IMG/VR virus record: IMGVR_UViG_3300031652_000001
Strand: one strand, 5' to 3'
DNA: 64,000 nucleotides
Origin: a virus
Part shown: piece by piece, positions 1 to 64,000 of the stretch
Numbering within the stretch: position 1 is the stretch's first letter
Layout: every line of letters starts with the position of its first letter
Notes under the pieces: generated by a model
The model's input: the letters and a program-made list of their open reading frames with translations, nothing else
What the model was told of the DNA's origin: nothing
Databases searched by the model: none
Made by a program: the position numbers and the translations under genes

Positions 1-78
1 AAGTATTACCATATCGCCTTCATATCGGTCAAGCGTTTTGCAGTACAGCAATTATATTTTTAATGATTAAGGAAATAA

Positions 79-954
79 TTAAAGGATGTGTTGTGAACTT
101 ATTTTCGCCAATAGTTTTTTTGAACGATTACTGTCTATCGAAACAAGATGTTTATTAACCCTTTTCCAGTACCTCTCACTCCACGCCCGTTCGCCGGTGT
201 GATGATGAACAAAATAGGCATCCTCGGTATCCAATAAGACACGCCGTCCTCGCTTCCGAATATAGTGGCGATGTGATCTACACTTCTTCTTGTACAGGGC
301 AAGATCTTCAACCAACATCTGGATACTCACCTCTGCATGCATCAACGTTTTCAGCGAGACGCCAACAGACTCACCATCCGGCATAACCACTTTCCGAGAT
401 CTCGTTTGAGACCCTGGCCATCGAAACTGACTTGCTCCCAAATCCCAACCATAAATCCCTCTGAAATTCGAATTTATTTTCGACATATTCCTATCAAGAC
501 AATCAAGATCTACAGACTTACCTCTCTTCCTACATGCCCTGTAAGCGTACTTGTTCGCACTACTCCATTCCCGAAGTTTTCTTTCTATAGCAACCTTCGT
601 TACCTTCTCTCCGGACCGACCAAAAATTTCACCGATCTCCTTCCGACCTATCGCACATTCATTATTTGACGATTCTCGATAAAGAATCGCAACAACATGA
701 TCTGGATTGATGTCTTCAGTATATCGCCTACGAACATCAAGAATTGAAGACGCTATATACCCAGCATACTCTTCTGCTCTATTTTGAGCCTTTTTACCCC
801 TCAAGTTCCTACCGCATTCACTCCAGACGATATACGATTTTCCAGGACCTTGTTGGGTATGTAAACCAAGTATTGCATCAGACACTCCATCTGTATCAAC
901 CGAACTGTCGGCCGATGAAATAAGAAAAAAAGAAAAGAGTAAAAAGAATCTCAT
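79..954 (-). CDS. Secreted lytic transglycosylase (SLT-like) protein
   Basis: Hydrophobic N-terminal signal (MRFFLLFSFFLISSA); SLT-type motifs AILYRESS (catalytic Glu), DLGASQF and YWKRV. Confidence 0.6.
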   Translation of the reverse strand: MRFFLLFSFFLISSADSSVDTDGVSDAILGLHTQQGPGKSYIVWSECGRNLRGKKAQNRAEEYAGYIASSILDVRRRYTEDINPDHVVAILYRESSNNECAIGRKEIGEIFGRSGEKVTKVAIERKLREWSSANKYAYRACRKRGKSVDLDCLDRNMSKINSNFRGIYGWDLGASQFRWPGSQTRSRKVVMPDGESVGVSLKTLMHAEVSIQMLVEDLALYKKKCRSHRHYIRKRGRRVLLDTEDAYFVHHHTGERAWSERYWKRVNKHLVSIDSNRSKKLLAKISSQHIL

Positions 955-958
955 TTAC

Positions 959-1300
959 TCAACCTCCGTTTCTACCCCGTTTTAATCTGGCTTCAGCCTT
1001 CGATATGGCCTCTTGTTGCTCATCAAAAATAGTCGTTGCCCTCGATTGGGCCTGAGTCAAACACGTAAGACAATAATAAATTATCAGCTTTCGTCCTCCT
1101 TTTTTTCCAGGAGTGAAATTTAAAACAACTGATTCCATCCTACCCAATTCATGCAATCTCTTGCAGCGTCCAGCACATCGAATAAGGGTCTTGCGCCTGG
1201 CAGAAGCGCAATCAGGACATATACCCTTCCTGTCTGGACCCCACGTATTGAGATCTTTTCCACAGAGCCTACACGGCCTGCGGCGATCTTTCTTGTCCAT
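959..1300 (-). CDS. Zn-finger hypothetical protein
   Basis: Four Cys pairs (CRLC, CPDC, CAGRC, CLTC); packed in operon. Confidence 0.55.
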   Translation of the reverse strand: MDKKDRRRPCRLCGKDLNTWGPDRKGICPDCASARRKTLIRCAGRCKRLHELGRMESVVLNFTPGKKGGRKLIIYYCLTCLTQAQSRATTIFDEQQEAISKAEARLKRGRNGG

Positions 1301-1480
1301 CTAATCCGTCAGTAGTATCCGACCACCCTTGCGGTCCTCAAAATCTGCCACCCGCCGTTCCAGTACTTGCTCGCTACATGTTTCACACACATAGTTCGCC
1401 ACGCCATCTTGTGTGAGAAAACCCTTCGTAACTTGCACCATCTTTCCACATTTTGTACATCTAACTTGTTCATAATCCAT
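1301..1480 (-). CDS. 59-aa Zn-ribbon protein, absent from ORF track (MDYEQVRCTKCGK...CETC...GGRILLTD)
   Basis: Read by hand; AAGGAG SD upstream; fills the gap exactly; two CxxC pairs. Confidence 0.6.
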   Translation of the reverse strand: MDYEQVRCTKCGKMVQVTKGFLTQDGVANYVCETCSEQVLERRVADFEDRKGGRILLTD

Positions 1481-1727
1481 CTTTATTCTCCTTGTCGGGT
1501 TTAGCCAAAGTATCTACTTTTACCCAACCATCCTTACTATTTTTTGATAAAATTTTCCTAATTTCGCCATCTGTCAAATAAATCAACGGAACACCAGGTG
1601 TATCCAAAGACACCAAAATACCATCATCAGGAGCATAAACACCAAAACACCCACCCTTTACTGACCTATTGAGCCTCTCCCCCTTCTCCACCCTCTTTAC
1701 TATTGTCGCTATGTATTGATCCGACAT
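1470..1727 (-). CDS. Hypothetical protein (start MSDQY)
   Basis: GGAG SD before ATG at 1727; operon packing. Confidence 0.5.
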   Translation of the reverse strand: MSDQYIATIVKRVEKGERLNRSVKGGCFGVYAPDDGILVSLDTPGVPLIYLTDGEIRKILSKNSKDGWVKVDTLAKPDKENKDGL

Positions 1728-2112
1728 ATTTTTCCTCCATACCTGCAACAATAACTGTCGCTCTCGAAAGTAACCCCTTCATGAACTGAATACCAGCTTT
1801 CGCAATGACAGTTGATGGTTCATTAGACCTCGCACCCGACAATTTTTCAAGCTCCCCTTCAAGGAATTTGACTCTCTCTTTCGCCTTTTTGCAACCAAGC
1901 TTTTTCATCCCGGCCTTTTCGAGAATCCTCTTCACTATAACCGGCCAATGGTATGAGCACGTATTACAGCTCTCGTCAGAACCAAAATAGGGACATGGTT
2001 TTCCGCCCTTCAAAACCTTAAATAACGGACAACCTTCCACTAAAAAAGAAGTCAGTTTCAGTGTTAGATTTCCATCTTCATCAATGTTTTTTTCAGTTTC
2101 TTTTTCCTTCAT
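1666..2112 (-). CDS. Hypothetical Cys-containing protein
   Basis: 148-aa ORF overlapping both neighbours in the operon. Confidence 0.5.
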   Translation of the reverse strand: MKEKETEKNIDEDGNLTLKLTSFLVEGCPLFKVLKGGKPCPYFGSDESCNTCSYHWPVIVKRILEKAGMKKLGCKKAKERVKFLEGELEKLSGARSNEPSTVIAKAGIQFMKGLLSRATVIVAGMEEKYVGSIHSDNSKEGGEGGEAQ

Positions 2113-2707
2113 CGTAGACCACCTTTATCGTTACCTCAGTCACATAAACCTCGGTATCCAAAGTATCCCCTATATCAGAAATTATCCTCTCTGCCTCCTC
2201 ATCTGAAACGAACTCGATGAGATCCGCACCCTGCATAAGTTCATTCCATTTGTCAGATGAAAACGAACCACCAACAGTCGACCGACCAATTCTGAACGTA
2301 TCAACATAACCAAGCGATATGGCTCCCCATACTGTCTTATTTCGAAAAAACTCCTCAGCTCTTCTCGATAAAAAACCAACACTACACTGATCACCACCAG
2401 AATAACAAAGAAGCTCGACATGATCATCGCTTGCACGAATTGAAAATCTTCTATCACCTGTCCCTTTATAAAAATCAAAAACATCCCTGTCCGCAGATGA
2501 CACTCTGAGAACCAAAATATTTTCATCCCCAACCCGTTTCAAGGAAACACCAGAAACATCATCTCCTTCAAATTCAACTTGCCTCGGCACTCCAGAGAAA
2601 ACAATTTCACCAGATACAATCAAACCTTTCGAAAATCTACTCCTTGTCTTCTCCTGTCTGGTCTTCTTCTTGCTCGGCTTTCTCACCATCCCATCCTTCT
2701 TCGACAA
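2093..2707 (-). CDS. Hypothetical protein
   Basis: 204-aa ORF, operon packing; exact start uncertain. Confidence 0.5.
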   Translation of the reverse strand: MSKKDGMVRKPSKKKTRQEKTRSRFSKGLIVSGEIVFSGVPRQVEFEGDDVSGVSLKRVGDENILVLRVSSADRDVFDFYKGTGDRRFSIRASDDHVELLCYSGGDQCSVGFLSRRAEEFFRNKTVWGAISLGYVDTFRIGRSTVGGSFSSDKWNELMQGADLIEFVSDEEAERIISDIGDTLDTEVYVTEVTIKVVYDEGKRN

Positions 2708-3593
2708 GCCTCTTTGTCATGATCCTTGCCGACATGATCAGATCGGCAACATCCTCAGGACCGCCCGTTTCGCCCATTGCACTCCAGTTGAAAATGAACT
2801 CCGTAGCCATCCGCTTAATTGAGAGATTCGCATCCAATTTCTTTAACCAATTCGAATACAGAACGTACATATCCGTCTCAGAATAACGACCCTCATCCCC
2901 AGACATCCCAGTGACATCAAGCCAACTCGATATGCTTTGTTCTCGGAGACTGTCTGGTTTTGAACTCGGACATCCAACACATTTCGTATCGGTAAGTGTT
3001 GAATATTTCCAACCACAAATTTTACCGGCTACATCAAGCTCAGAAACCCTCATTATCGGATCTGATTTGCACTGTGTAAACCGATCATCTCCGAGCATAC
3101 AGGACCTATCACCACCCTTCGAAACATAGAATGGACACGCCCTCGGAGCATCTTCATCCTTGGTCATCGGAACAGGACGGACAAAACAAACCGGAACACC
3201 TGTTTTCTCATCGTATATTTTGAACAAAATCTCCTTTCGGTACAAATCCATGGTTGTCTTTACACCAAAGGCTTCAGCAATATCAGAATTCCTTAGTATC
3301 CTAAAAATATCACCAGGCTCAACACTGATAGGACGGTCGATACAACAGTTTCCGACACCATCACAATCCGCATATTCGATTACGTCATCAACAGAAAGAC
3401 CTTTCCCTGCCTCTACACCTTGATCTGTTACAGACGGAACATCAAGTTGGCCCTTCTTCGGTTTCGGCATATTCCGTCTACGCTTCAAATAGAAATTCAT
3501 CGTCTCTATGATCTGGCGCCGTTTTTCTTTCCTTCTCTGTTCCTTCTGCTCCTTCTTCTTCTTACTATTGGACATCTTTTTTTTCTTGTTCAT
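2637..3593 (-). CDS. YkgJ/CxxCxxCC-type cysteine-cluster (Fe-S/Zn) protein
   Basis: CDGVGNCC...GDIFRI, ACPFY, CMLGDDRFTQCKSDP match the YkgJ cysteine pattern; very basic N-terminus. Confidence 0.6.
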   Translation of the reverse strand: MNKKKKMSNSKKKKEQKEQRRKEKRRQIIETMNFYLKRRRNMPKPKKGQLDVPSVTDQGVEAGKGLSVDDVIEYADCDGVGNCCIDRPISVEPGDIFRILRNSDIAEAFGVKTTMDLYRKEILFKIYDEKTGVPVCFVRPVPMTKDEDAPRACPFYVSKGGDRSCMLGDDRFTQCKSDPIMRVSELDVAGKICGWKYSTLTDTKCVGCPSSKPDSLREQSISSWLDVTGMSGDEGRYSETDMYVLYSNWLKKLDANLSIKRMATEFIFNWSAMGETGGPEDVADLIMSARIMTKRLVEEGWDGEKAEQEEDQTGEDKE

Positions 3594-3609
3594 CCTATCC
3601 TCCGGAACA

Positions 3610-3882
3610 CTATCTACAAGATTTCATCTTCCCAAGCTCTTTGAGTATACCCTCCAGAGCGCGAGCCTGGCGCCCCTCTGCCTTCTCTATGCCCTCTATC
3701 GCCCTAATCACCTTAAGGCGGTCAGTATCCGACTGTGATGGCGACTGAGCCCCTTCAGCATCGCCACCAGAAAACAGATAAAGAACAACCAACACGAGAG
3801 CAACAATAAGCCAGTACCACACCGGAGGTCTGACTTTACTCCAACTATTCGACCGCATCATCTTCTCAGAATATGGAAGCAT
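3610..3882 (-). CDS. Small membrane-anchored coiled-coil protein
   Basis: One TM helix (WYWLIVALVLVVLYLF); GGAG SD before MLPYSEK. Confidence 0.5.
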   Translation of the reverse strand: MLPYSEKMMRSNSWSKVRPPVWYWLIVALVLVVLYLFSGGDAEGAQSPSQSDTDRLKVIRAIEGIEKAEGRQARALEGILKELGKMKSCR

Positions 3883-3883
3883 C

Positions 3884-4354
3884 TCACTCCATCCTTTGGC
3901 AAAGGAACGGATGGTTAAAACCACTCCTCCACAAAATCATCCCAAGCCCACCTTTTTTACACACATTATCAAAAGCCGGTATTAAACCCCTCTGAACAGC
4001 AACCGGCCGACAAAAAGAAAAAACACTATCAACCTGACCAATTATCTGGTCAATAGCATCACTCCTCAGAGACCACGGCTTCCCCTTGAATGACACTTTT
4101 CCAAATTTTATAACATCTATTAAGAATACTTTTTTACCCTTTATCGAACCAATAATACTGGCTCTAACCTGAGAAACGATCTTTCTGTTCGGAACATCAA
4201 TCTCGACACCACTCAGAGTCTCCCATGATGTACCAGTTTCCGTCATAGATATGACACATAACTGGTTTCCCTCTATCAAATATCCAACACTGTTGGCACG
4301 CTCAAACGATGGAAGGTTCCTTCGCGATATTGTCCTGAAATAATATTTTGGCAT
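3884..4354 (-). CDS. Hypothetical protein resembling a degenerate ATP-dependent ligase adenylation domain
   Basis: Motif order LIEGNQ / FLIDVIKFG / PWSLRS / GGLGMIL resembles ligase motifs I, IIIa and IV without the catalytic Lys. Confidence 0.4.
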   Translation of the reverse strand: MPKYYFRTISRRNLPSFERANSVGYLIEGNQLCVISMTETGTSWETLSGVEIDVPNRKIVSQVRASIIGSIKGKKVFLIDVIKFGKVSFKGKPWSLRSDAIDQIIGQVDSVFSFCRPVAVQRGLIPAFDNVCKKGGLGMILWRSGFNHPFLCQRME

Positions 4355-4359
4355 TATAA

Positions 4360-4431
4360 TTCTCCAAAAAAATAAAGATTCCGCCCCCTAACCGCCTCGG
4401 TCGAGGCGGCCAGGAGACGATTTTTGGAGAA
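4360..4431 (-). promoter_or_regulatory. Structured 5' UTR sequestering the SD of ORF 3884-4354
   Basis: 11-bp perfect inverted repeat 4360-4370/4421-4431 that includes the GGAG SD; inner GC hairpin at 4392-4409. Confidence 0.5.
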
Positions 4432-4455
4432 ATGGGGGGGTGTCCTGTTGAAAAC

Positions 4456-4484
4456 ATAATGCAATATTCTGGATAAGAATGCAA
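4456..4484 (-). promoter_or_regulatory. Sigma70-like promoter TTGCAT-N17-CATTAT
   Basis: Intergenic, correct spacing, AT-rich upstream sequence. Confidence 0.4.
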
Positions 4485-4513
4485 CAAATTTCACCCCTAA
4501 TTCAAAAAAAATT

Positions 4514-5263
4514 TCAGATTTCCACGTTTTTCTCCTGGTCATCATCCTCACCATCCTCATCATCCGTGTCCTCTACTACATCAGAGTAAGAATTCATCAC
4601 TATTGTCATAATCCTACAAGCATCATCCGCCGTCAACTCAGTCGTTGCACCACCTATCTGTTTTGACAGCGAAGCAAATTCCATATACGCAACAGCCATC
4701 GCAATAATGATCCCCTCCTCCGATGAGGACTCACCAATACAAAGTTGTAATCCAAATGTTGTGCCAACACTGGCAATGAATCCACCAGAACACTTCTCAA
4801 CTGCCTTCAGGTGAATAAAGAGACGATGATTATCATCTGTAGACCGACTAATATCCATGAAATCATTCGAAACGAAAAAACACCGGTGAACCCTGTCGTT
4901 CTGAACATATCCCCGCCACAATACCCTCCTGGTGGTCCCAACCGTTGTCTTCTCCTCTACCTTCCAGAAGAATGGTCGAACACCCCATCGACCACGCTCA
5001 ACGAGGTCGACAACAGCTTCTGCCATGCTTACCCTAACCCTTCCATTGCTGACATAATCGACAACAGCCTGTATTTCACCAAGCCGTGATCTCATATCGC
5101 CTTCATCCTGTGCACCACGTATATATGTTTCAGCGGCGACGTTTATCTTATCCAAAACAACCTGTCGCCTTGTCATCCTTAAACGCCGCTTCTGAATTTC
5201 CTCATCCCGGAACTTCTTTTTTGCCTCCGAGATAATCCCCTCAATAATTGATCCGTTTGACAT
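4514..5263 (-). CDS. Hypothetical protein with acidic C-terminal tail
   Basis: 249-aa ORF directly downstream of a promoter. Confidence 0.6.
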   Translation of the reverse strand: MSNGSIIEGIISEAKKKFRDEEIQKRRLRMTRRQVVLDKINVAAETYIRGAQDEGDMRSRLGEIQAVVDYVSNGRVRVSMAEAVVDLVERGRWGVRPFFWKVEEKTTVGTTRRVLWRGYVQNDRVHRCFFVSNDFMDISRSTDDNHRLFIHLKAVEKCSGGFIASVGTTFGLQLCIGESSSEEGIIIAMAVAYMEFASLSKQIGGATTELTADDACRIMTIVMNSYSDVVEDTDDEDGEDDDQEKNVEI

Positions 5264-5325
5264 TTTTCCATCCCTCTAAACCAGTGTGAAAACAATTTCA
5301 GTTTTACCAGGTAAACATTCTCCAT

Positions 5326-5383
5326 CTTCAGGCAACTTGCCTGGCATCTATATATATTGTACTTATCCAGTATATAAAGTCAA
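5326..5383 (-). promoter_or_regulatory. Promoter TTGACT-N16-TACAAT plus leader hairpin (copy 1 of 3)
   Basis: AGATGC-CAGGC-AAGTT-GCCTG-AAG just downstream of the -10 box. Confidence 0.7.
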
Positions 5384-5599
5384 TAAACCCGGGGCTTCTT
5401 TCCGGATCTCTTTCTCTTTTAAAATTTCGATTTTTTAGATCTTCTAATTTTAGAAAATTTTTAAAAATTTTTAACTCACACTTGGTAGAAAAAACGGAAG
5501 TTTTTTTCGGTTTTTCTGATAGAGGGGGACGTCGAAGCGCGAAGCGCGAGACAACCCTGATTCTGCTCAGCTGCATATACTTAACTCTAGATCTACTTT

Positions 5600-5690
5600 G
5601 GGTGACATTTATGTCGCCCTTAACCCGACATTTTTGTCACCCTTAACCCGACATTTTTGTCGGGGTCTAACCCGACATTTTTGCCGGGGT
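5600..5690. repeat. Four tandem palindromic boxes GACA-N4-TG(T/C)C at 23-24 bp spacing; putative iteron array/origin
   Basis: GACA at 5604, 5627, 5650, 5674 with CCC/GGG flanks; AT-rich tract near 5415-5475. Confidence 0.65.
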
Positions 5691-6403
5691 TAGCGATACC
5701 CACCTCCAGCCGGTATTTTATCGAAAAAAGTTTCCTCAATTATTTCATAACACCTTGTTTCAACAGCGTTTATATCCATGCATCCATCAACGATGACATT
5801 GTTCTCAGGCCATGGGTTATAAGAACCCCACCCTTTGTACAGCTTGCAGACCTCTGTTTGCATCAAAGTATTTTCATAAATCTCCGGAGAATCAGTTTTT
5901 GAAATACGCCTACTCTCAACTTCATCCACTGAAACATCAAGGATGATAGTTAGGTCTGGAAACAACAACCCCTCCGACCTGTCCATCCATACCCGCATAT
6001 CCCTAAGATAGGACATTTTATCCGGAAGAGTTTTTTCACCGAACTTCATAGGGTCATTTAAAAAATCCTTTGCTCCCTGATAAATCAATGTTGAAGCATA
6101 ATACCGATCACAAATAACCCATTTACCAGTAGAAAGAGGCCACTCTATTTCGCTGATGACATGATCTTTCCTGTCAGCACGAAACAAAAGCTTCATAGCC
6201 TCATTACAAGGGGGTGGAACCTCACTCTTTAACACCGAGCGAATGAATGTCCCAATAGGTCCAGTGCTCGGTTCACATGTCCAAATAACATTTCCTTCCC
6301 CAAGTTTTTTGGACAATTTATCGAAAAGAAGCTTCGATTGTGTTGTCGTTCCTGCACCATCAGCACCATCAAAAACGATGAACCTTCCTCGTTCAGTCAT
6401 CAC
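5690..6403 (-). CDS. tmk: Thymidylate (dTMP) kinase
   Basis: FIVFDGADGAGTTTQ P-loop, CEP, LLFRADR, ICDRYYASTLIYQG, PDLTIILDV. Confidence 0.92.
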   Translation of the reverse strand: MMTERGRFIVFDGADGAGTTTQSKLLFDKLSKKLGEGNVIWTCEPSTGPIGTFIRSVLKSEVPPPCNEAMKLLFRADRKDHVISEIEWPLSTGKWVICDRYYASTLIYQGAKDFLNDPMKFGEKTLPDKMSYLRDMRVWMDRSEGLLFPDLTIILDVSVDEVESRRISKTDSPEIYENTLMQTEVCKLYKGWGSYNPWPENNVIVDGCMDINAVETRCYEIIEETFFDKIPAGGGYR

Positions 6404-6812
6404 AACGACCTTTCAGATATTTGTATTTTTTACCATCAGTGTAAACAGAGCCCCATAGGTACCCCCACCAAAAGAACAAAGCATCTCCGATACCGGCCAC
6501 AACCGGAAAGAGAAAAAGCCAATGCCAATGACTAACCAGTAATAGAATTGCGTTCACAACCAACCATGTGGTTGCACAAATTAAACCAGCAAACATCGGT
6601 GCTATGTGAACCCCAGAAAAACTTAACTCACCATTAGTATCATATCTACAGTAGGCAAAATACCACCTGCCGTCCACATTGCACGGATACGGCTTGAATG
6701 CCAGTGGCTTCCATCCTCGCTTCACATAGGCAACCAACAAATGACTACCTTCATGCACAGAGTTCTGAATGAGCCATGTTGCAACAGCAACCAAAAATGA
6801 AATCATGACCAT
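6393..6812 (-). CDS. Membrane zinc metalloprotease-like protein (M50/zincin type)
   Basis: HEGSH (HExxH) next to a TM helix; further TM helices with IAP and GD motifs. Confidence 0.6.
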   Translation of the reverse strand: MVMISFLVAVATWLIQNSVHEGSHLLVAYVKRGWKPLAFKPYPCNVDGRWYFAYCRYDTNGELSFSGVHIAPMFAGLICATTWLVVNAILLLVSHWHWLFLFPVVAGIGDALFFWWGYLWGSVYTDGKKYKYLKGRCDD

Positions 6813-7339
6813 CTCGAATATCTCCTTTTTTCAAGATAGGATAATCCCTCAATTCCTCTATGGGAAACCCACTGATTTACAGCTTGATTGCTCCCCCAAG
6901 AATCATCCGGAAGTTCACGATTCAAATATGAGACAATGTGTTTAAATTTGAAAATATTTTCACTATCAGCATAAATCACAGATAGCGATAGGTCATTTCT
7001 GAGCACAGCTTCAGTGAATCCAGATAGAAGTTTTCCATATCGAAGATACTCTTGAAACATCGGAACCAAAATATCGATGACATCGTTTTTGATGGCCTTA
7101 ACATATCTGGTTACCCAACCAGATCCACAACACCAGTCACAAGAACTTGGACTGTCACAACCACATGAAACAACCATCGATTTACGAGGCCCAATGACAA
7201 AGTATGAACCAGGAATACCTTCTTCCTCCACCCTGCTTTTCCAAAGAAGAGAAGCAAGCTGCATCACACGACTATAACTGTGTTCCTCACAAAGAACACT
7301 TACAGCCCTGACAAGAATATCGTCTTTGGAATCAACCAT
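6803..7339 (-). CDS. Two-domain hypothetical protein (Cys-rich domain plus AVLRNDL...WGS domain)
   Basis: CGC..CDWCCGSG followed by GFTEAVLRNDL...AD.EN...P..SWGS. Confidence 0.55.
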   Translation of the reverse strand: MVDSKDDILVRAVSVLCEEHSYSRVMQLASLLWKSRVEEEGIPGSYFVIGPRKSMVVSCGCDSPSSCDWCCGSGWVTRYVKAIKNDVIDILVPMFQEYLRYGKLLSGFTEAVLRNDLSLSVIYADSENIFKFKHIVSYLNRELPDDSWGSNQAVNQWVSHRGIEGLSYLEKRRYSRWS

Positions 7340-7340
7340 C

Positions 7341-7817
7341 TCAAGCCTCTATCTGTGTTCCATAAACAGGAACAACATCTCCATCGAGACGAATATTGAA
7401 ACCGTACAATGTGAGCATCTTATAGACAAAATCTGCACACAGATCCAAAGCCCCAATATGACGCATAATCTCACCACAGAAGGCAAGGTCTCCTTCACCA
7501 ATATTTCCATCGTGGGATGTCATATCCAAAACCAAGACAACCCACACATCAGCATTAAAAAACTCGCCAATAAAACAATGTTTTCCGACGATATCGACAC
7601 GACCTTTTTCCCGCAAAAATACCTCAGCCGTTCCTTTGAAATCCATACCAACACGTTGACCAATAATCTGATCCCTGCGGATTTCGTTACAGGTCAACGT
7701 AGAATGAATCACAACAAGATTTTTCATGGACACCTGAGAAAGTATGCCAGGTCGGATTTCTTCGGGAAAAATCATATCACCTCGGTATTGTCTAAATGTA
7801 CTCCAAGGAGAGCACAT
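7341..7817 (-). CDS. Hypothetical protein
   Basis: ORF in operon; start uncertain. Confidence 0.45.
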   Translation of the reverse strand: MCSPWSTFRQYRGDMIFPEEIRPGILSQVSMKNLVVIHSTLTCNEIRRDQIIGQRVGMDFKGTAEVFLREKGRVDIVGKHCFIGEFFNADVWVVLVLDMTSHDGNIGEGDLAFCGEIMRHIGALDLCADFVYKMLTLYGFNIRLDGDVVPVYGTQIEA

Positions 7818-7861
7818 ATTTTCTCTCCTCTAGGACGGTCTCCATAATGACTTCTTTATAA

Positions 7862-8278
7862 CTACCGGTCCTCTACAGCTTTACCGGCAACAATTTTCAC
7901 ACGAGTTATATAAAACACGGCCTCGTCATTGTCATCATGATACCTCCATTTGATAGGATCATCATGTCCATTTTTACTCAGCTTCATACCTTTGAATACC
8001 TCCGGAAGTTCACTTTTTTTCATCCTCGTTGCCCCAGGAATAGTCATGATCCAACGATCATGACTACGCCAGAAATTACCATCTTCATTTTCAATGATGA
8101 AAAGCTCATTAGCTATGCTTTCCTCAAGTGTTCTCACATCATCGAGTAAGGAATCAATATGCTTCCATTTCCTGGACAACTCCTTTTCGAGCCTTCTCCT
8201 TGTAATCTCCATCTCAAACACTTCAGCTTTGTTTTTATCAAGGACAATCTTCAATTGTTTCAGCTCATGATGACTCAT
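7862..8278 (-). CDS. Hypothetical protein with N-terminal coiled coil (start MSHHEL)
   Basis: GGAG SD; overlaps the upstream stop region. Confidence 0.5.
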   Translation of the reverse strand: MSHHELKQLKIVLDKNKAEVFEMEITRRRLEKELSRKWKHIDSLLDDVRTLEESIANELFIIENEDGNFWRSHDRWIMTIPGATRMKKSELPEVFKGMKLSKNGHDDPIKWRYHDDNDEAVFYITRVKIVAGKAVEDR

Positions 8279-8555
8279 CTTTTTTTCTCCCAGAAGTGTG
8301 AACCACCATCTCTTCTTCGGAATCAGATATGGCAAGACACAGAATGTCGACAAATAATGATTGAACATCACCAATCGGCTCGTTTACGGCATAATTGTCA
8401 ACTGATTCGGACCAAGCATTAGGAAGGACATCTCTCAAAAAATCGATAATATCTTGACGACCAAAACCAGATGCCTCGACCAATTTATGAATTTGGGCAA
8501 TTTTCTTTGCCCCCTTCTCATAAGCAATTCTTGCTTTATCAAGTTTTTCGTTCAT
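8265..8555 (-). CDS. Hypothetical protein
   Basis: 96-aa ORF with GGAG SD. Confidence 0.5.
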   Translation of the reverse strand: MNEKLDKARIAYEKGAKKIAQIHKLVEASGFGRQDIIDFLRDVLPNAWSESVDNYAVNEPIGDVQSLFVDILCLAISDSEEEMVVHTSGRKKDESS

Positions 8556-8558
8556 TGA

Positions 8559-9104
8559 TTATTTCTCCACTTTTTTATCAATCACAAATTGACCCTTTGG
8601 ACCTTCAGCTAGCAACCCGTGATAGTGGGTTAGCAACAAATCCCAAACAGCACGTTTTTGAGCTATCGGGATCATATTAGCCTTCTTATATTCACCCGGA
8701 ATCGCCTCCCATCTTCTACCAGGTATATTACGCCATGCCCTATTGGTCTCAGGGCTGTATGGAGTACGAACCACAAGACGTCCATCCATCTCCGTGATAA
8801 AAACCTCGGGTTTTAGCTTGCAGCGCTTCTCAATCCTATCAGCGAGCCTCACAAAACCAAGCTCCCTGAGCCTCATCAACGGTTCAAAGATTTCTACGCC
8901 TTTCTGAATAACGGCTATCTGATAGACAAGCTTGTTTGCTTCCTGACGTAATCCCTCAGGAACGTCAACAGAGCCCAGAAGCCTGGCACGACAATCAGGC
9001 CCCACCCCTGTCTCGACAGAAACAGCGTCCACCAGGGGGCGCCCACAGGCCGCACAGCGTGTTGCTACCATCTTCGCCTGAGGAGAATTCTCATATCCGG
9101 ACAT
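8559..9104 (-). CDS. DUF6011-like Zn-binding protein with C-terminal HARP-like module
   Basis: CAACGRPLVD.VS..TGVGPDC; C-terminal TPYSP...IPGRRW...IP motif. Confidence 0.6.
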   Translation of the reverse strand: MSGYENSPQAKMVATRCAACGRPLVDAVSVETGVGPDCRARLLGSVDVPEGLRQEANKLVYQIAVIQKGVEIFEPLMRLRELGFVRLADRIEKRCKLKPEVFITEMDGRLVVRTPYSPETNRAWRNIPGRRWEAIPGEYKKANMIPIAQKRAVWDLLLTHYHGLLAEGPKGQFVIDKKVEK

Positions 9105-9547
9105 TACCGACCACCTTTCTTCATAGTGGAGACGTAGTCAGCAAGGGAATTCAAGAACATCTCGTGTTCTTTCTCCGGAACATCCGCCAAGAGGGAATCG
9201 ACCATTTTTTTGAATTTCTCGACCTGCTTGCTACCAACAGCAAGAACGATACTGTTGAAACCAGTGTTCTCGGTCATGAAATACTCGGGATAGCTTCCAC
9301 CAAAAGCCTTCTTGACCCTCTGAAAACACGTCGGACAAACAGCAAACCAACCAAGGCTGTCATCATTAACCTCAGCCTCAACCTCATCGGTGACGTGAGA
9401 GCCGTATTCAACAATATGGATACGGTGTAATGGAATAGTGGCTTTGCCGCAAAGATGGCACGGTTCTTGACCATCAAGACATCCCTGATTTTCGTTACGG
9501 GTAATGACTTTTTGTGACTTCATCAGTGTTGAGATTTCAATCCGCAT
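9104..9547 (-). CDS. Zn-finger hypothetical protein
   Basis: CHLCGK...LGWFAVCPTC; first gene after a promoter. Confidence 0.55.
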   Translation of the reverse strand: MRIEISTLMKSQKVITRNENQGCLDGQEPCHLCGKATIPLHRIHIVEYGSHVTDEVEAEVNDDSLGWFAVCPTCFQRVKKAFGGSYPEYFMTENTGFNSIVLAVGSKQVEKFKKMVDSLLADVPEKEHEMFLNSLADYVSTMKKGGR

Positions 9548-9557
9548 TTTTCATCTC

Positions 9558-9645
9558 CTTCGGACATCTCGTCCGGCATCTACGAACAAACTTACTCATT
9601 CTAAATGCGAAGTCAAGTTCATGTTTTCATGTTTTGGTGTTTTTT
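9558..9645 (-). promoter_or_regulatory. Promoter TTGACT-N16-TAAGTT plus leader hairpin (copy 2 of 3)
   Basis: AGATGC-CGGAC-GAGAT-GTCCG-AAG; upstream AAAAACACCAAAACATGAA block shared with copy 3. Confidence 0.7.
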
Positions 9646-9672
9646 AGAGAAAAGATAAAAGCCCCACCACAC

Positions 9673-10134
9673 TTACGTTTTTCTTTTCTTTGCCCATCTC
9701 GAAGGTAAGGCCCCACCATCGGACAACCAATCACTGAGGGATAAAATCAGATCGGCGAATTCCACCTCAACACTGGTGTTTACCTCATCACGTCTATTGA
9801 GAACCATATCGGCCAGATTCAACATCCTGCCAAGTTTTTGATTCGGGTTGATCTCCTCCCTCTCTATCGTCGGCTTTCCGACTTTCTTTACAGGAACAGG
9901 TTTTGAATCTGTTGCCTTGGCAACCGGTCTGGGTTCTGGAATAGATTTTGCTATGTTTATAGGCCAAGCATCCTCATTCCCGCATCGACCACCGGCTTTG
10001 CAGAAATCACATTTTTTATTCGGAAGAGAAGGATCTATCGAAGATAGATCACACTTCCCAACCGAAAACAACCGACATTTCATGACGCCATCAATTTTGA
10101 CACAAGCTGTCGTTATGTGTTTTTTCTTTGCCAT
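9673..10134 (-). CDS. Hypothetical protein (Cys-rich N-terminus, DWLSDGGALPSRW C-terminus)
   Basis: 153-aa ORF, AGGAG SD. Confidence 0.55.
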   Translation of the reverse strand: MAKKKHITTACVKIDGVMKCRLFSVGKCDLSSIDPSLPNKKCDFCKAGGRCGNEDAWPINIAKSIPEPRPVAKATDSKPVPVKKVGKPTIEREEINPNQKLGRMLNLADMVLNRRDEVNTSVEVEFADLILSLSDWLSDGGALPSRWAKKRKT

Positions 10135-10164
10135 TTTTTACTCCTGACGATTTTTTCTGAAACG

Positions 10165-10494
10165 TTACCTCTTTTTCTTCTTTGACAGGGATTCGAGATG
10201 CGCTTGGGCGATCCTGCCTGCTTCTTCATCACTTTCTGCATCAAAATATTCCTGAGGCATCGTCATGAATTCTTCTTTGGTGAGCGCTCTTTTTTCAGGA
10301 AGCAACTCAACCTTGTCAACCTTGTACCGAGCAATAAAACGATTGCAATCCGGATTGTAACAACGGACTTCCATCGTTGTTTCATCCATCATGATCATTC
10401 TCAAAGGAGCTGTCGGGTGACATCTTCCATGAATATGAGCCGGAAAATCTCCGCACAACTCACAACCTACTGTTTTAGCTTTATTTTTTGCCAT
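10165..10494 (-). CDS. Zn-binding hypothetical protein
   Basis: CELC, HGRCH, CYNPDC. Confidence 0.55.
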   Translation of the reverse strand: MAKNKAKTVGCELCGDFPAHIHGRCHPTAPLRMIMMDETTMEVRCYNPDCNRFIARYKVDKVELLPEKRALTKEEFMTMPQEYFDAESDEEAGRIAQAHLESLSKKKKR

Positions 10495-10506
10495 TTTTTT
10501 ACTCCA

Positions 10507-10821
10507 TTACTTGTTTTCTTGAAAACTATCTCGAAGCTCACGCATCCTCTTTCGGACACAACTCCGCTGACACCTGTCCGCTGCACAAGTTGGCGCCGTT
10601 TCGAACGGAAGGCTATCGCAAAGCTGATCTGCAACATACCTAACCTCATCATTGTTCGTCTTGTATGAAATCCAACAACCAGCAATATACTGGTCGAACA
10701 CACATCTTACAGCTGTTTTTGATTCAGACCGACGACCGTATTTATCAACAAAATGAACAGCTTCACTTTTGTCTGAAAAAAGAAAATCAACAAAATTCTG
10801 AATTTTTTGTTCCATGAACAT
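10507..10821 (-). CDS. Hypothetical protein
   Basis: First ORF after promoter copy 3. Confidence 0.45.
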   Translation of the reverse strand: MFMEQKIQNFVDFLFSDKSEAVHFVDKYGRRSESKTAVRCVFDQYIAGCWISYKTNNDEVRYVADQLCDSLPFETAPTCAADRCQRSCVRKRMRELRDSFQENK

Positions 10822-10829
10822 ACCTTTTT

Positions 10830-10908
10830 CTTCGGGCTTCTAGCCCGGCATCTGAATAAAAAGGTATCATCTTCGTAGGTGAAGTCAAGTTCATGTTTTG
10901 GTGTTTTT
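10830..10908 (-). promoter_or_regulatory. Promoter TTGACT-N16-TACCTT plus leader hairpin (copy 3 of 3)
   Basis: AGATGC-CGGGC-TAGAA-GCCCG-AAG; lies at the late/early boundary. Confidence 0.7.
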
Positions 10909-10934
10909 GATTTTTTAGGTAAAAACAGGAAAGA

Positions 10935-11969
10935 TCAATCCATCGCAAGCCAGGAATGAGAATCGATACCTGCCTTTGACATTGCTGCCAAAAGTTCCCG
11001 ATAGGACATCTTCTCGATAACCTTTCGGTTCTGAATAACCCATGCCCTAAACTTTTTCACTGCCGTCTTCCAGCCCCTCTGTGGTGGTATTGTTCTGGGC
11101 TCGTTCATTTTGTCGCGCTTGTCCGCTATCAAAAAATCCTTGTACCCGGCTTCAATCCGAACCTGAGGAGTATCAATCACGATCTCCTGGTCACCAGGAG
11201 GAGCGACATCTACACCCCTCAGCTCCCGTTCTTGAATCTTTGGACCAACCCCCTGTGGATTCTTCTTAAACTGATCCACAACGCCCCTGGCCATCGCCAG
11301 GGCCTGCTTATAGGTCTTGGCTCGATGTATCTGACTCGCAAATTGACTAATCAACCTCAAAGTATTTGGATCCTTAATATAATCGAGATCATACAAAGCA
11401 AATTCATTGACATTTTTGCCGCGCTTCCCTGCATTTGTCATGTCAGTAATATGAAAAGAACTTGCAAATCGGTGAACTCTAATGACCGACGTCTCAAGAG
11501 TTTTCCCTATTGGCATCTCTTCTGCAAGAACTTTACTTTCAGCCAAATAATCCCTCTGTCTCAATGACACGCTTTCACGGTATGGTTTAGAACCTGCTTT
11601 ACCAGTAATACTCGGAAGCTTTCCCGTTGAAAGGTAAGTATCGATGGCCTTTACCACAAATTTCATCGGCGAAAAATCAGGTGTAAACGACCGCATCAAA
11701 ACAGCCTTATACAGCTTCAGATCATTCGGATCCTCACTGTTCATCTTGACACCCATCTTCTTCTCAGCATCCTGAGCAGCACCAAGAAGGAGTCCAAGTG
11801 CATTTGGATTATAATATCGTTTCTTTTTGGACCGAATGTCGTACTGGATAATTTTGCTCCCAAGTACCATATCAAATAACTTCGGCGTCGCCTTCTTACC
11901 ACTTGGTAAAGTCACTTCTGAAAGAACCCCAGTAGAAAACCCACCAACATAGCTCCTGTTCCTCAACAT
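10935..11969 (-). CDS. Predicted internal head protein / polyprotein
   Basis: N-terminal MLRNRSY...VLSE and internal SLRQRDYLAES leaders; basic; AGGAG SD before ATG at 11969. Confidence 0.6.
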   Translation of the reverse strand: MLRNRSYVGGFSTGVLSEVTLPSGKKATPKLFDMVLGSKIIQYDIRSKKKRYYNPNALGLLLGAAQDAEKKMGVKMNSEDPNDLKLYKAVLMRSFTPDFSPMKFVVKAIDTYLSTGKLPSITGKAGSKPYRESVSLRQRDYLAESKVLAEEMPIGKTLETSVIRVHRFASSFHITDMTNAGKRGKNVNEFALYDLDYIKDPNTLRLISQFASQIHRAKTYKQALAMARGVVDQFKKNPQGVGPKIQERELRGVDVAPPGDQEIVIDTPQVRIEAGYKDFLIADKRDKMNEPRTIPPQRGWKTAVKKFRAWVIQNRKVIEKMSYRELLAAMSKAGIDSHSWLAMD

Positions 11970-11994
11970 CTCACACTCCTTCCTCAAAGAGACG

Positions 11995-13185
11995 TCAGAG
12001 AGACGTCAGAAGACCAGTCTCTTTCTCAAAAATACTACGAAGTCTGTCGACATAAATATCGTCATACTCCGCTTTCACCTTGTTGCTATATCCCCTTTTC
12101 GCTCCCATCGTAATCCGTCCAAAGGTAACCTTGTAAGTGTCCATTGGTGTCAACTTTATCTTCACATAGTTGATGCCACCTTTGGCCTTCGGAAGCTTAA
12201 ACGAAAGAGAATCCCTATCACCGGCAATATTTTTCGCCCCCGTCATTGCAATAAACCTGTTTCCCCCAAGTTGCCTCATTATTTCCTTCGGAATCGATAA
12301 GTCCGTTTTTGGCTTATCCTCTTTTTCCTTCTTTGGCTTCGGAATGCCCTTGCTCGGAGTGAAGGCCCCAACATCAACCATCGAACTCAAAAAAACTGAA
12401 GCCCTATTCCCAATATCGATAGCGAAATTGGGACCATAATCCTTGGATTTTACCCCCAGCTCCTGCAACACCTGAAAAAGAACTGGATCACTCAAAGCAT
12501 CAGGTTTGTAACCAGATATCTGAAGAGCCTTCAACGCCGTCGGCGCTTTCACTGTACTCCCTGTTATTTTACCTTTGACGACAAGAACATATTCTTTCAT
12601 CTTAGGAAACCTCAGAACATTATCCTTCCTCGGATTAGGAACAGACTTAGGAGTCTTCGTAGAAGGAGCAATACCGGGCACTGTGGCTGATTTCTTCGTT
12701 GGCCTTGCCCCTTCGTTGCCCGCATTATAAGAAGGCTTCACACGCCCTCTGGTTGACGCCTTCAATGTCCCCATGGTCTTCGTCCTGGCCATCTCATTAT
12801 GAGATGACAAATCAGCTCCAGACGGAGGGACATGAACACCTTTCATCGTGATCTCTTCAAGCCATGGAATCTTTCTGTCATGGTTCTGAATAGAAAGCTT
12901 CTCAGCCGATTCCAACGCATCATACCCCACGGACAGGGCCTGTGCATATGTCCTCGCTCGCTTCATCCAGTTAATGGCTTTCTGGATAGGAGTAATCGAT
13001 TTCGACATCTCATCAAAATATATGACGAACCGATTTACCGTTGCTCCTTTTTGACCAGCAGTTCTCAACTCTGTTACTGACACATAGTTGTTTCCTCTAT
13101 GTATACGAAGAACACCGGTATCCAAAATAGCACCGGGTTTCACCGCTTCTGCCAAGTACGCTCGCCTCCTCAATGTCTTCGTCAT
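11995..13185 (-). CDS. Predicted internal head protein, multidomain (C-terminal QLGGNRFIAMTGAKN domain)
   Basis: MTKTLRRRAYLAE leader; first domain paralogous to the neighbouring ORF; AGGAGG SD. Confidence 0.6.
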   Translation of the reverse strand: MTKTLRRRAYLAEAVKPGAILDTGVLRIHRGNNYVSVTELRTAGQKGATVNRFVIYFDEMSKSITPIQKAINWMKRARTYAQALSVGYDALESAEKLSIQNHDRKIPWLEEITMKGVHVPPSGADLSSHNEMARTKTMGTLKASTRGRVKPSYNAGNEGARPTKKSATVPGIAPSTKTPKSVPNPRKDNVLRFPKMKEYVLVVKGKITGSTVKAPTALKALQISGYKPDALSDPVLFQVLQELGVKSKDYGPNFAIDIGNRASVFLSSMVDVGAFTPSKGIPKPKKEKEDKPKTDLSIPKEIMRQLGGNRFIAMTGAKNIAGDRDSLSFKLPKAKGGINYVKIKLTPMDTYKVTFGRITMGAKRGYSNKVKAEYDDIYVDRLRSIFEKETGLLTSL

Positions 13186-13195
13186 TGGTAGCCTC

Positions 13196-13344
13196 CTACT
13201 GTACCTTCTTTGCCCTGGCAATTGTCGCCGCCGGTATTGTGTCAAAAACCTTCTGACCCATGAAATTATGACTCACAACATATTCCACTTTGACTACCTT
13301 ACCCTTTGAATAAGTAGTCGTGTAAATGTCTTCAATGGTTTCAT
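13196..13344 (-). pseudogene. 49-aa micro-gene broken by a 1-nt deletion after MK
   Basis: AGGAG SD plus ATGAAACCATT; one extra A gives MKTIEDIYTTT...TIARAKKVQ, ending at the SD of the next gene. Confidence 0.4.
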
Positions 13345-13353
13345 GTTTTTCTC

Positions 13354-13899
13354 CTATGAAACCGACCTTGCAAAACTCTTTGCGGCCTCTTTTGACTGTT
13401 CCACTGTTTTTATTTTTCTACCCCGGAACTTGTTATCAACCAAATCGGCAGAATCAGGAACTACTTTCCCGACAGGAAAACAACAGTAGGCTCTATGACT
13501 CCAACCACAATATCCCCGCTCTCTATTTGAATATCCTATTGACTTAAATTTGTGAGTAGATTTGGCTTTCAATGGCTTTTCTATTCCAAGCTTGCGATAA
13601 AATTTTTGCCATCTACTTTCTTCTTTCTGCCGTCTTTTTCTGCCCCTACCTTCGCTTAAAACCTCAGCAGACATAAAAAGACCAATGATGGACTCCATCA
13701 TCCCCATGGACCGCAATATGTTATCAGCTGTAACAAATGTCGCTATGGAAGACAGCTTTCTCTCCTGATTACCAACACGGAGAAACCACATCTTCCCTTC
13801 CTTTGACAACGTCGCAATACCGAACTTGGTCTCCTTTCGATATCGAGGCGGTTCCTTCGATGGCCAACTCCTAGATGTTTTCTCCCACTCAGTATTCAT
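13354..13899 (-). CDS. Predicted two-domain internal protein (C-terminal IGYS...GWSHRA domain)
   Basis: Internal MESIIGLF...VLSE linker between two basic domains. Confidence 0.5.
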   Translation of the reverse strand: MNTEWEKTSRSWPSKEPPRYRKETKFGIATLSKEGKMWFLRVGNQERKLSSIATFVTADNILRSMGMMESIIGLFMSAEVLSEGRGRKRRQKEESRWQKFYRKLGIEKPLKAKSTHKFKSIGYSNRERGYCGWSHRAYCCFPVGKVVPDSADLVDNKFRGRKIKTVEQSKEAAKSFARSVS

Positions 13900-14150
13900 T
13901 TTCTATCCTTGAAGCAATCGCATTTGAATCGCTTCACAACGACACCTGGCCGTATTAGTTTACCTGGTATTAAGCCCTTGCAGACAGGACACATGTACAT
14001 CCCCTTACCAACATACGAAAACCGTTTCCCGTTCAGGATAATATCCCGTCGTCTTCGAAATATTGAAATCACAACAAGAGAAACAAACAGAAAGAAAAAC
14101 AGAGAACATGCCAAGATACAGATTACATTTCCCAAACCAAACCAATCCAT
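13896..14150 (-). CDS. Small membrane protein with Zn-ribbon
   Basis: N-terminal TM helix; CPVC...CDC. Confidence 0.5.
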   Translation of the reverse strand: MDWFGLGNVICILACSLFFFLFVSLVVISIFRRRRDIILNGKRFSYVGKGMYMCPVCKGLIPGKLIRPGVVVKRFKCDCFKDRK

Positions 14151-14168
14151 TTCTTAAAGTGTTTTTCA

Positions 14169-14534
14169 TCAGTACTTCGAAAAATATGATTTGCCTTTGA
14201 ACTTATTTATGAATGCTTTGATCTCTCGAACATCCTCAAGAGCAAGCATATCATTTTCAGACAAACCAGCTTTTTTTGCACTGTCAGAAACAACTTTCAT
14301 TGCAGCTTCAAAAGCAAGAATTCCTCGCCTAAATTTATTTGTAAAGGCCCTCCTAATTTCCATTGAGAATTTCGTCCAAAGAAGACTCTTTTCCGATTCA
14401 TCAATACTGGTATATGATCTCCTCCTTAACGAATTCTCTGTTTTCGAACTACAATTCTTTTCAGTCTTGTTACGGGACCGTTTTCTTTTCTGTTTACGGT
14501 CTCCTTCTTTGATTTTAATCCCGTGCCACTGCAT
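14169..14534 (-). CDS. Predicted internal head protein
   Basis: SLRRRSYTSIDES motif; GAGGAGG SD before MQWHG. Confidence 0.5.
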   Translation of the reverse strand: MQWHGIKIKEGDRKQKRKRSRNKTEKNCSSKTENSLRRRSYTSIDESEKSLLWTKFSMEIRRAFTNKFRRGILAFEAAMKVVSDSAKKAGLSENDMLALEDVREIKAFINKFKGKSYFSKY

Positions 14535-14544
14535 AATAACCTCC

Positions 14545-14925
14545 TCAAGACACCGTAAAAACCAGGTCATACTTGTCCAATGGATCTTCTACAGATCCAG
14601 CACCGGCAGCAACAATATTTCCGTACAAGACCTGTTTCTTTCCCTTGTTGTCCGAAAATGGAAATTCAAGCTTCCATGTCTTTTTCTCAGGTTGCCCGCT
14701 TTTGTTCTTCGTATAGAAGTTCTCAGTTGACTTCCAGTTAATACCTTTCTTGTTCATTTCATCGTAAAACCACTTTATAGGTCTCCAATACTGATCTGAA
14801 AAGAACCCGTTGAATCTGGTGCCAACGATCCCGAACAAAACCTTCTTCGCCGCCTGTTTCGTTTTTCCATCAAGCGATGAACCACCTTTTCCCTCGCCAA
14901 GATATGACCTCTTCCTTAAAGTCAC
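14545..14925 (-). CDS. Predicted internal head protein (GAGSVEDPLDKYD domain)
   Basis: N-terminal MTLRKRSYLGE leader. Confidence 0.6.
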   Translation of the reverse strand: MTLRKRSYLGEGKGGSSLDGKTKQAAKKVLFGIVGTRFNGFFSDQYWRPIKWFYDEMNKKGINWKSTENFYTKNKSGQPEKKTWKLEFPFSDNKGKKQVLYGNIVAAGAGSVEDPLDKYDLVFTVS

Positions 14926-14934
14926 AGCGTCCTC

Positions 14935-15423
14935 CTATTCGTTGTCAATGGCTGCCCATATGCTTCCGGCAGCAACAGTACCAGCAACACCAAGGACAAC
15001 TCCTGTAATTATACCAATACTAAGTTTATGCGTTTGCCACCATGAATCCCTGATTTTCTGTAGAGCCTCTTCCTTCTGATCTATTGTCTTGTCGGCACTC
15101 ATCAGCTCCCGCTCCTGGATCTGGATGATGGTAAGCAGAGCTTTCTTGTTGCTCAGTGCCAACTGGTAGACCTCGTCATAGGAGATCCGAAGCTCGACAG
15201 CTGCACCAGCTTTGGTCTCATCCAGAAGTACCCCATTAAACGGTGCTGGATCACCCTCTGACAAACCAGCTGCATCTCCTGAGCTTGGAGCCAAGTATTC
15301 TGGCATCACTGATACCTCCTCAGCTTTCTCGGTAATAGGGAGCCGTTCAGGAGTGCTTGGAGGAGGGGTGTTCTTTGTACATCCAATAACGAACAATGAA
15401 AAAATCAAAATAAAACGCAACAT
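14935..15423 (-). CDS. Lipoprotein with C-terminal TM helix; unimolecular-spanin topology
   Basis: Lipobox-like FVIGC, Pro-rich linker, coiled coil, C-terminal TM (IGIITGVVLGVAGTVAAG); near holin-like genes. Confidence 0.6.
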   Translation of the reverse strand: MLRFILIFSLFVIGCTKNTPPPSTPERLPITEKAEEVSVMPEYLAPSSGDAAGLSEGDPAPFNGVLLDETKAGAAVELRISYDEVYQLALSNKKALLTIIQIQERELMSADKTIDQKEEALQKIRDSWWQTHKLSIGIITGVVLGVAGTVAAGSIWAAIDNE

Positions 15424-15431
15424 CTCTCACC

Positions 15432-15833
15432 TTAAATATCCACCTTTGTTATTGTATATCCAACATGGAAACAACTTGGTGGAATAGCCTGCTTCCTGCC
15501 GATGGATGATGTCTCGACCACTAAATCAAACCAGTAATCACCCTCTGACCAACCATTTGTATCATCCGGAACAAAATACACTTCAAGGTCACCATTCGTG
15601 GCATCCGTAATCAAAATCTCAGTGTCACCTCCACCGGCAGCCGTATTCCGTTTCAAGATGAGAGCATCAGCATCTGAGTCTGACGTCTCATCTTTCACCG
15701 ATAGCCAAAGGAGAGCACCTGTTAGATCGAGTGGTGTTGAAGGCACTGGAACATCTATCGTCAATGTAATTTTGGCCGTGTAATCCCTGCCAGGAAAAAC
15801 CGAAATACCACTAGAGCATGCGCAATCAACCAT
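15432..15833 (-). CDS. BppU N-terminal-like beta-sandwich virion protein
   Basis: PLDLTGA...VK...TDATNG...DT...GDYWFDL pattern. Confidence 0.55.
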   Translation of the reverse strand: MVDCACSSGISVFPGRDYTAKITLTIDVPVPSTPLDLTGALLWLSVKDETSDSDADALILKRNTAAGGGDTEILITDATNGDLEVYFVPDDTNGWSEGDYWFDLVVETSSIGRKQAIPPSCFHVGYTITKVDI

Positions 15834-15834
15834 T

Positions 15835-16017
15835 TTAATCCTCCTCGACCTCGCTGCTTATCGTAGTGGCACTGACTTCAGAAAAAAGATTCTCAATGAC
15901 TTCTATCGCAGCAGATATGTTTCCAGAAGAATTCTCAATAACAGCAGAAACAGGTTCAGAAACAGATACAGCAGCAGCCACATTAATACCATCTTCTATA
16001 TTGACAGTTATGTCCAT
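15835..16017 (-). CDS. Small acidic hypothetical (virion-associated) protein
   Basis: 60-aa ORF packed between neighbours. Confidence 0.45.
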   Translation of the reverse strand: MDITVNIEDGINVAAAVSVSEPVSAVIENSSGNISAAIEVIENLFSEVSATTISSEVEED

Positions 16018-16024
16018 AAACTAC

Positions 16025-16639
16025 TCACTTCTTATCCCGTCTCTTGTTCCGAGTAACAGGTTTGGAATTACTCTTCATCTGGGTGTCTATCGACTGAAGA
16101 TTAAAAAGAATATGTCGGTATCGTTTATCCCCAGTCTCATTATTTTTTTCAATAGTGTTTTTAAGACTTTTACTGTCCTCCTGTAAGGTAACAACATCTT
16201 GCTTCATATCAATCACCTGGCTCTTGGTGACCACCGTCTCGGTCTTGATGTTGAATATGAAAGCTGCACCGGTGAATAATGCCAAAATGACAGAAATTAT
16301 GGCACCTATTTTCAACCCTCTGTTTCCGTAAAGCACTTTCCTGATGTCCCTGACATCATCCGTTATTGACGCAATACTGTCCCGCTGGGAACAGATGTGT
16401 GGTGAATTAGCCATCCTAATTGCCTCCTCTGCTTTCGATATCGCTTCTTTTGCCCTTATGGAAATCCGTTGCGTACCTTCATTGATTGTACGCTTCTCGA
16501 CATCAGCAATCTTTATATTGTTGTCTATTGCGGCCTGCATTCGCCTTTCAAGCTCCTTAATCTCCCTTCTGATTTCCTCCTCGAACATTGATTTGAGTTC
16601 ATCAATTAGCTCCCTCTTCTCTGACCGAGTCATTACCAT
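16025..16639 (-). CDS. Single-TM coiled-coil protein (holin/lysis accessory-like)
   Basis: Coiled coil, LYGNRGL, TM helix, second coiled coil. Confidence 0.45.
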   Translation of the reverse strand: MVMTRSEKRELIDELKSMFEEEIRREIKELERRMQAAIDNNIKIADVEKRTINEGTQRISIRAKEAISKAEEAIRMANSPHICSQRDSIASITDDVRDIRKVLYGNRGLKIGAIISVILALFTGAAFIFNIKTETVVTKSQVIDMKQDVVTLQEDSKSLKNTIEKNNETGDKRYRHILFNLQSIDTQMKSNSKPVTRNKRRDKK

Positions 16640-16686
16640 TTCCGCCTACTTTTTCCCCCATGTCCCCTCCTTAATAGGGCCGATCA

Positions 16687-17064
16687 TCAATCCTTTGTGA
16701 TCGGCCCAGATCCTTCAGCCTTTGTCGTCACCACACCTGTTTTTGTATTATACGATGTCGATGGGTCATTAAAATTGACACCATATCGCTCAGAAAACTC
16801 TGCAAGCAAAGCCCTTTTACTTTCATTTATTCCAAGTAGTTTTTTCTCAATCAAAGCAATATCTGATTGAAGCTTTTGCAAAGACAGGGTGGTCTGAGCC
16901 TCGATACGCTCAGAATCAACCCGCTTTGCCTTTATCCCCTCAACAAGCCTTGCCATCTTCTCATTCATAAGCTCAATCCTGAGCTTGTCTGTTTCTGACA
17001 AAGTGGTGGGGGTAGAAACAACTTTACACGTTACATCTTCATTTTTCGTTTCATCGCTGTTCAT
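16687..17064 (-). CDS. Coiled-coil hypothetical protein
   Basis: 125-aa ORF. Confidence 0.5.
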   Translation of the reverse strand: MNSDETKNEDVTCKVVSTPTTLSETDKLRIELMNEKMARLVEGIKAKRVDSERIEAQTTLSLQKLQSDIALIEKKLLGINESKRALLAEFSERYGVNFNDPSTSYNTKTGVVTTKAEGSGPITKD

Positions 17065-17187
17065 ATCAAGATCCTTTCCAAGCCAATCGGCCTTTGAAAC
17101 AACTTTAACCTATCTATCATTTGGAGTTCAAACTTCCACCACTATTGTCAAACAAATAAGTGGTTTTATTAGAATTGAAAGGATATC

Positions 17188-17520
17188 TTACAGATTGTTT
17201 TTCAAAAGACTGGCAAGCTTTTTCCGTCTGGTAACCCCATCGGGTTCTTTCCGGATCTCCTCAAGCTCTTTCTTCTTCGCCGTAGATTTCTCCTTAATGA
17301 TTGCCTGCTCAACCTTGACATCCGTGAGCGCCTCAATGGCTCGCTGCTTTGCAACTTGGACGTAAGAGACAGACTTCTTGGAAGCGGTATCCTCAATAGC
17401 TTCCTGCTCCTTCTCATCACGCTTTATGAAGCCAACAACAGTTACCGCACCAAGAACAAGCAAGATCAACCACCAAAACATCTTGAGTACATTCCATATC
17501 CAAAGCCCTACCGATTTCAT
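17188..17520 (-). CDS. N-terminal TM plus coiled coil (i-spanin-like topology)
   Basis: FWWLILLVLGAVTVVGFI followed by a charged helix; next to the holin candidate. Confidence 0.45.
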   Translation of the reverse strand: MKSVGLWIWNVLKMFWWLILLVLGAVTVVGFIKRDEKEQEAIEDTASKKSVSYVQVAKQRAIEALTDVKVEQAIIKEKSTAKKKELEEIRKEPDGVTRRKKLASLLKNNL

Positions 17521-17532
17521 CTTTTTCTCCAA

Positions 17533-17886
17533 TCAGTTCTCATCCGATATGTTTGCTTTCGCAGCATTTCTCGAAGCCTTACTCCCCATCAACATCTTGA
17601 TCCGATCACCAAACATCTGTCTGACAATCCCATACGTTGTCGCCGAAAGAGAACCAGCCACAAGTCCAATAATGGCATTTTGAGCCGTCTCCTTCATCGG
17701 TGACAGCTGAGGAATCATCGCCAGACCAACACCGAGAAATACCGGCAATATCCTCAAAATGGCTTTCCACAACTTCGTGTTCTCAATTTTATCGGGAAGA
17801 ATCTGGCGTATCACCCAGATTATTGTCCCAACACCCAACAAAATTAGGACGGTGTTTTGATTAATAATTGCATCTACAACACTCAT
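17533..17886 (-). CDS. Holin candidate
   Basis: 117 aa, three hydrophobic segments, charged C-terminus. Confidence 0.6.
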   Translation of the reverse strand: MSVVDAIINQNTVLILLGVGTIIWVIRQILPDKIENTKLWKAILRILPVFLGVGLAMIPQLSPMKETAQNAIIGLVAGSLSATTYGIVRQMFGDRIKMLMGSKASRNAAKANISDEN

Positions 17887-18065
17887 GAGTCATCTCCTTC
17901 TACTTCCTTAGCAAACTCATCAAGGAGCTTGGTAAGCTTATCAGCCAATACCTTAGAGGCTGACATTCCTCTTTTGGCTGCAATCTTAGTCAACAATATG
18001 AACAATTTCCTTGGAACAGCCATAGGAACGATCACATAGTTGGCCTGGTCCTTTTCGCTTATCAT
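17883..18065 (-). CDS. Ribbon-helix-helix (CopG-like) DNA-binding protein
   Basis: VPMAVPRKLFILLTKIAAKRGMSASKVL. Confidence 0.55.
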   Translation of the reverse strand: MISEKDQANYVIVPMAVPRKLFILLTKIAAKRGMSASKVLADKLTKLLDEFAKEVEGDDS

Positions 18066-18745
18066 TTTCTCGTATATCTATCGGCCATACTCCGAAAGTC
18101 TTTTGCACTATACGGATATATGCCGCCACCTATTTGCATGGTCTCAGAAAATGACAATGGTAGATTAGCGTACCTCGTGTTCCCAGTCTGAAACCAATTC
18201 ATCCGGCTCACAGCAACCTCATCAAGATGGACGTAAATGCCGTTTCCACCACTCTCAAAACCATACTGAGATTGACCAAACGTCTCACCAGCAGCCCAGT
18301 TGACACCAAGGGATACCTTTGGTGCAAACAACCACAAGACAGGTGGAGCAACCGAAACAACACTATCACCTATGGTGCTATAAGAAAGAGTCCCAAGCAT
18401 TCTCAACCAAGCTATGGCGCCCTCAATGTCAACGTTGAACTTATCTTCATCAACATCCTTGCCTATCTCACCATCTATATCTCTAGAAAAAGTTACCGAA
18501 AAACTGATCGTGTGATCACCTCCGCTTGTCCACTGTTTCAACGGTAATGGAGATCCAGGTATTTCTATGCTTTGCCAATTAGAAGACTGACTCGTATCAA
18601 TCGTCTCAGGCCAATACTGAAGAGTTTTCTTTCCACCATATGCTTGGTTTTCTTTACCATTACTATCAAGCGGCATTATCACAAATTCAGCCGGTTTTTG
18701 ATACGTAATAAACGGACCTTCCATGCCCGAAAACGGACCAGCCAT
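18062..18745 (-). CDS. Baseplate tube-initiator protein (T4 gp48/54 or CIS-tube-like)
   Basis: QYWPETI...W..IEIPG...QWTSGGDHTISFSVTF...PPVLWL. Confidence 0.65.
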   Translation of the reverse strand: MAGPFSGMEGPFITYQKPAEFVIMPLDSNGKENQAYGGKKTLQYWPETIDTSQSSNWQSIEIPGSPLPLKQWTSGGDHTISFSVTFSRDIDGEIGKDVDEDKFNVDIEGAIAWLRMLGTLSYSTIGDSVVSVAPPVLWLFAPKVSLGVNWAAGETFGQSQYGFESGGNGIYVHLDEVAVSRMNWFQTGNTRYANLPLSFSETMQIGGGIYPYSAKDFRSMADRYTRK

Positions 18746-18748
18746 GAC

Positions 18749-20947
18749 TCAATACACCTTTCTGTCATCCACCTCAAAAACAGAGTACTGGAAGACTTCA
18801 TCACTTCCAGTACCGTTCTGGATCCTGAATCCACTACTATAATAAACATTTGCCTGACTACCGCCACTTGTTGCTCCCCAGAACCCAGCATTTCCCCATA
18901 CCAACGAAACCGCAGTCCCAACGAAAGCATACAATGCAAACTCACCAGCAACCGTGGCCCGAATCATAAACAGACCAAAATGCTGAGCTAAAGAAACCAG
19001 AATTGAATTTCCATTCGCGAGATCAAGTTCAAAACCTAGAGTGAACAAACCACCCATTCTATCGTTTGATCCTTCATATCTCCACATCCCACCCATCGTC
19101 TGCCATTCATCCTGATCCCATGGTTCAGCTTCAGCAGAAGTATCATGATAATAAACACCAAATACCTTAACGTCATCCCTCGGGTTCATTGCTATACCCA
19201 TAGCATCGAAGGAATTAGTTTTCACATCAAACCCACTGGAGGAATAAAAAGCATTTGTCGTTATCCAAGCACGATCATAATCTGGAGAACTCAACTGAAG
19301 ACCAGCATCATAAGGCTGACCGAAATCAATACCACAACCTACTAGACATCTCACAGCACTACGGACTCTGACTTCATCAAATAAATCCATGATGCCATTG
19401 TCGTTAAAATATTCAACAGAACCATTACCCCATCTCATAATCACATCAAATGGATCAGAATCCGATCTTGTTACGGCGGCAATTGAATATGGTGAAACAA
19501 GTGTTGTTGCCGCGACAGAATTCTCCAACGTAGCAATGAAAAACTTTCCTTGATAAATACCATAAACACAAATATCCCCACCAGTATTTGTTTTTATGTT
19601 TCCGTCAACAGAATCAATATAGGCACTTCCTTGAATAACAACATATCCATTCTGATTCACGTATTTTGATGTGGTTTGAGCTGTGACTCCAGAATCAGCA
19701 GCCAAACCACCATTTCGATACACTAAAGTGTATGTTGTCGATAAAGTCCTAAGATCTATCTGTGTCTCATTGACAGCACTGAGAAGCGTCTCTAGCGCCT
19801 CCTGTATCGATGACGAATTCGGTATCGTCCACCGATCATAGGGCTCAGCTCCAGTCGTTCCAGCTGCCTTTGCATACGACCTCTCAGCATGTACAAAAGC
19901 ATCCAATGTTGAATGAGGAATACTATCCAGAGTCGTTGGGATGTCCTCGATAGATACCTGCTTTGTATAAAGCAAATACACCGACGAATCGGGAACGGTC
20001 CCACCACTCGAAGACAACTGAACATACGGGTTCTCATAAAACCCATCAGCATCAGCATGCGTAGATGGAATAAGTGCTGCCGAATCATCATTGGTTCTAA
20101 GATTTGAAACATAAACTAACGAATTATCTGTAAGAACCCTTCTATCATCCCCGTATATCGATGAAGTTGACAAAACAAGGAACAGACCTCTGACTGAAGA
20201 AGTATAGGAACCATTACCAACAAAGACTTTTCCAGTAATCTGGAAACGTTCACCACTTGGAGTAAACTGTTCTTTTACCCGAACAGACATAAATCCATCC
20301 GTATATTCCTCTGTCATGAATCTATTCGTAGCACTGGGGGGAGTGGTACCCGGATAACCAGTAAATGCATCCTTCTCATCAGATGTCGGAATGGCATACG
20401 CTTGAACATTCGAGAGATACCCATATCTACGGTCAGTACTCAGAACCGATCCCTCTGTAGTGCGAAGTGGATATGGAACAGGTTTTGCTGAATCAAGAGC
20501 CTCAAAAGTAGCTTGGTCCAAACCAGTATCGGTGGCATGAATCGTTATTTTGAAAAACACCAAATCATCCTTACCGACAAGCTTGCTTGCAGATGGGACG
20601 ACATCTGTAAAAAAATATTCTCCAGTTGTTGGATTTCCGCTTGAATAATCAATCCTTATACCAACATACCATTCTTGTGTAGTGGCAGCCGGAAACAACG
20701 ATGAACAATCAATTGTGGCAACGTCCGGATCTCTTACCAATAAACCAAAACCATTTATCGTATCCCTGACAACAAACGTCCCACCATTCACTCTGAGTGT
20801 CACTGTATCAGAGTAGTCAACATCGCCACCATCATGTAAACCAGGTGGGAAAATTGCTGTCTTCCTGTTCAAACCTTCGCTGACATATGTCTCATCCCAA
20901 CGAATCTTAATCTTCTCTTGCGCCACTGATGTGGTCAGCTCTGCCAT
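18749..20947 (-). CDS. Tail fibre / baseplate-associated protein
   Basis: 732 aa, beta-rich, Gly/Ser/Thr-rich; in the fibre block. Confidence 0.6.
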   Translation of the reverse strand: MAELTTSVAQEKIKIRWDETYVSEGLNRKTAIFPPGLHDGGDVDYSDTVTLRVNGGTFVVRDTINGFGLLVRDPDVATIDCSSLFPAATTQEWYVGIRIDYSSGNPTTGEYFFTDVVPSASKLVGKDDLVFFKITIHATDTGLDQATFEALDSAKPVPYPLRTTEGSVLSTDRRYGYLSNVQAYAIPTSDEKDAFTGYPGTTPPSATNRFMTEEYTDGFMSVRVKEQFTPSGERFQITGKVFVGNGSYTSSVRGLFLVLSTSSIYGDDRRVLTDNSLVYVSNLRTNDDSAALIPSTHADADGFYENPYVQLSSSGGTVPDSSVYLLYTKQVSIEDIPTTLDSIPHSTLDAFVHAERSYAKAAGTTGAEPYDRWTIPNSSSIQEALETLLSAVNETQIDLRTLSTTYTLVYRNGGLAADSGVTAQTTSKYVNQNGYVVIQGSAYIDSVDGNIKTNTGGDICVYGIYQGKFFIATLENSVAATTLVSPYSIAAVTRSDSDPFDVIMRWGNGSVEYFNDNGIMDLFDEVRVRSAVRCLVGCGIDFGQPYDAGLQLSSPDYDRAWITTNAFYSSSGFDVKTNSFDAMGIAMNPRDDVKVFGVYYHDTSAEAEPWDQDEWQTMGGMWRYEGSNDRMGGLFTLGFELDLANGNSILVSLAQHFGLFMIRATVAGEFALYAFVGTAVSLVWGNAGFWGATSGGSQANVYYSSGFRIQNGTGSDEVFQYSVFEVDDRKVY

Positions 20948-20959
20948 GATGACATCTCC

Positions 20960-21958
20960 TCAGAATATGAAGTCGAAAGTATGCACTACTTCCAGTGGTG
21001 CAACTTTTCTCTGTTTGTCAAAAGTGAAATATCCAAGCATCACATCATTGTCATCGAATATCCCACCTTCAAAATAGTATGGAGTCCCACCATACGTTGC
21101 TCCTCGTCCATCATCGATGCCCTCCACAGCCTGTAGTTTTATCGTACATCGGACTGTCGCGTAGCCTACACCCCTGAATTCGACTTTCGTATCTGCATCG
21201 GCACCAAATGACTTCGTAAAAGTAAACAGCTCTGGATTTCCATCAGCAGCCAAAGGTGAGCTTTCAGACTCAAGCTCCGTATAGGCCAACCCAGCAGATG
21301 CATCCTTTTTCAAGTCATGATATTTGAACCTCACACGAACAATGTTTCCAAGAGTAACAGGACTCATGAACGTTACTGACAAATTTCCATTCTTGTAGTT
21401 TACAGATCCAGTTCCATTGCCTGTCAATGTTCCAGAACCAGTTGTATCGGTCATCGTTTGAACAACGACAAGACCAGGCGTCACTTCTTCTACAACAAGA
21501 GGATAATGCTTTGCATCATCTATTGGGCCTATCGCCACAGGAAGCCTGCTGACATATAGAAGACCATCTGGAGTCGAATCTGTGAAATCCTCATTCATGA
21601 CAATAAAAGTATTTCCACCTAACTCCGTTGCTCCACCTGTAGCAACCGTATAGTTGCCATTATTACCAGAAGAATTTTCAACCTTCACAAGAGCACCATC
21701 TGGAAAAAAATCGGCATGTTCACCAGAAATTTCAAACTCATTCGCAACCACATCTACACCAATGACAGAAAAGTCCCCTCCACTCACCGTGTGTGTATAT
21801 GTGCTTTCAGTTCCAGTAGCCGACTCCTCAATTACTTCCATAACCTCAGATGATAAAACAAAACCACCTTCTCCGATTTTGAAATACGAAATCCTATCCA
21901 TAACCATCTGAGCAATCGCATCCAAACCTGCCGTAGTCCGTACCGCCGTTCCACTCAT
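20960..21958 (-). CDS. Tail-collar/fibre-attachment protein (DUF3751-like) with inserted beta modules
   Basis: TTAGLDAIA...YFKIGEGG N-terminus and FEGGIFD...MLGYFTF C-terminus. Confidence 0.6.
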   Translation of the reverse strand: MSGTAVRTTAGLDAIAQMVMDRISYFKIGEGGFVLSSEVMEVIEESATGTESTYTHTVSGGDFSVIGVDVVANEFEISGEHADFFPDGALVKVENSSGNNGNYTVATGGATELGGNTFIVMNEDFTDSTPDGLLYVSRLPVAIGPIDDAKHYPLVVEEVTPGLVVVQTMTDTTGSGTLTGNGTGSVNYKNGNLSVTFMSPVTLGNIVRVRFKYHDLKKDASAGLAYTELESESSPLAADGNPELFTFTKSFGADADTKVEFRGVGYATVRCTIKLQAVEGIDDGRGATYGGTPYYFEGGIFDDNDVMLGYFTFDKQRKVAPLEVVHTFDFIF

Positions 21959-21968
21959 TTTATCCTCC

Positions 21969-22517
21969 TCACCATGAAGTATCATCCAATTTCACATGCA
22001 ATCCACTCTCATCAGTACTTGCTTCGTCAGCAGGAACAATATCAAAGTGGTAAACGATATTTACTAAGTAATATTCCTCTATGACTTCTCTCAAAATCTC
22101 ATCATGAATCGGCAATATGTCCCGTTCTATCTTCAAGAAAAGCCTTTCCCAAGCATCAGTAAGAGTAAATTGATCAGAACCAGAAATCTGCCCTGGAGTT
22201 ACACTCAACTTCACAAAATAGGTTGGGCATTTACCACAATTAACTCCACAACCACCCTCAACAGGATCATAATCAGCTGTTATTTCTGTGCCAATTACTG
22301 GACTCGGACCATAGAAATCAAAAGCTATCCACCCATTTTCATAATCAACAATCCCTATCCCAGTACCTGATAGATCCCCGAGACCATCATCTGTCAATAT
22401 TTTATCGTTTACACCATCCCTACACAAGATGACCAAAGATCCAGGAATTATCGGATAACAACCAAGTTGAATCAGATAAACATCTTCACCAGTAGCAAAT
22501 TCCCAATCAAACGCCAT
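21969..22517 (-). CDS. Baseplate wedge protein, probable C-terminal half of a P2 gpI-like subunit
   Basis: Shared beta module followed by ERL...ILPIH end motif. Confidence 0.5.
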   Translation of the reverse strand: MAFDWEFATGEDVYLIQLGCYPIIPGSLVILCRDGVNDKILTDDGLGDLSGTGIGIVDYENGWIAFDFYGPSPVIGTEITADYDPVEGGCGVNCGKCPTYFVKLSVTPGQISGSDQFTLTDAWERLFLKIERDILPIHDEILREVIEEYYLVNIVYHFDIVPADEASTDESGLHVKLDDTSW

Positions 22518-22526
22518 CTATATCTC

Positions 22527-24728
22527 CTAGTCCCAAAGCACTGGTGCCTCTTTCGTTACTTCATTCCCAAACTCATCAGTAGCCGTAACCCGAACGACCA
22601 CTGTTATATTTTCATCCCAAGGAGAATCCTTTTCAACTTTTATGATCGTTCTCTGAGGGTCTGCTTGGTGAAAATCCACATATGAATCAGAACCGTTGTA
22701 TGGAGCAACAAAGGATCCATTTACATATGCATCAACAAAAGCATCACCATCTTCACTTATCTGTATAGTTACATCCTGAATTCTGCTCGAAAAACAATAT
22801 ATTTCAGTGGTCGCTGCAATGAACAAAATCGAAACACCTGTTTGAGTATCATCAGGAGTCGAATCAATAAATCTTGGCTCTATCTCTGAAGCTATTCCTC
22901 CAAACTGGTTTCTTCCGAATGTATTTTGACCAAAACCAATATCATCTCCGAAGAACTCAACCGGAACAGGTGGTTCTTCTATCGTTATCTGATATCCATT
23001 CGAAAGGTTTCCGCCTGAATTCGTAACAAACACCCACCCATTACCATAAAAAGCACCTTCGTTGTCCATGGTAAAAACAGCTTCACTATCAGAAATGGTT
23101 GTAGGCACCTGAACATATTTGTTTGCTGTCGCATATACTGAATCATCACATACCTCAATAGTCAGATCAGTTGTTCCAAAAAAGGTACCTGTTATGGTTG
23201 CCTGTTCAGAATTACCAAGACTGGATGGAGACACATCAGTAATGGTCGGATCGGCATCAAGCGTTATCGCAAACCCAGCACTTATTTGTCCAAGAGGTGT
23301 CGTAACAAAAACATAACATGTCCCACTCGACAAGGTCCCTCGATTCACTGTGATTTCGAGCTGACCATTCAGTTGTGACGTAACCGTTTGAGTCGCCAAG
23401 TTGGCCAAACTATGATCAGCATTGTCACCAATCTCAACAATCGAACCAGACTCCATAAAATCAAAACCATCAACCAAAACACCAGTCTGACCATTATAAA
23501 GAGTCGTTGGCGCTACTGAAGAAATTGCCGGTGCCTTCCATCCAACAGCAACTACCAAATTATCGTAATAAGTCGTTGAATATGAACCACCAAAAGGGTC
23601 TGGAGCAGCAAACGCAGCATACAATGCCCCTCGGTAATGCCTTGTTCCAGATGGATTATCAACCTGTGAAACTACACCATCTGTATCGGCACAAGTTCCT
23701 ATATAGACAGTATCTCCATTAGAAACCTCAATATTTGATACATCAGAAAAAGCCCACTCGTCAGCAATGCAAGAAATCCCTGTGTTATCTGCCCATATCA
23801 ATTCAGCAGTGTCTGGAACAGCACCCTTATAGAGATTCTTCTTCATTAAACCTGACACCATAGAATGGGCACCAACTTTAGTAATGACCATATCGTCACT
23901 CAGGACATAATCCTCTATTACGTGCTGATTTGCAGCTGTTGTCGTTCGAGTCTCTGTGTCCTGAGTTCCAAACAATATCGATTCCATACTGAAAGAAACC
24001 GATAGACCAGTATCGTTCACAAGACCAAGATTGGTCTCCACAAAAATATAGTACGAACCAGACGTGAAAGTACCTTCATCAACTGTGAATCTTATTTCAT
24101 CATCTGTCTGACTATCTTTCGGCTGAGATCTCTTATTCGCAGTTAAAAAATCTGGACCATCACAGAGCCACACAGTGGCACCAGAACCCATAAAATTAGT
24201 CCCACCCAGTGAGACCTTCTCTTGACCTCTATAAAGCGTTGACGAGGCAATGGTGGTTACTGTCGGAGCTATCCAACCAAGTGCTGCTCCAGCAATCCGA
24301 TATGTTGTATCACTACTGTAACCAGATATTGTACTTGGAGCAGAAAATGAAGCATACGACTGAGGACCATTAAAATATCTGGTAGCGCCACCAGCAGCTT
24401 TTAAACCAGCTGCACCATCTACACTCGGAAAAACACCAATACAGTATTCACCACCAGCTGAAACAGCAATTGGACTTGGAAGATTTATTTCATTCCATCC
24501 GACAGAAACAGCTATTGTCCCAGTGTCATCCGCCCAAAGCAAATCACCAGGAACACCACCAGACGCCTCATAGACTTGAAGCTTAATAAATCCATCGACA
24601 AGAACATGGATTTTTATTTTCGTTATAAATCCATCATAAACAGAAACGTCTGGATCAACTTCATGGTAAGAGGATGATCCGTTTGATGTCGAAATCGTTG
24701 TGTCGTCACCCAAAAAAACTATTTCCAT
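22527..24728 (-). CDS. Virion surface protein with two duplicated beta-sandwich + IPT/TIG units and a third IPT
   Basis: Internal ~245-aa duplication (LLWADDTG/LIWADNTG; GWIAP/GWKAP); G.F IPT motifs; FG-rich segment. Confidence 0.6.
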   Translation of the reverse strand: MEIVFLGDDTTISTSNGSSSYHEVDPDVSVYDGFITKIKIHVLVDGFIKLQVYEASGGVPGDLLWADDTGTIAVSVGWNEINLPSPIAVSAGGEYCIGVFPSVDGAAGLKAAGGATRYFNGPQSYASFSAPSTISGYSSDTTYRIAGAALGWIAPTVTTIASSTLYRGQEKVSLGGTNFMGSGATVWLCDGPDFLTANKRSQPKDSQTDDEIRFTVDEGTFTSGSYYIFVETNLGLVNDTGLSVSFSMESILFGTQDTETRTTTAANQHVIEDYVLSDDMVITKVGAHSMVSGLMKKNLYKGAVPDTAELIWADNTGISCIADEWAFSDVSNIEVSNGDTVYIGTCADTDGVVSQVDNPSGTRHYRGALYAAFAAPDPFGGSYSTTYYDNLVVAVGWKAPAISSVAPTTLYNGQTGVLVDGFDFMESGSIVEIGDNADHSLANLATQTVTSQLNGQLEITVNRGTLSSGTCYVFVTTPLGQISAGFAITLDADPTITDVSPSSLGNSEQATITGTFFGTTDLTIEVCDDSVYATANKYVQVPTTISDSEAVFTMDNEGAFYGNGWVFVTNSGGNLSNGYQITIEEPPVPVEFFGDDIGFGQNTFGRNQFGGIASEIEPRFIDSTPDDTQTGVSILFIAATTEIYCFSSRIQDVTIQISEDGDAFVDAYVNGSFVAPYNGSDSYVDFHQADPQRTIIKVEKDSPWDENITVVVRVTATDEFGNEVTKEAPVLWD

Positions 24729-24871
24729 CGCCTTCCTCCATCATCCAGTATAAAAACCACAAAAACTTTTTTGGACTCACCAAAAAGAAGAACATGAGAC
24801 CAACTGATACTGGTAACACTCGCTCCAGTATCAGTTGGATAATTCGAAAAAGAAATAGATGGAACAGACAT
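24719..24871 (-). CDS. 50-aa ORF (MSVPSISF...), possible fibre-gene remnant; contains a 14-bp hairpin
   Basis: GAGG SD; fills the gap between two fibre genes. Confidence 0.35.
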   Translation of the reverse strand: MSVPSISFSNYPTDTGASVTSISWSHVLLFGESKKVFVVFILDDGGRRWK

Positions 24872-24878
24872 AAAACCT

Positions 24879-27671
24879 CTATACAGCAAAAACGTCACTT
24901 ATTGATGCATAGTATGCACTACCACTGTAGTAAACAGTGACAATCTTCCTTTCATATGCAAGTATAGAAAACGGTGGCCCTGCATTATCCCAATACCATG
25001 TCGCCGGAAAATAAACCGAGACAGAACTAGTTGCATAAAACCTGATCTGAAATTTTCCTGGATATAAAGGAGCCGTTACTGTCCAAGAGTTGATGCTCGT
25101 ACTTGTCCCACAATAGAAAAAGTTGTTGTCATTGAAGTCGATTGCACAATCATTCGAAACAACACTTAAAGCTGTTTCAGCTGTTGAACCAAAAAAAGCC
25201 GATCCTTCATTAACAAGGATTGGACCACCTTCAAATTGAAGGTGGCCACTCCCAATATTTATCTCAGCATATGTTGTATCCCTGTGAATTTGTATCCACT
25301 GGGTATTATCTGTATCAGGATCTGTCTGACTAAACAAATAAATCGATGGAGAAGACATCGTATCAAGTCGGTCATGATCCTTCGCGTAATTTGCATCAGT
25401 AGTGAGAATCAAGTTGTAATTTATAGAACTTGAAAAAGCCCAATGGAAACCATCATCCGTATATGAACTCATCGTTGATGTAGTTCCACTTGAATATATA
25501 AAATTTAAATATTCAGTAAGGGAACTAGAAACCTTTATCGTAAGCGTACCGTCTATCTCGACATCAGCCTCAAATAAAGACGCCGTTTCAGCCCACAGAC
25601 CAGTATCCTCAAGACGAAGATGATCTCCAGTTTGAACTTTTATGTTCAAATCAGAGTAACTATCTATATACATTCGAGCATAAATATCGTTATCGACACT
25701 CGGATCTGAATTTCCAAAAATGTACAAAGCTGGAGAATTGTACGACGTACTTATTCCATGAGTCTGACCAACATAATCGTATTTCACAAAAGCAAAAACG
25801 TTCCGATGTTGAGCAGCAAGGTGCAATCCATCATCCAAGCTCTTGTCAAATTGAGCAATCTGTGTCGTACCATTATACAGCTTATATGCATCTGAAATTA
25901 CCTGAGTCCCTACTTCAAGAGAACCATCTATATAGACATCACCTTGAGCCGAAGCGAAATCAGGAGTCGCAATTGTTCCAAGTTTTATATATCCAGAACC
26001 AGTATTTATAACAGCAGCTGGAATCGTAGAGTCATACATAAAGTACATATATTGTGTATTATCAGTATCAACACTGGTCGATCCATATACGAAAACATGA
26101 ACTGTATCGTCCGCAATACCTTGATCATGATCCCTTGGGTAATTACCCAAGGTCGTGAACATTATGTGATTATTACCACTGCTCGCATCAACACCTGGAG
26201 AAATATGGATACCATCATCATACTCAAAACCAACTTTTAAAGCCTCATTAGTATTGTTACGACCAACAAACCATGGAACATCTCCAGCAATAGAAACGCT
26301 AAGGGCTCCACTAGAACTCGCATCATCACAATCTATGTTCAAACCATACCCACCCGTTGAGCTTGGAACAGTAAGAACAATCGTACCATTTATCGTATTT
26401 CCATTATCATGAGCCGACTGCAAAGATTGATTTCCAGCAGTATAAATCGCACCCAATAATGAAACACCATCTCCAAATCTTGTTACATAATTCGACCATT
26501 CTGTGCTCGAAGAGGCAAACCTAAAAGGATTCGTATAAGTAGAAGAACCCTTATATTGATCAGTGAAGAGAAGAGTACTATCTCCACCAATTGTCGTGGT
26601 ACTGCTCGAACTACCAGAAGCGCCAACCGAAACCGTTGCCGCATACGAAGAATTCGCAGATGCAGAAATAGTGAGATCAGCCGCAGCACCAGCCGACTGA
26701 GATAAAACGTTCACCGTAGATGTAAAGACACCTGTCGTTTCGGCACTCATATTCAGAGTCGGCGTACCGGCCCCTGAAGCCTTCAACGTAACATCTGATG
26801 TACCACCAGCCGTTCCAGCTGTGTCGGCCTGTAGAACCAGTGCAGTTGCCCCTCCAGGGGCTTTTGCCGATACCTCAGCACCAACCGTTTGAGTTGCATC
26901 ACCAGAAGACCGCAAATACAGATCTGCTCCTGTACAGCTCCCAGTGGCCTGAGAAAGAACTGCTACAGAAATTGGAGTAGCAGTAGCCGACCTCGCATTT
27001 TTTAACGAAAAGGAATCATGACTTGCCTCAAGAACAGGAGAACCAGAGTCATAGTAAGACCTATACATCTCTGTTCCAGCTGCCGAGAATCCCAATATCC
27101 CATCACCAGCAAGATACATTCCAGTGTCTTGATCAGCATAAAAACTGTAGCTCGGATCAGCTGCACTCTTTGATCCAATTTTCACACCAGAAATAAAATT
27201 CACAGGATACAGAAAAACTCCCGGATCATCATATCCCCAGCTGTACCCTCCATCAAACAATGAGAGAACCCCATTGATTTTTTCCTCGTATCCACGAGCC
27301 CCATTATATGGACTTTGAGAATTATCCTGGTTTGTCTCATTCAGTGCAGGGAGACTTGCTCCACTGTTTGCGAGTGGAATCCCGAGATACAAAGTTTTTT
27401 TCTGCTCATCTATTCCACCGGCATTAACCGTGAGACGAACAAGATATCCATAGCTGGTCGACAACGTGAATTCACACGTATGACTCGTTGGATTTATCAC
27501 CGTAATTGTCTCACCTGGAGGAGCGCTTATAATCTCCCAAAGATATGACGACTCCGATTTGTTTTGGGCTTCGCACTCCACAACGCCAGCCGAAAGATCC
27601 CTTCTGGCACGATCCCAATAGCTATACCCAACACCAGCTGGTTGATTTATTCTGAATGAAGCTAGAGCCAT
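24879..27671 (-). CDS. Long tail fibre protein
   Basis: N-terminal PKD-like domain (YLWEIISAP...YLVRLTVN), Ala/Ser/Gly/Thr-rich shaft, three DDGxH repeats. Confidence 0.7.
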   Translation of the reverse strand: MALASFRINQPAGVGYSYWDRARRDLSAGVVECEAQNKSESSYLWEIISAPPGETITVINPTSHTCEFTLSTSYGYLVRLTVNAGGIDEQKKTLYLGIPLANSGASLPALNETNQDNSQSPYNGARGYEEKINGVLSLFDGGYSWGYDDPGVFLYPVNFISGVKIGSKSAADPSYSFYADQDTGMYLAGDGILGFSAAGTEMYRSYYDSGSPVLEASHDSFSLKNARSATATPISVAVLSQATGSCTGADLYLRSSGDATQTVGAEVSAKAPGGATALVLQADTAGTAGGTSDVTLKASGAGTPTLNMSAETTGVFTSTVNVLSQSAGAAADLTISASANSSYAATVSVGASGSSSSTTTIGGDSTLLFTDQYKGSSTYTNPFRFASSSTEWSNYVTRFGDGVSLLGAIYTAGNQSLQSAHDNGNTINGTIVLTVPSSTGGYGLNIDCDDASSSGALSVSIAGDVPWFVGRNNTNEALKVGFEYDDGIHISPGVDASSGNNHIMFTTLGNYPRDHDQGIADDTVHVFVYGSTSVDTDNTQYMYFMYDSTIPAAVINTGSGYIKLGTIATPDFASAQGDVYIDGSLEVGTQVISDAYKLYNGTTQIAQFDKSLDDGLHLAAQHRNVFAFVKYDYVGQTHGISTSYNSPALYIFGNSDPSVDNDIYARMYIDSYSDLNIKVQTGDHLRLEDTGLWAETASLFEADVEIDGTLTIKVSSSLTEYLNFIYSSGTTSTMSSYTDDGFHWAFSSSINYNLILTTDANYAKDHDRLDTMSSPSIYLFSQTDPDTDNTQWIQIHRDTTYAEINIGSGHLQFEGGPILVNEGSAFFGSTAETALSVVSNDCAIDFNDNNFFYCGTSTSINSWTVTAPLYPGKFQIRFYATSSVSVYFPATWYWDNAGPPFSILAYERKIVTVYYSGSAYYASISDVFAV

Positions 27672-27681
27672 GTCATCCTCT

Positions 27682-28158
27682 CTACGTTATGGTACCTATG
27701 ACTTCACCACTCACATGTGGTCCAGTTGTTGTAAAGCTCGTTCCCGAATACCATATCTCAGAAACTTCAACGTTGAAGCCATGAATGGCACATAAAACCT
27801 TATAGGCATTCTCTGTTCCTTTTATGAGACGCCACCTTCCGGCAATCTCTATCTTTGTCCGTTGAAACTCCTCTGGCTCATCTAAATCGGGAACAATGCC
27901 GAAATTCCCCGCTATATACCTGAGTAAATCTGTTCTTGCCGTCCTTGGATCAAGAACATAATCATGAGACCTGTATATCAAATACCTGAGCTGATTGAAC
28001 GATGGCACAAGACATCGAACAAACTTCTCATACCATCCACCATTATCAAGATCTTCTTTCTTCTTATTCTCGGGAAGCTCCTCCCATAAAACCTGATATG
28101 CCCAATCAATCTGGCCAAAAGGTTCATCTCCAAACGGTCCACTTCCAAAGCCGCTCAT
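27682..28158 (-). CDS. Baseplate wedge subunit (P2 gpI-like), N-terminal half
   Basis: DPRTA...LLRYIA..FG...R..I.......IKGT motif; FGSGPFGDEPFG N-terminus. Confidence 0.65.
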   Translation of the reverse strand: MSGFGSGPFGDEPFGQIDWAYQVLWEELPENKKKEDLDNGGWYEKFVRCLVPSFNQLRYLIYRSHDYVLDPRTARTDLLRYIAGNFGIVPDLDEPEEFQRTKIEIAGRWRLIKGTENAYKVLCAIHGFNVEVSEIWYSGTSFTTTGPHVSGEVIGTIT

Positions 28159-28162
28159 TACA

Positions 28163-28582
28163 TCACCCTACGAGATTCCTGAAAACAACATTTGTTCCTC
28201 TTCTCAATGCAAGGAATACTTTGTTGTAATTATCACCAATTGAATCACCAACACTTATTGTGAGAATCTTTGACCCTTCTACTGGCCTTGCAACTTCTAC
28301 GTAAGCAATCTTTCCATCTTCAAACCCTGTCAAAGTGTTCGCAGAAATAGTCATATCTCCACCAGACAATGTCGATAAAAGGTGAAAGTCTTCTGTCCAT
28401 TCCAATGTATCAGCACCACTGTTCAAAGTTATTGTTCCACCACCTGTCAGGACTAAACATGGATTTTCTATTCCAATAAAAACATCAGCATCAATCCTGT
28501 TTATCATAGCCTTGAAAATAGAATACCAATTTGGTTGGTTTTCAGGTGGATACTCATATCCCATTTTGCTTGTTCTTGGCAT
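28163..28582 (-). CDS. Baseplate/fibre accessory protein (paralog A)
   Basis: Aligns end to end with 28596-29024. Confidence 0.55.
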   Translation of the reverse strand: MPRTSKMGYEYPPENQPNWYSIFKAMINRIDADVFIGIENPCLVLTGGGTITLNSGADTLEWTEDFHLLSTLSGGDMTISANTLTGFEDGKIAYVEVARPVEGSKILTISVGDSIGDNYNKVFLALRRGTNVVFRNLVG

Positions 28583-28595
28583 TTAACTATCTCCA

Positions 28596-29024
28596 CTATA
28601 AAACAACAACATTGTAAAAACTCGGATGCATAATCAATTCGTTTCCGAATCTTTTCGACACGAAACACCTATTTCTTATTGTTGATAAAGTGCTTTCTAC
28701 AAATAATGTAGATGTAAGCAAATCATCCATCGGTCTCGACATTTCAAGAAAAATAACAGAACCATCCTCTACTCCAGAAACAGAACCCGGATCTATCATC
28801 GTTCTAAAACCAGTTATTAAAGAATAAATCCCTATTTCCTCAGACCATGTAACCGTGTTCTGATTGAGAATCATTTCACCACCGTAAATAATGGTGTTTG
28901 TGAATTCAATTACAGAAAGAATATCAGAATCCATATCCGACATCATGTCCTTGAATAGTGAATACCATCCCTTCTGTTTTCCATCAGGATATGGCCACTT
29001 CAATCTTGTTGTTCGCTGCATCAA
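28596..29024 (-). CDS. Baseplate/fibre accessory protein (paralog B)
   Basis: RT....YP...Q..WYS.FK.M...D.D shared with paralog A. Confidence 0.55.
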   Translation of the reverse strand: MMQRTTRLKWPYPDGKQKGWYSLFKDMMSDMDSDILSVIEFTNTIIYGGEMILNQNTVTWSEEIGIYSLITGFRTMIDPGSVSGVEDGSVIFLEMSRPMDDLLTSTLFVESTLSTIRNRCFVSKRFGNELIMHPSFYNVVVL

Positions 29025-29031
29025 TTACACT

Positions 29032-31746
29032 CTATCCCATCTGAGTGATCGTCACATCCCATTTGGTTATCACTTCATACTGACTGATATACAAATTCCC
29101 ATCCTCATCAACAGAGGGTGGGGTGCCCGTGTTCAAGGTATCATCATAGGCAACTTCTGTAATCTCCGTGTTATGGGATTTCACCCCATCAACACCAGTG
29201 ACAACATCATAGTATTCACTCCTCTTTAGGGCCTCCCCATAGTCCCGACCTTTGAACATCTCATTGACTGCAAGAAGAACCTGATCTGAAACTGTCTGGA
29301 AGACAAACAGATCTTCTATCTCCAGCTCTATCGCCAGCTTTACCTTTACAAGGTAATATTCACCACCAACTACACTGTTCTGAACAGTAATAATTTTCCG
29401 TTCATCAAGATATGTCTTGAGATCTGTTTTAAGTGCTCTTGTAGGAGCTGTATAAAAACCATTCTCATCCAAGGTTAGACAAGAAATTCTGACAATATTT
29501 GCTTTACATGAACTTGAAATAACTTCGTCAAGATATTCTTCAAGCGCATCAAGATCATTCTGTATTTGAGCCGGTATAGATCTCGCCAGACTGGCTTGAG
29601 TCCTGGAGTTCAAAGTCAACGCTTCAATATTATCACAAAGCGTGTCTATGGCACTTACCAGCCCATTAGAGGTAGACACCTGAGAATCAATAGCCGTTCC
29701 ATATCCACTGAAGAGAGCTGTTTCAGTATCGGCAGAGTCTATTTCCGCATCAGCTGTATCCAAAACACCCTGAATACTCTCATTAATGTATTGATACATC
29801 GCAAGTATCGGAACACCATACTTCCCAGATACTCCCTCTGGTGGAGTAGTAGTGAAACTCAAAGATACAGAGCCACTGGTCCAATTCACACTTCCGACTA
29901 TACCTGTGGCAACAATATTTCCAGCACTGTCGCTATAGCCAGATGTCGAGCGAGCAAACACTTCAACAATTAAAGATGTGCCATATATCCTCGAACCGCT
30001 GTACTCTATTTGAGTACTTCCAAGATACTTTTGGATCTGCCTGAGTTGTCCACCTATCCTGATTAGTTTACCAACATCAGTAGATGTGAAACTGCTTGTC
30101 ATGGTCGCTGATAGGCGCCCTGGAGTTGTATCACAGTCCCCATCTGTAGCTGACTTTTCAACGGTCTGACTTCCAACAACGAAAGAAAAAGAACCTGGCT
30201 TGATCGGTTTCATCGCTAAGGTTTTTGAAAACAACATCGTTGTTCCATCACCATATCCGATGACTTCCTGATATGGCAAAAATTCAAGTTGTGTTTTCGC
30301 TAAATCCGTCTGAACTTTTGCCGCCGTATGATAGCCCTGAACTGACGACACCGAACCATCTATCAAAGCTGTCTGATTCGAAATTTCAGCGTTTGCAGAA
30401 ACGATCTGTGAAGTACTATTCCGAATTGTACCAGATGCCGAAGCCAACCCAGTTATAGCATCAATCGAAAACTGATCAGACGAGATCTGGTCAATGTATG
30501 TTTCAAGCTGAGTTTTATCAGCAAGAATATCAGTCAATAAAGACTGGAGCTCAAGATCATCAGCAACTCCTCTTATAATAAATGCATTTGCCTTCGCTAT
30601 CGCACCAGAAGAAGAACTGAAAACACTCGCCAAAGCGTTGTAATCGCCCTTTGTAACGAGACGATCTGCCGCAAGAAAAAAGCGAGGCGCATTCGCTTTT
30701 ATACTATCCACCGATTCACTATCAGAACCACCACGTGCTGGATCAGTATTCGTAACAGAAACAGGTATCTTCTGATAGTTCACAACAATAGGTGTCAAAC
30801 TCTGATTGATTGAACCAGAAATGGCAAGACCAGCCGCCTTTCCTTTCGTGGCTGTATATTGAACCCGTATCTCAGAACCATCAGGAGGAATTTTACCAAT
30901 CACTCCATCACCAAATCGAAGCTGGGGGGGACTCGTCAAATAATAAAGCTCATAGGCTTCCTCGGAACCGTATGGAAGAAAATCCTCTTCTCCCCACTCA
31001 ACAAGATCAACCGTCACAATAGTCTTGTCCTTTGCAACAAACTCACCTGATGGAACTCTTGAAAGATTGAAAGTTTGATTCGGATTTCCATCAGACGTAA
31101 AAACTTCTGTATACGTCTGACCTTGATATATCCCAACAATCTTCGACGTGTCTCCCGCCGGAATCGTCTGTTCTGACCCAAGCTCATATATTTGCCCATT
31201 CGGCCCCTGAAACTGATGATGTATATGAAGAGGGACATCAAAACTATATGGTCCCTCAGTCAAAGTTATCGCGGCATCCGTTGATGCCGCAACAGAAGGC
31301 TGAGGTTTATAACCAAGGTACCTAGCCAACCGAGCAACATTCGATGCAACCCTTGCAAGCTGCATGTAGTGATCATCTACCTCCCTGTCCAGATACCAGC
31401 TCATCGAATCAAGAGACGCACAGATGTATTCAGCTATCATCATAGCTGCATCACTAGACAAGAAATCATTGAAAGAGGTACCCCACCTCTCCTTTATGTA
31501 AGCAATCACCTCATCTAAAAAACTTTGATAATCCTTTGCAGAATACCTCGATTTTGTGAGAGTTATCTCATGCCTCATCGACTCCCTTATCGATGCCCCT
31601 GCCTCTATTTTTTCCCAGTTTGGATAAGAAACATCTGTAGTAGGCAAAGTCTGGATATAGACTCCGTCGAGACCGGTATCGTAATACCGATCCCATTGAG
31701 CTGGACTCGCTGGAGGTGCCGAATATTCAGGAACTGCCAAAATCAT
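29032..31746 (-). CDS. Baseplate wedge protein (T4 gp6 / baseplate J-like)
   Basis: YSAKDYQS, LARYLGYKP, FGDGVIGKIPP, GGSDSES...RLVTKGDY. Confidence 0.88.
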   Translation of the reverse strand: MILAVPEYSAPPASPAQWDRYYDTGLDGVYIQTLPTTDVSYPNWEKIEAGASIRESMRHEITLTKSRYSAKDYQSFLDEVIAYIKERWGTSFNDFLSSDAAMMIAEYICASLDSMSWYLDREVDDHYMQLARVASNVARLARYLGYKPQPSVAASTDAAITLTEGPYSFDVPLHIHHQFQGPNGQIYELGSEQTIPAGDTSKIVGIYQGQTYTEVFTSDGNPNQTFNLSRVPSGEFVAKDKTIVTVDLVEWGEEDFLPYGSEEAYELYYLTSPPQLRFGDGVIGKIPPDGSEIRVQYTATKGKAAGLAISGSINQSLTPIVVNYQKIPVSVTNTDPARGGSDSESVDSIKANAPRFFLAADRLVTKGDYNALASVFSSSSGAIAKANAFIIRGVADDLELQSLLTDILADKTQLETYIDQISSDQFSIDAITGLASASGTIRNSTSQIVSANAEISNQTALIDGSVSSVQGYHTAAKVQTDLAKTQLEFLPYQEVIGYGDGTTMLFSKTLAMKPIKPGSFSFVVGSQTVEKSATDGDCDTTPGRLSATMTSSFTSTDVGKLIRIGGQLRQIQKYLGSTQIEYSGSRIYGTSLIVEVFARSTSGYSDSAGNIVATGIVGSVNWTSGSVSLSFTTTPPEGVSGKYGVPILAMYQYINESIQGVLDTADAEIDSADTETALFSGYGTAIDSQVSTSNGLVSAIDTLCDNIEALTLNSRTQASLARSIPAQIQNDLDALEEYLDEVISSSCKANIVRISCLTLDENGFYTAPTRALKTDLKTYLDERKIITVQNSVVGGEYYLVKVKLAIELEIEDLFVFQTVSDQVLLAVNEMFKGRDYGEALKRSEYYDVVTGVDGVKSHNTEITEVAYDDTLNTGTPPSVDEDGNLYISQYEVITKWDVTITQMG

Positions 31747-31749
31747 CTT

Positions 31750-32121
31750 TTAACCCTCCGTCGGTACAGACACCGAAGTATCCTTTCTTACACCCAAATA
31801 AGAATATGCGACTTGAATGTCGACAGGATCATTATCGCTTTCAGCTTCTATGACGTCAACGTTTAGTACGTTTATGACCGGAAGGTGAGCATTCAAAGCA
31901 ATAGTAATTTCACGTCTCGCAAGAGCAACAAGTAATAATCCCTGATTCTCAAAAACAAGACGAATCACTTCACTTCCATGATTGGTGTTCATCTTCCGTT
32001 CACCAAGTGTCGTGAAAATAATGTCATCAATTGCCTGATTTATAACATCCTCATCATACTCAAACCGTGGAACACCGCTCTTCCATGGCCAAGAAACACC
32101 TACAAGACCGCTTATAGCCAT
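31750..32121 (-). CDS. Baseplate wedge / sheath initiator (gp25/GPW-like)
   Basis: INQAIDDIIFTTLGERKMN..HGS. Confidence 0.85.
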   Translation of the reverse strand: MAISGLVGVSWPWKSGVPRFEYDEDVINQAIDDIIFTTLGERKMNTNHGSEVIRLVFENQGLLLVALARREITIALNAHLPVINVLNVDVIEAESDNDPVDIQVAYSYLGVRKDTSVSVPTEG

Positions 32122-32130
32122 TCTATCCTC

Positions 32131-32634
32131 CTATAATACCAATGCCGGTGGTGGTGGACCAGCTGGTGGTGGTGGTGTCGAATACGTAACCAGTACCGTT
32201 TTTGTTGCCAAATCCAACTGTGTCGCTATCAACTGACCAATCTCTTCTTCGGTATTTCCAGTATTCGATAATGCCGCTCCCAACGGAGCAACTATCGCCA
32301 TTGCACCAGAAACAAGAGTAACAACACCGCTAGCTGGCCCAGCAGAAAACATAACAGGTGGCAACATCCAATATGCCTGGACAGCACTTCCGAATGCCGC
32401 AGCAACAATATTAGGATCACCAGCATCCGGAGATGATAATGTCGGTGCAATAGTGCTTTCAAAATTCATCTTCTCAACACCGGTAAAGATAGGCAATCCA
32501 GGAGCCGCAACAGCCCCCTTACAATACTTGTCATATTCCTTAGCAATCTTCAATGCTGCATCAGCACCACTACTCGGTTGGTCCCTGAAGACCTTTGCGA
32601 GCCCTGTCGCCAATGTAGCCATAACCAAAGGCAT
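32131..32634 (-). CDS. Spike-adjacent Ala/Pro-rich hypothetical protein (start MPLVMATL)
   Basis: GGGG SD; the upstream part of the track ORF is a shadow of the neighbouring repeat gene. Confidence 0.55.
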   Translation of the reverse strand: MPLVMATLATGLAKVFRDQPSSGADAALKIAKEYDKYCKGAVAAPGLPIFTGVEKMNFESTIAPTLSSPDAGDPNIVAAAFGSAVQAYWMLPPVMFSAGPASGVVTLVSGAMAIVAPLGAALSNTGNTEEEIGQLIATQLDLATKTVLVTYSTPPPPAGPPPPALVL

Positions 32635-32644
32635 AATATACCCC

Positions 32645-33022
32645 CTAACTATCCAAAGGGCACTCAGGCCCATCTGGGAACTCTGGTAGCACCGGGGTTG
32701 CCAGTGCAGAAGGCAAAGCAGGTATACCAGGTAATGAAATAGAAGGTGGAAACGTTGGTACAGAAGCCCCTTCAATATCAAAATAAGGTGCCTCTGGAAA
32801 CTCAGGTGGACTCGGCGCCATAGGTGTACTCGGTAAAGCCGGAACACTTGGTAGTGACACAGGAGGTGGAAAGGTCGGTGTAGATGCCCCTTCAACATCA
32901 AAAGATGGTGCCTCTGGGAATTCAGGTAGACTCGGATCTGCCGATGCACTCGGTAAAGCCGGAATACTTGGTAGTGACACAGGAGGTGGAAAACTAACGC
33001 CAGAACATTTTGAAGCCATCAC
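32645..33022 (-). CDS. Pro-rich protein built of about three 40-aa tandem repeats
   Basis: 120-bp DNA repeat (GGTGGAAA at 32745, 32865, 32985); Cys near each end. Confidence 0.6.
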   Translation of the reverse strand: MMASKCSGVSFPPPVSLPSIPALPSASADPSLPEFPEAPSFDVEGASTPTFPPPVSLPSVPALPSTPMAPSPPEFPEAPYFDIEGASVPTFPPSISLPGIPALPSALATPVLPEFPDGPECPLDS

Positions 33023-33954
33023 GGCACCTTCGCCTTATCAGTCAAAACATCCGTCTGGACAGGGTTTTGTAAAGGAGGTGGCATCAGTGGACCACTTGGT
33101 CCAACACCGGTCCCATGAATATGAGCAAGATAATGAGGAATGAAAGTCCCTATAAACCATTGATACCAAGCAGTCCCACGAACAACATGTTGCTGAGCAT
33201 TGTCGCCAATAATAACAGATCCAGTCTTTAGGTTTACAGCCTGACTGTTCACAATGACATCTTTGTTTCCGATTACTTGAACAACATCCTCTTTCATCTC
33301 AACAACATTACCTGTTGCATCAACAATTTTTGTTCCATTTTTATCCTGGATGATAGAGTTCCCTCTCGAATCAACAAGCATGTTCAGATCTGCATCATCC
33401 TCAGTTGCACGCATCTCAAAAACAGCCCCTTTATGATTCGAAACCTGAACAGAACCATCCTTATTGATGGTAAAGAATGTGAACTTATCATCAGCAGGAT
33501 GATGCCAAATGAACTTGCAATTCAAGTTATCCGGATCATCAGAAAAGCTCAGCTCATGACCTGCTTTTGTCCGAATCATCCGAACATATGGCACCCCATT
33601 AACATACACACCTGTTGGCGTATAATTATTCGTACCTTTCACGTTTGGCCATGATGCTCCGGTGTACATGGGATAAGAAGGTCTACCGTTTCTAAAAGTG
33701 ACACAAACAGGATCCCCAGCATCAGGAACCATAACCGTCCCACTATCCTTTCCTGACCACATAAACCTTGGCCAAGCCCAAGTACCTATTTCCTTGTTAC
33801 CGGCAACTGGTGGACACGTGAGCTTGATTCTACATTGTTCTTCAGGGTCTTTATTGTTCACACAAACCCCATCATACTCTCCATAGTAAAGACCAAACCA
33901 CTCCAAACCATACTTCATGAGGTTAGAAAAAAATCTCTGAAAAAGGCTATCCAT
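33019..33954 (-). CDS. Baseplate central spike (gp5/gpV/VgrG-type, no lysozyme domain)
   Basis: DPEEQCRIK OB-fold, VP..GD.V.V.F.NG.P, beta-helix, C-terminal HIH metal-binding motif. Confidence 0.85.
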   Translation of the reverse strand: MDSLFQRFFSNLMKYGLEWFGLYYGEYDGVCVNNKDPEEQCRIKLTCPPVAGNKEIGTWAWPRFMWSGKDSGTVMVPDAGDPVCVTFRNGRPSYPMYTGASWPNVKGTNNYTPTGVYVNGVPYVRMIRTKAGHELSFSDDPDNLNCKFIWHHPADDKFTFFTINKDGSVQVSNHKGAVFEMRATEDDADLNMLVDSRGNSIIQDKNGTKIVDATGNVVEMKEDVVQVIGNKDVIVNSQAVNLKTGSVIIGDNAQQHVVRGTAWYQWFIGTFIPHYLAHIHGTGVGPSGPLMPPPLQNPVQTDVLTDKAKVP

Positions 33955-33955
33955 A

Positions 33956-35320
33956 TCATTGTTCCTTTGGAATAACATTACTGTCTGTCAATGACGTAAT
34001 ATCCCCTTCAGAAGGTTCTTGTGATTTTTTTACATCAGACGCCATCGCATCAACCGAAGCATTTATAGCTGGAAAACCCCTTCCAAAACATTCACAATCC
34101 ATTTTTGCTTGACCAGAACCAATATCCAAAACAATCTGGTTTATCATGTAGACACTCGAAAAATAATCACCAACGCCAATGAGACGAACAAACATTCCAG
34201 GTAATAAATTTGGAATAGCAATAGCCGAAAAATTTGCTGTAATACCATGATCCTCAGCAGCAGCATTATTCACAGCTTCTATCTGACCTTTTATAAATGA
34301 CTCTGTTTCTTCACCATTCAAAGGCATCGTGAAATGCCTACTCGACTCCTCTATACTTGTATCAACAGCAACTGTAGCCTTGACCTTTACATCCCCCATA
34401 TCTTTCGGAATATTCCCATCAGTCGTTGGTGTTGATGCTGTCTTATCAGACGAAAAAGAATTTTCTGTAGAATCAGCATCAGAAACTCTCGAAACTTCAA
34501 CCGCCTCCTCAGGATCACTATTTGGACCATATGGAATACTCGTCGTGCCCTGAAAGTTCCTCAAAAACATTGCCCCCATTGACTGGCTCGAAAATGACTC
34601 CATAGGAAGCATATTATTCCAAATATCAATCTTTCCATAGATCTGAAAAGTAGCGTTCACATCAGGATATTCAGGTAGAGGTGCTGTAGAATCGATGATT
34701 ATCATTTTATTGTTCTGAATAATCATTCTGGCGCCACGCCGTTCAACTTCATACATCAAAAACTGAAGATCTGTTCTACCACCTTGAACAAATGAAGACT
34801 CCTCAGTCCCAAACATCTCTCGACCATGTTCACTTGTTACCGCGTATTCTACGTCGAACCCATACCTATCAGCAATCTCAACAATAATTGACAACAAGGT
34901 TCTTGGTGATTCCGTAGACGCCCAGTCTCTACATTTCGCAACCCTATCCATATTCCAAGCAAGAGTTGTCGCCTCGATTGAAACAGTTATTTCTTCTCCA
35001 TACGAAACATCAGGTTGTTGCATAAAACCATAGTTCCAGTCAGAAACCATTCCATCCATATCAGAATATCCCCATCGAACACCAACCGTATTCCCAAGTC
35101 TCAACCATTCATTATCCTTTGACGTCAACGCAATCGCATCTTTATATGGTGGAGTAAGAATAATACTCATGTTCATGTTGACATTCCGAACAAGAGTGAT
35201 TTTCAAACTCTTAAGAAAAGGAAGATTCGTGTTACCATCACCAAGTAGGGACAAAGACACTGTCCTACCCGTTTTTGGATTCGATATTTTCCCATCAATA
35301 AAGATGCTTCGAAAAGCCAC
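33956..35320 (-). CDS. Baseplate hub (gp27 / late control D-like)
   Basis: VRWGY, EIADRYG, Q..RTDLQFL, P.L.PG..V.L.GVG.YFS..Y. Confidence 0.75.
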   Translation of the reverse strand: MAFRSIFIDGKISNPKTGRTVSLSLLGDGNTNLPFLKSLKITLVRNVNMNMSIILTPPYKDAIALTSKDNEWLRLGNTVGVRWGYSDMDGMVSDWNYGFMQQPDVSYGEEITVSIEATTLAWNMDRVAKCRDWASTESPRTLLSIIVEIADRYGFDVEYAVTSEHGREMFGTEESSFVQGGRTDLQFLMYEVERRGARMIIQNNKMIIIDSTAPLPEYPDVNATFQIYGKIDIWNNMLPMESFSSQSMGAMFLRNFQGTTSIPYGPNSDPEEAVEVSRVSDADSTENSFSSDKTASTPTTDGNIPKDMGDVKVKATVAVDTSIEESSRHFTMPLNGEETESFIKGQIEAVNNAAAEDHGITANFSAIAIPNLLPGMFVRLIGVGDYFSSVYMINQIVLDIGSGQAKMDCECFGRGFPAINASVDAMASDVKKSQEPSEGDITSLTDSNVIPKEQ

Positions 35321-35622
35321 TAAAAAAGCTCCTTCCTTACCTGTGTCGGATCACTGATTATTAAAGTGGTCCCAACATGAACATCTTCTTCCATCTGTTT
35401 CATGTTGTTGCGATGAGCAATTACCCAATTCCTTCCATCCTGCTTATAGTATTTCTTGGCTATCGTATCCAATCTATCACCAACCTGAACACGATGTTCC
35501 TTATCTCCAGTACTTGGAGTCAAATCAGGAATATTCGGTCGTGTCCAAAACTCTATCCCGTCTATCATTACCAACTCAGCATGAATTAATCTCGAACTGC
35601 CTCTTTTTATTCTAACTGACAT
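35320..35622 (-). CDS. LysM / gp53-like baseplate wedge protein
   Basis: HRVQVGDRLDTIAKKYY...WVIAHRN. Confidence 0.8.
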   Translation of the reverse strand: MSVRIKRGSSRLIHAELVMIDGIEFWTRPNIPDLTPSTGDKEHRVQVGDRLDTIAKKYYKQDGRNWVIAHRNNMKQMEEDVHVGTTLIISDPTQVRKELF

Positions 35623-38600
35623 TTACATCCCCTTCGCACTCTTGCGATTATATCGTTCAACGCCCTCTCCAACTTTCCTTCCATCCATGACCGAAGTCAC
35701 ACGAACATCTATCGGACGCTTATTGCTATCTGCCATCGCAGAAGTAGCAGCCGCTACAGCAGTTGTGAGCTGAGCAATTTGCTTTCTGTTCTCCTCAAGG
35801 ATCTTACTGACCTCACCAGAAGACATCGCCATATCCGCTCTCTCCAGGTTACTTATCACGGAAGAAGCTTTTTTATTCTCTTCTTTTTTGCCACGTATTG
35901 TGTCCTCGATTTCATCTTTCCTTCGACGTTTCTTTTTCTTCTTCTTTTTATTTTCCTCTTCACCATCAATAACCTTAAAGTTTTTACGCCTCTCTTCAGC
36001 TGCCATATTAGACCTTGCCATCATGGCCTTATCAGCATTCCTTTGCGCCTCTTTTGCCCTCTCATCAGCATATTGATTCATCTGATCCAATGTGTCATTA
36101 AAGTCTTTGGCAATGACATCAGAACTGGTCTTCCTCTTCCTCTCTTCAACTGACTTCATGAACACATCGTGTTCTTTGTCGATTTGCTCCTGATCGCGAG
36201 CAATCTCTTTTCTCTTCTCATTGTATGAATCGCTGATTCTCTGCTGTCTTTTATCCTCATTTTTCCAATAGGCAGTGTTAAAATCTTTTTCATCACCAAG
36301 GTATTTGTCTTGTTCTTTACGCATTCCCTTGGCCATCATCTGCATACCTGAAACAGTATCTTCACCAAGGACTTTTTTGAGGGTATCCGTTATCAAACTA
36401 CTTTCGCCGGGTTTTCCAAATATCGTCTCAACAATATCCGCCATCCACCCTTTAAGTTTGAATGATAGCCACTCAAACGGATACATCAGCTTTCCGCTCA
36501 ACCCAGCAAACTGTTTATGAATAGCTTCAACCACAGAATAGAAAACACTTACAGCATCATTCTTAAACGTCTTGAAACCATGAACAGCACTAGCAATGAA
36601 CCCCTCAGCTCTTGCTGATATATTATCGTAAACGTTTTCAACAGTTCTACCAAAGAACTTGAAAAACTCGACAACATTATTGATGCCTGCCTCAAATGAC
36701 CCAACCATATGATGATAAAAACCAGTAACATCATCCTGTGATATGCCCAACGCACTGCCAATCATACTCGGCAAACCCATGAACATTCCATCTACCGTAT
36801 TTGTAACACCAAGGAATGACTCTTCGGTTTTTAACAAATACTTCTCTTCTTCGCTCAAGATATTCGACATAGAAATCTTGGCAATGTTCTCAGATCTCTC
36901 AGATAGCTGCTGTATCCCCTCAAACAGCCCACCCATTGCCATCATACCAGCAAAGCCACCAACGCCTTCGAGCATACTCTTGGCGCCACCTAAACCCCTT
37001 TTGATGCCGCCCTTGAGTTTTGCACCACCACGCTTTGCCTTACCACGTACTCGACCGAAGAAACCCTTGCGCTTACCGGCTTCAAGACCACCCTTTGGAA
37101 CAGCTCCAGCCGGTCCCATTACCATCTCAAGATCGTCCATGCCTTTCGGAATCATCACACCAGTAGAGAGCCCCCTCATCGCCCCCAACTGTTTCCTGTA
37201 AGCGTTCCCACCAGCTCTACCAAGCTTCGGTACAGGAGGAGGCTTAATACCCCTTCTGCCCCATCTGAAGTTCTCTGGAGGAGGCTGTGGAACCCTCGGA
37301 CTCATCTGACGATTCATCACATCTTTATCCGGCCCAAGACCAGGCATCATACAGGCCAGACCAGATCCGTAGACATCAGCAATACCACTTCCCGGTCCTT
37401 TTCCACCACGCTTAGGAAAACCCTTCTTCATAAATGACCACAAGCCACTACCCATTTTCCGTCTGAATTTCTTCGACAAAATCATGAGTGCAGCAAATCC
37501 ACCTGTAGACACCTTCAGAATATTCTCAAATGTATTTTTAAGAGAATCTGGGTCGAATATCGAGTCCCACAAACCCTTTGCTGAGCCTTTCGCAATTTCC
37601 CAAAGCACATTCATGGCACCAGTTACTGCACTGGACAAAATGCCCGTAGCAACATCACCAGCTTCCTTTTTACTATCCTCACCACCGAAGAATGCATTCC
37701 ATATTCCAGCACCAACAGCCTGCACCCCTTTACCAAACCATTCTACCGCTGTTCGAGCTATCTTCTCCCATGGTATCTCCTTAATCTTCTCACCAGCAAA
37801 ATCCGAGAAATCAGAGATCTTTTCCCACGCTTTATCCCACAGATCTTGCCACGGAACCTTCAAGATATTTTTCTTGAAGGTCTCAAATAGACCAATATTC
37901 TCAATATCATCATTCAAATCTGTGATGAATTTTCGAATACCGGCATTCTTCTTTCCGGTAAAAATCTTTGTCGTTGCAATCTCTACAAAAGAATCTTTCA
38001 TCTGGTCGAATTTATCAAAGACAGCATCAGGACCTTCAGTAAGCGTTTTAAACAATAAATACGCACCACCACCTACACCAGCAAGCTTACCAAGATCAGA
38101 AAAACGAACACCCATTGATCCAAGTGCTGTCAGCATCGGAAGAGCTTCAGTGGTTATTCCACCAATCATAGGACCAAGGGCTCCAAGGCTCGGAAGAAAA
38201 GCTGAAAACCCAACACGCTGGACAGCCAACAATTTTCTCGTCAGCTCACCGAGTGGTCCCTTGTCGTCAGCAAAAGCTTTCACAGTAGCAAAAGAATCTT
38301 TAAAACCACTTCTCATATTCTTTTGCCAATTTCGGATCTCTTTATTGCTCAACTTGAAGACTTTCGCCTTCATATTGTTTACCATCATCTCCCAAGCATC
38401 ACCGGCCGTTAAACTCGATTTCCAATGCTCTTTTGCAATATCACGCATCGTACCGCGTGACCCTTCAAGGACCTGAGGTATCCTCGCCATTGTCTCAGAT
38501 ACTTGATCCCAGTTCCCCTGGACGGCAAACGATACATCAGGACCAAGAGTATTGTTGATGACCGCATTTAATCGCTGGAATGCAATGCCGGTTTGCCCCC

Positions 38601-39624
38601 CCCTCTTCTCAGCCTCTTTTCCAAGCTCACGAAGCATATCCATGAACTTCAGAGGATCTCCCTCTATCATCTGCTTGAAAAGGCTCTCAACATCATCACC
38701 GGCCTCCATCATTCCTTTGGCCATCTCACCGAATTCACCGCCCATCCCCCTGGCCATGTTGATGATATTTTTCCTCTCAGCCGCTAATGTTGAAAACGAC
38801 TGTGTTGCCAACTCCATCGCTTCAGCTGGATCAATACCAAGAGCCTGCTTGAATCCACCTCCCAACTGGACCAGCGATGTTGTGAGCTTATCCAATTTGT
38901 CTGGAGTTATCTCCTGACCAAAATCAGCGAGCTCCTTATTTAACACCTGCATTATATTGGGCCAAGACTGTATCGCCTCACGCCCCATATTGAACTCTCT
39001 ACCAACAGCAACAATCTTGTCCCCAAGACCTCCAATTGCTTCTTCCGTTAGACCATATGAATTTTTTAGACTGGCAGCGATGTTTGCCCACTGACGTCCT
39101 TCCAGACCAAAGACAGAAGTCACTTTGATCATGCCCTGCATCGTCTTGGTCAACCCTTGAGTCCCGAGCACCTTATCTAACTCAATACCCCTCTGCTCAA
39201 AAGCCAGCCAGTTCTGAGCAGCTTGATTCATATCTTCCCCCATCCCTTGAGCGATTCCACCAATCCTCTTTCTCGACCGGGTGAGGTCACCTTCTGTCTC
39301 TTTCATGCCAGCTGTCAACGCCGAGAATTCTTTGTTGAAACCAGCATACATCGAGGCATATGCCGAATCCAATTGAGGATCCATGGCCTTGTCTATCAAT
39401 GCACCAACAGCTGTGCTCATCATCCCAACTGATTTAGCACTAGAGGCCCCGAGCCTACGAAAACCACGGGTCATACTGGCCCCAACTCTTGGAACAGCAC
39501 TTCCTACCCGCTTCAGAGTTCCCCACAAATCAGTAAATGATGACGCAAGGTTGTCTACATTTTTTGTTGAATCATTGTCTTCTACCTCGAAGCCGACACC
39601 AAGACCATCAAAATTATTTGCCAT
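35623..39624 (-). CDS. Tape measure protein
   Basis: 1333 aa, helical; lies between chaperone and LysM/hub genes; C-terminal DGRKVGE motif. Confidence 0.85.
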   Translation of the reverse strand: MANNFDGLGVGFEVEDNDSTKNVDNLASSFTDLWGTLKRVGSAVPRVGASMTRGFRRLGASSAKSVGMMSTAVGALIDKAMDPQLDSAYASMYAGFNKEFSALTAGMKETEGDLTRSRKRIGGIAQGMGEDMNQAAQNWLAFEQRGIELDKVLGTQGLTKTMQGMIKVTSVFGLEGRQWANIAASLKNSYGLTEEAIGGLGDKIVAVGREFNMGREAIQSWPNIMQVLNKELADFGQEITPDKLDKLTTSLVQLGGGFKQALGIDPAEAMELATQSFSTLAAERKNIINMARGMGGEFGEMAKGMMEAGDDVESLFKQMIEGDPLKFMDMLRELGKEAEKRGGQTGIAFQRLNAVINNTLGPDVSFAVQGNWDQVSETMARIPQVLEGSRGTMRDIAKEHWKSSLTAGDAWEMMVNNMKAKVFKLSNKEIRNWQKNMRSGFKDSFATVKAFADDKGPLGELTRKLLAVQRVGFSAFLPSLGALGPMIGGITTEALPMLTALGSMGVRFSDLGKLAGVGGGAYLLFKTLTEGPDAVFDKFDQMKDSFVEIATTKIFTGKKNAGIRKFITDLNDDIENIGLFETFKKNILKVPWQDLWDKAWEKISDFSDFAGEKIKEIPWEKIARTAVEWFGKGVQAVGAGIWNAFFGGEDSKKEAGDVATGILSSAVTGAMNVLWEIAKGSAKGLWDSIFDPDSLKNTFENILKVSTGGFAALMILSKKFRRKMGSGLWSFMKKGFPKRGGKGPGSGIADVYGSGLACMMPGLGPDKDVMNRQMSPRVPQPPPENFRWGRRGIKPPPVPKLGRAGGNAYRKQLGAMRGLSTGVMIPKGMDDLEMVMGPAGAVPKGGLEAGKRKGFFGRVRGKAKRGGAKLKGGIKRGLGGAKSMLEGVGGFAGMMAMGGLFEGIQQLSERSENIAKISMSNILSEEEKYLLKTEESFLGVTNTVDGMFMGLPSMIGSALGISQDDVTGFYHHMVGSFEAGINNVVEFFKFFGRTVENVYDNISARAEGFIASAVHGFKTFKNDAVSVFYSVVEAIHKQFAGLSGKLMYPFEWLSFKLKGWMADIVETIFGKPGESSLITDTLKKVLGEDTVSGMQMMAKGMRKEQDKYLGDEKDFNTAYWKNEDKRQQRISDSYNEKRKEIARDQEQIDKEHDVFMKSVEERKRKTSSDVIAKDFNDTLDQMNQYADERAKEAQRNADKAMMARSNMAAEERRKNFKVIDGEEENKKKKKKKRRRKDEIEDTIRGKKEENKKASSVISNLERADMAMSSGEVSKILEENRKQIAQLTTAVAAATSAMADSNKRPIDVRVTSVMDGRKVGEGVERYNRKSAKGM

Positions 39625-39625
39625 G

Positions 39626-39985
39626 TCAAAGCTCCTCTGCTCCGAGACGTCGAAGTATCAACCAAACAAGACTGTTGAATCCAAGCTGCAAAAAAGCAAA
39701 ACCAACTGTCTCAGCAATTTGACCAAAGGTAATCATCTCTTTCACTATAGGATTACCGTTAAAACAGTACAAGAAAACACCAACCCAGAAACCAAGACAG
39801 GCATGACACCTAACAAGACGTCCAAAAAAACCAACCCTAAATTTGACTTCTTTACAGATTATTATCCGATAAAATGTTTTGTCATCAACACCGGAAATAA
39901 ACTTTCTGAACCAGTGAAAAATATGAAGATACGCAATTGAATGCGATATTGAGAACCCGACGCAAAGAATAAAAAAAATAGACAT
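39626..39985 (-). CDS. DUF1360-like membrane protein
   Basis: IFHWFR...FFGRLVRCHACLGFWVG with TM helices. Confidence 0.6.
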   Translation of the reverse strand: MSIFFILCVGFSISHSIAYLHIFHWFRKFISGVDDKTFYRIIICKEVKFRVGFFGRLVRCHACLGFWVGVFLYCFNGNPIVKEMITFGQIAETVGFAFLQLGFNSLVWLILRRLGAEEL

Positions 39986-40036
39986 TCAACAACCATCCTT
40001 ACAGTGTCTTACTCTTGGAAGCATCCACCGGCGCAT
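39986..40036 (-). CDS. 16-aa peptide MRRWMLPRVRHCKDGC
   Basis: AAGGAGGT SD 5 nt upstream; stop abuts the next ATG. Confidence 0.45.
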   Translation of the reverse strand: MRRWMLPRVRHCKDGC

Positions 40037-40095
40037 ATCGTACCTCCTTTCTCAAAAAACCCCATCTCCCAACCACCTCTTTCTACCCCGGACAT

Positions 40096-40278
40096 TTAAA
40101 ACAATCCAAAAGGATTGCGCTGTAACATCTTCTTTAAGAAATCTGCATGGTACTCAACAAGCCTGTATCTCCTAGACGATGGCATTCTATAGAGGTCCCC
40201 ATAATTCATACCACGTGAACTCATGAGGAAATTAATTTCATCCTCTAATCTTCCAACGTCTCCGAAGGGACGAAAAAA
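40096..40278 (-). CDS. -1 frameshift extension (gpT-like) of the tail assembly chaperone
   Basis: Slippery T TTT TTC at 40272-40278; -1 frame reads 60 aa including LEDEINFL...G.NYGDLYRMPSSRR. Confidence 0.75.
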   Translation of the reverse strand, partial: FFRPFGDVGRLEDEINFLMSSRGMNYGDLYRMPSSRRYRLVEYHADFLKKMLQRNPFGLF

Positions 40279-41057
40279 CTGAAGCCTGCCATTTCCAGCT
40301 CATTCTTGAAGACATGACCACAATTTTTGCACTCAGCTTCAACCGTCGTATCTATGCCACCCTCTTGCTCGACCATATAGTCACGGATCTCTTTACGATC
40401 CATCATGCCGAGACTTCTCAAATTATCGGATGTTGCAGGTTCACCATTTACCGTAACAACACGCATCATTAGAGCCGCAGTTGCCCTTTCCTTCGTAGTT
40501 GCATTTGACTCAAACTTCAACCTGGCCTCACCATTCATGTATTTCCACGTAATATGAGTACCTTTTTTAGAGGTATATTCGTGGACATCCTTCGTAGGAT
40601 TTTGCTTGCATTTCTTGACAGGAAAATCATTGAAAAGATCAAACCTTGCCGTCCAAGAATATGGCCTACCATTACCGGCATCACACTTCGGATATGGACA
40701 AGTGACCAACTGGCGATATTCTGTTCCAACAGAAATAATCCGAATATAGAACAAGCATGCCGTCAAATCACCGATAGCGAATTTTCTGACAAGCTTCGAA
40801 ATTCTTTTTGGGTCATCCATTACATTGCCTTCCTCATCGGATAGGCTCTCCGTGCAACCGGCAACCACATCAAGCATCCTTGCTGTGAACCCCATTTTGT
40901 CGTTTGCAATCACATCTTCCTCAGCACCTGAAATCTCTTTCAGTTTAATTTTATTTAGAAGATGTACTCCCCCTTTTGCATCCCTAATTAAAACCCCCGT
41001 TGGCAAAATAAATTCACCGCTCGGGACCTTCGGATCTTCCAACGTAGTAATAGTCAT
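40245..41057 (-). CDS. Tail assembly chaperone (T4 gp26-like)
   Basis: KEISGAEEDVI, GDL...L.YIR..S.G, two Cys pairs, FF near C-terminus. Confidence 0.75.
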   Translation of the reverse strand: MTITTLEDPKVPSGEFILPTGVLIRDAKGGVHLLNKIKLKEISGAEEDVIANDKMGFTARMLDVVAGCTESLSDEEGNVMDDPKRISKLVRKFAIGDLTACLFYIRIISVGTEYRQLVTCPYPKCDAGNGRPYSWTARFDLFNDFPVKKCKQNPTKDVHEYTSKKGTHITWKYMNGEARLKFESNATTKERATAALMMRVVTVNGEPATSDNLRSLGMMDRKEIRDYMVEQEGGIDTTVEAECKNCGHVFKNELEMAGFSFFVPSETLED

Positions 41058-41260
41058 TTCTTTTCTCCTGACTCTGTTTCCGTACCTTGTCCAGTGTCCC
41101 TAAGAAACGAACCAAGCACTTGACGTATGAGGTCCGTAACGGTCCGACCATCATATTCAGCAAGCATTTTTAGCTCTTTATAATGGCTCATTGGTATCCG
41201 AAGCTGAAGCCTCTTCATGTCATGTTCTGATGTTCCCTTGGGTGTCTCATCTGTGCCCAT
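41054..41260 (-). CDS. Ribbon-helix-helix (CopG-like) regulator
   Basis: KRLQLRIPMSHYKELKMLAEYDGRTVTDLIRQ; AGGAGG SD. Confidence 0.7.
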   Translation of the reverse strand: MGTDETPKGTSEHDMKRLQLRIPMSHYKELKMLAEYDGRTVTDLIRQVLGSFLRDTGQGTETESGEKK

Positions 41261-41344
41261 AATATGCCTCCTTTGTGCACAAGAACAGCTTAATGTACAC
41301 ATACTGAGCAATTCAACTTGTCGCATAGTAAAAAAACGTTTTTT

Positions 41345-41563
41345 TTACATCAACCCACGCAACAAACTGTTTTTATCCCTTTTTCTTTTCTTCTTTGGTG
41401 GTTTGAGTTTTCTCGAACCGATTCGCTCAGAAGCCTTTGACAAAACATCAATCGAAAGAGCCCTCGCTCGACGTCTTCTCACAACAGCAAACGGCTTCAC
41501 TATCGAAGGAACATCTGAAGAAGTAGTAAGCTCCGAAAGATATCCTCTTTTCCTTAGACTCAT
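41345..41563 (-). CDS. Small basic predicted internal head protein
   Basis: MSLRKRGYLSE leader; very Lys/Arg-rich. Confidence 0.55.
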   Translation of the reverse strand: MSLRKRGYLSELTTSSDVPSIVKPFAVVRRRRARALSIDVLSKASERIGSRKLKPPKKKRKRDKNSLLRGLM

Positions 41564-42243
41564 GACCCAAGCGCTCCCATTAGCTCAAATCTCGTATATG
41601 ACAATTCAAGCTCCTCAATACTCACAGCAGTCGTACTGGCATCAAATTCACCAGCAGCACGATACCTTATCGGAAGGCAATCAAACAGCATATATGCCCT
41701 TCCAGGGACCGCCAACATATTGAGGTCTGTTACCCCCTGACTCAATGTTGAAACGGCCGCAGAAGTCAATGCCGTAACTCCAGCAGCCGGTAAGAGCTGA
41801 ACCGCTCGCGCTTTGTCAATAAATGAACCATTCTCGATTATCTCCTTGATCCCTTCAACAGATAAACCAGACGAATGTAGCAACAACAGGTTTCGCCTTC
41901 TCGCTGGAGGTATAATACTTGCCGTCGTCGTAAGACCAAGAGAACTCTCATTCTTCCCTGCTATTGCACCGGCCATCCACTTCCAAAAATCAGCATTGAA
42001 CATACTGACACCTTTCGAAAGTGTGATGCTCGAAGTGGAAGCCTTTTTTAGTACCGTGTAAACATAATCACTAGTCCCCTCTGAAATGGTTTCTGTCTCA
42101 ACCGTCATCTCAGGTGGAGAAATATTTGAGAACCCTACAGTGGGCCAAAGAACAAATGGTGGGTTAAACGGGGGTTGCATATCCACATCAATAATGTGGA
42201 ACTCATGCGATAAAAGATCGTCCTGGATTTGAGTCCTTGCCAT
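41560..42243 (-). CDS. Second tail-tube-fold protein (gp19-like, baseplate-proximal)
   Basis: GFS.IS.PE..VE....EG, ITLSKGV, DFWKW, CLPIRY...FDA...SIEELEL. Confidence 0.8.
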   Translation of the reverse strand: MARTQIQDDLLSHEFHIIDVDMQPPFNPPFVLWPTVGFSNISPPEMTVETETISEGTSDYVYTVLKKASTSSITLSKGVSMFNADFWKWMAGAIAGKNESSLGLTTTASIIPPARRRNLLLLHSSGLSVEGIKEIIENGSFIDKARAVQLLPAAGVTALTSAAVSTLSQGVTDLNMLAVPGRAYMLFDCLPIRYRAAGEFDASTTAVSIEELELSYTRFELMGALGS

Positions 42244-42262
42244 GCATCATAACCAATGACAA

Positions 42263-42760
42263 CTAGGCCGTTGGGGAATCAACCTCAATCTCTTCGACCG
42301 CAACCGTAATCTCTTGAAGGTTCACATCGGCTGATGCCGCATCGAGATCCCCAAGTGGCTTGACAGACGTCGGTACGCACTCCCTCCAAGTTTGAGCCTT
42401 GACATGCTGATCATCAGGAGATGTACCATCACCTTCTTGGTTGTACACCCTTATCTCAAGATCTGTACGAAACGGCTGTTTGTTCCGATACCTTTCGATC
42501 CAGTTGTAGAAAGTCGAGTCCCCAAGAAGGATACCCCGAGACAGTGTACCATCGCCATATTCGACAGATCCCAGAAACTTTTTGGTCGTCTTCTCAGACC
42601 CCGTCCGATGAGTCGCCATCTCAGACGTTATTTCAGGCGTAGTCACTGTTGTGAACCCTGCAATTGGATTCTCATCCGCAAAGATTCCAGGACCACTAGC
42701 ATCCTCAAAAACACGAAACCTAAAGCTCTGAATCTGATCTTCTGATGTTGTCCGTGCCAT
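42263..42760 (-). CDS. Major tail tube protein (gp19-like)
   Basis: FRFRV...AGFTTV..PE, TLSRG, FYNW, P...K.LGDLDA...V...EI. Confidence 0.85.
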   Translation of the reverse strand: MARTTSEDQIQSFRFRVFEDASGPGIFADENPIAGFTTVTTPEITSEMATHRTGSEKTTKKFLGSVEYGDGTLSRGILLGDSTFYNWIERYRNKQPFRTDLEIRVYNQEGDGTSPDDQHVKAQTWRECVPTSVKPLGDLDAASADVNLQEITVAVEEIEVDSPTA

Positions 42761-42772
42761 ACCTATGTCCTC

Positions 42773-43621
42773 CTACGTATCCAAGTGACTAATTAAGCCA
42801 CTTACTTTTTGGGCCATCGGATGGTTTTCGTAATAACTTTCAACCAGGCCCATTCTTACCATTTCAGCCGGACCAATTATTTTCAACTTCAGGTCCGAAT
42901 ACTTCCTTGCAAATGCCAATATTCTACTAACCGTCCTGTCATCCAACCAACCCTTCACCTCATGGTACTCAATACCTTTTCCAGTAACAACACTGAAATC
43001 TGGAGTGTAACTATATCCATCCAAAATGAATTTATGTGGCTCGTACTCCCACTCAAATCCATTATCGTCCAAATACTTGGCATACGACAATTCCCATTGA
43101 CTCTTGAACACCAACTCTCTGCCACAACAATCAGTCCATGGTTTCGTCTTATATCTTCCCCAGCCTGTTCGAGAAGGAACACCAAACTCCTTCAAACACT
43201 CATGAACTGTCGTCACAGAAATATCACACCCTTTGGCCAGCGTTCTCAGTGAAATACCATCTGCATACGACATCGCTACTTCAAGACGCTTCTCTTCCGA
43301 AAGTTTATACTGATGAATTGGCCTTCGATTGATACCATTACGACAAAGAACTTTTAGAACTGTCGACTTGACGACTCCAGTATGTTCAGCAACTTCACGA
43401 GTACATAACCCTGACTCATAAAGTCCTATCATCTCCCGTTCTTCATCTTCCGATATGTCCACATTACGATTACAAAGTGTCACACCATGTCGTCTCAACA
43501 CATTACGAATCGTAGTATCAGAAACCCCATACTGATGAACAAGATCACAAGTTGGTACACCAGACTGGTACTGGTCAACTATCTTGCGCTCTCGCTCATC
43601 TGTAAAGGATCTCTTGGTCAC
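42773..43621 (-). mobile_element. Free-standing endonuclease: three HTH repeats plus PD-(D/E)xK nuclease
   Basis: FKSQWE...WEYEP..F...YTPDF...EVKG; sits between sheath and tube genes. Confidence 0.75.
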
Positions 43622-43648
43622 TTTTAAACCTTTGTAAGTTGTTGAAAT

Positions 43649-45799
43649 CTAATTAGTTTTTTGTTGAAAGCGAAGCCTGACGAATTCTGCCGGTTTTCCA
43701 GGCGCCAAATAATAGTCGATGGTAACGAAACCAGCATCCTGTTCTTCGGTCGTATTATTGCTCTCATCACAGATGACAACATACGCCTCATCAGGAGTCT
43801 TGCCCTTGAAATAATTATCCCTAAACAGTCTCAACAGAAAGCCTTCTCCCTGCTTTTTCATCCTGCTCCATAGACCAGGTCCGTTGTTCTCAAAAGGAAC
43901 CCAGAAGCTTGCATTGTAAAGCGACTGCTCGCAGAACATAAACAGCCGCCTGGCGTTGACATTGAGCCACTCAGCATCTTTACTGAGCGTCCTACCACCC
44001 CATACCGCAAGACCCGTTTGAACAGATGAAGCAATAGGATTGATTCGGACAGGATAAAGAATATCTCTCTCTCCCTTGTCGAGTACGCGCTCAACATCTT
44101 CGATCCCGTTGATCTTACCATCTGTCAAACCAGCTGGCGTTTTACCGACGTTTCTGGTGATGTCCGTCCGAGCATATACTCCGGCAATGAACCCATCAGG
44201 AGGAACCGTTACCGTCCGACCATCGTCGGAAATCGGGTCATATATTTTGACCCACGGGTAATACAATGCCGAAAATGATGTATTGTACTTCGCCGTAATT
44301 GTAACGAATTTCTTTGCGTCCGTCGGAGTGGTACCTATCGGAGTTGTACAAATGACGAACCTGTTCTTCGGATTTGAACTCTCGGCATACGAAATCAAAT
44401 CGTTGGTAACCGTCGTGTTACCAGCAAAATCAGGCATCGAGATATTCAATATTTCATCCAATATCTCAAACGAATACAAACCAAGCTTGCTGGCCTGCAA
44501 AGCTGGAGCAGTAACATCACCCCTGGAAAGAGGTCCTGTACCATCAATACCACCAGCCAACTGAGCACACACTTCTTCAGATGTAGCCGCCTTGTAGTAG
44601 CTCGAAATGATCGGTACTCCACCTGTTGGTGCAACCGAATATGTGATTGACCATGCTCCAGTAGTATATTCAATTGTCGCAGAAGTGACCCCAGTTCCAG
44701 ACAGAGTACCATCGCCATTGTCCGTCGCTGTAATTGCACCAGCAACAATTTCCATTGTTCCAGACTGTACTGCCGGATTCCTGAGCGTACCACTGAAAGT
44801 AACCAGAGCACCATCTCCATCAGCAAGCCATTCGGCAAGATTATAGGTAGACATCAACGCCCTTGGAATCCCATAATCCGTACCGGCCGTAAACTGCGCA
44901 TGCTCAGTATTGTCGTTAACAACATCCTCGATGAAATAATCCGACGTGTCATCATCAAGAACAACAGCAGTATAGGTCTCTAGGGTTTCCCAGTCACCTT
45001 CGCCGAGTGCGGACTCTGCCTCAATTACAACATCGAACCTCGTGTAACCACCATTATCATCTTCGTAATCGATATTCCCAGCAATACAAACCCTGACCAG
45101 ATTGTACCAAGCACCCTTCCACCTGGCATCAACCGTCCAGTCCGATGCTGCCTTACCTGTATAGGTATATGTTTCAGCAGCAGAAACCGGAAGGCCAAGG
45201 ACCGTCGGTGTCGCATCAGTTGATGCAGCCTCTTCTATCTTTATGGAAGAGGAAGAACCTGTTGTCGCACTGACAATTTTAATCCTGTCAGTATCAACAG
45301 TGCACGTACCCTCAGCTCCAATTGCCGTCGAAATGGCATTCTGAATCTCTGTTGGAGTTGTTGCCGCTGGAGTCGACCCAACACAATCAATTTCATGTTT
45401 CGTTCCACCATCGATAGTGATTGCAATGTAGCTGTTTGTGGAAAGATCCACAGTAGCCGCAAGCGTTTTGCCAATGAACTCAGCCGCCGTAGCTGCATCA
45501 TCCAGACTGGCCGCATTCGTAGACTTCGTGGCATCCGAAGGCGTCACCCGAGTGATGTACGCTCGAGCACCTTGATTCTGGAAAAAACCAGCCATCATGT
45601 ATGGAATGTAACTGTTCCTCCAGTAGCTCCCAAAGATGCTCACGAACCTGGCAAAACTCGTGATCAACTGTGGAACATTCTCCGGCCCTTTCTGGAGCCA
45701 TCCCACCGTTGCATAAGTTGAAGTCGATACGCTTTGAACAGGGCCAGCTGAAGCCTTTCGTTCACTCAAGAACAATCCAGGACTAAGATATTCAGCCAT
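43649..45799 (-). CDS. Tail sheath protein (gp18)
   Basis: YLSPGLFLSE, ALYYPW, PPDGFIAGVYARTD, WGGRTL, NARRL, FENN, PAEFV. Confidence 0.95.
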   Translation of the reverse strand: MAEYLSPGLFLSERKASAGPVQSVSTSTYATVGWLQKGPENVPQLITSFARFVSIFGSYWRNSYIPYMMAGFFQNQGARAYITRVTPSDATKSTNAASLDDAATAAEFIGKTLAATVDLSTNSYIAITIDGGTKHEIDCVGSTPAATTPTEIQNAISTAIGAEGTCTVDTDRIKIVSATTGSSSSIKIEEAASTDATPTVLGLPVSAAETYTYTGKAASDWTVDARWKGAWYNLVRVCIAGNIDYEDDNGGYTRFDVVIEAESALGEGDWETLETYTAVVLDDDTSDYFIEDVVNDNTEHAQFTAGTDYGIPRALMSTYNLAEWLADGDGALVTFSGTLRNPAVQSGTMEIVAGAITATDNGDGTLSGTGVTSATIEYTTGAWSITYSVAPTGGVPIISSYYKAATSEEVCAQLAGGIDGTGPLSRGDVTAPALQASKLGLYSFEILDEILNISMPDFAGNTTVTNDLISYAESSNPKNRFVICTTPIGTTPTDAKKFVTITAKYNTSFSALYYPWVKIYDPISDDGRTVTVPPDGFIAGVYARTDITRNVGKTPAGLTDGKINGIEDVERVLDKGERDILYPVRINPIASSVQTGLAVWGGRTLSKDAEWLNVNARRLFMFCEQSLYNASFWVPFENNGPGLWSRMKKQGEGFLLRLFRDNYFKGKTPDEAYVVICDESNNTTEEQDAGFVTIDYYLAPGKPAEFVRLRFQQKTN

Positions 45800-45841
45800 G
45801 TTCTTCCTCCTTCAAAATACAGGCTATCTTTGCCTGAATGT

Positions 45842-46279
45842 TCATTTTTTCTTACCCTTTTTCTTCGAAGCTCTTTTGCTCTCGCGACCTTTATCGTCAT
45901 CGTCGAGATTGTTATCTCTCAACTCCTCTTCTGATTCCACCATTTCTGAGGAAGAAGTCAAAGAATCGTCATCTTTTTCGTTATTAACAATCACTGGATC
46001 ATTACTCACTTCAATCACCGAAACATTAACTGGTGATTCATCAACAACAACAGACTCAATCTTCTCCTCCAATACTGGCTCAACAGAATTCTCCTCGACA
46101 ATCCTTTTTACGAGAACAATCCGTTTTGCCCTCCTTTCCCTCTTGACACTTGGGCATTCAGCTTCCTTGGGAGTACACCTAAAATACCCTTTGGCAGCAA
46201 CAGAAATACTGTTGCCATCAGGTAGTTCAATCGGGAGTGGGCCATTGATTTTACTTCGAAACAACAATGTCTCTTTCAT
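45842..46279 (-). CDS. Hypothetical protein with acidic/basic tail
   Basis: GAGG SD; immediately upstream of the sheath gene. Confidence 0.5.
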   Translation of the reverse strand: MKETLLFRSKINGPLPIELPDGNSISVAAKGYFRCTPKEAECPSVKRERRAKRIVLVKRIVEENSVEPVLEEKIESVVVDESPVNVSVIEVSNDPVIVNNEKDDDSLTSSSEMVESEEELRDNNLDDDDKGRESKRASKKKGKKK

Positions 46280-46287
46280 ATCCTACC

Positions 46288-47034
46288 TCACTCTTCCGGC
46301 AATTGAGACATCTGACGAACATTAGTGTTCGGTGGAGATGTCACCGTTTTCTGTGTAGTTGCCATACGGACATCCAGTTCTCCCTGTACCCGCAATGACA
46401 ATGCATAAATTATTGTCCTATCCCGTATATCAGAAACAGAACTCAGCCCAGATGGACCTTCGGTGTGAACCCAATACCCTCTTGTCCTCCCCTCAGTATC
46501 AAGAACATAAACCTTCCCTTCCGGCCAAAACTTGCTCATACAATGCTTCAACATCGTATGGGCATGTGTCTTTGCACCCTTACCACCCGCCTCAACATAA
46601 ATCGTGTATGACAAGTCAGTAGGAGTACCCTCTTCCTGTTCCTCATAGGCTGTGTATCCAGTTTTCTCTCTATTGCCGTACTGAATGGTAAGCTCCTGAG
46701 CACCATCAGCAGGAGCCCTATATTTCACAACATGAGAATGCCTTCTCTCCAAAGCTGGACTCGGATCTTCCCTTGTTATGCGGATACCAGGTATCAAATA
46801 CCTCAAAATATCCGCTGGCTCATTCATCGATGCTGGAATACCAGGCATCTTCTGACCCTTCAAAGAAGGGTCAGCTGTGAATTCCGTAAAAAGAGGAGGA
46901 ACAACACCAGGTAATAAAGAAGTCGGAATATAATATCTTGTTCCAAATACGACACCGTCAAGCGTCTTCATTACGCCAGTATCAAAATCTCTCAAAAAGA
47001 CATCACCAATACGGCTGTTCCTTATTCTACTCAT
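46288..47034 (-). CDS. Tail terminator/completion protein (gp15-like)
   Basis: Position; PGIRITR.D....ER, P.DLSY.I pattern. Confidence 0.5.
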   Translation of the reverse strand: MSRIRNSRIGDVFLRDFDTGVMKTLDGVVFGTRYYIPTSLLPGVVPPLFTEFTADPSLKGQKMPGIPASMNEPADILRYLIPGIRITREDPSPALERRHSHVVKYRAPADGAQELTIQYGNREKTGYTAYEEQEEGTPTDLSYTIYVEAGGKGAKTHAHTMLKHCMSKFWPEGKVYVLDTEGRTRGYWVHTEGPSGLSSVSDIRDRTIIYALSLRVQGELDVRMATTQKTVTSPPNTNVRQMSQLPEE

Positions 47035-47038
47035 ACCA

Positions 47039-47872
47039 CTATCCGTTCATCATAACTTTCTTCTGAAATTTTCCAGCCTTTTTCTTGAAATCATCAGGAG
47101 ACATCGTCTCAATAGAAGAGTCGATACCCCTTTTATGCTCTCTGAATAACCAATCTCCGAGAGCTTTCTTTATCTTCTCATCTCCCTCTACAATCTTCCA
47201 TAGATTTTTCTGAACCCATTTTATTGCTGGTCTCCAATGAGGATGAGGATCGGCATTTATTCCAAACTCCGACCTCAACGCCAACGACATATAATCAGGA
47301 AGACTTTCCAAACCATCTGGTGATTTTTCAGGATCTTCAATTTTCCCAAAAGAGATACCAAGAGAACGAAATTCACCCCTGTTTTTAGAAATGAAACTTG
47401 ATGCCTGTTTTTCAGCCCACGAAACTTCATCATCAGTAACAATTTGATGAACCAAGGTTACACCATTTCTCGGTATACCATTGGGAAGCATATACACTGG
47501 CCACGGATTCGACATGCTTAAAAGATCAATAATAGGATCAGGTTTGGCTCCAGATGCCTGCTCAATATAAACAACCGTTCTTTTCCTTGATCTTTCGTCC
47601 GAAACAATCTCTCCAATCGTTTCAGAAACATCCGATGACACAACAGCAAAAGCCACAATTCTCTTCATAGTTATCAACCTAACAACTTTAAGAGATTTCA
47701 AATAGACACTGTATTCTTCATCGGAAGGCGCCAACTCCTTCAACTTTTCAACAAAAGCATTCGCAATATCTTCCCCTATCCTGACCCTTACAAACCTGAG
47801 CCTGTCTGGATAGCTCTTCAGAATGGAAAGAATTTGACGCCATGGACCGGTTGTCTTCATCTTGATCATCAC
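47039..47872 (-). CDS. Tail completion/neck protein (HK97 gp10-like C-terminal motif)
   Basis: EFG....PHPHWRPAI. Confidence 0.5.
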   Translation of the reverse strand: MMIKMKTTGPWRQILSILKSYPDRLRFVRVRIGEDIANAFVEKLKELAPSDEEYSVYLKSLKVVRLITMKRIVAFAVVSSDVSETIGEIVSDERSRKRTVVYIEQASGAKPDPIIDLLSMSNPWPVYMLPNGIPRNGVTLVHQIVTDDEVSWAEKQASSFISKNRGEFRSLGISFGKIEDPEKSPDGLESLPDYMSLALRSEFGINADPHPHWRPAIKWVQKNLWKIVEGDEKIKKALGDWLFREHKRGIDSSIETMSPDDFKKKAGKFQKKVMMNG

Positions 47873-47937
47873 TTCATCCCAAAAATCCTCATGTAACCAA
47901 TATTTGATTTCATCAATTCACTTGAAAAACACATTTG

Positions 47938-48351
47938 CTATTCTCCCAACATCACGACAACAATATTGGCTTCTCCTGGATCCCCAGAAACAGTAATGTA
48001 TACATGTGTAAACGAACCCTCGATATAAAAAACTCCCGGAGCATCTGACAAGTCATTCCTTGTAGAAACAATTGGAGACACCGTAAAACCGGTGTCGCTC
48101 GTATTATTCAACTTCACCGTTATCTCAGTGTCAGTTTCTATATACAACGCCTTGCCTGTAGCAACTCCATCTTGCATCAAATCCAAATCAACAGAAGGTA
48201 TCGGAATAGCGAGCTTCCTTATTCCACCTTCTGCCAGCTCATCAAGAGCATTGAATTTGGTAATCGCATCACCCCTCTTGAATAAAGGACTTCTCCCACC
48301 TTGCTTCTGATATGCCTCAATCTGAATCTGCCTGGTATAGTAAGTCGTCAC
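47938..48351 (-). CDS. Hypothetical beta-rich virion protein
   Basis: 137-aa ORF with GGAGG SD in the neck region. Confidence 0.5.
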   Translation of the reverse strand: MTTYYTRQIQIEAYQKQGGRSPLFKRGDAITKFNALDELAEGGIRKLAIPIPSVDLDLMQDGVATGKALYIETDTEITVKLNNTSDTGFTVSPIVSTRNDLSDAPGVFYIEGSFTHVYITVSGDPGEANIVVVMLGE

Positions 48352-48360
48352 AGTGGCCTC

Positions 48361-48753
48361 CTACTTCAACTCAACGTACTTATTTTCACCAGCACGCCTT
48401 TCTGTTGTAAACAAAATGTTTCTACCAGCTTCCCTTCTCGCAATGTTTTTCAACACCTCAAGACACGAGGAGCAAATACCTATCCTGTCGCCAGACCCTT
48501 TTGCCTCAACAGCTTTGTCGGCCTTTTTCCCGCACATGTAACAAAATTTTATCAAGTACCCCTTTATTGGACCTTGGTATTTTTCAAAACCACCACCTGA
48601 CAAGGGACTAAAACAGGTTTTATACTCAAAACATACCGCATCACCATCAGCATCCTTTAGCCCGGCATCCACACCCTTGTACCAATTCTCACAAGTTGCA
48701 CAAATAAATGACAACCCACTAGCCATAGCCTCTTGCACTCTTTTCTTATCCAT
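48361..48753 (-). CDS. Cys-rich Zn-binding hypothetical protein
   Basis: CATC, CYMC, CSSC. Confidence 0.55.
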   Translation of the reverse strand: MDKKRVQEAMASGLSFICATCENWYKGVDAGLKDADGDAVCFEYKTCFSPLSGGGFEKYQGPIKGYLIKFCYMCGKKADKAVEAKGSGDRIGICSSCLEVLKNIARREAGRNILFTTERRAGENKYVELK

Positions 48754-48862
48754 CGTTTACCCCGTAATACCAAAACTACTTTTTCTTGGTACTCAATATC
48801 TCAAAATCTCAAAACACTTGTCCTTTTTTAGTCTGGCAAGAAAGATCAAACATGACTCCTCC

Positions 48863-49216
48863 TTATATCAACTCAAACAGCTCACGACGTATTCTCGATG
48901 CCGCAGCCCTTACCCCTGTCCTCTTTACCCTATCAAGCTGTTTTCTCCATAAGTGATTCGTTCTAGGCATATGGAGACGCTTTACAAAATCTTTTCCTAT
49001 CCTGACCACGTCATCATCAGAAGCTTCTGGATTTGTCCTAAGAATTGCCACCAAAATCATCGTCATCATCCAATCATCTGAATTATCAAACTCGTTCAAT
49101 GAAGGAGATGAAGGCTTCTTTTTCTCATCAACTTTCTTTTTATCTTTCTTATTCCCTGATAACCGCTTCCTTGCAACAGCGATCATATTTAGAATGTCAC
49201 CTGTTGATTTAGCCAT
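48863..49216 (-). CDS. Basic hypothetical protein
   Basis: 117-aa ORF overlapping the end of the gp14-like gene. Confidence 0.5.
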   Translation of the reverse strand: MAKSTGDILNMIAVARKRLSGNKKDKKKVDEKKKPSSPSLNEFDNSDDWMMTMILVAILRTNPEASDDDVVRIGKDFVKRLHMPRTNHLWRKQLDRVKRTGVRAAASRIRRELFELI

Positions 49217-49700
49217 TATCTTCCCCCGGTCTCCAGAAGCTCTCAGGAACCCCCTCTGTTCGTCTCACAACATCAAACTCCAACATTACACTTCTTCCAC
49301 TATCAGACACCTGTCCATCAGTAGAGCTCGATTCAACAACATCATAGTACTTATCAGTCCATAGGAGAATTATATCACCCTGTCTCAACCGTCTAAGACC
49401 CCTTTCCCTCATATCAGCAACAGCTATCTGCAAAGTAGAAGTCCTCTGTATACGAAAACCTTCTTCACCCATCAAAGCAGATCTATTCGGAGCCCTAAAA
49501 AACACAGGACAATCAATACCAACATTTCCATATTCATCCTCTTTATAGACCGTTGTTATTTCTTCTTGCCACAACGGATCTATCTGGCTCGCCTGCTCAT
49601 CAAATTGAAAAATTTTTGCATTTGTCCCAACCAACTCAACACTCTCTTGAGCAATACAGTCCAAAAACTCAGCATCACAATCGTTGAATAATGTTCCCAT
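49209..49700 (-). CDS. Head closure/neck protein (T4 gp14-like)
   Basis: IDPLWQE, EEGF, RQGDII.....YYDV. Confidence 0.65.
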   Translation of the reverse strand: MGTLFNDCDAEFLDCIAQESVELVGTNAKIFQFDEQASQIDPLWQEEITTVYKEDEYGNVGIDCPVFFRAPNRSALMGEEGFRIQRTSTLQIAVADMRERGLRRLRQGDIILLWTDKYYDVVESSSTDGQVSDSGRSVMLEFDVVRRTEGVPESFWRPGEDNG

Positions 49701-49701
49701 A

Positions 49702-50205
49702 TCATCCGGCCCCAAGTGATTTTGATTTCACAGCCTGCTTTTGTGCAGCCTGACGTCTCTGGATACCCATAATCCAGTCATATGCCTTTGCCTTCTTCTT
49801 TAATACACTCTTGGGTTCCTTTAAGTGTTTATCACGATTCCTCTTGTGCCCCTTCGCAGTTAAACTAAAACCACCACCCTCAGCCCATGGATCAGCAACT
49901 GAACCAGTTGCATATTTGTATTTCTTTAACATCCATTGAGCAATCAATTGACCACCCTTGGCAGCCTGTTTAAAAGCCTCACCATCTTTTCTCAGCTTCT
50001 GAAATATTGCCCTAACAGCGTGTTTATAAAACACGCTTTGCTTCGATGGCCTAGGAGTGTGCAGAGCAATGGTTTGGCGCCTGTTCTGTTGAGCCTTCTG
50101 ATATGGTGTCAACTTTGATTGCTTTGCCTCGGATAATACAATCCCGACCTGGTCCTCAACCAGACTCTCCAACATAATAATCGATTCTCTAACCGTGAAC
50201 CTCAT
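49702..50205 (-). CDS. Predicted internal head protein
   Basis: Leader RESIIMLESLVE...VLSE then a basic domain paralogous to 52185-52601. Confidence 0.55.
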   Translation of the reverse strand: MRFTVRESIIMLESLVEDQVGIVLSEAKQSKLTPYQKAQQNRRQTIALHTPRPSKQSVFYKHAVRAIFQKLRKDGEAFKQAAKGGQLIAQWMLKKYKYATGSVADPWAEGGGFSLTAKGHKRNRDKHLKEPKSVLKKKAKAYDWIMGIQRRQAAQKQAVKSKSLGAG

Positions 50206-50208
50206 TCA

Positions 50209-50592
50209 TCACCCAGCACCCTTGATCACTTTTACTTCACTGGGATCATGGATTGTGTCCTTGTTGCTCATCCCAGATGCAGAACGACTGTAATATTTTT
50301 TCGTTCCTTCATCCCAAAAAAGGTACCTTGTCCCCTCGAAACGCATCCCCCTTGTTGGCTTCTTTATATTGCTCAAAAGCAAAGAATTCTTATCTATATT
50401 CAAAACTTTTCTTGGCTTACTCTTTCCCAATTGTATGCTGTCATTGATGGATACTCGTATCGTCCCGAATTTTATAGCACCCATTTTCTCCATTCGCTTC
50501 TGATGAAATTTCTCAAAAGGAACAACAACGTTTTCAGCCAAAATTCCGACAACCCGTCCCAATAGATCAATCACTCTACTCAAATCAAACAT
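50209..50592 (-). CDS. Predicted internal head protein
   Basis: Leader SRVIDLLGRVVGILAE. Confidence 0.55.
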   Translation of the reverse strand: MFDLSRVIDLLGRVVGILAENVVVPFEKFHQKRMEKMGAIKFGTIRVSINDSIQLGKSKPRKVLNIDKNSLLLSNIKKPTRGMRFEGTRYLFWDEGTKKYYSRSASGMSNKDTIHDPSEVKVIKGAG

Positions 50593-50602
50593 CGCTCATC
50601 TC

Positions 50603-51553
50603 CTAAAGCAAAAAATTCCCATCAGAATCGAATTGAAGACCTTTCCCAGTACTCAGATATTTTGAAAGTGCAGCCCGAACAGTACTCTGAACTCTACGAG
50701 AATCAAACGCCGTATCACGGCCAAACCATCTCGTTTTTACCGTATAGCTTTTATCTGTCCTTGGGACATAAGCAACTATAGACAGCCGATCCTCTGGAGT
50801 AATACGTGTCTCCTTCGTAATGTCTTTTATCCGAATATCCTTGGCACCTATATTCCGTCTAAGGCTCGGCATCGGTCCAGGCATAATCGTCCTTGCTTCA
50901 AAACCTTCAGACAGAATAGAAATAGCAGAATCCAATAAATCTATACTACCTCGAAGACTTTCCATCCAGTCCTCCCTCTTTCCTATTTTTGCTCCAACCT
51001 CACGCTTCATTGCTGACTTCGTCGGATAAAAAACCTTCTTCAAAAACTTCGGAACAAGCTTACCTACTGTGGCAACCGTAGTTCTATAATTCTGACCATC
51101 CATCCTTCCCTTGGCGCTCCACATATTAAACTTCACAACAACAGCACCACCGCGTTCACCCCATGTCTCAAGCTCCCAATCAAAAACCTGAGGACCAGAG
51201 GATGGCCATGAGCCCTGAATTATCCAACCATTCCTATTTTGCTTCACATCAACAAGAGATTTCTCCAATTCTGGTGTCGAATGAAAAAACTGACTTGTGA
51301 CATATCCAACAGGATCTTTTGTCCCTTTACCTTTTGAACCAAGAGTAGAAAACCAAACCCTCTCAGACAATAAAGCCTCATCAATGTCAGCAAGATTACG
51401 CGGCATCTTCGTCTGTATTGGTCTCCTCGGCTTCATCTTCTTTCCTTTCAAAGCCTTATACTTCAACCCCAACCGTTTTCGGGTGTTGGCGTCCATGCCA
51501 AATCTATCGACATCGTTATCATCGCCAACAACAATTTGTTCAAAAAGCGTCAA
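50603..51553 (-). CDS. Predicted internal polyprotein
   Basis: LFE, IDEALLSE and MESLRGSIDLL...ILSE linkers separate basic domains. Confidence 0.55.
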   Translation of the reverse strand: MTLFEQIVVGDDNDVDRFGMDANTRKRLGLKYKALKGKKMKPRRPIQTKMPRNLADIDEALLSERVWFSTLGSKGKGTKDPVGYVTSQFFHSTPELEKSLVDVKQNRNGWIIQGSWPSSGPQVFDWELETWGERGGAVVVKFNMWSAKGRMDGQNYRTTVATVGKLVPKFLKKVFYPTKSAMKREVGAKIGKREDWMESLRGSIDLLDSAISILSEGFEARTIMPGPMPSLRRNIGAKDIRIKDITKETRITPEDRLSIVAYVPRTDKSYTVKTRWFGRDTAFDSRRVQSTVRAALSKYLSTGKGLQFDSDGNFLL

Positions 51554-52182
51554 TATACTTTCCCTGCCGCATTCTTACCTTTTGTCGTTATCGACGTGGC
51601 ACCGGCCTTGTTCTTCTTCACATAACCACGTTTCACCAAACTATCGATTTCAGCTGGTTTGACACCCATCCTTGAAAACTGCTCTTTTCGACCAGAAGAT
51701 GTGTAGGATCTGAAATATCCAAGAATGCTTGATTCCCTGTCAGTTACGTCTGCCTCCGTAGGAAGCATCCCAGAAATCATCTCAGGATGAACATAGATCG
51801 TTGCCCATACAGGTTGTCCACCACCTTCGCTTCCAACTATAGCCGCTCCATTACGAGGTAATTTTTTAGGAGCGCTGTCACTATCGACAGCATTCCGAAC
51901 AAACATATTAGAACCACCCCACGATCCATAGGTTATCTCATGCTTCCCTGTCGACACATCAACAATAGCCACAAACCCTCTACTTCCAGCACCACCAGAA
52001 ACGCTCAGAGACACCTTCTCCTGTGGAACAACTGATATATCCTTGCGACGATACCCAACTTTTTTCAAAACGGTCTGGAGGGACTGTGGAAGCTCTTTGA
52101 CAGCAACAACATGACCACGACTCATCTCTATGAGATTTTGAACAGTCCTTCCGAGTAATGCATTTATCGATACAATCTTCAT
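51550..52182 (-). CDS. Predicted internal head protein (TIYVHP domain plus winged-helix-like tail)
   Basis: Leader SINALLGRTVQNLIE; C-terminal LVKRGYV...ITTKG. Confidence 0.55.
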   Translation of the reverse strand: MKIVSINALLGRTVQNLIEMSRGHVVAVKELPQSLQTVLKKVGYRRKDISVVPQEKVSLSVSGGAGSRGFVAIVDVSTGKHEITYGSWGGSNMFVRNAVDSDSAPKKLPRNGAAIVGSEGGGQPVWATIYVHPEMISGMLPTEADVTDRESSILGYFRSYTSSGRKEQFSRMGVKPAEIDSLVKRGYVKKNKAGATSITTKGKNAAGKVY

Positions 52183-52184
52183 CG

Positions 52185-52601
52185 CTATTTACCTCTCGCA
52201 TTTTTCAAGAGTTCCTCATATTCGGCAACACGACTCTTATGCTTCTTCTGAGCAGCTTTAGAACGACCCGCCTTTTCCCCCTTTTTTGTCGGACGATTTG
52301 TACCTGGTTTCACATATCCATACTTCTGTAGCTGTCTCGTACAAATGGCAAAACCCTTCGATGTCGCTGCCCTCGAATCAAGACCATCACTTTGAGCCTT
52401 CTTTGCAATTGCAAGGACACATCGTTTCAACTGTGGAGGCGTAGACCTCCTAGCCTCTTGAAACAGATCAGATATATGAACAAACTCTCTACCATCCTGG
52501 TAAACCCTGTTGGAACGAAACAAAGACCTTTTAATCCTATATCTCTTTGACTTCACAACAGTCGGATATGGATGCATCCAAAGTTCCCACTCAAAAAGCA
52601 T
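52185..52601 (-). CDS. Predicted internal head protein, basic
   Basis: ISDLFQE precedes an RCV...FAICT..LQKYGY...TKKG domain. Confidence 0.5.
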   Translation of the reverse strand: MLFEWELWMHPYPTVVKSKRYRIKRSLFRSNRVYQDGREFVHISDLFQEARRSTPPQLKRCVLAIAKKAQSDGLDSRAATSKGFAICTRQLQKYGYVKPGTNRPTKKGEKAGRSKAAQKKHKSRVAEYEELLKNARGK

Positions 52602-52609
52602 GCTCTCTC

Positions 52610-53395
52610 CTAATACAACAGTGGCATCGGAGGCCCCTGTACGTCCAAGATCTTGTCTTCAAGAATTTGTTTATCTTCCCTGGATTCAGCTATAAGTGAA
52701 TCACCATCTAACTGCTTCTCACCACCAGCAGTTGAATATGAACTGAACTTCGCTCTTTTTCTTCCAAGTTTATACTTGGAATCTGCAAGAGCCCATTGTT
52801 TCAAAAAATACTGATATTTCTTATTAAACCACTCTATTCGTATATCCTCTGAAAGGACACTATATCGATAAATACAAATTCCAGTATCCTGAGTCGGAGC
52901 TGGCATGACTCTCAATATCCTCACATTTGGCTCAACAGTAGGATCGTCATAATACTCCCAATCAAGATCTGAACTGAAAATCTTTTCGTTTGAAGATAAG
53001 GTCTGCATAGTTTGAACAACCGTCGTCTGAGGATAACTATTGTCACCCCACACGCCAGATGCCGCAACACCGTTCATCCCATATGGAATGCCATTAACAT
53101 CCAGAAAACCAGGATAAAGAGTGTTAAAATCTATCCTGGAAGCTGGCAATGGAAAAATTGCCTGAACAACCTCCCCAATTCTTGGCGTAACAGAACTCAG
53201 ATCGTATTCGTTCTGACCATAAACCAAATTGAGAGATGCTTCTTTGTAGATCCCAACAAAAGCACAAAACCATTCTTTCGCATTATTTAAAGACTGCTCT
53301 ATCTGCTTATCAGATAGCTCAACTTTTACACTCGGACACCCCTCATCTTCACCAAGCTCCCGCTTAACCCAAGTTTTGAACTCCTGTAACCGCAC
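52610..53395 (-). CDS. Head-tail adaptor (T4 gp13-like)
   Basis: VKVELSDKQI; WALA..K..LG..R.KF....GG...LDG..L..E. Confidence 0.85.
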   Translation of the reverse strand: MRLQEFKTWVKRELGEDEGCPSVKVELSDKQIEQSLNNAKEWFCAFVGIYKEASLNLVYGQNEYDLSSVTPRIGEVVQAIFPLPASRIDFNTLYPGFLDVNGIPYGMNGVAASGVWGDNSYPQTTVVQTMQTLSSNEKIFSSDLDWEYYDDPTVEPNVRILRVMPAPTQDTGICIYRYSVLSEDIRIEWFNKKYQYFLKQWALADSKYKLGRKRAKFSSYSTAGGEKQLDGDSLIAESREDKQILEDKILDVQGPPMPLLY

Positions 53396-53397
53396 CT

Positions 53398-53922
53398 TTA
53401 ATATCTCCTACTGCGAAGACTGCTTCCGCTCTCCGATTTATCTTTCTCCTTGGAGGTCCCCTTCGGAGAAGCCCCTTTCGAAGAAACATCCTTACCTGAC
53501 CCTTTCAAATCCTTCCTGGCCGTATCCTCGTCACCACCATTTTTATTTTTATCCAATGCACATTTCGTACAAAGTGCTCCCTCTATACATGGCTTCTTGG
53601 AACCATCTATTACGGCACCACAATTTGAACACTGACACGCACCATCAATTTTTTTCTTTCCGGTATCATCCGTTGCCTCAAGAGCCTCAAGACGCCGACG
53701 AAACTGTCTCTTCCTCAATTTGTTTTTCATCTTCCGAGTCGAACTGGCAACGCCACCAAGATCCTTCCCTTGACATGCCTCAAGAATATTCTTGGCAATA
53801 ACAGCAAGCTCTTCCCACTGCTGGGAAAGCAACGGCCTGCCCTCATCCCTTGGAACAGTTGATCCGCTCACCACACGGTCTTTCAGTACCTCAAGTAACT
53901 CTATGCTGCGACCAGTTCCCAT
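53398..53922 (-). CDS. Hypothetical protein with Zn ribbon and basic tail
   Basis: CQCSNCG...C...CTKC. Confidence 0.5.
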   Translation of the reverse strand: MGTGRSIELLEVLKDRVVSGSTVPRDEGRPLLSQQWEELAVIAKNILEACQGKDLGGVASSTRKMKNKLRKRQFRRRLEALEATDDTGKKKIDGACQCSNCGAVIDGSKKPCIEGALCTKCALDKNKNGGDEDTARKDLKGSGKDVSSKGASPKGTSKEKDKSESGSSLRSRRY

Positions 53923-53931
53923 TTATTACCC

Positions 53932-54609
53932 CTATTTGTTTCCATCTTCGTAAGCTTTCCTCTCTGCAGAAGCTTTTCTCCTGAGCCTATCAAAAAAGTT
54001 TGCACGAATACCAGCCTTTCGAAGCTCAGAATTGCTCGCTGAAGAAAGCTCATCCAAATTCAAAAAACTGTTGAGCACTATTTGAGCATTCCTTGATGTG
54101 ACACCAGGAAATACATCAGCCATATCCTCTTGACCATACATCGCAGACAACTTTGGAAGCTCCTTATCGAACACCTCAGCAATTTCATCCTCAGTAGTAG
54201 GAATAGGCGGATTATCCGCAAGCTTCACACCAGGTTGCTTCTCAACAGGTGCTGATGCCTTAGCCTTCTGTTTCGGAGTGACATCCGGCATACTTGGTAT
54301 ACGAATTCTTCCCGCCGGTGGTCTACCCATATGCTCAGATGTTATCACCCCAAGATGCCGAGGTGGTCTACTGGCTTGCTCTTCAGCAATACCTTTGGCC
54401 TCCAACCTCTGACCATCAGTAAGCTCTGAGAACTCAACCTCAACCAACTTCGGAGTCCTTCCAGGAAACGTCGATGGATCAGCAAATCTCGCAAACTCTT
54501 TCCCGCACAATACCGTCTCATCTGTGACCAATTTTCCTTGAACAACAAAGTTATCCAATTTTATCTCTGGATTTTTCTTATAAAACTTCATCACAAGTCC
54601 TCCATACAT
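53932..54609 (-). CDS. Hypothetical protein with C-terminal helix-hairpin-helix-like motif
   Basis: FPGVTSRNA..V...F..LDELSSAS..EL..AGI. Confidence 0.5.
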   Translation of the reverse strand: MYGGLVMKFYKKNPEIKLDNFVVQGKLVTDETVLCGKEFARFADPSTFPGRTPKLVEVEFSELTDGQRLEAKGIAEEQASRPPRHLGVITSEHMGRPPAGRIRIPSMPDVTPKQKAKASAPVEKQPGVKLADNPPIPTTEDEIAEVFDKELPKLSAMYGQEDMADVFPGVTSRNAQIVLNSFLNLDELSSASNSELRKAGIRANFFDRLRRKASAERKAYEDGNK

Positions 54610-54612
54610 GCG

Positions 54613-54891
54613 TCATTCAACGCTCTCAACTTTTCCATGATGTTTCGCAAAATAAGCCTCTATCTCATTTTTTTCACCTGGAGACATCTTTGAAAACAAA
54701 ACAGCTTCTTTCCCCTTGCTCAATCCAAGAACAGATAAAACCTTCACCTTCATCTTCTTCGATATACCATTCCACCATTGCTCGGCGCTCTTGGACTCAG
54801 CAAGATCATCCTCATATAGAGCATGCCGTCTCAATGTCCGTCTGACTTCTTCCTTCAGTTCGTACATTGCCAAAACATCTCCTGTTTTCAA
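54613..54891 (-). CDS. Predicted internal head protein (likely start MYELKEE)
   Basis: TLRRHALYEDDLAES leader variant. Confidence 0.5.
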   Translation of the reverse strand: MKTGDVLAMYELKEEVRRTLRRHALYEDDLAESKSAEQWWNGISKKMKVKVLSVLGLSKGKEAVLFSKMSPGEKNEIEAYFAKHHGKVESVE

Positions 54892-54897
54892 AATAAA

Positions 54898-54961
54898 TAA
54901 AAAAGGTCAGGAGCGTCCACATGCCGATGTCCGGGGTAGAAATCAAACATGTAGACGCTCC
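54898..54961 (-). terminator. Long hairpin plus U-tract after the capsid/decoration genes
   Basis: Stem 54910-54928/54942-54961 with G-U pairs on the minus strand; UUUUUU 5 nt downstream. Confidence 0.6.
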
Positions 54962-54977
54962 CTTCCATAGGGGGCTC

Positions 54978-55541
54978 CTAAGTCTCTGTGAAGGTTGTTG
55001 AGGTCGTATCGCTACTATCCACAACATAGTCGGTGCCAACCGGCCATGCTCTGAGATAGACCGTCTCAGCAACCAAATCCGTCAACGTACACGCAAACTC
55101 ACCCGTAGCGGACGGAGTGACCTTCAAAAGGTTCGATCCTCCACCAGAAACAATTGCTCCAGCAGACGCCGTATTCAATGTCGCGTTGCCTGCCGGAACA
55201 GTACAATCCGCATCATCGAAAGCTCCGAAGTACATCTGTGGCTGCACGTTCGCGGCTGCTCCAGCTTCAGTAAGAAGGTCAAAGCCTTCCGCTGCACTTG
55301 CAGTTGCATCAGCCTCCGGATCCACAACATCCTTCATCGTGCAAACAATTGGTGCCCTGTCTGAGCCTTCCAGCTTGGCAATTACCGCAACATCATCATC
55401 TGATGATGCCTGCTGAAAAATCAGCTCACCCGCCGTGCGACCTGTCATCACATGGGATTCACCAGGATCCACCTGAATTCCGTCCACACAATATACAGAG
55501 GCACCACCTGTCGCTCTTTTATTAACAACTGTGATTTCCAT
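54978..55541 (-). CDS. Probable capsid decoration / minor capsid protein
   Basis: Directly after the major capsid gene; strong SD; acidic, Ala/Thr-rich, beta-type. Confidence 0.5.
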   Translation of the reverse strand: MEITVVNKRATGGASVYCVDGIQVDPGESHVMTGRTAGELIFQQASSDDDVAVIAKLEGSDRAPIVCTMKDVVDPEADATASAAEGFDLLTEAGAAANVQPQMYFGAFDDADCTVPAGNATLNTASAGAIVSGGGSNLLKVTPSATGEFACTLTDLVAETVYLRAWPVGTDYVVDSSDTTSTTFTET

Positions 55542-55576
55542 TCCTTACCTCCTGTTCCTCATAGAGAAGAGAACCA

Positions 55577-55605
55577 GGGGTATGGATGTTTCTAATCCAT
55601 ACCCC
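55577..55605 (-). terminator. 11-bp stem-loop after the major capsid stop codon
   Basis: GGGGTATGGAT-N7-ATCCATACCCC followed by a pyrimidine tract. Confidence 0.5.
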
Positions 55606-55619
55606 ATCGTCTCAACTCC

Positions 55620-57116
55620 CTATGGGAGATTCGTGACCGTAATGACCCCGTAGAAGTCAGCGTTCACCACCTTTTTGGTGTACCTAGTCCTGATACCCTT
55701 CCTCAGGGACCAATCCGCCGGGTCGAGGAATGCCGATGTCACTTGCAGCGGCACATATGGGGCATAAACAACCCCAGAGTCGGTAAACATTGTACCCTTC
55801 AACCCAACGAGCATTTTGCCCGCCGGAAAATGAGGATCAACAATCACCAACCACTTGCTCTGCAAGAAACCCATCGGATAAACACCGTATCCGGATGGCG
55901 CCTGTGGAAGCGGGAATGCCGGTCGACCGTTCACACCCTGTCCAGCCGGTGGCATCGGGGGATTGTTCACGATCTGAACCAGGTCACCATGGGTTGCCAA
56001 TGAAGCCAACACCGGTTGGACATCCGGACCGATGATCAGGAAGTTGCCAGGTCCCCTGTGAGTTCTGGTGTTGATGACACCACTGACTTTCTCGATGACG
56101 GTCGTGATATTCCGGAAGTGATCAACTTGGTTTCGCCCGGGGGGAACAGCTGCATCGAAAGTCGCGGTATTGGTAGTACCACTACCATATGCGGCCATGA
56201 TGAGTTCCCTATCGATTCCCAGCGCGATCTCGCTCGCGACCCCACTGGTAAGCTCGGGTTCGATGTCCATGTTGAGAACGGTCCTCATATCGTCAGACGC
56301 CTCTGACGACCACAGGAACTTCAACTTCCGACTGAACGCCTTGATGGCCTCCAACTGAATGTCGATGTTCACTTGAGGAACATTGTCGCTATTTGCTTCC
56401 ATATTATAGAAATAATTCGCGACAAGACCTGTAACCGACTCGTCGAACTTCAGATCATATACACCGGTTGCATAAACAATATCATTGTCTGCCGCAACAC
56501 CACCAACATCACCAGTAAGAAAACCAGTGCCATCAGCATCATAAATTCGCTTCTGAGAACCGTCCGATACGGCAGTAGCAACAAACTCTACACCAACCTG
56601 ACCCAACCCTGCTGGCTTTACTGGAAACCAACTAAGTGTCCCAGCAAAGTCTGTGTTTGTACCAGCAATTGCCTCTTGATCGACATACTCCGAAGAATAA
56701 TACCGATCAAAATTCTGGATCATGTTTTGTCCCGCCGAAATGTTGCCCTTGTTGGTACCGTACTTGTACTCCCAGAAAAAGATTCCACCGATGGGGGAGT
56801 TCATTGGCTGAATGCTGAACAATCCATTTGCGACCAAGTTCGCCCACACTCGCCTTACGATTGGGAATACAAACTTGACCAAGTCCGGAATATTTCCGGA
56901 AAGGGTAGATTCGGAAAGAACCTTGCGTTTCAGCCGCGCCATCTCTCGTTGTTCGTTCTCGAACAACTGAGCCATACAACGCCTCGTCCATGGCGTCCAA
57001 TGGTCCTCCATCAGACGTCCCCACCGTTTCGTCAACAACCGGTTCAGATCCTCATCGAGGATCGTGTTATCCACCATATCCCGGGCTTGTTCATTCAAAA
57101 AATTGAGTTCTCTCAT
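55620..57116 (-). CDS. Major capsid protein (T4 gp23-like)
   Basis: AQLFENE, FPIVRRV, IQPMNSP.G.IF, SRKLK..W..E...D, EIAL.IDRE, YAPYVPL, RTRY. Confidence 0.95.
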   Translation of the reverse strand: MRELNFLNEQARDMVDNTILDEDLNRLLTKRWGRLMEDHWTPWTRRCMAQLFENEQREMARLKRKVLSESTLSGNIPDLVKFVFPIVRRVWANLVANGLFSIQPMNSPIGGIFFWEYKYGTNKGNISAGQNMIQNFDRYYSSEYVDQEAIAGTNTDFAGTLSWFPVKPAGLGQVGVEFVATAVSDGSQKRIYDADGTGFLTGDVGGVAADNDIVYATGVYDLKFDESVTGLVANYFYNMEANSDNVPQVNIDIQLEAIKAFSRKLKFLWSSEASDDMRTVLNMDIEPELTSGVASEIALGIDRELIMAAYGSGTTNTATFDAAVPPGRNQVDHFRNITTVIEKVSGVINTRTHRGPGNFLIIGPDVQPVLASLATHGDLVQIVNNPPMPPAGQGVNGRPAFPLPQAPSGYGVYPMGFLQSKWLVIVDPHFPAGKMLVGLKGTMFTDSGVVYAPYVPLQVTSAFLDPADWSLRKGIRTRYTKKVVNADFYGVITVTNLP

Positions 57117-57161
57117 TTTAAACCTCCGTTGAGATTCCTGTGTTCAAACCATTTGGATAGA

Positions 57162-58718
57162 CTAAAGTCTCTCCGATGCCGTTTTCAGAAGATCCATTGG
57201 AACACCCATTACAACCTCCTGATCTTCGACCAAGCTATCCGGCGTATTGGATTTGAAATCATCTGTCGGAGTTGATCTTTTCAGACCTCTACGGATCCTC
57301 TGATACTCCTCAGACAGTGGATTCTCCCTATTGTACGTCGCAATGAGCCTATCGATATCCTCCTTCTTCTGAGGATTGACTGATTCGACATGCTCACGGA
57401 GCGCAGGTGCTTTTGGATGTCCAGCAATCTTCTTTTCGAGGTATGCCCTGAGTCCAAATTTATGAGAAACCGACAGAGCCCTGTCTCGCTGCTCTTTGAG
57501 TTGCTCAACCTCTGCTTTCAGCTTGGCCACCTCAGCCTCTTGCTCGACACGCTCTTCCTCTTCCTCTTTTAACTGTTCGAGAACCTCCTCGATAGCCTCC
57601 TGGAAGTCTTCAATCGTGTCGAACCTGTTGACATCACCAATCCGACTCTTGACCGTATCCGCATTCTCTCCAAGCTCTCGCTCCATATAGAGATTGTATC
57701 CAAGCTCTTTCGCAATACTGGAGACTCTCTTCAGCTCTTCAGTTTGCTCGTGAACTTTTTTATCCCTATTAGCAACTCGCTCCTCCAAAGTACGAATCTT
57801 GTCTTTGAGTCTGATAATCTCCTTGTTCTCGTCTCCCTCGAACAAGAACGGCGACACCAACTCTTTAATGCTCTCAACCACCGTTTTCGCCGCAGCTACT
57901 TCCGGATCATTGAGAAGTGTCTCCTTGGCTTGCTCCACAGCTTCCTGACGAATTGTCTCACCTTCCTCTTTCAGCTGTCTCTCAACCTCGGCCTGTAACG
58001 CTACCCTTGCATGATCCCTCGCCTCCGGCTCAACTTCCTCTCGAAGATCAGCTTTCAGCCTCTTAATCAGCTCGGGATTTTCTCTGATAAATTTTTCAAT
58101 GTCCATGAGACCCTCCTTGTCTTCGACCACGAAGTCAGGATGCGCCCCGGCATTTGCCGGGTCTGCCACGATATCCCAAGTCACTAACTTATAGTCCTCC
58201 TGGACAACGTGGTTGCCTTTGGCATCGGGAACGACTGAACCGAAACCACGACTGCTCACACCAAGAGTTCCACCAGCCTTGGCAATCGCCAATGCCTGGT
58301 CACCATTCTTTGTGCCTGGAATTATCTCTATCCGTCCAATGATCTCATTGTTCTCATTGATCGTTGCACCAAGCACAAAGTGGCTAACCCTAGAAAACTT
58401 GGTTTTTCCGTCACTAGGATGATCAAGCTCACCATAAACTTTCTTTGCCGCCATGGCCTCTGAAAGCCTGCTTACCTCTCTCTCAATAAGCTTTCTTGGA
58501 TACAGCCGACGATTAGCAGTCGCAACCTCAACAAGACCAAATCTACCATTGAGATAGAAATGATTTTTGCCGTCGTTACCCTTCTCTTCAACTAGATCAC
58601 CAGGCTTAACTTCAAGCCAAAAGAAATCTTCTAATAATGGCTTCTTCTCACCCGATCCATCAAAGATCACATCATTCCCGCCATTCGACTCAATAAGCTT
58701 GCGCACCCTTTTATTCAT
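57162..58718 (-). CDS. Prohead protease (gp21-like) fused to a coiled-coil scaffold
   Basis: NRRLYP, GELDHP, VSH, GVSSRGFGS, WDIVADP, then about 310 aa of acidic coiled coil. Confidence 0.92.
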   Translation of the reverse strand: MNKRVRKLIESNGGNDVIFDGSGEKKPLLEDFFWLEVKPGDLVEEKGNDGKNHFYLNGRFGLVEVATANRRLYPRKLIEREVSRLSEAMAAKKVYGELDHPSDGKTKFSRVSHFVLGATINENNEIIGRIEIIPGTKNGDQALAIAKAGGTLGVSSRGFGSVVPDAKGNHVVQEDYKLVTWDIVADPANAGAHPDFVVEDKEGLMDIEKFIRENPELIKRLKADLREEVEPEARDHARVALQAEVERQLKEEGETIRQEAVEQAKETLLNDPEVAAAKTVVESIKELVSPFLFEGDENKEIIRLKDKIRTLEERVANRDKKVHEQTEELKRVSSIAKELGYNLYMERELGENADTVKSRIGDVNRFDTIEDFQEAIEEVLEQLKEEEEERVEQEAEVAKLKAEVEQLKEQRDRALSVSHKFGLRAYLEKKIAGHPKAPALREHVESVNPQKKEDIDRLIATYNRENPLSEEYQRIRRGLKRSTPTDDFKSNTPDSLVEDQEVVMGVPMDLLKTASERL

Positions 58719-58735
58719 GATCGATTGCTCCCGTT

Positions 58736-59737
58736 TTATCGGTTGCCGTCCCTAAGGCGCCTCATTGTTTCAAGCATTGAGTCATCAACAAAATTCGAAC
58801 TGTCCCAAATGGACAAAACCGAACTATGTCTCCCATTGCTCTCCCGAAGAAGATCGGATGCCTCTGAGAAGCTGTTCGTAAAGCCATCAGACTCAAGCAA
58901 ACCGTCATCCACTCCTTCGAGCATGTCATGAGCCGACAATACTTCTCCGACACAGTCCATGGCATCAGCCAACGTTGCTTCAAGCATCGCATCCTGATCC
59001 CTTGTTACTGTGCCACCCATCTTCTCCATCCGACGAAGAACATCGTCGGCGCCCACCGTGAGTGAAAGCATATCTTTCGCCGCCTCACAGTCCTCGTCCA
59101 TGATGTTCATCGCCGCCAACTCACCAAGGTCAGATACATGGTTAAAGGCAGTGACGAACTCCTGGAAACGCTCCTGTGGATCATTGTTCAAGGCATGCTC
59201 AAGACCATTCAGCTCTTCCATAAGAGTCGAATATTCATCCATTGACTCACTCCTGAATATTCTTCCCTTCTTTGGACCACCACGGGCTTTCAATATCTTC
59301 GCATGTTTCTTCCGCTTCTTCTTGGCAATTGACGTCCCTTGCTTCCTGGTCTTTTTGGCCATGTACTTACGACCTTCAGACGTCTTCAGCCATTTCTTCA
59401 TTTTCTTCCGACGGACTCTCCTAACCCCCTGCGAAGCAAGTTTGATGAACCCCTCTTCCAGATCGTGATCCTGTGCAATCTCTTCGAGGTCGTCATCGTT
59501 CAAGCTTTCAACAAAGGCTTCATAGCCCTGGTCGGAATCGAACACGTCATCATCATCATCCTCTTCGATCTCCGGAGAGAGATAGATATCCGTGTCCAGA
59601 TTTCCTTCCGCATGCTCGTCCGACGGATCAACCTCTACTTCATCCTCTTCTCCTTCTCGGAGGGGGAAAGTCTCGTTGATCTGTGCATCGGTCAAACCTA
59701 AACTGCGGAGGCTCTCTTCCAATGATGCCATTCTCAT
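58736..59737 (-). CDS. Prohead core-like protein (gp67/gp68 position)
   Basis: Acidic stretch, Lys/Arg block and many L/I-x-E sites; between portal and protease. Confidence 0.55.
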   Translation of the reverse strand: MRMASLEESLRSLGLTDAQINETFPLREGEEDEVEVDPSDEHAEGNLDTDIYLSPEIEEDDDDDVFDSDQGYEAFVESLNDDDLEEIAQDHDLEEGFIKLASQGVRRVRRKKMKKWLKTSEGRKYMAKKTRKQGTSIAKKKRKKHAKILKARGGPKKGRIFRSESMDEYSTLMEELNGLEHALNNDPQERFQEFVTAFNHVSDLGELAAMNIMDEDCEAAKDMLSLTVGADDVLRRMEKMGGTVTRDQDAMLEATLADAMDCVGEVLSAHDMLEGVDDGLLESDGFTNSFSEASDLLRESNGRHSSVLSIWDSSNFVDDSMLETMRRLRDGNR

Positions 59738-59752
59738 AATTACCTCCTACGG

Positions 59753-60682
59753 TTAAACCGCTTTCAATTCACCTGACATCTTCGATACAAAATCACTACC
59801 GAGAGTCAGGTTCACAATTTGTTCTGCAACTCTGTCATGAATTTTGGCTGCAAAATCGGTATCACCAGCTTTAGCCTTCGACAACGCAACCGAAACCAAA
59901 TCAATTGCACTATCTATCGCCTCAAGAAAATCACCGGCAACTGAATCAAACTCAGATAAAACGGCTTCCTCTTCAACAGATCTACCCTCCCCTGTCATCT
60001 CCCTATAATCGTCCATCGACGACAACGCCTTGGCGTTTAAAGCTCCCAATTTTGAAGACAAATCAGAAAGAGAACGTGTCAACGTATAACCATCAACACT
60101 ACCATCCTCACCAACATAGCGCCTATCAAATGAACCAACATCACCACCAACATATTCTGTTACGGCATCTTTACGATCACCACATATATAGCTCATCCAT
60201 GTACGTTGGTTATCAAACACACTCTCGATATGATCTTTTACAGGAATAGTAGTTGTCGAATTAACAGTAGCCAAAGTCCTAAGAATAGAACTGACTCTAT
60301 CCTTATCACCTTTCAACAGAGCTTCAGATCCCATTGTCAAAAGCGTATCTTCGCTCAAAACAGCCACTTTTTCTTCCTTCAACTCTGTGAAGGCAATGCC
60401 ACTTTTGCCACTTTTCATAGAATAATTACAAGACAGGAAGCCTTTTCCCTCAACAAAGACCACAACGTGATCAGCATATGTTGAAAAAAGATGTGCCTTC
60501 CCACCAAAAAATTTTTCATTTTCCTCAACGGCTTCAGAAATTGCCTGCAAAAGATTCTCGTAAGAACCCTTTAACAATCTCTCTAACTCTTTCGCCTCAA
60601 CAATCTCAGTTTTTCTGTCTTTGCTCATGAGTTCACCATCACTATCCACCATTACGTATGTAAAAAGATGCAATGTCAACAA
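59753..60682 (-). CDS. Head-module hypothetical protein (likely start MSKDRK at 60628)
   Basis: Position; helical C-terminus. Confidence 0.55.
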   Translation of the reverse strand: MLTLHLFTYVMVDSDGELMSKDRKTEIVEAKELERLLKGSYENLLQAISEAVEENEKFFGGKAHLFSTYADHVVVFVEGKGFLSCNYSMKSGKSGIAFTELKEEKVAVLSEDTLLTMGSEALLKGDKDRVSSILRTLATVNSTTTIPVKDHIESVFDNQRTWMSYICGDRKDAVTEYVGGDVGSFDRRYVGEDGSVDGYTLTRSLSDLSSKLGALNAKALSSMDDYREMTGEGRSVEEEAVLSEFDSVAGDFLEAIDSAIDLVSVALSKAKAGDTDFAAKIHDRVAEQIVNLTLGSDFVSKMSGELKAV

Positions 60683-60757
60683 ACCGTAACTGTTTAATTT
60701 TTTTTTAGAGAACGAATATGTCTAGTATATGCCTAGCTGACACATGGTAGGCTCAAG

Positions 60758-61156
60758 CTACTTTTTTATAGATTTTATCGAATTGATAATAGGTGCCACA
60801 ATACTTATAAGACCATTCTTCACATCCATTAGATCACGAACGATCTGTACAGCTTTTCTGTGACTCTTTCCAATATCGTTAACATTTTTATTACTCAAAA
60901 CACCATCTCCTAAGGAACGCATAAAGGAATCCAACCCCTTCGAAAACGAAAGTATCCTGGAAGTAACTGCCTCAATATCTTTATTTATATCAACAATCTC
61001 CTGCCTAAAATATCCAAGCTTTTTTCTTGCTTGTATGGGGTCTGATGACTCAACAATCTCTGCATCAACCATGAGACCATTTAAATCCTCAAGAAAACCA
61101 TTTACCCTAGTCAATTTAGTACTCATATTATCACCTTCCTCCAAACAATATCTCAC
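60758..61156 (-). CDS. Head-module coiled-coil protein (likely start MSTKL at 61126)
   Basis: FLE...IVES sites near the N-terminus. Confidence 0.5.
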   Translation of the reverse strand: MRYCLEEGDNMSTKLTRVNGFLEDLNGLMVDAEIVESSDPIQARKKLGYFRQEIVDINKDIEAVTSRILSFSKGLDSFMRSLGDGVLSNKNVNDIGKSHRKAVQIVRDLMDVKNGLISIVAPIINSIKSIKK

Positions 61157-61197
61157 TAGATATTGCTTATTTTGTTGATCTATTATCCCACAAAAAT

Positions 61198-63984
61198 CTA
61201 CGCAGCTTTCATAGTATGTAAAATCTCTCGCAACAAGTTTGCATTCTCACGAAGTTGTCGTCCAATAAGACTGTTCGGATTTTCAATCTCCCTTCGAACC
61301 ATTCCTTCTATCCGTTTTTCATCCTCACGATTACCAGAAAAAAGCTCTCTCTCTGTTATCATGCCAGAACGACCAAAACGATTTCGAATAATCCTACCAC
61401 CAGAAACAGATTCAAAACCCCTGTTGTCTTCTTGCCCTTGCTGATCAACACCAGCCGCCCTCTCTGCTTTCTTTTGTTTGACAATATCTTCGATTTCATC
61501 ATCCGACATTTTGTAAATATGCTTCATCAGCCAATACATACTCACATGACGTTCCATCATCGACGCAAGATCAGCCCTTGCTCGTCTGGCTTCCATCTGA
61601 CCAAGCTCAAAAATTGAACTTGGAACAGTCATTTTTATGTCAAAATCAACAGCAGCTGGATCAATTCTTCTGGCCGCAAGATTCACTTTTGCAACCTTCT
61701 TCATTCCATTTCTGATCTCTCTCTGAACTCTTAGAATGGTCCTTGCAAAACGAACATCCTCTTGGGATAACGTTGCCCGACTCGGCATATTCTCATCGTA
61801 TCCCATATAGGCACGTGGGATCTTCAGGGCAGCATATAGCTTGTAAAGAAAATACTGCACGTCATCCACCTGTTGGTACGCTGGCCCCATCAGAGATTCT
61901 ACCCTAGTCGTCTCTCTTCCTTCTCTAGTTGCGAAAAAGAAATCCTGATCCATCGACATCGGATTTGCACGAAGGTCGAGTTTGCCAGTATTGTGCGTAA
62001 ATACCCCAGCCGTGAGTAAGAAATTATGATATTTATCAACATCCAAGTTGTAGACGTCCTCATACCCATCAACAGTTACGCTCACAACCTTATGGTTGTT
62101 CATCGCCCTGGTCGGCTCATCTCCATAAGTTCTATTCCGCCACCTGGCCTGCCCCGTCTTCTCACACTTATAAGCCTTGAATCCGCTGTACCCCTTTTTC
62201 TTCAAAAACGCCCTCAGCGTCCCCGCTGACACCTTTACCTTTGCCGTGGTTGGACACTGGCAATAAACAGCAGAAAACAACTCGTCAACATTAAGCCTAT
62301 CAGCCAGCTCTTCCGATGTAACCAATGGATCTCTAACGACATGCTCTTCAATAATGTCAAGCATCATCGCGTGCAAAGGGAGCGCCTTCTCCATACGAGC
62401 CTTCATCGACGCTTGCCCCGCCTTTACCGCCGCCCCATGAACGTCCGCACCAGATCTCATCCTCCATTCTGAAAGTCTACGAGCAATGCTCTCTCGGAAA
62501 TCACTATCCGACGTCAACCTCTTTACAAAAGCACACCTTCCATTGATTGCATTCTCAGGATGACGCTTCATATGCTCTGATGCAGTAAGGATCTCAAGGT
62601 TTTCTGGCCGATTATCTCTCTTATCACCATTTTTATGATGAACATGACATCCATCGATTTGGCCAATGCCAGCCCCTTCGGCCACCTCCCTATGGACATA
62701 CCTTCTCTCTCCGGTCATAGGATCACGGTACGTGTCATAACCCTGCGTCCCATCCGTGCCCTTTGACACATACAATGGCATCAAAGAATCTCCATGCCTA
62801 AGCTCAGACGCTGCCTTGTATGTCCCATCACGCATCAAAAACGGATGGATATAGTTGCATCTAACTACAGCCCCACTATCCAAAACAACTCTATAAATCT
62901 TCTGCTTCTTGTCCGTCAGTCGTGGATTACTCGCAAGTCCAGGAACAACCCGACCAGACGCCAAATCGTAAGAATAGACCCAGAACTTTTCATCTTTAAA
63001 GTCCCTGGCCAACTCTGACATGCTCCTGTCCGTACCATCTAACAACTTTACACAAGTCTCCCCTGTTAAACATTTGGGATTCACAAATTTCCTTTTTTTC
63101 AATTGCTGCATGGATTCGCGCAAAATTTTCTGTGCTTCATACTTCGGTACTTTCCCGACATCGATATAAAACGCATATCTACTTGGACTTCGAGTCAACT
63201 TGTAAACAAGAACAGCATCCTCTAACAACATAAGCCTTTTCCAGACCCATCTCGCTGGATCAATGACAGACCACCCATAAAGAGATTCACGATACTTTGC
63301 CGTCAATCTCATATGGACTACTCTCCAATCCTCAAAGGCTGCAACATCTTTAGTGTCATTCGTTCCTGAACCACCACTGATTCTGAACTTTTCAAATTGC
63401 TCTGGAGTAAAATCCAAATTATCTGAAAATGTTTGCATAAAACCAAAAAGATCGCCCTTTTTGTTTTCTATCCGGCGCATTGTCTTTGCAGGTAAAAAAC
63501 TCAAACCAACAACACCACCATCACCAACAATAATCTCCTCGTAATCATTACCCATCTTGCAAAGACCACGAGATATTGGCCAAATATTATTGTCGATATC
63601 TATTCGCTTGTAATACATATCCATCAATTCTTCTTTGATGGAATCATCATTACATTCAACCCATAGAACTTTCCCGTCAGAACTATCCTCCTGAGTAGAA
63701 TCGTCAGCATAAATATCCAGCGCACTAGAAATATCAGAATATTCATCCATTGATTCATAATCATAGAACCTTTGGAGCATGCCTCTATCGAGAGAAAGCA
63801 TGCCATGGAGATCCCCACTCTGAAGAATATCCATAGAAGCTCCAAGACCTGAAATACTGGCATTGGCAGCCAACTCCTTGGTCGATATTGCCAAATCCTG
63901 ACCCTGCTTATCGCGCCTGAAAACATCCCTTATAAAGGAGATGCCCTTTGAATCAATCTTGCCCATACACTGCCCCTGACTCAA
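61198..63984 (-). CDS. Portal protein (T4 gp20-like), intein-containing
   Basis: LMLLEDAVLVYKLTRSP.R..FYIDVG; MSMDQDFF; YFLYKLYAALKIP; FARTI.R.Q. Confidence 0.95.
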   Translation of the reverse strand: MSQGQCMGKIDSKGISFIRDVFRRDKQGQDLAISTKELAANASISGLGASMDILQSGDLHGMLSLDRGMLQRFYDYESMDEYSDISSALDIYADDSTQEDSSDGKVLWVECNDDSIKEELMDMYYKRIDIDNNIWPISRGLCKMGNDYEEIIVGDGGVVGLSFLPAKTMRRIENKKGDLFGFMQTFSDNLDFTPEQFEKFRISGGSGTNDTKDVAAFEDWRVVHMRLTAKYRESLYGWSVIDPARWVWKRLMLLEDAVLVYKLTRSPSRYAFYIDVGKVPKYEAQKILRESMQQLKKRKFVNPKCLTGETCVKLLDGTDRSMSELARDFKDEKFWVYSYDLASGRVVPGLASNPRLTDKKQKIYRVVLDSGAVVRCNYIHPFLMRDGTYKAASELRHGDSLMPLYVSKGTDGTQGYDTYRDPMTGERRYVHREVAEGAGIGQIDGCHVHHKNGDKRDNRPENLEILTASEHMKRHPENAINGRCAFVKRLTSDSDFRESIARRLSEWRMRSGADVHGAAVKAGQASMKARMEKALPLHAMMLDIIEEHVVRDPLVTSEELADRLNVDELFSAVYCQCPTTAKVKVSAGTLRAFLKKKGYSGFKAYKCEKTGQARWRNRTYGDEPTRAMNNHKVVSVTVDGYEDVYNLDVDKYHNFLLTAGVFTHNTGKLDLRANPMSMDQDFFFATREGRETTRVESLMGPAYQQVDDVQYFLYKLYAALKIPRAYMGYDENMPSRATLSQEDVRFARTILRVQREIRNGMKKVAKVNLAARRIDPAAVDFDIKMTVPSSIFELGQMEARRARADLASMMERHVSMYWLMKHIYKMSDDEIEDIVKQKKAERAAGVDQQGQEDNRGFESVSGGRIIRNRFGRSGMITERELFSGNREDEKRIEGMVRREIENPNSLIGRQLRENANLLREILHTMKAA
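61990..63072 (-). mobile_element. 361-aa intein with HNH homing endonuclease
   Basis: Starts CLTGET, block B NYIHPF, HNH VHHKNGDKRDNRPENL..L...EH, ends VYNLDV..HNF...THN before +1 Thr. Confidence 0.93.
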
Positions 63985-64000
63985 TCAACGAAGCAACTCG

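Follow-up and report, generated by a model that had tools for sequence, protein, structure and literature searches.

What is the role of a short hairpin that is found three times, each time just downstream of the same promoter-like sequence, in a novel phage? The window (the whole stretch of DNA analysed, 64 kb) belongs to a myovirus whose head and tail genes are of T4 type, and all of its genes are on one strand. The lineage is very distant, no phage in the collection compared having a major capsid protein more than 32% identical. An earlier note on this DNA had described three minus-strand copies at 5383–5326, 9616–9558 and 10888–10830 (here c1, c2 and c3), and all three are present. Each has TTGACT as a putative −35 sequence, a spacer that is 16 nt long in all three copies and a TAnnnT −10 sequence; 6–7 nt further on there is AGATGC, followed by a stem-loop and AAG. 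The cassettes are located in an ORFan region of the phage, and nearly all neighbouring genes are ORFans. One gene near the cassettes bears an anti-Thoeris Tad6-like domain. The components are as follows.

5326–5383, minus strand: c1 cassette
5383–5378, minus strand: c1 −35 sequence, TTGACT
5361–5356, minus strand: c1 −10 sequence, TACAAT
5349–5344, minus strand: c1 leader AGATGC
5343–5329, minus strand: c1 stem-loop, CAGGC/AAGTT/GCCTG
5328–5326, minus strand: c1 AAG
5417–5474: AT-rich stretch upstream of c1
9558–9645, minus strand: c2 cassette, including its A/C-rich upstream block
9616–9611, minus strand: c2 −35 sequence, TTGACT
9594–9589, minus strand: c2 −10 sequence, TAAGTT
9581–9576, minus strand: c2 leader AGATGC
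9575–9561, minus strand: c2 stem-loop, CGGAC/GAGAT/GTCCG
9560–9558, minus strand: c2 AAG, the first bases of the Shine–Dalgarno sequence AAGGAG
10830–10915, minus strand: c3 cassette
10915–10889, minus strand: c3 A/C-rich upstream block
10888–10883, minus strand: c3 −35 sequence, TTGACT
10866–10861, minus strand: c3 −10 sequence, TACCTT, TGn-extended
near 10853, minus strand: c3 predicted +1
10853–10848, minus strand: c3 leader AGATGC
10847–10833, minus strand: c3 stem-loop, CGGGC/TAGAA/GCCCG
10832–10830, minus strand: c3 AAG

The stems can be extended to 6 bp around a 3-nt loop (AGU or AGA), with A-U, G·U or U-A as the sixth pair, and the hairpins have folding energies of −7.6 to −10.1 kcal/mol and z-scores of −2.6 to −3.4. 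At none of the copies is there a U-run 3′ of the hairpin; these therefore do not look like intrinsic terminators. The A/C-rich upstream block reported as common to c2 and c3 is indeed shared, as the two cassettes match over ∼97 nt at 74–78% identity and are clear paralogues. The proposal that transcripts start near AGAUGC agrees with the position of the −10 sequence, which predicts a +1 at about the first A.

In the window, the only sites on either strand that match TTGACN-N15–18-TAnnnT are c1, c2 and c3. A hairpin-only definition found three sites where Markov shuffles gave an expectation of 0.14, and a generic promoter with a hairpin at 11–13 nt was found three times against 0.18 expected; in both cases the maximum in 200 shuffles was two. 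The bare AGATGC-N15-AAG pattern was not significant (three found, 0.72 expected), three being reached in 5 of 100 shuffles. Chance pattern matches in bacterial genomes were fully paired in only two cases out of 21. In front of the replication genes there is a further promoter look-alike, and this one has no hairpin. Scored with a covariance model, of the kind that the earlier note had suggested, c3 reached 74.5, c2 68.7 and c1 66.8 bits. Rfam returned no family at gathering thresholds in the window and no relevant match at E ≤ 1 in 4300–11100. The earlier note did not recognise the element as a described one; the promoter-early stem-loop (PeSL) cassettes of T4-type phages are, however, a precedent (PMC2839356, PMC4122927).

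Related metagenome contigs contain counterparts of c1–c3 and, in front of a Gp157-like gene, a fourth copy; they also have diverged versions, whose neighbouring protein is 70% and 38% identical. The fourth and diverged copies were located without use of the motif, by examining the region upstream of a homologous gene, at these positions.

L017:16456–16519; L018:722–784; L019:743–805; L019:2173–2234: fourth and diverged copies

All eight distinct hairpins are fully paired (40 of 40 cells, five of them G·U). Double changes occur at three of the five pairs, with GC, AU, UA, CG and UG all seen at pair 2, which bears out the compensatory changes first noted in c1–c3, and RNAalifold, unaided, predicts the same helix. 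On the antisense strand only 35 of the 40 cells would pair, as the five G·U cells of the sense strand would there be mismatches. The stem lies 11–13 nt from the −10 sequence, whereas 11 to 63 nt separate it from the start codon. In close orthologues, variation is seen at 12 promoter columns but at only one of the 24 columns of leader, hairpin and AAG, where the change gives a G·U pair. These patterns are best read as selection on the hairpin as sense-strand RNA, probably coupled to the transcription start rather than to the ribosome-binding site.

The primary sequence of the element is less constant. AGATGC, which had been taken as a conserved part, is replaced by AGGCC, GUUC or CUGC in the fourth copy and the diverged relatives. 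The AAG after the stem is found in c1–c3 as described and is not universal, being AUG in L018 and in the second L019 copy (L019b), where the loops are GGAA and GAGA respectively. Loops are 4–5 nt long (AAGUU, GAGAU, UAGAA, GGAA, GAGA) with a final base that is mostly U. A GAGAU loop together with an AAG flank is seen in c2, in the fourth copy and again in the 38% relative; the bases next to the stem, C on its 5′ side and A on its 3′ side, are invariant. At the homologous site, L054 has an unrelated 8-bp hairpin with a bulge and L056 has UGUCAA-GAAA-UUGACA; in L057 and L058 this site has no hairpin. Structure is thus conserved over sequence, with loop and flanks partly kept, and the replacement by unrelated hairpins, together with the many GNRA-type loops (GAGA, GGAA, GAAA), suggests that stability outweighs sequence.

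Our preferred interpretation, to which we assign a probability of roughly 0.5, is that the hairpin is a 5′-terminal leader structure of early transcripts and most likely an mRNA stabiliser. Each copy would be an early-expression cassette with a promoter for the main sigma factor of the host, composed of an A-rich upstream block, TTGACT, the 16-nt spacer and a weak TAnnnT −10 sequence. RNA synthesis is predicted to start ∼5–6 nt before the GC-rich 5–6-bp hairpin, which would span about +6 to +21 and so form the 5′-terminal structure of early messages. Here it would slow the 5′-end-dependent decay of early phage mRNAs by hindering both pyrophosphate removal by RppH and the entry of RNase E or RNase J1, and the adjoining purine-rich, Shine–Dalgarno-like tract may reinforce this. 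The cassette as a whole (∼100 bp) would then be the analogue, in this distant lineage, of T4-type PeSL cassettes. Hairpins located at the 5′ end or close to it stabilise mRNAs of Escherichia coli and Bacillus subtilis and impede RppH (PMC3997798), and T4 gene 32 mRNA is, as cited in PMC8948821, stabilised by a 5′ hairpin. RppH requires only 2–3 unpaired nucleotides, and the B. subtilis enzyme prefers G at position 2 (PMC3997798). Ahead of the stem, about 4–6 unpaired nucleotides are predicted if +1 is taken as 7–8 nt after the −10 sequence. Since 5–6 unpaired nucleotides and an AG start would suit RppH, protection would be incomplete unless the start is nearer the stem. Also at odds with this interpretation are the hairpin-free sites of L057 and L058 and the promoter look-alike of the replication genes.

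The genes that the cassettes appear to serve, and the terminator that follows one of them, are listed here.

10507–10821, minus strand: first c3 gene, an ORFan of ∼102–104 aa, likely start ATG 10815, 7 nt after AAGG
9673–10134: HNH endonuclease-like gene, downstream in the c3 unit with a 109-aa ORFan
9104–9547, minus strand: first c2 gene, a 147-aa ORFan with CxxC...CxxC motifs, start codon 13 nt past the hairpin
4514–5263, minus strand: sole c1 gene, a 249-aa ORFan, start codon 63 nt past the hairpin
4381–4420, minus strand: strong intrinsic-terminator-like hairpin and T-run ending the c1 unit

The c1 unit thus runs from promoter-like sequence to hairpin, one gene and strong terminator, beyond which lie further genes with no recognisable promoter; after c2 and c3 there are no evident terminators. 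The c1 product carries an arginine-rich stretch (QKRRLRMTRRQ) near its N-terminus, which is conserved in a relative, and an acidic C-terminal tail, and resembled no known protein or structure. The 160-nt intergenic stretch with the terminator (4355–4513) is 94% identical to the relative, compared with 79% for the neighbouring protein.

This arrangement bears on the other functions that the earlier note had offered besides a 5′ stabiliser, which fits best: a boxA/boxB-like antitermination site and a regulator-binding site. It is conceivable, if doubtful, that a regulator encoded by the phage binds the hairpin RNA, either as a λ N-like antiterminator loaded onto RNA polymerase near the promoter or as a translational or decay regulator that later turns the early genes off. 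Copies that otherwise differ retain the (G)AGA(U) loop, the C ahead of the stem and the A-N-G behind it, which hints at sequence-specific recognition and argues against a pure stabiliser; furthermore, the c2 hairpin abuts the Shine–Dalgarno sequence, and the c1 unit, with its conserved arginine-rich stretch and better-conserved terminator region, resembles λ pL-nutL-N-tL1 in layout. The arginine-rich stretch of the c1 product and the strong terminator behind its gene make a nut-like or other protein-binding role conceivable. However, boxA (CGCUCUUA-like) sequences were absent from the cassette leaders, the loops are unlike the GNRNA pentaloop of boxB, which ends in A, loop and 3′ flank are altered in L018 and L019b, and L054 and L056 have unrelated hairpins instead. 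Among the genes of the early region, none matched a known RNA-binding regulator or antiterminator, nothing of known function is detectably related to the c1 protein, and no terminators are evident after c2 and c3. A boxB-type conserved GNRA-like pentaloop was also considered and rejected, given the variable sequence and length of the loops. In its most explicit form, which we regard as quite unlikely, this proposal would have the c1 product bind the 5′ hairpins of all cassettes as minimal nut-like sites, so that RNA polymerase reads through 4420–4381 and other stops and activates the promoter-less downstream genes, an N-type switch from immediate-early to delayed-early expression in a T4-like virulent phage.

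Other explanations place the role of the cassettes elsewhere than in the leader RNA. PeSL-type modules acting mainly at the level of the DNA or the operon, which would attenuate upstream transcription and serve as homologous recombination sites shuffling ORFans, are an unlikely alternative, to which the resemblance to PeSLs (strong σ70-like promoters with AT-rich upstream sequence and a stem-loop, in ORFan-rich regions; PMC2839356, PMC4122927), the ∼97 nt shared by c2 and c3 and the surrounding ORFans all lend some weight. The c3–c2 interval also varies among close relatives, with insertions, deletions and one replacement, but the indel breakpoints fall after the first gene of the interval and not in the cassettes. 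In addition, polyG/polyC tracts, typical of PeSLs, are absent from the stems, the missing U-run argues against attenuation by intrinsic termination, and pure DNA recombination leaves strand-specific, G·U-compatible pairing and covariation unexplained. The same strand specificity makes it very improbable that the inverted repeat is a duplex operator at which a dimeric repressor, covering +6 to +21, blocks the promoter. The CnGnC-N5-GnCnG palindrome with its invariant C, G and C and its fixed distance from the −10 sequence is in a typical place for a repressor; against this, the variable positions remain complementary rather than drifting independently, five G·T cells break the DNA palindrome and yet pair in the sense-strand RNA, and a loop of 4 instead of 5 nt shifts the half-site spacing. 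Already disfavoured, and hardly credible to us, is the notion that the copies are mere recent duplicates of one promoter with an incidental palindrome. Although c2 and c3 are clearly paralogous and there are only four paralogues per genome, the spacers, discriminators and variable stem positions have diverged while pairing is intact in every copy, even in relatives where the neighbouring protein is only 38% identical, and in orthologues the leader and hairpin are constrained relative to the promoter spacer.

The cassettes would show at which points the early programme of this otherwise unannotatable phage begins. With them, the concept of a composite promoter and stem-loop reaches beyond the T4 relatives of coliphage and vibriophage type to a very distant lineage, in which the stem-loop is clearly maintained as RNA at the predicted 5′ end of the message. 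If the hairpin is a stabiliser, the cassette would be a small, transferable ‘express first and keep’ unit; if it is recognised by a protein, the copies would together make up an early regulon, and a T4-like phage might here have an antitermination switch.

In lambdoid phages, nut sites consist of boxA and boxB and are bound by N with NusA, NusB, NusE and NusG. The present elements share with them a promoter-proximal 5-bp stem with a purine-rich pentaloop and, in the c1 unit, a small gene with an arginine-rich product followed by a terminator. They differ in having no boxA, in a loop that is neither GNRNA nor conserved in relatives, in the position of the hairpin (predicted at +6, whereas in nut sites it is tens to hundreds of nucleotides beyond the start) and in that no N homologue was detected. 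In the T4/RB69 gene 43 translational operator, a hairpin and ribosome-binding site are bound by DNA polymerase (reviewed in PMC3014915); c2 and c3 similarly place a short hairpin, its loop partly conserved, just upstream of a ribosome-binding site, but in the cassettes the start codon follows at anything from 11 to 63 nt, and the copies precede unrelated genes and are tied to a promoter. The 5′-terminal stabilising stem-loops of the E. coli ompA and papA leaders and the B. subtilis aprE leader (reviewed in PMC3997798), and that of T4 gene 32, resemble the cassettes in having a small stable hairpin at, or close to, the (here predicted) 5′ end of the primary transcript, followed by a ribosome-binding or purine-rich sequence, with its position set by the RNA start and not by the start codon. 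The classical stabilisers tolerate fewer unpaired nucleotides than the 5–6 predicted here, and T4 is described as having CUUCGG hairpins, in contrast to the (G)AGA(U) or GNRA-like loops of the cassettes.

The PeSL cassettes of the T4-type phages phi1/RB49, PST/T4 and nt-1/KVP40 (PMC2839356, PMC4122927) are repeated over ∼100 bp in hyperplastic ORFan-rich regions, and in one subclass the stem-loop is downstream of the −10 sequence (PMC2839356). There is no sequence homology, and the lineages are very distant. The stem-loop here is always 11–13 nt past the −10 sequence and would be transcribed, whereas those of PeSLs are mostly between or over the promoter boxes; polyG/polyC tracts and a U-run are lacking, making a terminator role unlikely; the pattern of retained pairing suits sense-strand RNA; and the indels of relatives do not break at the cassettes, unlike those expected of PeSL recombination. 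What is shared is a T4-type myovirus with repeated composite elements of ∼100 bp, each combining a σ70-like early promoter (here a consensus match only), A/T-rich upstream sequence and a stable stem-loop that allows G-T pairs, set in an ORFan-rich variable region and ending in the Shine–Dalgarno sequence and start codon of the next gene. PeSLs are thus the closest known element, and the present cassettes are best read as a variant of this promoter/stem-loop type.

The three cassettes on the minus strand of the window share a single order: TTGACT, 16 nt, TAnnnT (TACAAT, TAAGTT or TACCTT), 6-7 nt, AGATGC, a GC-rich 5-bp stem, a 5-nt loop, the complementary arm and AAG. The sequence thus bears out the earlier note's layout at all three sites. 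The A/C-rich block 5′ of the −35, which the note had also reported, is common to c2 and c3, and the whole cassettes of these two cross-match at 74-78% across ~97 nt. A sixth pair (A-U, G·U or U-A) is possible in each stem, producing a 3-nt loop of AGU or AGA. The isolated 24-mers of c1-c3 are predicted to fold with −7.6 to −10.1 kcal/mol (z-scores −2.6 to −3.4). The units headed by the cassettes are as follows:

10888-10830, minus strand: c3 cassette, then three small genes
9616-9558, minus strand: c2 cassette, then eight genes, the last being the kinase
5383-5326, minus strand: c1 cassette, then one 249-aa gene, then a strong terminator-like hairpin and T-run at 4420-4381

On both strands of the 64 kb, c1-c3 were the sole matches to TTGACN-N15-18-TAnnnT. 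A hairpin-only definition, where no promoter was demanded, also returned exactly these three sites, with 0.14 expected in Markov shuffles and a maximum of 2 in 200. For a generic promoter with a GC-rich hairpin 11-13 nt past the −10, three were observed against 0.18 expected. The bare AGATGC-N15-AAG pattern had no significance by itself in the window. AGAUG words in the leaders were rejected as a signal; with 188 occurrences of AGATG on the coding strand, its recurrence in leaders means little.

The window is tightly packed, shows a strong GC skew and carries all its genes on the minus strand. Its T4-type virion genes encode a portal protein with an HNH insert, a prohead protease, a gp23-like major capsid protein, a tail sheath and a baseplate protein. 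In the portal gene (61198-63984; 928 aa), portal-homologous parts flank the HNH endonuclease domain (residues ~407-567), which could be intein-like or an inserted homing element. No close DNA relatives of the window were found among 50,697 phage records. The major capsid protein shares no more than 32% identity with its counterparts in Streptococcus, Bacillus and Listeria myoviruses, and neither it nor the RecA-like proteins assigned a host. The cassettes are located downstream of the structural module, within a run of small genes that are nearly all ORFans, the exceptions being the thymidylate kinase, a DUF6011 protein and an HNH-like gene, with a Tad6-like anti-Thoeris domain further upstream. 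The Tad6 domain (Pfam PF25188, E=6e-14; an inhibitor of type I Thoeris) is C-terminal in a 181-aa protein (13354-13899), a putative anti-defence product encoded within the ORFan region, upstream of the cassettes.

With the neighbouring 416-aa gene as query, a protein search identified three metagenome contigs (93-99% protein identity), and a metagenome pattern scan gave one real relative, the fourth contig, L006; the other nine pattern matches were due to chance, with no obvious hairpin by eye. The relatives came from JGI samples 3300076665, 3300077083 and 3300034180. All four relative contigs have the same cassettes in the same positions. Across the three orthologue sets there were 12 variable columns, concentrated in the promoter spacer, −10 and discriminator. 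One change, from G-C to G·U, fell in the 24-column block that runs from AGATGC to AAG. The c3-c2 interval (9616-10830) is hypervariable among contigs L002, L003, L004 and L006, which are elsewhere 93-99% identical. Compared to the window, the second gene is absent from L003, replaced in L006 and preceded by an additional 142-aa gene in L004. The HNH-like gene encodes 228 aa in L004 and 153 aa in the window.

A fourth copy, c4, lies upstream of a Sipho_Gp157-like gene on a 162-kb relative contig (TTGCAA-16-TATACT-7-AGGCC-CTGGC-GAGAT-GCCAG-AAG). We inspected the upstream regions of distant homologues of this gene without using the motif. At 70% identity (L018) the stem was unchanged, with a GGAA loop and an AUG flank. 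At 38% identity (L019) the site read TTGACT-16-TAGAAT-11-CCUGC-GAGAU-GUGGG-AAG, with two wobble pairs, and the same contig had a second copy ahead of a helicase gene (CUGGC-GAGA-GCUGG-AUG). Two loci at 48% identity (L054 and L055) had a different hairpin right behind the promoter, and two at 49% (L057 and L058) had no hairpin at the homologous site. At L056:498-561 (45% identity), upstream of the Gp157-like gene, there is a new UGUCAA-GAAA-UUGACA hairpin nearer the promoter, together with a remnant, GAGATGCCAGAAG, that comprises the c4-type loop, 3′ arm and AAG and has lost the 5′ arm. This site looks like a turnover of the 5′ hairpin. On the relative contig L015 there is a promoter look-alike (12590-12664; TTGACC-18-TAACAC, with a TG ahead of the −10) upstream of a block of replication genes (HTH_36, DnaC-like, DnaB and primase). 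It has no 5′ hairpin, and the element is therefore not on every host-type promoter of the phage.

In a 12-sequence alignment of the element, the 5-bp helix was paired in 60 of 60 cells. Three of the five pairs had double-sided changes, and pair 2 occurred as GC, AU, UA, CG and UG. When the partner was shifted by 1-3 columns, pairing fell to 18-38%. RNAalifold, run on the promoter plus leader, predicted the 5-bp helix and nothing else. Counting each of the eight distinct hairpins once, relatives included, the sense strand had 40 of 40 cells paired (five as G·U), and the antisense strand would have 35 of 40. In a control with the promoter-plus-loop pattern in bacterial and archaeal genomes, full pairing was seen in 2 of 21 matches, all apparently due to chance, and the two fully paired contigs were unrelated to the phage. 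The pairing pattern fits selection on the sense-strand RNA and speaks against a DNA palindrome recognised by a protein, where unrecognised positions would drift independently. As there are few independent copies, the support from covariation is good rather than overwhelming.

The distance from the −10 to the stem is 11-13 nt in every copy. The gap between stem and start codon ranges widely, being 13 nt for c2, 11 or 17 for c3, 63 for c1, 36 for c4, and 23, 27 and 41 in the relatives. The usual spacing from the −10 to +1 is 7-8 nt; the start at about AGAUGC proposed in the earlier note is consistent with this, and the transcripts would begin at the A, placing the hairpin at about +6 to +21. AGATGC itself, which the note took as a conserved part, did not hold up: it is substituted elsewhere by AGGCC, GUUC or CUGC, and only the C ahead of the stem and the A behind it are invariant. 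A leaderless or upstream mini-ORF from the ATG of AGATGC was rejected, as the frames encode unrelated peptides and that of c3 stops after 3 codons. A pseudoknot of the GAGAU loop with a downstream AUCUC was rejected, being possible in c2 only.

Judged from sequence, the hairpin is most likely a 5′-terminal stabiliser of messages from host-type promoters, since it is small, stable and fixed at the 5′ end of the transcripts, and is exchangeable for unrelated hairpins in relatives. Its loops are mostly of the GNRA type or AGA. Such 5′ hairpins lengthen mRNA life in Escherichia coli and Bacillus subtilis and hinder RppH (PMC3997798), and T4 gene 32 mRNA is stabilised by a 5′ hairpin (as cited in PMC8948821). 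A purine-rich tract lies behind every copy and could contribute ribosome-mediated protection. A polypurine stabiliser was reportedly described in SP82 by Hue et al. in 1995. The weak point of the stabiliser reading is that the 5-6 unpaired nt predicted ahead of the stem would suffice for RppH.

Partial conservation of the loop and flanks leaves room for a protein partner; we consider a protein-binding site of any kind unlikely. The c1 unit has a layout suggestive of one such role, a protein-dependent antitermination switch: promoter, hairpin, one gene and a strong terminator are followed by about ten genes without a recognisable promoter. The single gene (4514-5263) encodes a 249-aa ORFan with a conserved arginine-rich stretch (QKRRLRMTRRQ, residues 24-34) and an acidic tail (DDTDDEDGEDDDQE). 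Searches of Pfam, PHROG and PDB sequences gave no match to this protein, and the protein atlas gave nothing usable. The terminator lies in a 160-nt intergenic stretch (4355-4513) with 94% identity to the relative, against 79% for the flanking protein. However, the cassettes lack boxA, and their loops are neither boxB-like nor conserved. They therefore do not qualify as nut sites, one of the possibilities (boxA/boxB-like) raised in the earlier note, and a switch of this type is a less probable subset of the protein-binding roles.

The same intergenic stretch contains a TTGCAT direct repeat and a C7 run beside the long hairpin with its T-run, and may represent an attenuator or small RNA; in the relative, a 63-aa ORF is called across its counterpart. 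Upstream of c1, just past the thymidylate kinase gene, are four tandem direct repeats of ~23 nt, each with a short palindrome (5604-5696; GACAnnnnnTGTC). Next come a duplicated GC-rich GCGCTTCG and a palindromic, very AT-rich stretch (5417-5474) adjoining the c1 promoter. The arrangement is kept in the relative (L015:6860-7250) and resembles either an origin composed of iterons and an AT-rich part or an array of operators.

No Rfam family matched the element. A covariance model (R1), the scan proposed in the earlier note, detected no additional copies in the window or in ~70 kb of relatives. Against Streptococcus phage GXN1, Bacillus phages SP-15 and HSE3 and Listeria phage LIS04 it gave weak matches only (at most 19 bits), and no matching hairpin was seen in the top two. 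Two pattern and two protein-based scans of IMG/VR viral contigs found no relative with the element, which so far appears confined to a small uncultured clade.

The hairpin-cassette family is new, and the closest known element is the promoter-early stem-loop (PeSL) of T4-type phages. In PeSLs, which are repeated composites of ~100 bp in ORFan-rich hyperplastic regions, a sigma-70-like early promoter is combined with a stable stem-loop and an AT-rich region upstream; their proposed roles are ending upstream transcription and modular shuffling (PMC2839356; PMC4122927). The present cassettes share this design and setting, and their c3-c2 interval is variable among close relatives. In contrast to PeSLs, their stem-loop is always transcribed and has no U-run behind it, its pairing is maintained in an RNA-fitting manner, and the indel breakpoints observed here fall outside the cassettes. 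Given these four differences, the cassettes are an analogue and new variant of PeSLs rather than members.

Follow-up and report, generated by a model that had tools for sequence, protein, structure and literature searches.

An arginine-rich N-terminal leader on small basic proteins of an uncultured phage with a T4-type head, a candidate capsid-targeting propeptide

Introduction

The prohead protease gp21 of phage T4 cleaves after the motif (L/I)-x-E, and the T4 set of packaged proteins consists of three internal proteins plus Alt. The internal proteins carry propeptides of 10–19 amino acids, which target them to the core and are then cleaved (PMC9026906, where the T4 cleavage motif is mentioned only by comparison), and the capsid targeting sequence (CTS) of T4 is MKTYQEFIAE (PMC8442874). 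In phiKZ-like giant phages, proteases such as gp175 of phiKZ and gp245 of SPN3US cut many proteins of the head interior after Glu (PMC9026906, PMC5694885). DarB of phage P1, part of the Dar anti-restriction system, is an anti-defence protein that an N-terminal segment routes into the capsid, from which it is co-injected (PMC9024508).

An Arg-rich 11-residue N-terminus, M-x-L-R-[RK]-R-x-Y-[LIV]-x-E (class 1), was found on many small basic proteins of an uncultured phage with a T4-type head. The window, the whole stretch of 64,000 nucleotides that was analysed (IMGVR_UViG_3300031652_000001), was compared with related IMG/VR records. With a probability of roughly 0.65, this N-terminus is a propeptide particular to the lineage and acts in the manner of the T4 CTS. 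As in T4, it is a short N-terminal putative propeptide (11 residues against 10–19) carried by small, basic, mutually unrelated and non-conserved proteins, and it ends in YLxE where T4 has FIAE. Gp23-family capsid and S77-family protease genes are also present, the cargo repertoire differs between close relatives, and the cargo family of gene D carries the T4-like leader MKTFAQIIRE in another lineage. In contrast, the two leaders show no relation over the first seven residues (MxLRRRx here, MKTYQE in T4). Both leaders end in aromatic-aliphatic-x-Glu, as follows from the T4 sequence, and since only these last four positions agree in type, the Arg-rich leader is an analogue or a distant variant of the T4 CTS and not a member by sequence. 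Unlike in T4, the motif also occurs as an internal junction, two or more further kinds of leader or junction coexist with it (amphipathic leaders ending in VLSE or LIE, and EDVELDE polyprotein linkers), and about 10–19 genes per genome are tagged, against the three internal proteins plus Alt. Judged by these comparisons, the leader is best read as distinct from the T4 CTS in sequence, yet CTS-like in kind.

The phiKZ-like phages share a gp21-related protease, redundant sites, and paralogous and variable cargo families with the present phages. Their sites are S/A-x-E and most of their propeptides exceed 100 aa without a shared short tag, whereas the predicted [LIV]-x-E site here lies behind a conserved 11-aa tag. 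The DarB signal differs in being about 30 aa long and in belonging to a single 250-kDa protein and not to a gene family, and PMC9024508 draws no link to an LxE cut.

Results

Sequence and position of the leader

The motif L-R-[RKQNH]-R-x-Y-[LIV]-x-E occurred in the window in four exact and two degenerate copies, where about 0.002 were expected. The strict form LR[KRQNH]RxY[LIVF]xE was found 3–8 times per genome in rough gene sets, against a mean of at most 0.002 in residue-shuffled proteomes (1000 shuffles), an excess of more than 1000-fold. This comparison with shuffled proteins had been set as a check by the initial annotation of this DNA, and the motifs that it listed were all present on the minus strand where it had placed them. 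When a position-specific scoring matrix (PSSM) built from 35 leaders was scanned over the 19,396 nine-mers of the window, the scores were bimodal, with six sites at 13.6–29.1 bits and the best remaining nine-mer at 6.7 bits.

Among 45 distinct copies from the window and its IMG/VR relatives, 33 began exactly two codons past an ATG or GTG, usually preceded by a Shine-Dalgarno sequence, which gave a leader of 11 residues at the extreme N-terminus. The exceptions were internal, namely in cargo gene C, in module 2 of cargo gene A, and in some relatives. An ATG or GTG lay at most five codons upstream of 43 copies; in 15 of these the frame was open for at least 30 aa further upstream, and some of the 15 may never be N-terminal. 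Motif position 7 was Leu, Ile or Val and position 9 was Glu in 35 of 42 copies each, and the leader therefore ended in a gp21-type (L/I)-x-E motif.

The cargo array and its neighbours

The features of the window are collected in Table 1. The leader of D reads VTLRKRSYLGE from its GTG start (MTLRKRSYLGE with the initiator Met), behind a GGAGG Shine-Dalgarno sequence, and in the AF2 model of D, residues 1–15 had pLDDT values below 50, the leader being predicted as disordered. In C, the motif SLRRRSYTSIDE (14397-14429; PSSM score 14.0 bits) was present as the initial annotation had claimed, but at residues 36–46 and not at the N-terminus; the start MQWHG was kept in the relative L041, where the motif was also conserved (SIEE there). 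In B, the leader was followed by a cargo domain that is conserved and, at the C-terminus, by a phrog_9437 domain. A, modelled by AF2 with a pLDDT of 89, carried the N-terminal leader MLRNRSY...GVLSE (11916-11969) and the internal junction SLRQRDYLAE (11538-11567). The proteins of 10935-11987 and 11995-13245 had been described as unrelated; their post-motif domains were paralogous, with 31% identity over 128 aa (E 2e-13). The 84-aa membrane protein was kept in both L041 and L042. A homolog of the lipoprotein gene adjoined an eight-gene leader array in the relative L029, and was likewise a neighbour in G002.

Table 1. Coordinates of the leader-bearing genes, their neighbours, and the head genes in the window.
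Feature	Coordinates	Strand	Remarks
Cargo gene A, 344 aa	10935..11969	-	Two modules, leader and internal junction
Cargo gene B, 396 aa	11995..13185	-	Leader MTKTLRRRAYLAE at 13147-13185
Tad6-family protein, 181 aa	13354..13899	-	N-terminal extension to VLSE (13651-13662), Tad6 domain residues 98-181
Small membrane protein, 84 aa	13896..14150	-	Within array, without leader
Cargo gene C, 121 aa	14169..14534	-	46-aa basic propeptide ending LRRRSYTSIDE
Cargo gene D, 126 aa	14545..14925	-	Class-1 leader 14893-14925; strain-variable cassette
Lipoprotein gene	14935..15423	-	Conserved upstream border of cargo array
Cargo gene E, 72 aa	41345..41563	-	Leader MSLRKRGYLSE 41531-41563, tail-gene block
Conserved head-region protein, 92 aa	54613..54891	-	Longer, different leader ending DDLAE/SK
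Major capsid protein, T4 Gp23 family	55620..57116	-	Propeptide end RLKRKVLSE69 at 56910-56936
Prohead protease, Peptidase_S77 gp21 type with acidic coiled-coil scaffold-like C-terminal part	57162..58718	-	
Slashes in sequences mark the predicted cut.

The Tad6-family protein matched Pfam PF25188 at 5.8e-14 and 52.8 bits (cut-off 27) over model positions 47-145 of 145, its leader region standing in place of the N-terminal third of the Tad6 model. The Tad6 homolog P0013 had a 25-aa leader ending in ALCE/GK, and the homolog in G002 (76.5 bits) had the N-terminus MYISL-TGA-RRGYLIE/GGK. The Tad6 family is a type I Thoeris inhibitor that binds ThsB (review, PMC13728456), and this one homolog in the array is the basis on which an anti-defence role of the cargo may be proposed.

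The orthologs of E began with MGLRKRAYLAE in G001 and with MEDHERFDE/ITTS in G002, and the predicted mature N-terminus of E resembled the N-arm of the capsid protein. The genes next to E encode the tail tube and sheath proteins; this location among tail and not head genes counts against a CTS-like reading, as does the T4 late-promoter motif, for which no enrichment was found. The sequence TLRRHALYEDDLAE was present at 54796-54834, within the gene for the conserved head-region protein, which had been listed as a variant of the motif. It fell outside the top 26 PSSM scores, and its orthologs had other leaders of 20–30 aa ending in LAE/SK.

Properties of the cargo

With the leader taken as removed, the median mature length of 42 cargo proteins was 114 aa. 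A pI above 9.5 was found for 90% of the tagged cargo (n = 42), against 20–30% of the proteomes. In an all-against-all comparison of 27 cargo proteins, most shared only the leader, and the cargo was almost wholly unannotated. The tag was common to unrelated, small, basic and dispensable proteins, as with the T4 internal proteins, D and B each being missing in a close relative.

Modularity of the leader

Cargo genes were gained and lost between phages 88–94% identical. In L041 (94% identical), D was absent and only the stub MTLRKRSY-stop was left; L042 contained D and lacked B, and the syntenic array of L029 consisted of eight different tagged genes. The leaders of orthologous cargo also differed. 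W (51550-52182; ...NLIE/MS) aligned with class-1-tagged orthologs, and the ortholog leaders of module 2 of A ended in LLSE, SIEE or LEE, while the predicted cut position stayed fixed in the alignments of W, module 2 of A, and E. The family of the D cargo domain comprised 672 representatives, some of them with other CTS-like leaders; besides class-1 leaders, one MKTFAQIIRE was found, and others were MKLKDLLLGE, MRLKKLLTE or MKRSELRILIKE. These leader exchanges on orthologs, the differences of whole cargo genes between close relatives with one stub left, and the T4-like leader on distant D homologs indicate that the tag is modular. Because 113 of 167 D-family homologs had no recognisable LxE leader, capsid delivery cannot be the only context of the D domain.

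The same motif is also the internal junction where adjacent cargo genes have been fused. Polyproteins of 1061–1678 aa in relatives had modules separated by EDVELDE. One EDVELDE-flanked module of a G001 polyprotein was homologous to module 1 of A, and at the end of another polyprotein FRQREYLTE preceded the phrog_9437 domain. The polyvalent proteins of phages and conjugative elements (Iyer et al. 2017, PMC5512222) are multi-module proteins with conflict-related domains, thought to be delivered together with DNA. The module chains of the relatives, one with zincin motifs, resemble these, but between their modules a junction of the protease type recurs (EDVELDE or the class-1 motif), which would imply cutting into separate proteins.

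Head machinery and the predicted cleavage site

The major capsid protein matched Pfam Gp23 (PF07068) at 3.4e-54 and 185 bits (cut-off 24.4), with model position 7 at residue 82. The similar end of its propeptide that the initial annotation had noticed, RLKRKVLSE69/S, was confirmed as a site of the basic-aromatic-L-x-E type. Residues Lys63, Leu67, and Glu69 were invariant among seven relatives, in which the propeptide ended in [LIM]K[RQNH][KRQH][YFVAL]LxE/[SA]T directly before the part matched by Pfam Gp23. The site ranked 19 of 19,396 in the PSSM scan. Capsid propeptide sites were in the top 0.1% of scores in three of four genomes, the G002 site being outside its top 26, and by sequence the resemblance to the tag is modest. 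The protease matched PF03420 at 1.1e-18 and 67.9 bits (cut-off 27) and phrog_207 at 2.9e-44, with conserved GELDHP and GVSSRGFG blocks, and is presumably the enzyme that removes the leaders. Thus, both the protease (gp21 family) and the capsid protein (gp23 family) expected for a T4-type head are encoded.

These sites could also suggest that the motif does no more than extend the site at which the prohead protease recognises and cuts its substrates, here core or scaffold proteins that serve in assembly, are afterwards degraded or retained, and are neither sorted by the tag nor delivered to the host. The internal junctions and the capsid propeptide end agree with this explanation, as does an acidic protein of G001, encoded upstream of the portal gene, with an internal SLRRRNFVSE. 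It is nevertheless unlikely, although the strongest of the alternatives. Core components would be conserved, whereas cargo genes come and go between close relatives, and the cargo is basic, like the DNA-associated internal proteins of T4. Furthermore, these phages also have junctions of acidic (EDVELDE) or neutral (VLSE, LIE) sequence that contain no Arg triad. The triad is therefore dispensable for cleavage, and thus probably carries sorting information.

Other readings of the motif

Tat signal peptides carry a twin-arginine motif, to which the leader bears a superficial likeness, and the leader could be a tag for some other partner (an enzyme that modifies it, a chaperone or an export pathway), with an incidental LxE end. 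A hydrophobic stretch (12-residue window, mean Kyte-Doolittle value of at least 1.6) was found within 40 residues after the motif in 0 of 42 cargo proteins, so that neither a Tat nor a Sec signal is present, and a Tat signal peptide was rejected on this h-region test. No enzyme gene was common to the arrays of the window, L029, L033, and G002, most records being fragments, and the cut position aligned with that of the other LxE leaders of orthologs. Such a partner is accordingly improbable.

The three arginines and the aromatic residue of the motif, together with the basic cargo, would also suit a nucleic-acid-binding peptide that rides on DNA or RNA or regulates its own mRNAs. This seems even harder to sustain, since Tyr (40 of 42), Leu, and Glu (35 of 42) were conserved at fixed spacing like the arginines, acidic or neutral LxE leaders substituted for the motif on orthologs, and the motif is also a polyprotein junction.

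The codons under the motif varied, with all six Leu codons, AGA/AGG and CGN for Arg, TAT/TAC, and GAG/GAA in use; a conserved nucleotide string beneath the motif was looked for among the copies and none was found. A DNA or RNA element (promoter, translation signal or recombination site) translated by chance, for which the L041 stub might speak by placing recombination break-points at the leader, is scarcely credible, because free codon choice at every conserved residue indicates selection on the peptide and not on the DNA.

Discussion

The propeptide reading would have the following steps. Tagged proteins would join the assembling prohead core, and the gp21-type (S77) protease would cut after the Glu of [YF]-[LIV]-x-E, with loss of the leader. 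The mature, mostly basic proteins would then remain associated with the DNA inside the head and probably follow it into the host. What the sequences themselves show is the motif, the conservation of its peptide, its modularity and its connection with the head genes, whereas cleavage, encapsidation and injection of the tagged proteins are inferred. The Arg triad perhaps sorts by binding acidic core or scaffold proteins. The distinct Arg-rich targeting code proposed by the initial annotation agrees with the selection on the peptide, the N-terminal position, the [FY][LI]xE end and the similar capsid propeptide site, and further with the leader swaps on orthologs, the leftover stub, and the T4-like CTS on the same cargo family. 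Some of its details did not hold: the protein of 54613-54891 is no member, two proteins described as unrelated are paralogous, and in some copies the motif lies at an internal junction.

A wider and more tentative possibility is a loading system with several codes, in which the Arg tag docks on the acidic core independently of the cut site, beside the amphipathic leaders and the EDVELDE junctions. Such a system would load fast-exchanged, pre-made effectors, including those of the Tad6 type, that are active before phage expression. If so, the 11-aa tag would act as a packaging signal that is both portable and orthogonal to the CTS of T4, and could serve phage-based protein delivery.

If the propeptide reading is correct, sequence alone would reveal the head-packed and probably injected set, about 10–19 genes per genome. 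The set would be mostly unannotated and turning over between near-identical phages, and would thus be a good hunting ground for anti-defence and host-takeover functions; one member of the tagged array is already homologous to a validated Thoeris inhibitor. Sorting and cleavage information would be separable, given that junctions of acidic and neutral type occur in these phages as well, and one cargo domain would move between lineages by changing its tag. CTS-type sorting would then be no peculiarity of the T-even phages, but general to heads with a gp23-type capsid and a gp21-type protease, with an address peptide that differs by lineage.

Head genes and relatives of the phage

The window consisted of one long minus-strand gene block from an uncultured myophage, and its head and tail genes were located together with the other features (see table). 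The major capsid protein shared only 32% identity with the nearest capsid protein among cultured phages. Relatives were retrieved from IMG/VR via the capsid protein (62–74% identity) and comprised the genomes G001 (78 kb), G002 (142 kb, 86% complete), and G003 (48 kb), plus shorter pieces. Two near-identical JGI contigs of ~161 kb, L041 and L042, were reached via individual proteins. A capsid-protein profile search to widen the clade added only three further IMG/VR contigs (L026–L028), and the same profile in a metagenome collection gave a few short fragments and contigs already known from IMG/VR.

At about residues 305–665 the portal (928 aa) was interrupted by an intein-like segment containing an HNH endonuclease, as indicated by a split portal match and HNH PHROG matches at residues 407–567. 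An insertion of ~400 aa in the prohead protease ORF of G001 and contig L027, located within the catalytic domain at the position of residues 102–108 of the window protein, is probably an intein.

Coordinates of the features discussed in the window and in related sequences
Feature	Sequence	Coordinates	Strand
Portal, split by HNH-intein-like insert	window	61198-63984	(-)
Peptidase_S77 (T4 gp21-type) prohead protease fused to acidic coiled-coil part	window	57162-58718	(-)
Gp23-family major capsid protein	window	55620-57116	(-)
Tail sheath	window	43649-45799	(-)
Tail tube	window	42263-42760	(-)
Cargo gene A	window	10935-11969	(-)
Cargo gene B	window	11995-13185	(-)
phrog_9437 domain of B	window	11995-12290	(-)
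Tad6-like gene	window	13354-13899	(-)
Cargo gene C	window	14169-14534	(-)
Cargo gene D	window	14545-14925	(-)
D domain	window	14545-14892	(-)
Cargo gene E	window	41345-41563	(-)
Amphipathic leaders	window	49702-52601; 13651-13899	(-)
Giant ORF, apparent polyprotein	G001	17479-22512	
Giant ORF, apparent polyprotein	G002	48489-51674	
Giant ORF, apparent polyprotein	G003	9594-12932	
1094-aa zincin-motif protein	G003	27432-30716 (reverse-strand coordinates)	
Prohead protease ORF with insertion	G001	29093-31924	
Prohead protease ORF with insertion	L027	7114-9822	
Tad6 leader with in-frame TGA	G002 (= L012 1688-1726)	21688-21726	

Occurrence of the leader motif

The class-1 leader was an 11-residue N-terminus of the type M-x-LRRRxYLxE (a slash marks the presumed cut position below). 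All motifs listed in the initial annotation were found in the window. The strict pattern LR[KRQNH]RxY[LIVF]xE occurred 3–8 times per genome versus at most 0.002 in residue-shuffled proteomes. When a PSSM built from 35 leaders was applied to the 19,396 nine-mers of the window, six sites scored 13.6–29.1 bits and all others at most 6.7. The window and its relatives together contained 45 distinct copies; the motif Leu lay exactly two codons past ATG or GTG in 33 of them, mostly with GGAGG upstream.

Three assignments were revised. A and B, described initially as unrelated, shared a paralogous domain after the motif, and the motif of C was internal (residues 36–46). The product of 54613-54891, proposed as a motif variant, was not a member; it fell outside the 26 best PSSM scores, and different, longer leaders ending LAE/SK were present on its orthologs.

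A degenerate leader DNA pattern was searched in 2.9 million IMG/VR contigs and was found in 12 stretches. Eight belonged to this clade, and among them were runs of tagged genes in tandem, three in L033 and eight in L029. The remaining four lay in unrelated records, of which two were complete 40-kb genomes, and led no ORF.

Exchange of leaders and polyproteins

Modularity, seen in leader exchange, polyproteins, whole-gene differences between close relatives, and the leaders of the D family, is the strongest line of evidence. Orthologous cargo proteins carried different leaders, which ended at the same aligned position. The product of window 51550-52182, with MKIVSINALLGRTVQNLIE/MS, aligned with G002 and G003 orthologs bearing MTLRHRGYITE/ and MGLRRRSYLAE/. 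Module 2 of A followed SLRQRDYLAE/, and the leaders of its orthologs ended ...LLSE, ...SIEE, or ...VLEE. The aligned G002 ortholog of E had MEDHERFDE/ITTS. In E, a 72-aa protein of the tail block, the part after the leader resembled the stretch of the capsid protein that surrounds and follows the maturation site, with 52% identity over 27 aa to capsid residues 63–89 (E 0.001 against the window proteome), and E may be a mimic or a partial duplicate of the capsid N-arm.

Polyproteins of 1061, 1113, and 1678 aa were present in the relatives, with EDVELDE repeats between modules. These giant ORFs held up to ~17 short modules, each near-identical EDVELDE linker being followed by G, A, or K, and have the appearance of virion-cargo polyproteins that a protease cuts. 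In the window, module 1 of A lay between GVLSE/ and SLRQRDYLAE/, and one module of the G001 polyprotein was its homolog. In the G002 polyprotein, FRQREYLTE/ stood ahead of a phrog_9437 domain, the same domain as the C-terminus of B. The domain in B was ~100 aa long (...QLGGNRFIAMTGAK...TPMDTY...TGL.T.L); it also ended many otherwise unrelated metagenomic proteins of 265–559 aa, one of which started with DUF3008. The 1094-aa protein of G003, with the zincin-type motifs HEMGH and HELGH, contained an internal ...MGLRRRSYIEE/ ahead of a 94-aa module. Since this internal class-1 motif retained Met-Gly, an in-frame fusion of two once separate genes is suggested.

Proposed relationship to head maturation

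The leader ended in [YF]-[LIV]-x-E. The capsid targeting sequence (CTS) of T4 is MKTYQEFIAE (PMC8442874), and thus an aromatic-aliphatic-x-Glu ending was common to both. In T4, internal proteins bear propeptides of 10–19 residues that target them to the core before being removed (PMC9026906).

The capsid propeptide in seven relatives ended in [LIM]-K-[RQNH]-[KRQH]-[YFVAL]-L-x-E, followed by [SA]-T, just ahead of the region aligned with Pfam Gp23, and residues K63, L67, and E69 were invariant. The capsid site ranked 19th of 19,396 nine-mers in the window, and 12th of 22,429 and 8th of 10,825 in two other genomes, by PSSM score; the G002 site had no high rank. The capsid-site sequence of the window phage, VLSE, occurred seven times in the window proteome versus 0.54 expected. 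It was located near the N-termini of A, the Tad6-like protein, and the product of 49702-50205, and twice in one head-module protein. A second, amphipathic leader type ending VLSE or LIE was also observed, as in MRFTVRESIIMLESLVEDQVGIVLSE, MKIVSINALLGRTVQNLIE, and ...MESIIGLFMSAEVLSE. Modelling of the protease domain (residues 25–205) in complex with the N-terminal 40 residues of one tagged protein returned a score of 0.00, which carries no weight either way.

Properties of the cargo proteins

The pI exceeded 9.5 in 90% of 42 mature cargo proteins (median length 114 aa) versus 20–30% of proteomes. Most of 27 cargo proteins were mutually unrelated in an all-against-all comparison. Pfam and PHROGs gave weak matches or none for the 42 proteins, and no match to cargo was obtained by PDB sequence search or ESM Atlas feature search. 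AF2 modelled the domain conserved in A and B with confidence (pLDDT 89), but no clear structural relative emerged; Foldseek against PDB and BFVD returned nothing at E ≤0.001 for this model, and the best VIA Z was 4.5.

The D domain family comprised 672 representatives at E ≤0.001 and 447 at E ≤1e-10, and tblastn of D against cultured phages gave no match. Class-1 leaders were present on five of the D homologs listed. Homolog P0036 started MKTFAQIIRE/G, which is close in sequence to the T4 CTS, and others started MKLKDLLLGE, MRLKKLLTE, MKLKSILKE, MKRSELRILIKE, and MKKNEFQKILQE, while 113 of 167 had no leader of such kind. This mixture indicates that the same domain adopts the leader in use by each lineage. 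The D domain was usually the C-terminal module of longer proteins and had a near-invariant C-terminal block, AAGAGSVEDPLDKYD. In the AF2 model of D (pLDDT 71), the first 15 residues, including the leader, were disordered. Structure search with the model gave weak NTF2-like rows (E 0.03–0.05) and unnamed Atlas clusters only, and the predicted fold is weakly NTF2-like at best.

A Tad6 homolog and variation of the array

The window array ran in the order lipoprotein, D, C, membrane protein, Tad6-like protein, B, and A. The Tad6-like protein matched Pfam Tad6 above the gathering score, and its Tad6 domain was preceded by an extension ending VLSE/G. In a published review (PMC13728456), Tad6 is reported as a type I Thoeris inhibitor that binds ThsB. 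A 59%-identical homolog had a 25-aa leader ending ALCE/GK. The G002 homolog (Tad6 match, 2.8e-21) lay downstream of ATG TAT ATT AGT CTT TGA CGC AGA GGG TAC TTG ATC GAG, a class-1 leader (MYISL-TGA-RRGYLIE) with an in-frame TGA at the position expected for the first Arg. This TGA could stem from a sequencing error or from mutation of CGA to TGA, or it could be read through. Initiation at a TTG inside this leader would yield a leader-less protein. This one Tad6 case suggests that some of the cargo may be anti-defence.

Whole cargo genes differed between close relatives. The array of L042 was without B, and that of L041 was without D and retained GTG ACT TTG AGA AAA AGG TCA TAC TGA (MTLRKRSY-stop), a leader stub at the same location as the window copy with synonymous differences from it. 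The syntenic array of L029, adjoining a lipoprotein homolog, carried its eight tagged genes with different cargo.

Proposed role of the leader

Tagged proteins would enter the prohead core, the S77 protease would cut after the leader Glu, and the basic products would remain with the DNA and probably be ejected together with it. That the leader is a cleavage site only, with no part in sorting, is a less likely reading. Junctions that are acidic (EDVELDE) or neutral (VLSE, LIE) were apparently handled in the same phages as well, which argues that the Arg triad is dispensable for cutting and therefore likely a sorting determinant. The C-terminal part of the protease and a neighbouring 333-aa protein were strongly acidic and might, speculatively, be docking partners of the leader.

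It is improbable that the leader marks proteins for a different enzyme or for export, since no enzyme gene was common to the array neighbourhoods in the window, L029, L033, and G002, and a hydrophobic region was found in none of the 42 cargo proteins, which ruled out a Tat or Sec signal. It is more doubtful still that the leader is a nucleic-acid-binding peptide, which fits poorly with leader swapping and with the equal conservation of Y, L, and E. A DNA-level element was rejected in view of codon diversity at the conserved residues (Leu in all its six codons; Arg in AGA, AGG, and CGN; Tyr and Glu each in both codons), which shows that the constraint acts on the peptide, not the DNA. The T4 late-promoter motif TATAAATA occurred twice versus 1.5 expected, and a scan for sigma-70 promoters and terminators did not rise above background.

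The principle of T4 CTS-type sorting has been known since 1996. No paper describing this leader, or extending CTS-like tags to uncultured lineages, was found in the literature searched. What sets this case apart is the Arg-rich sequence class, which coexists with two further types of junction, together with the leader stub and the link to Tad6.
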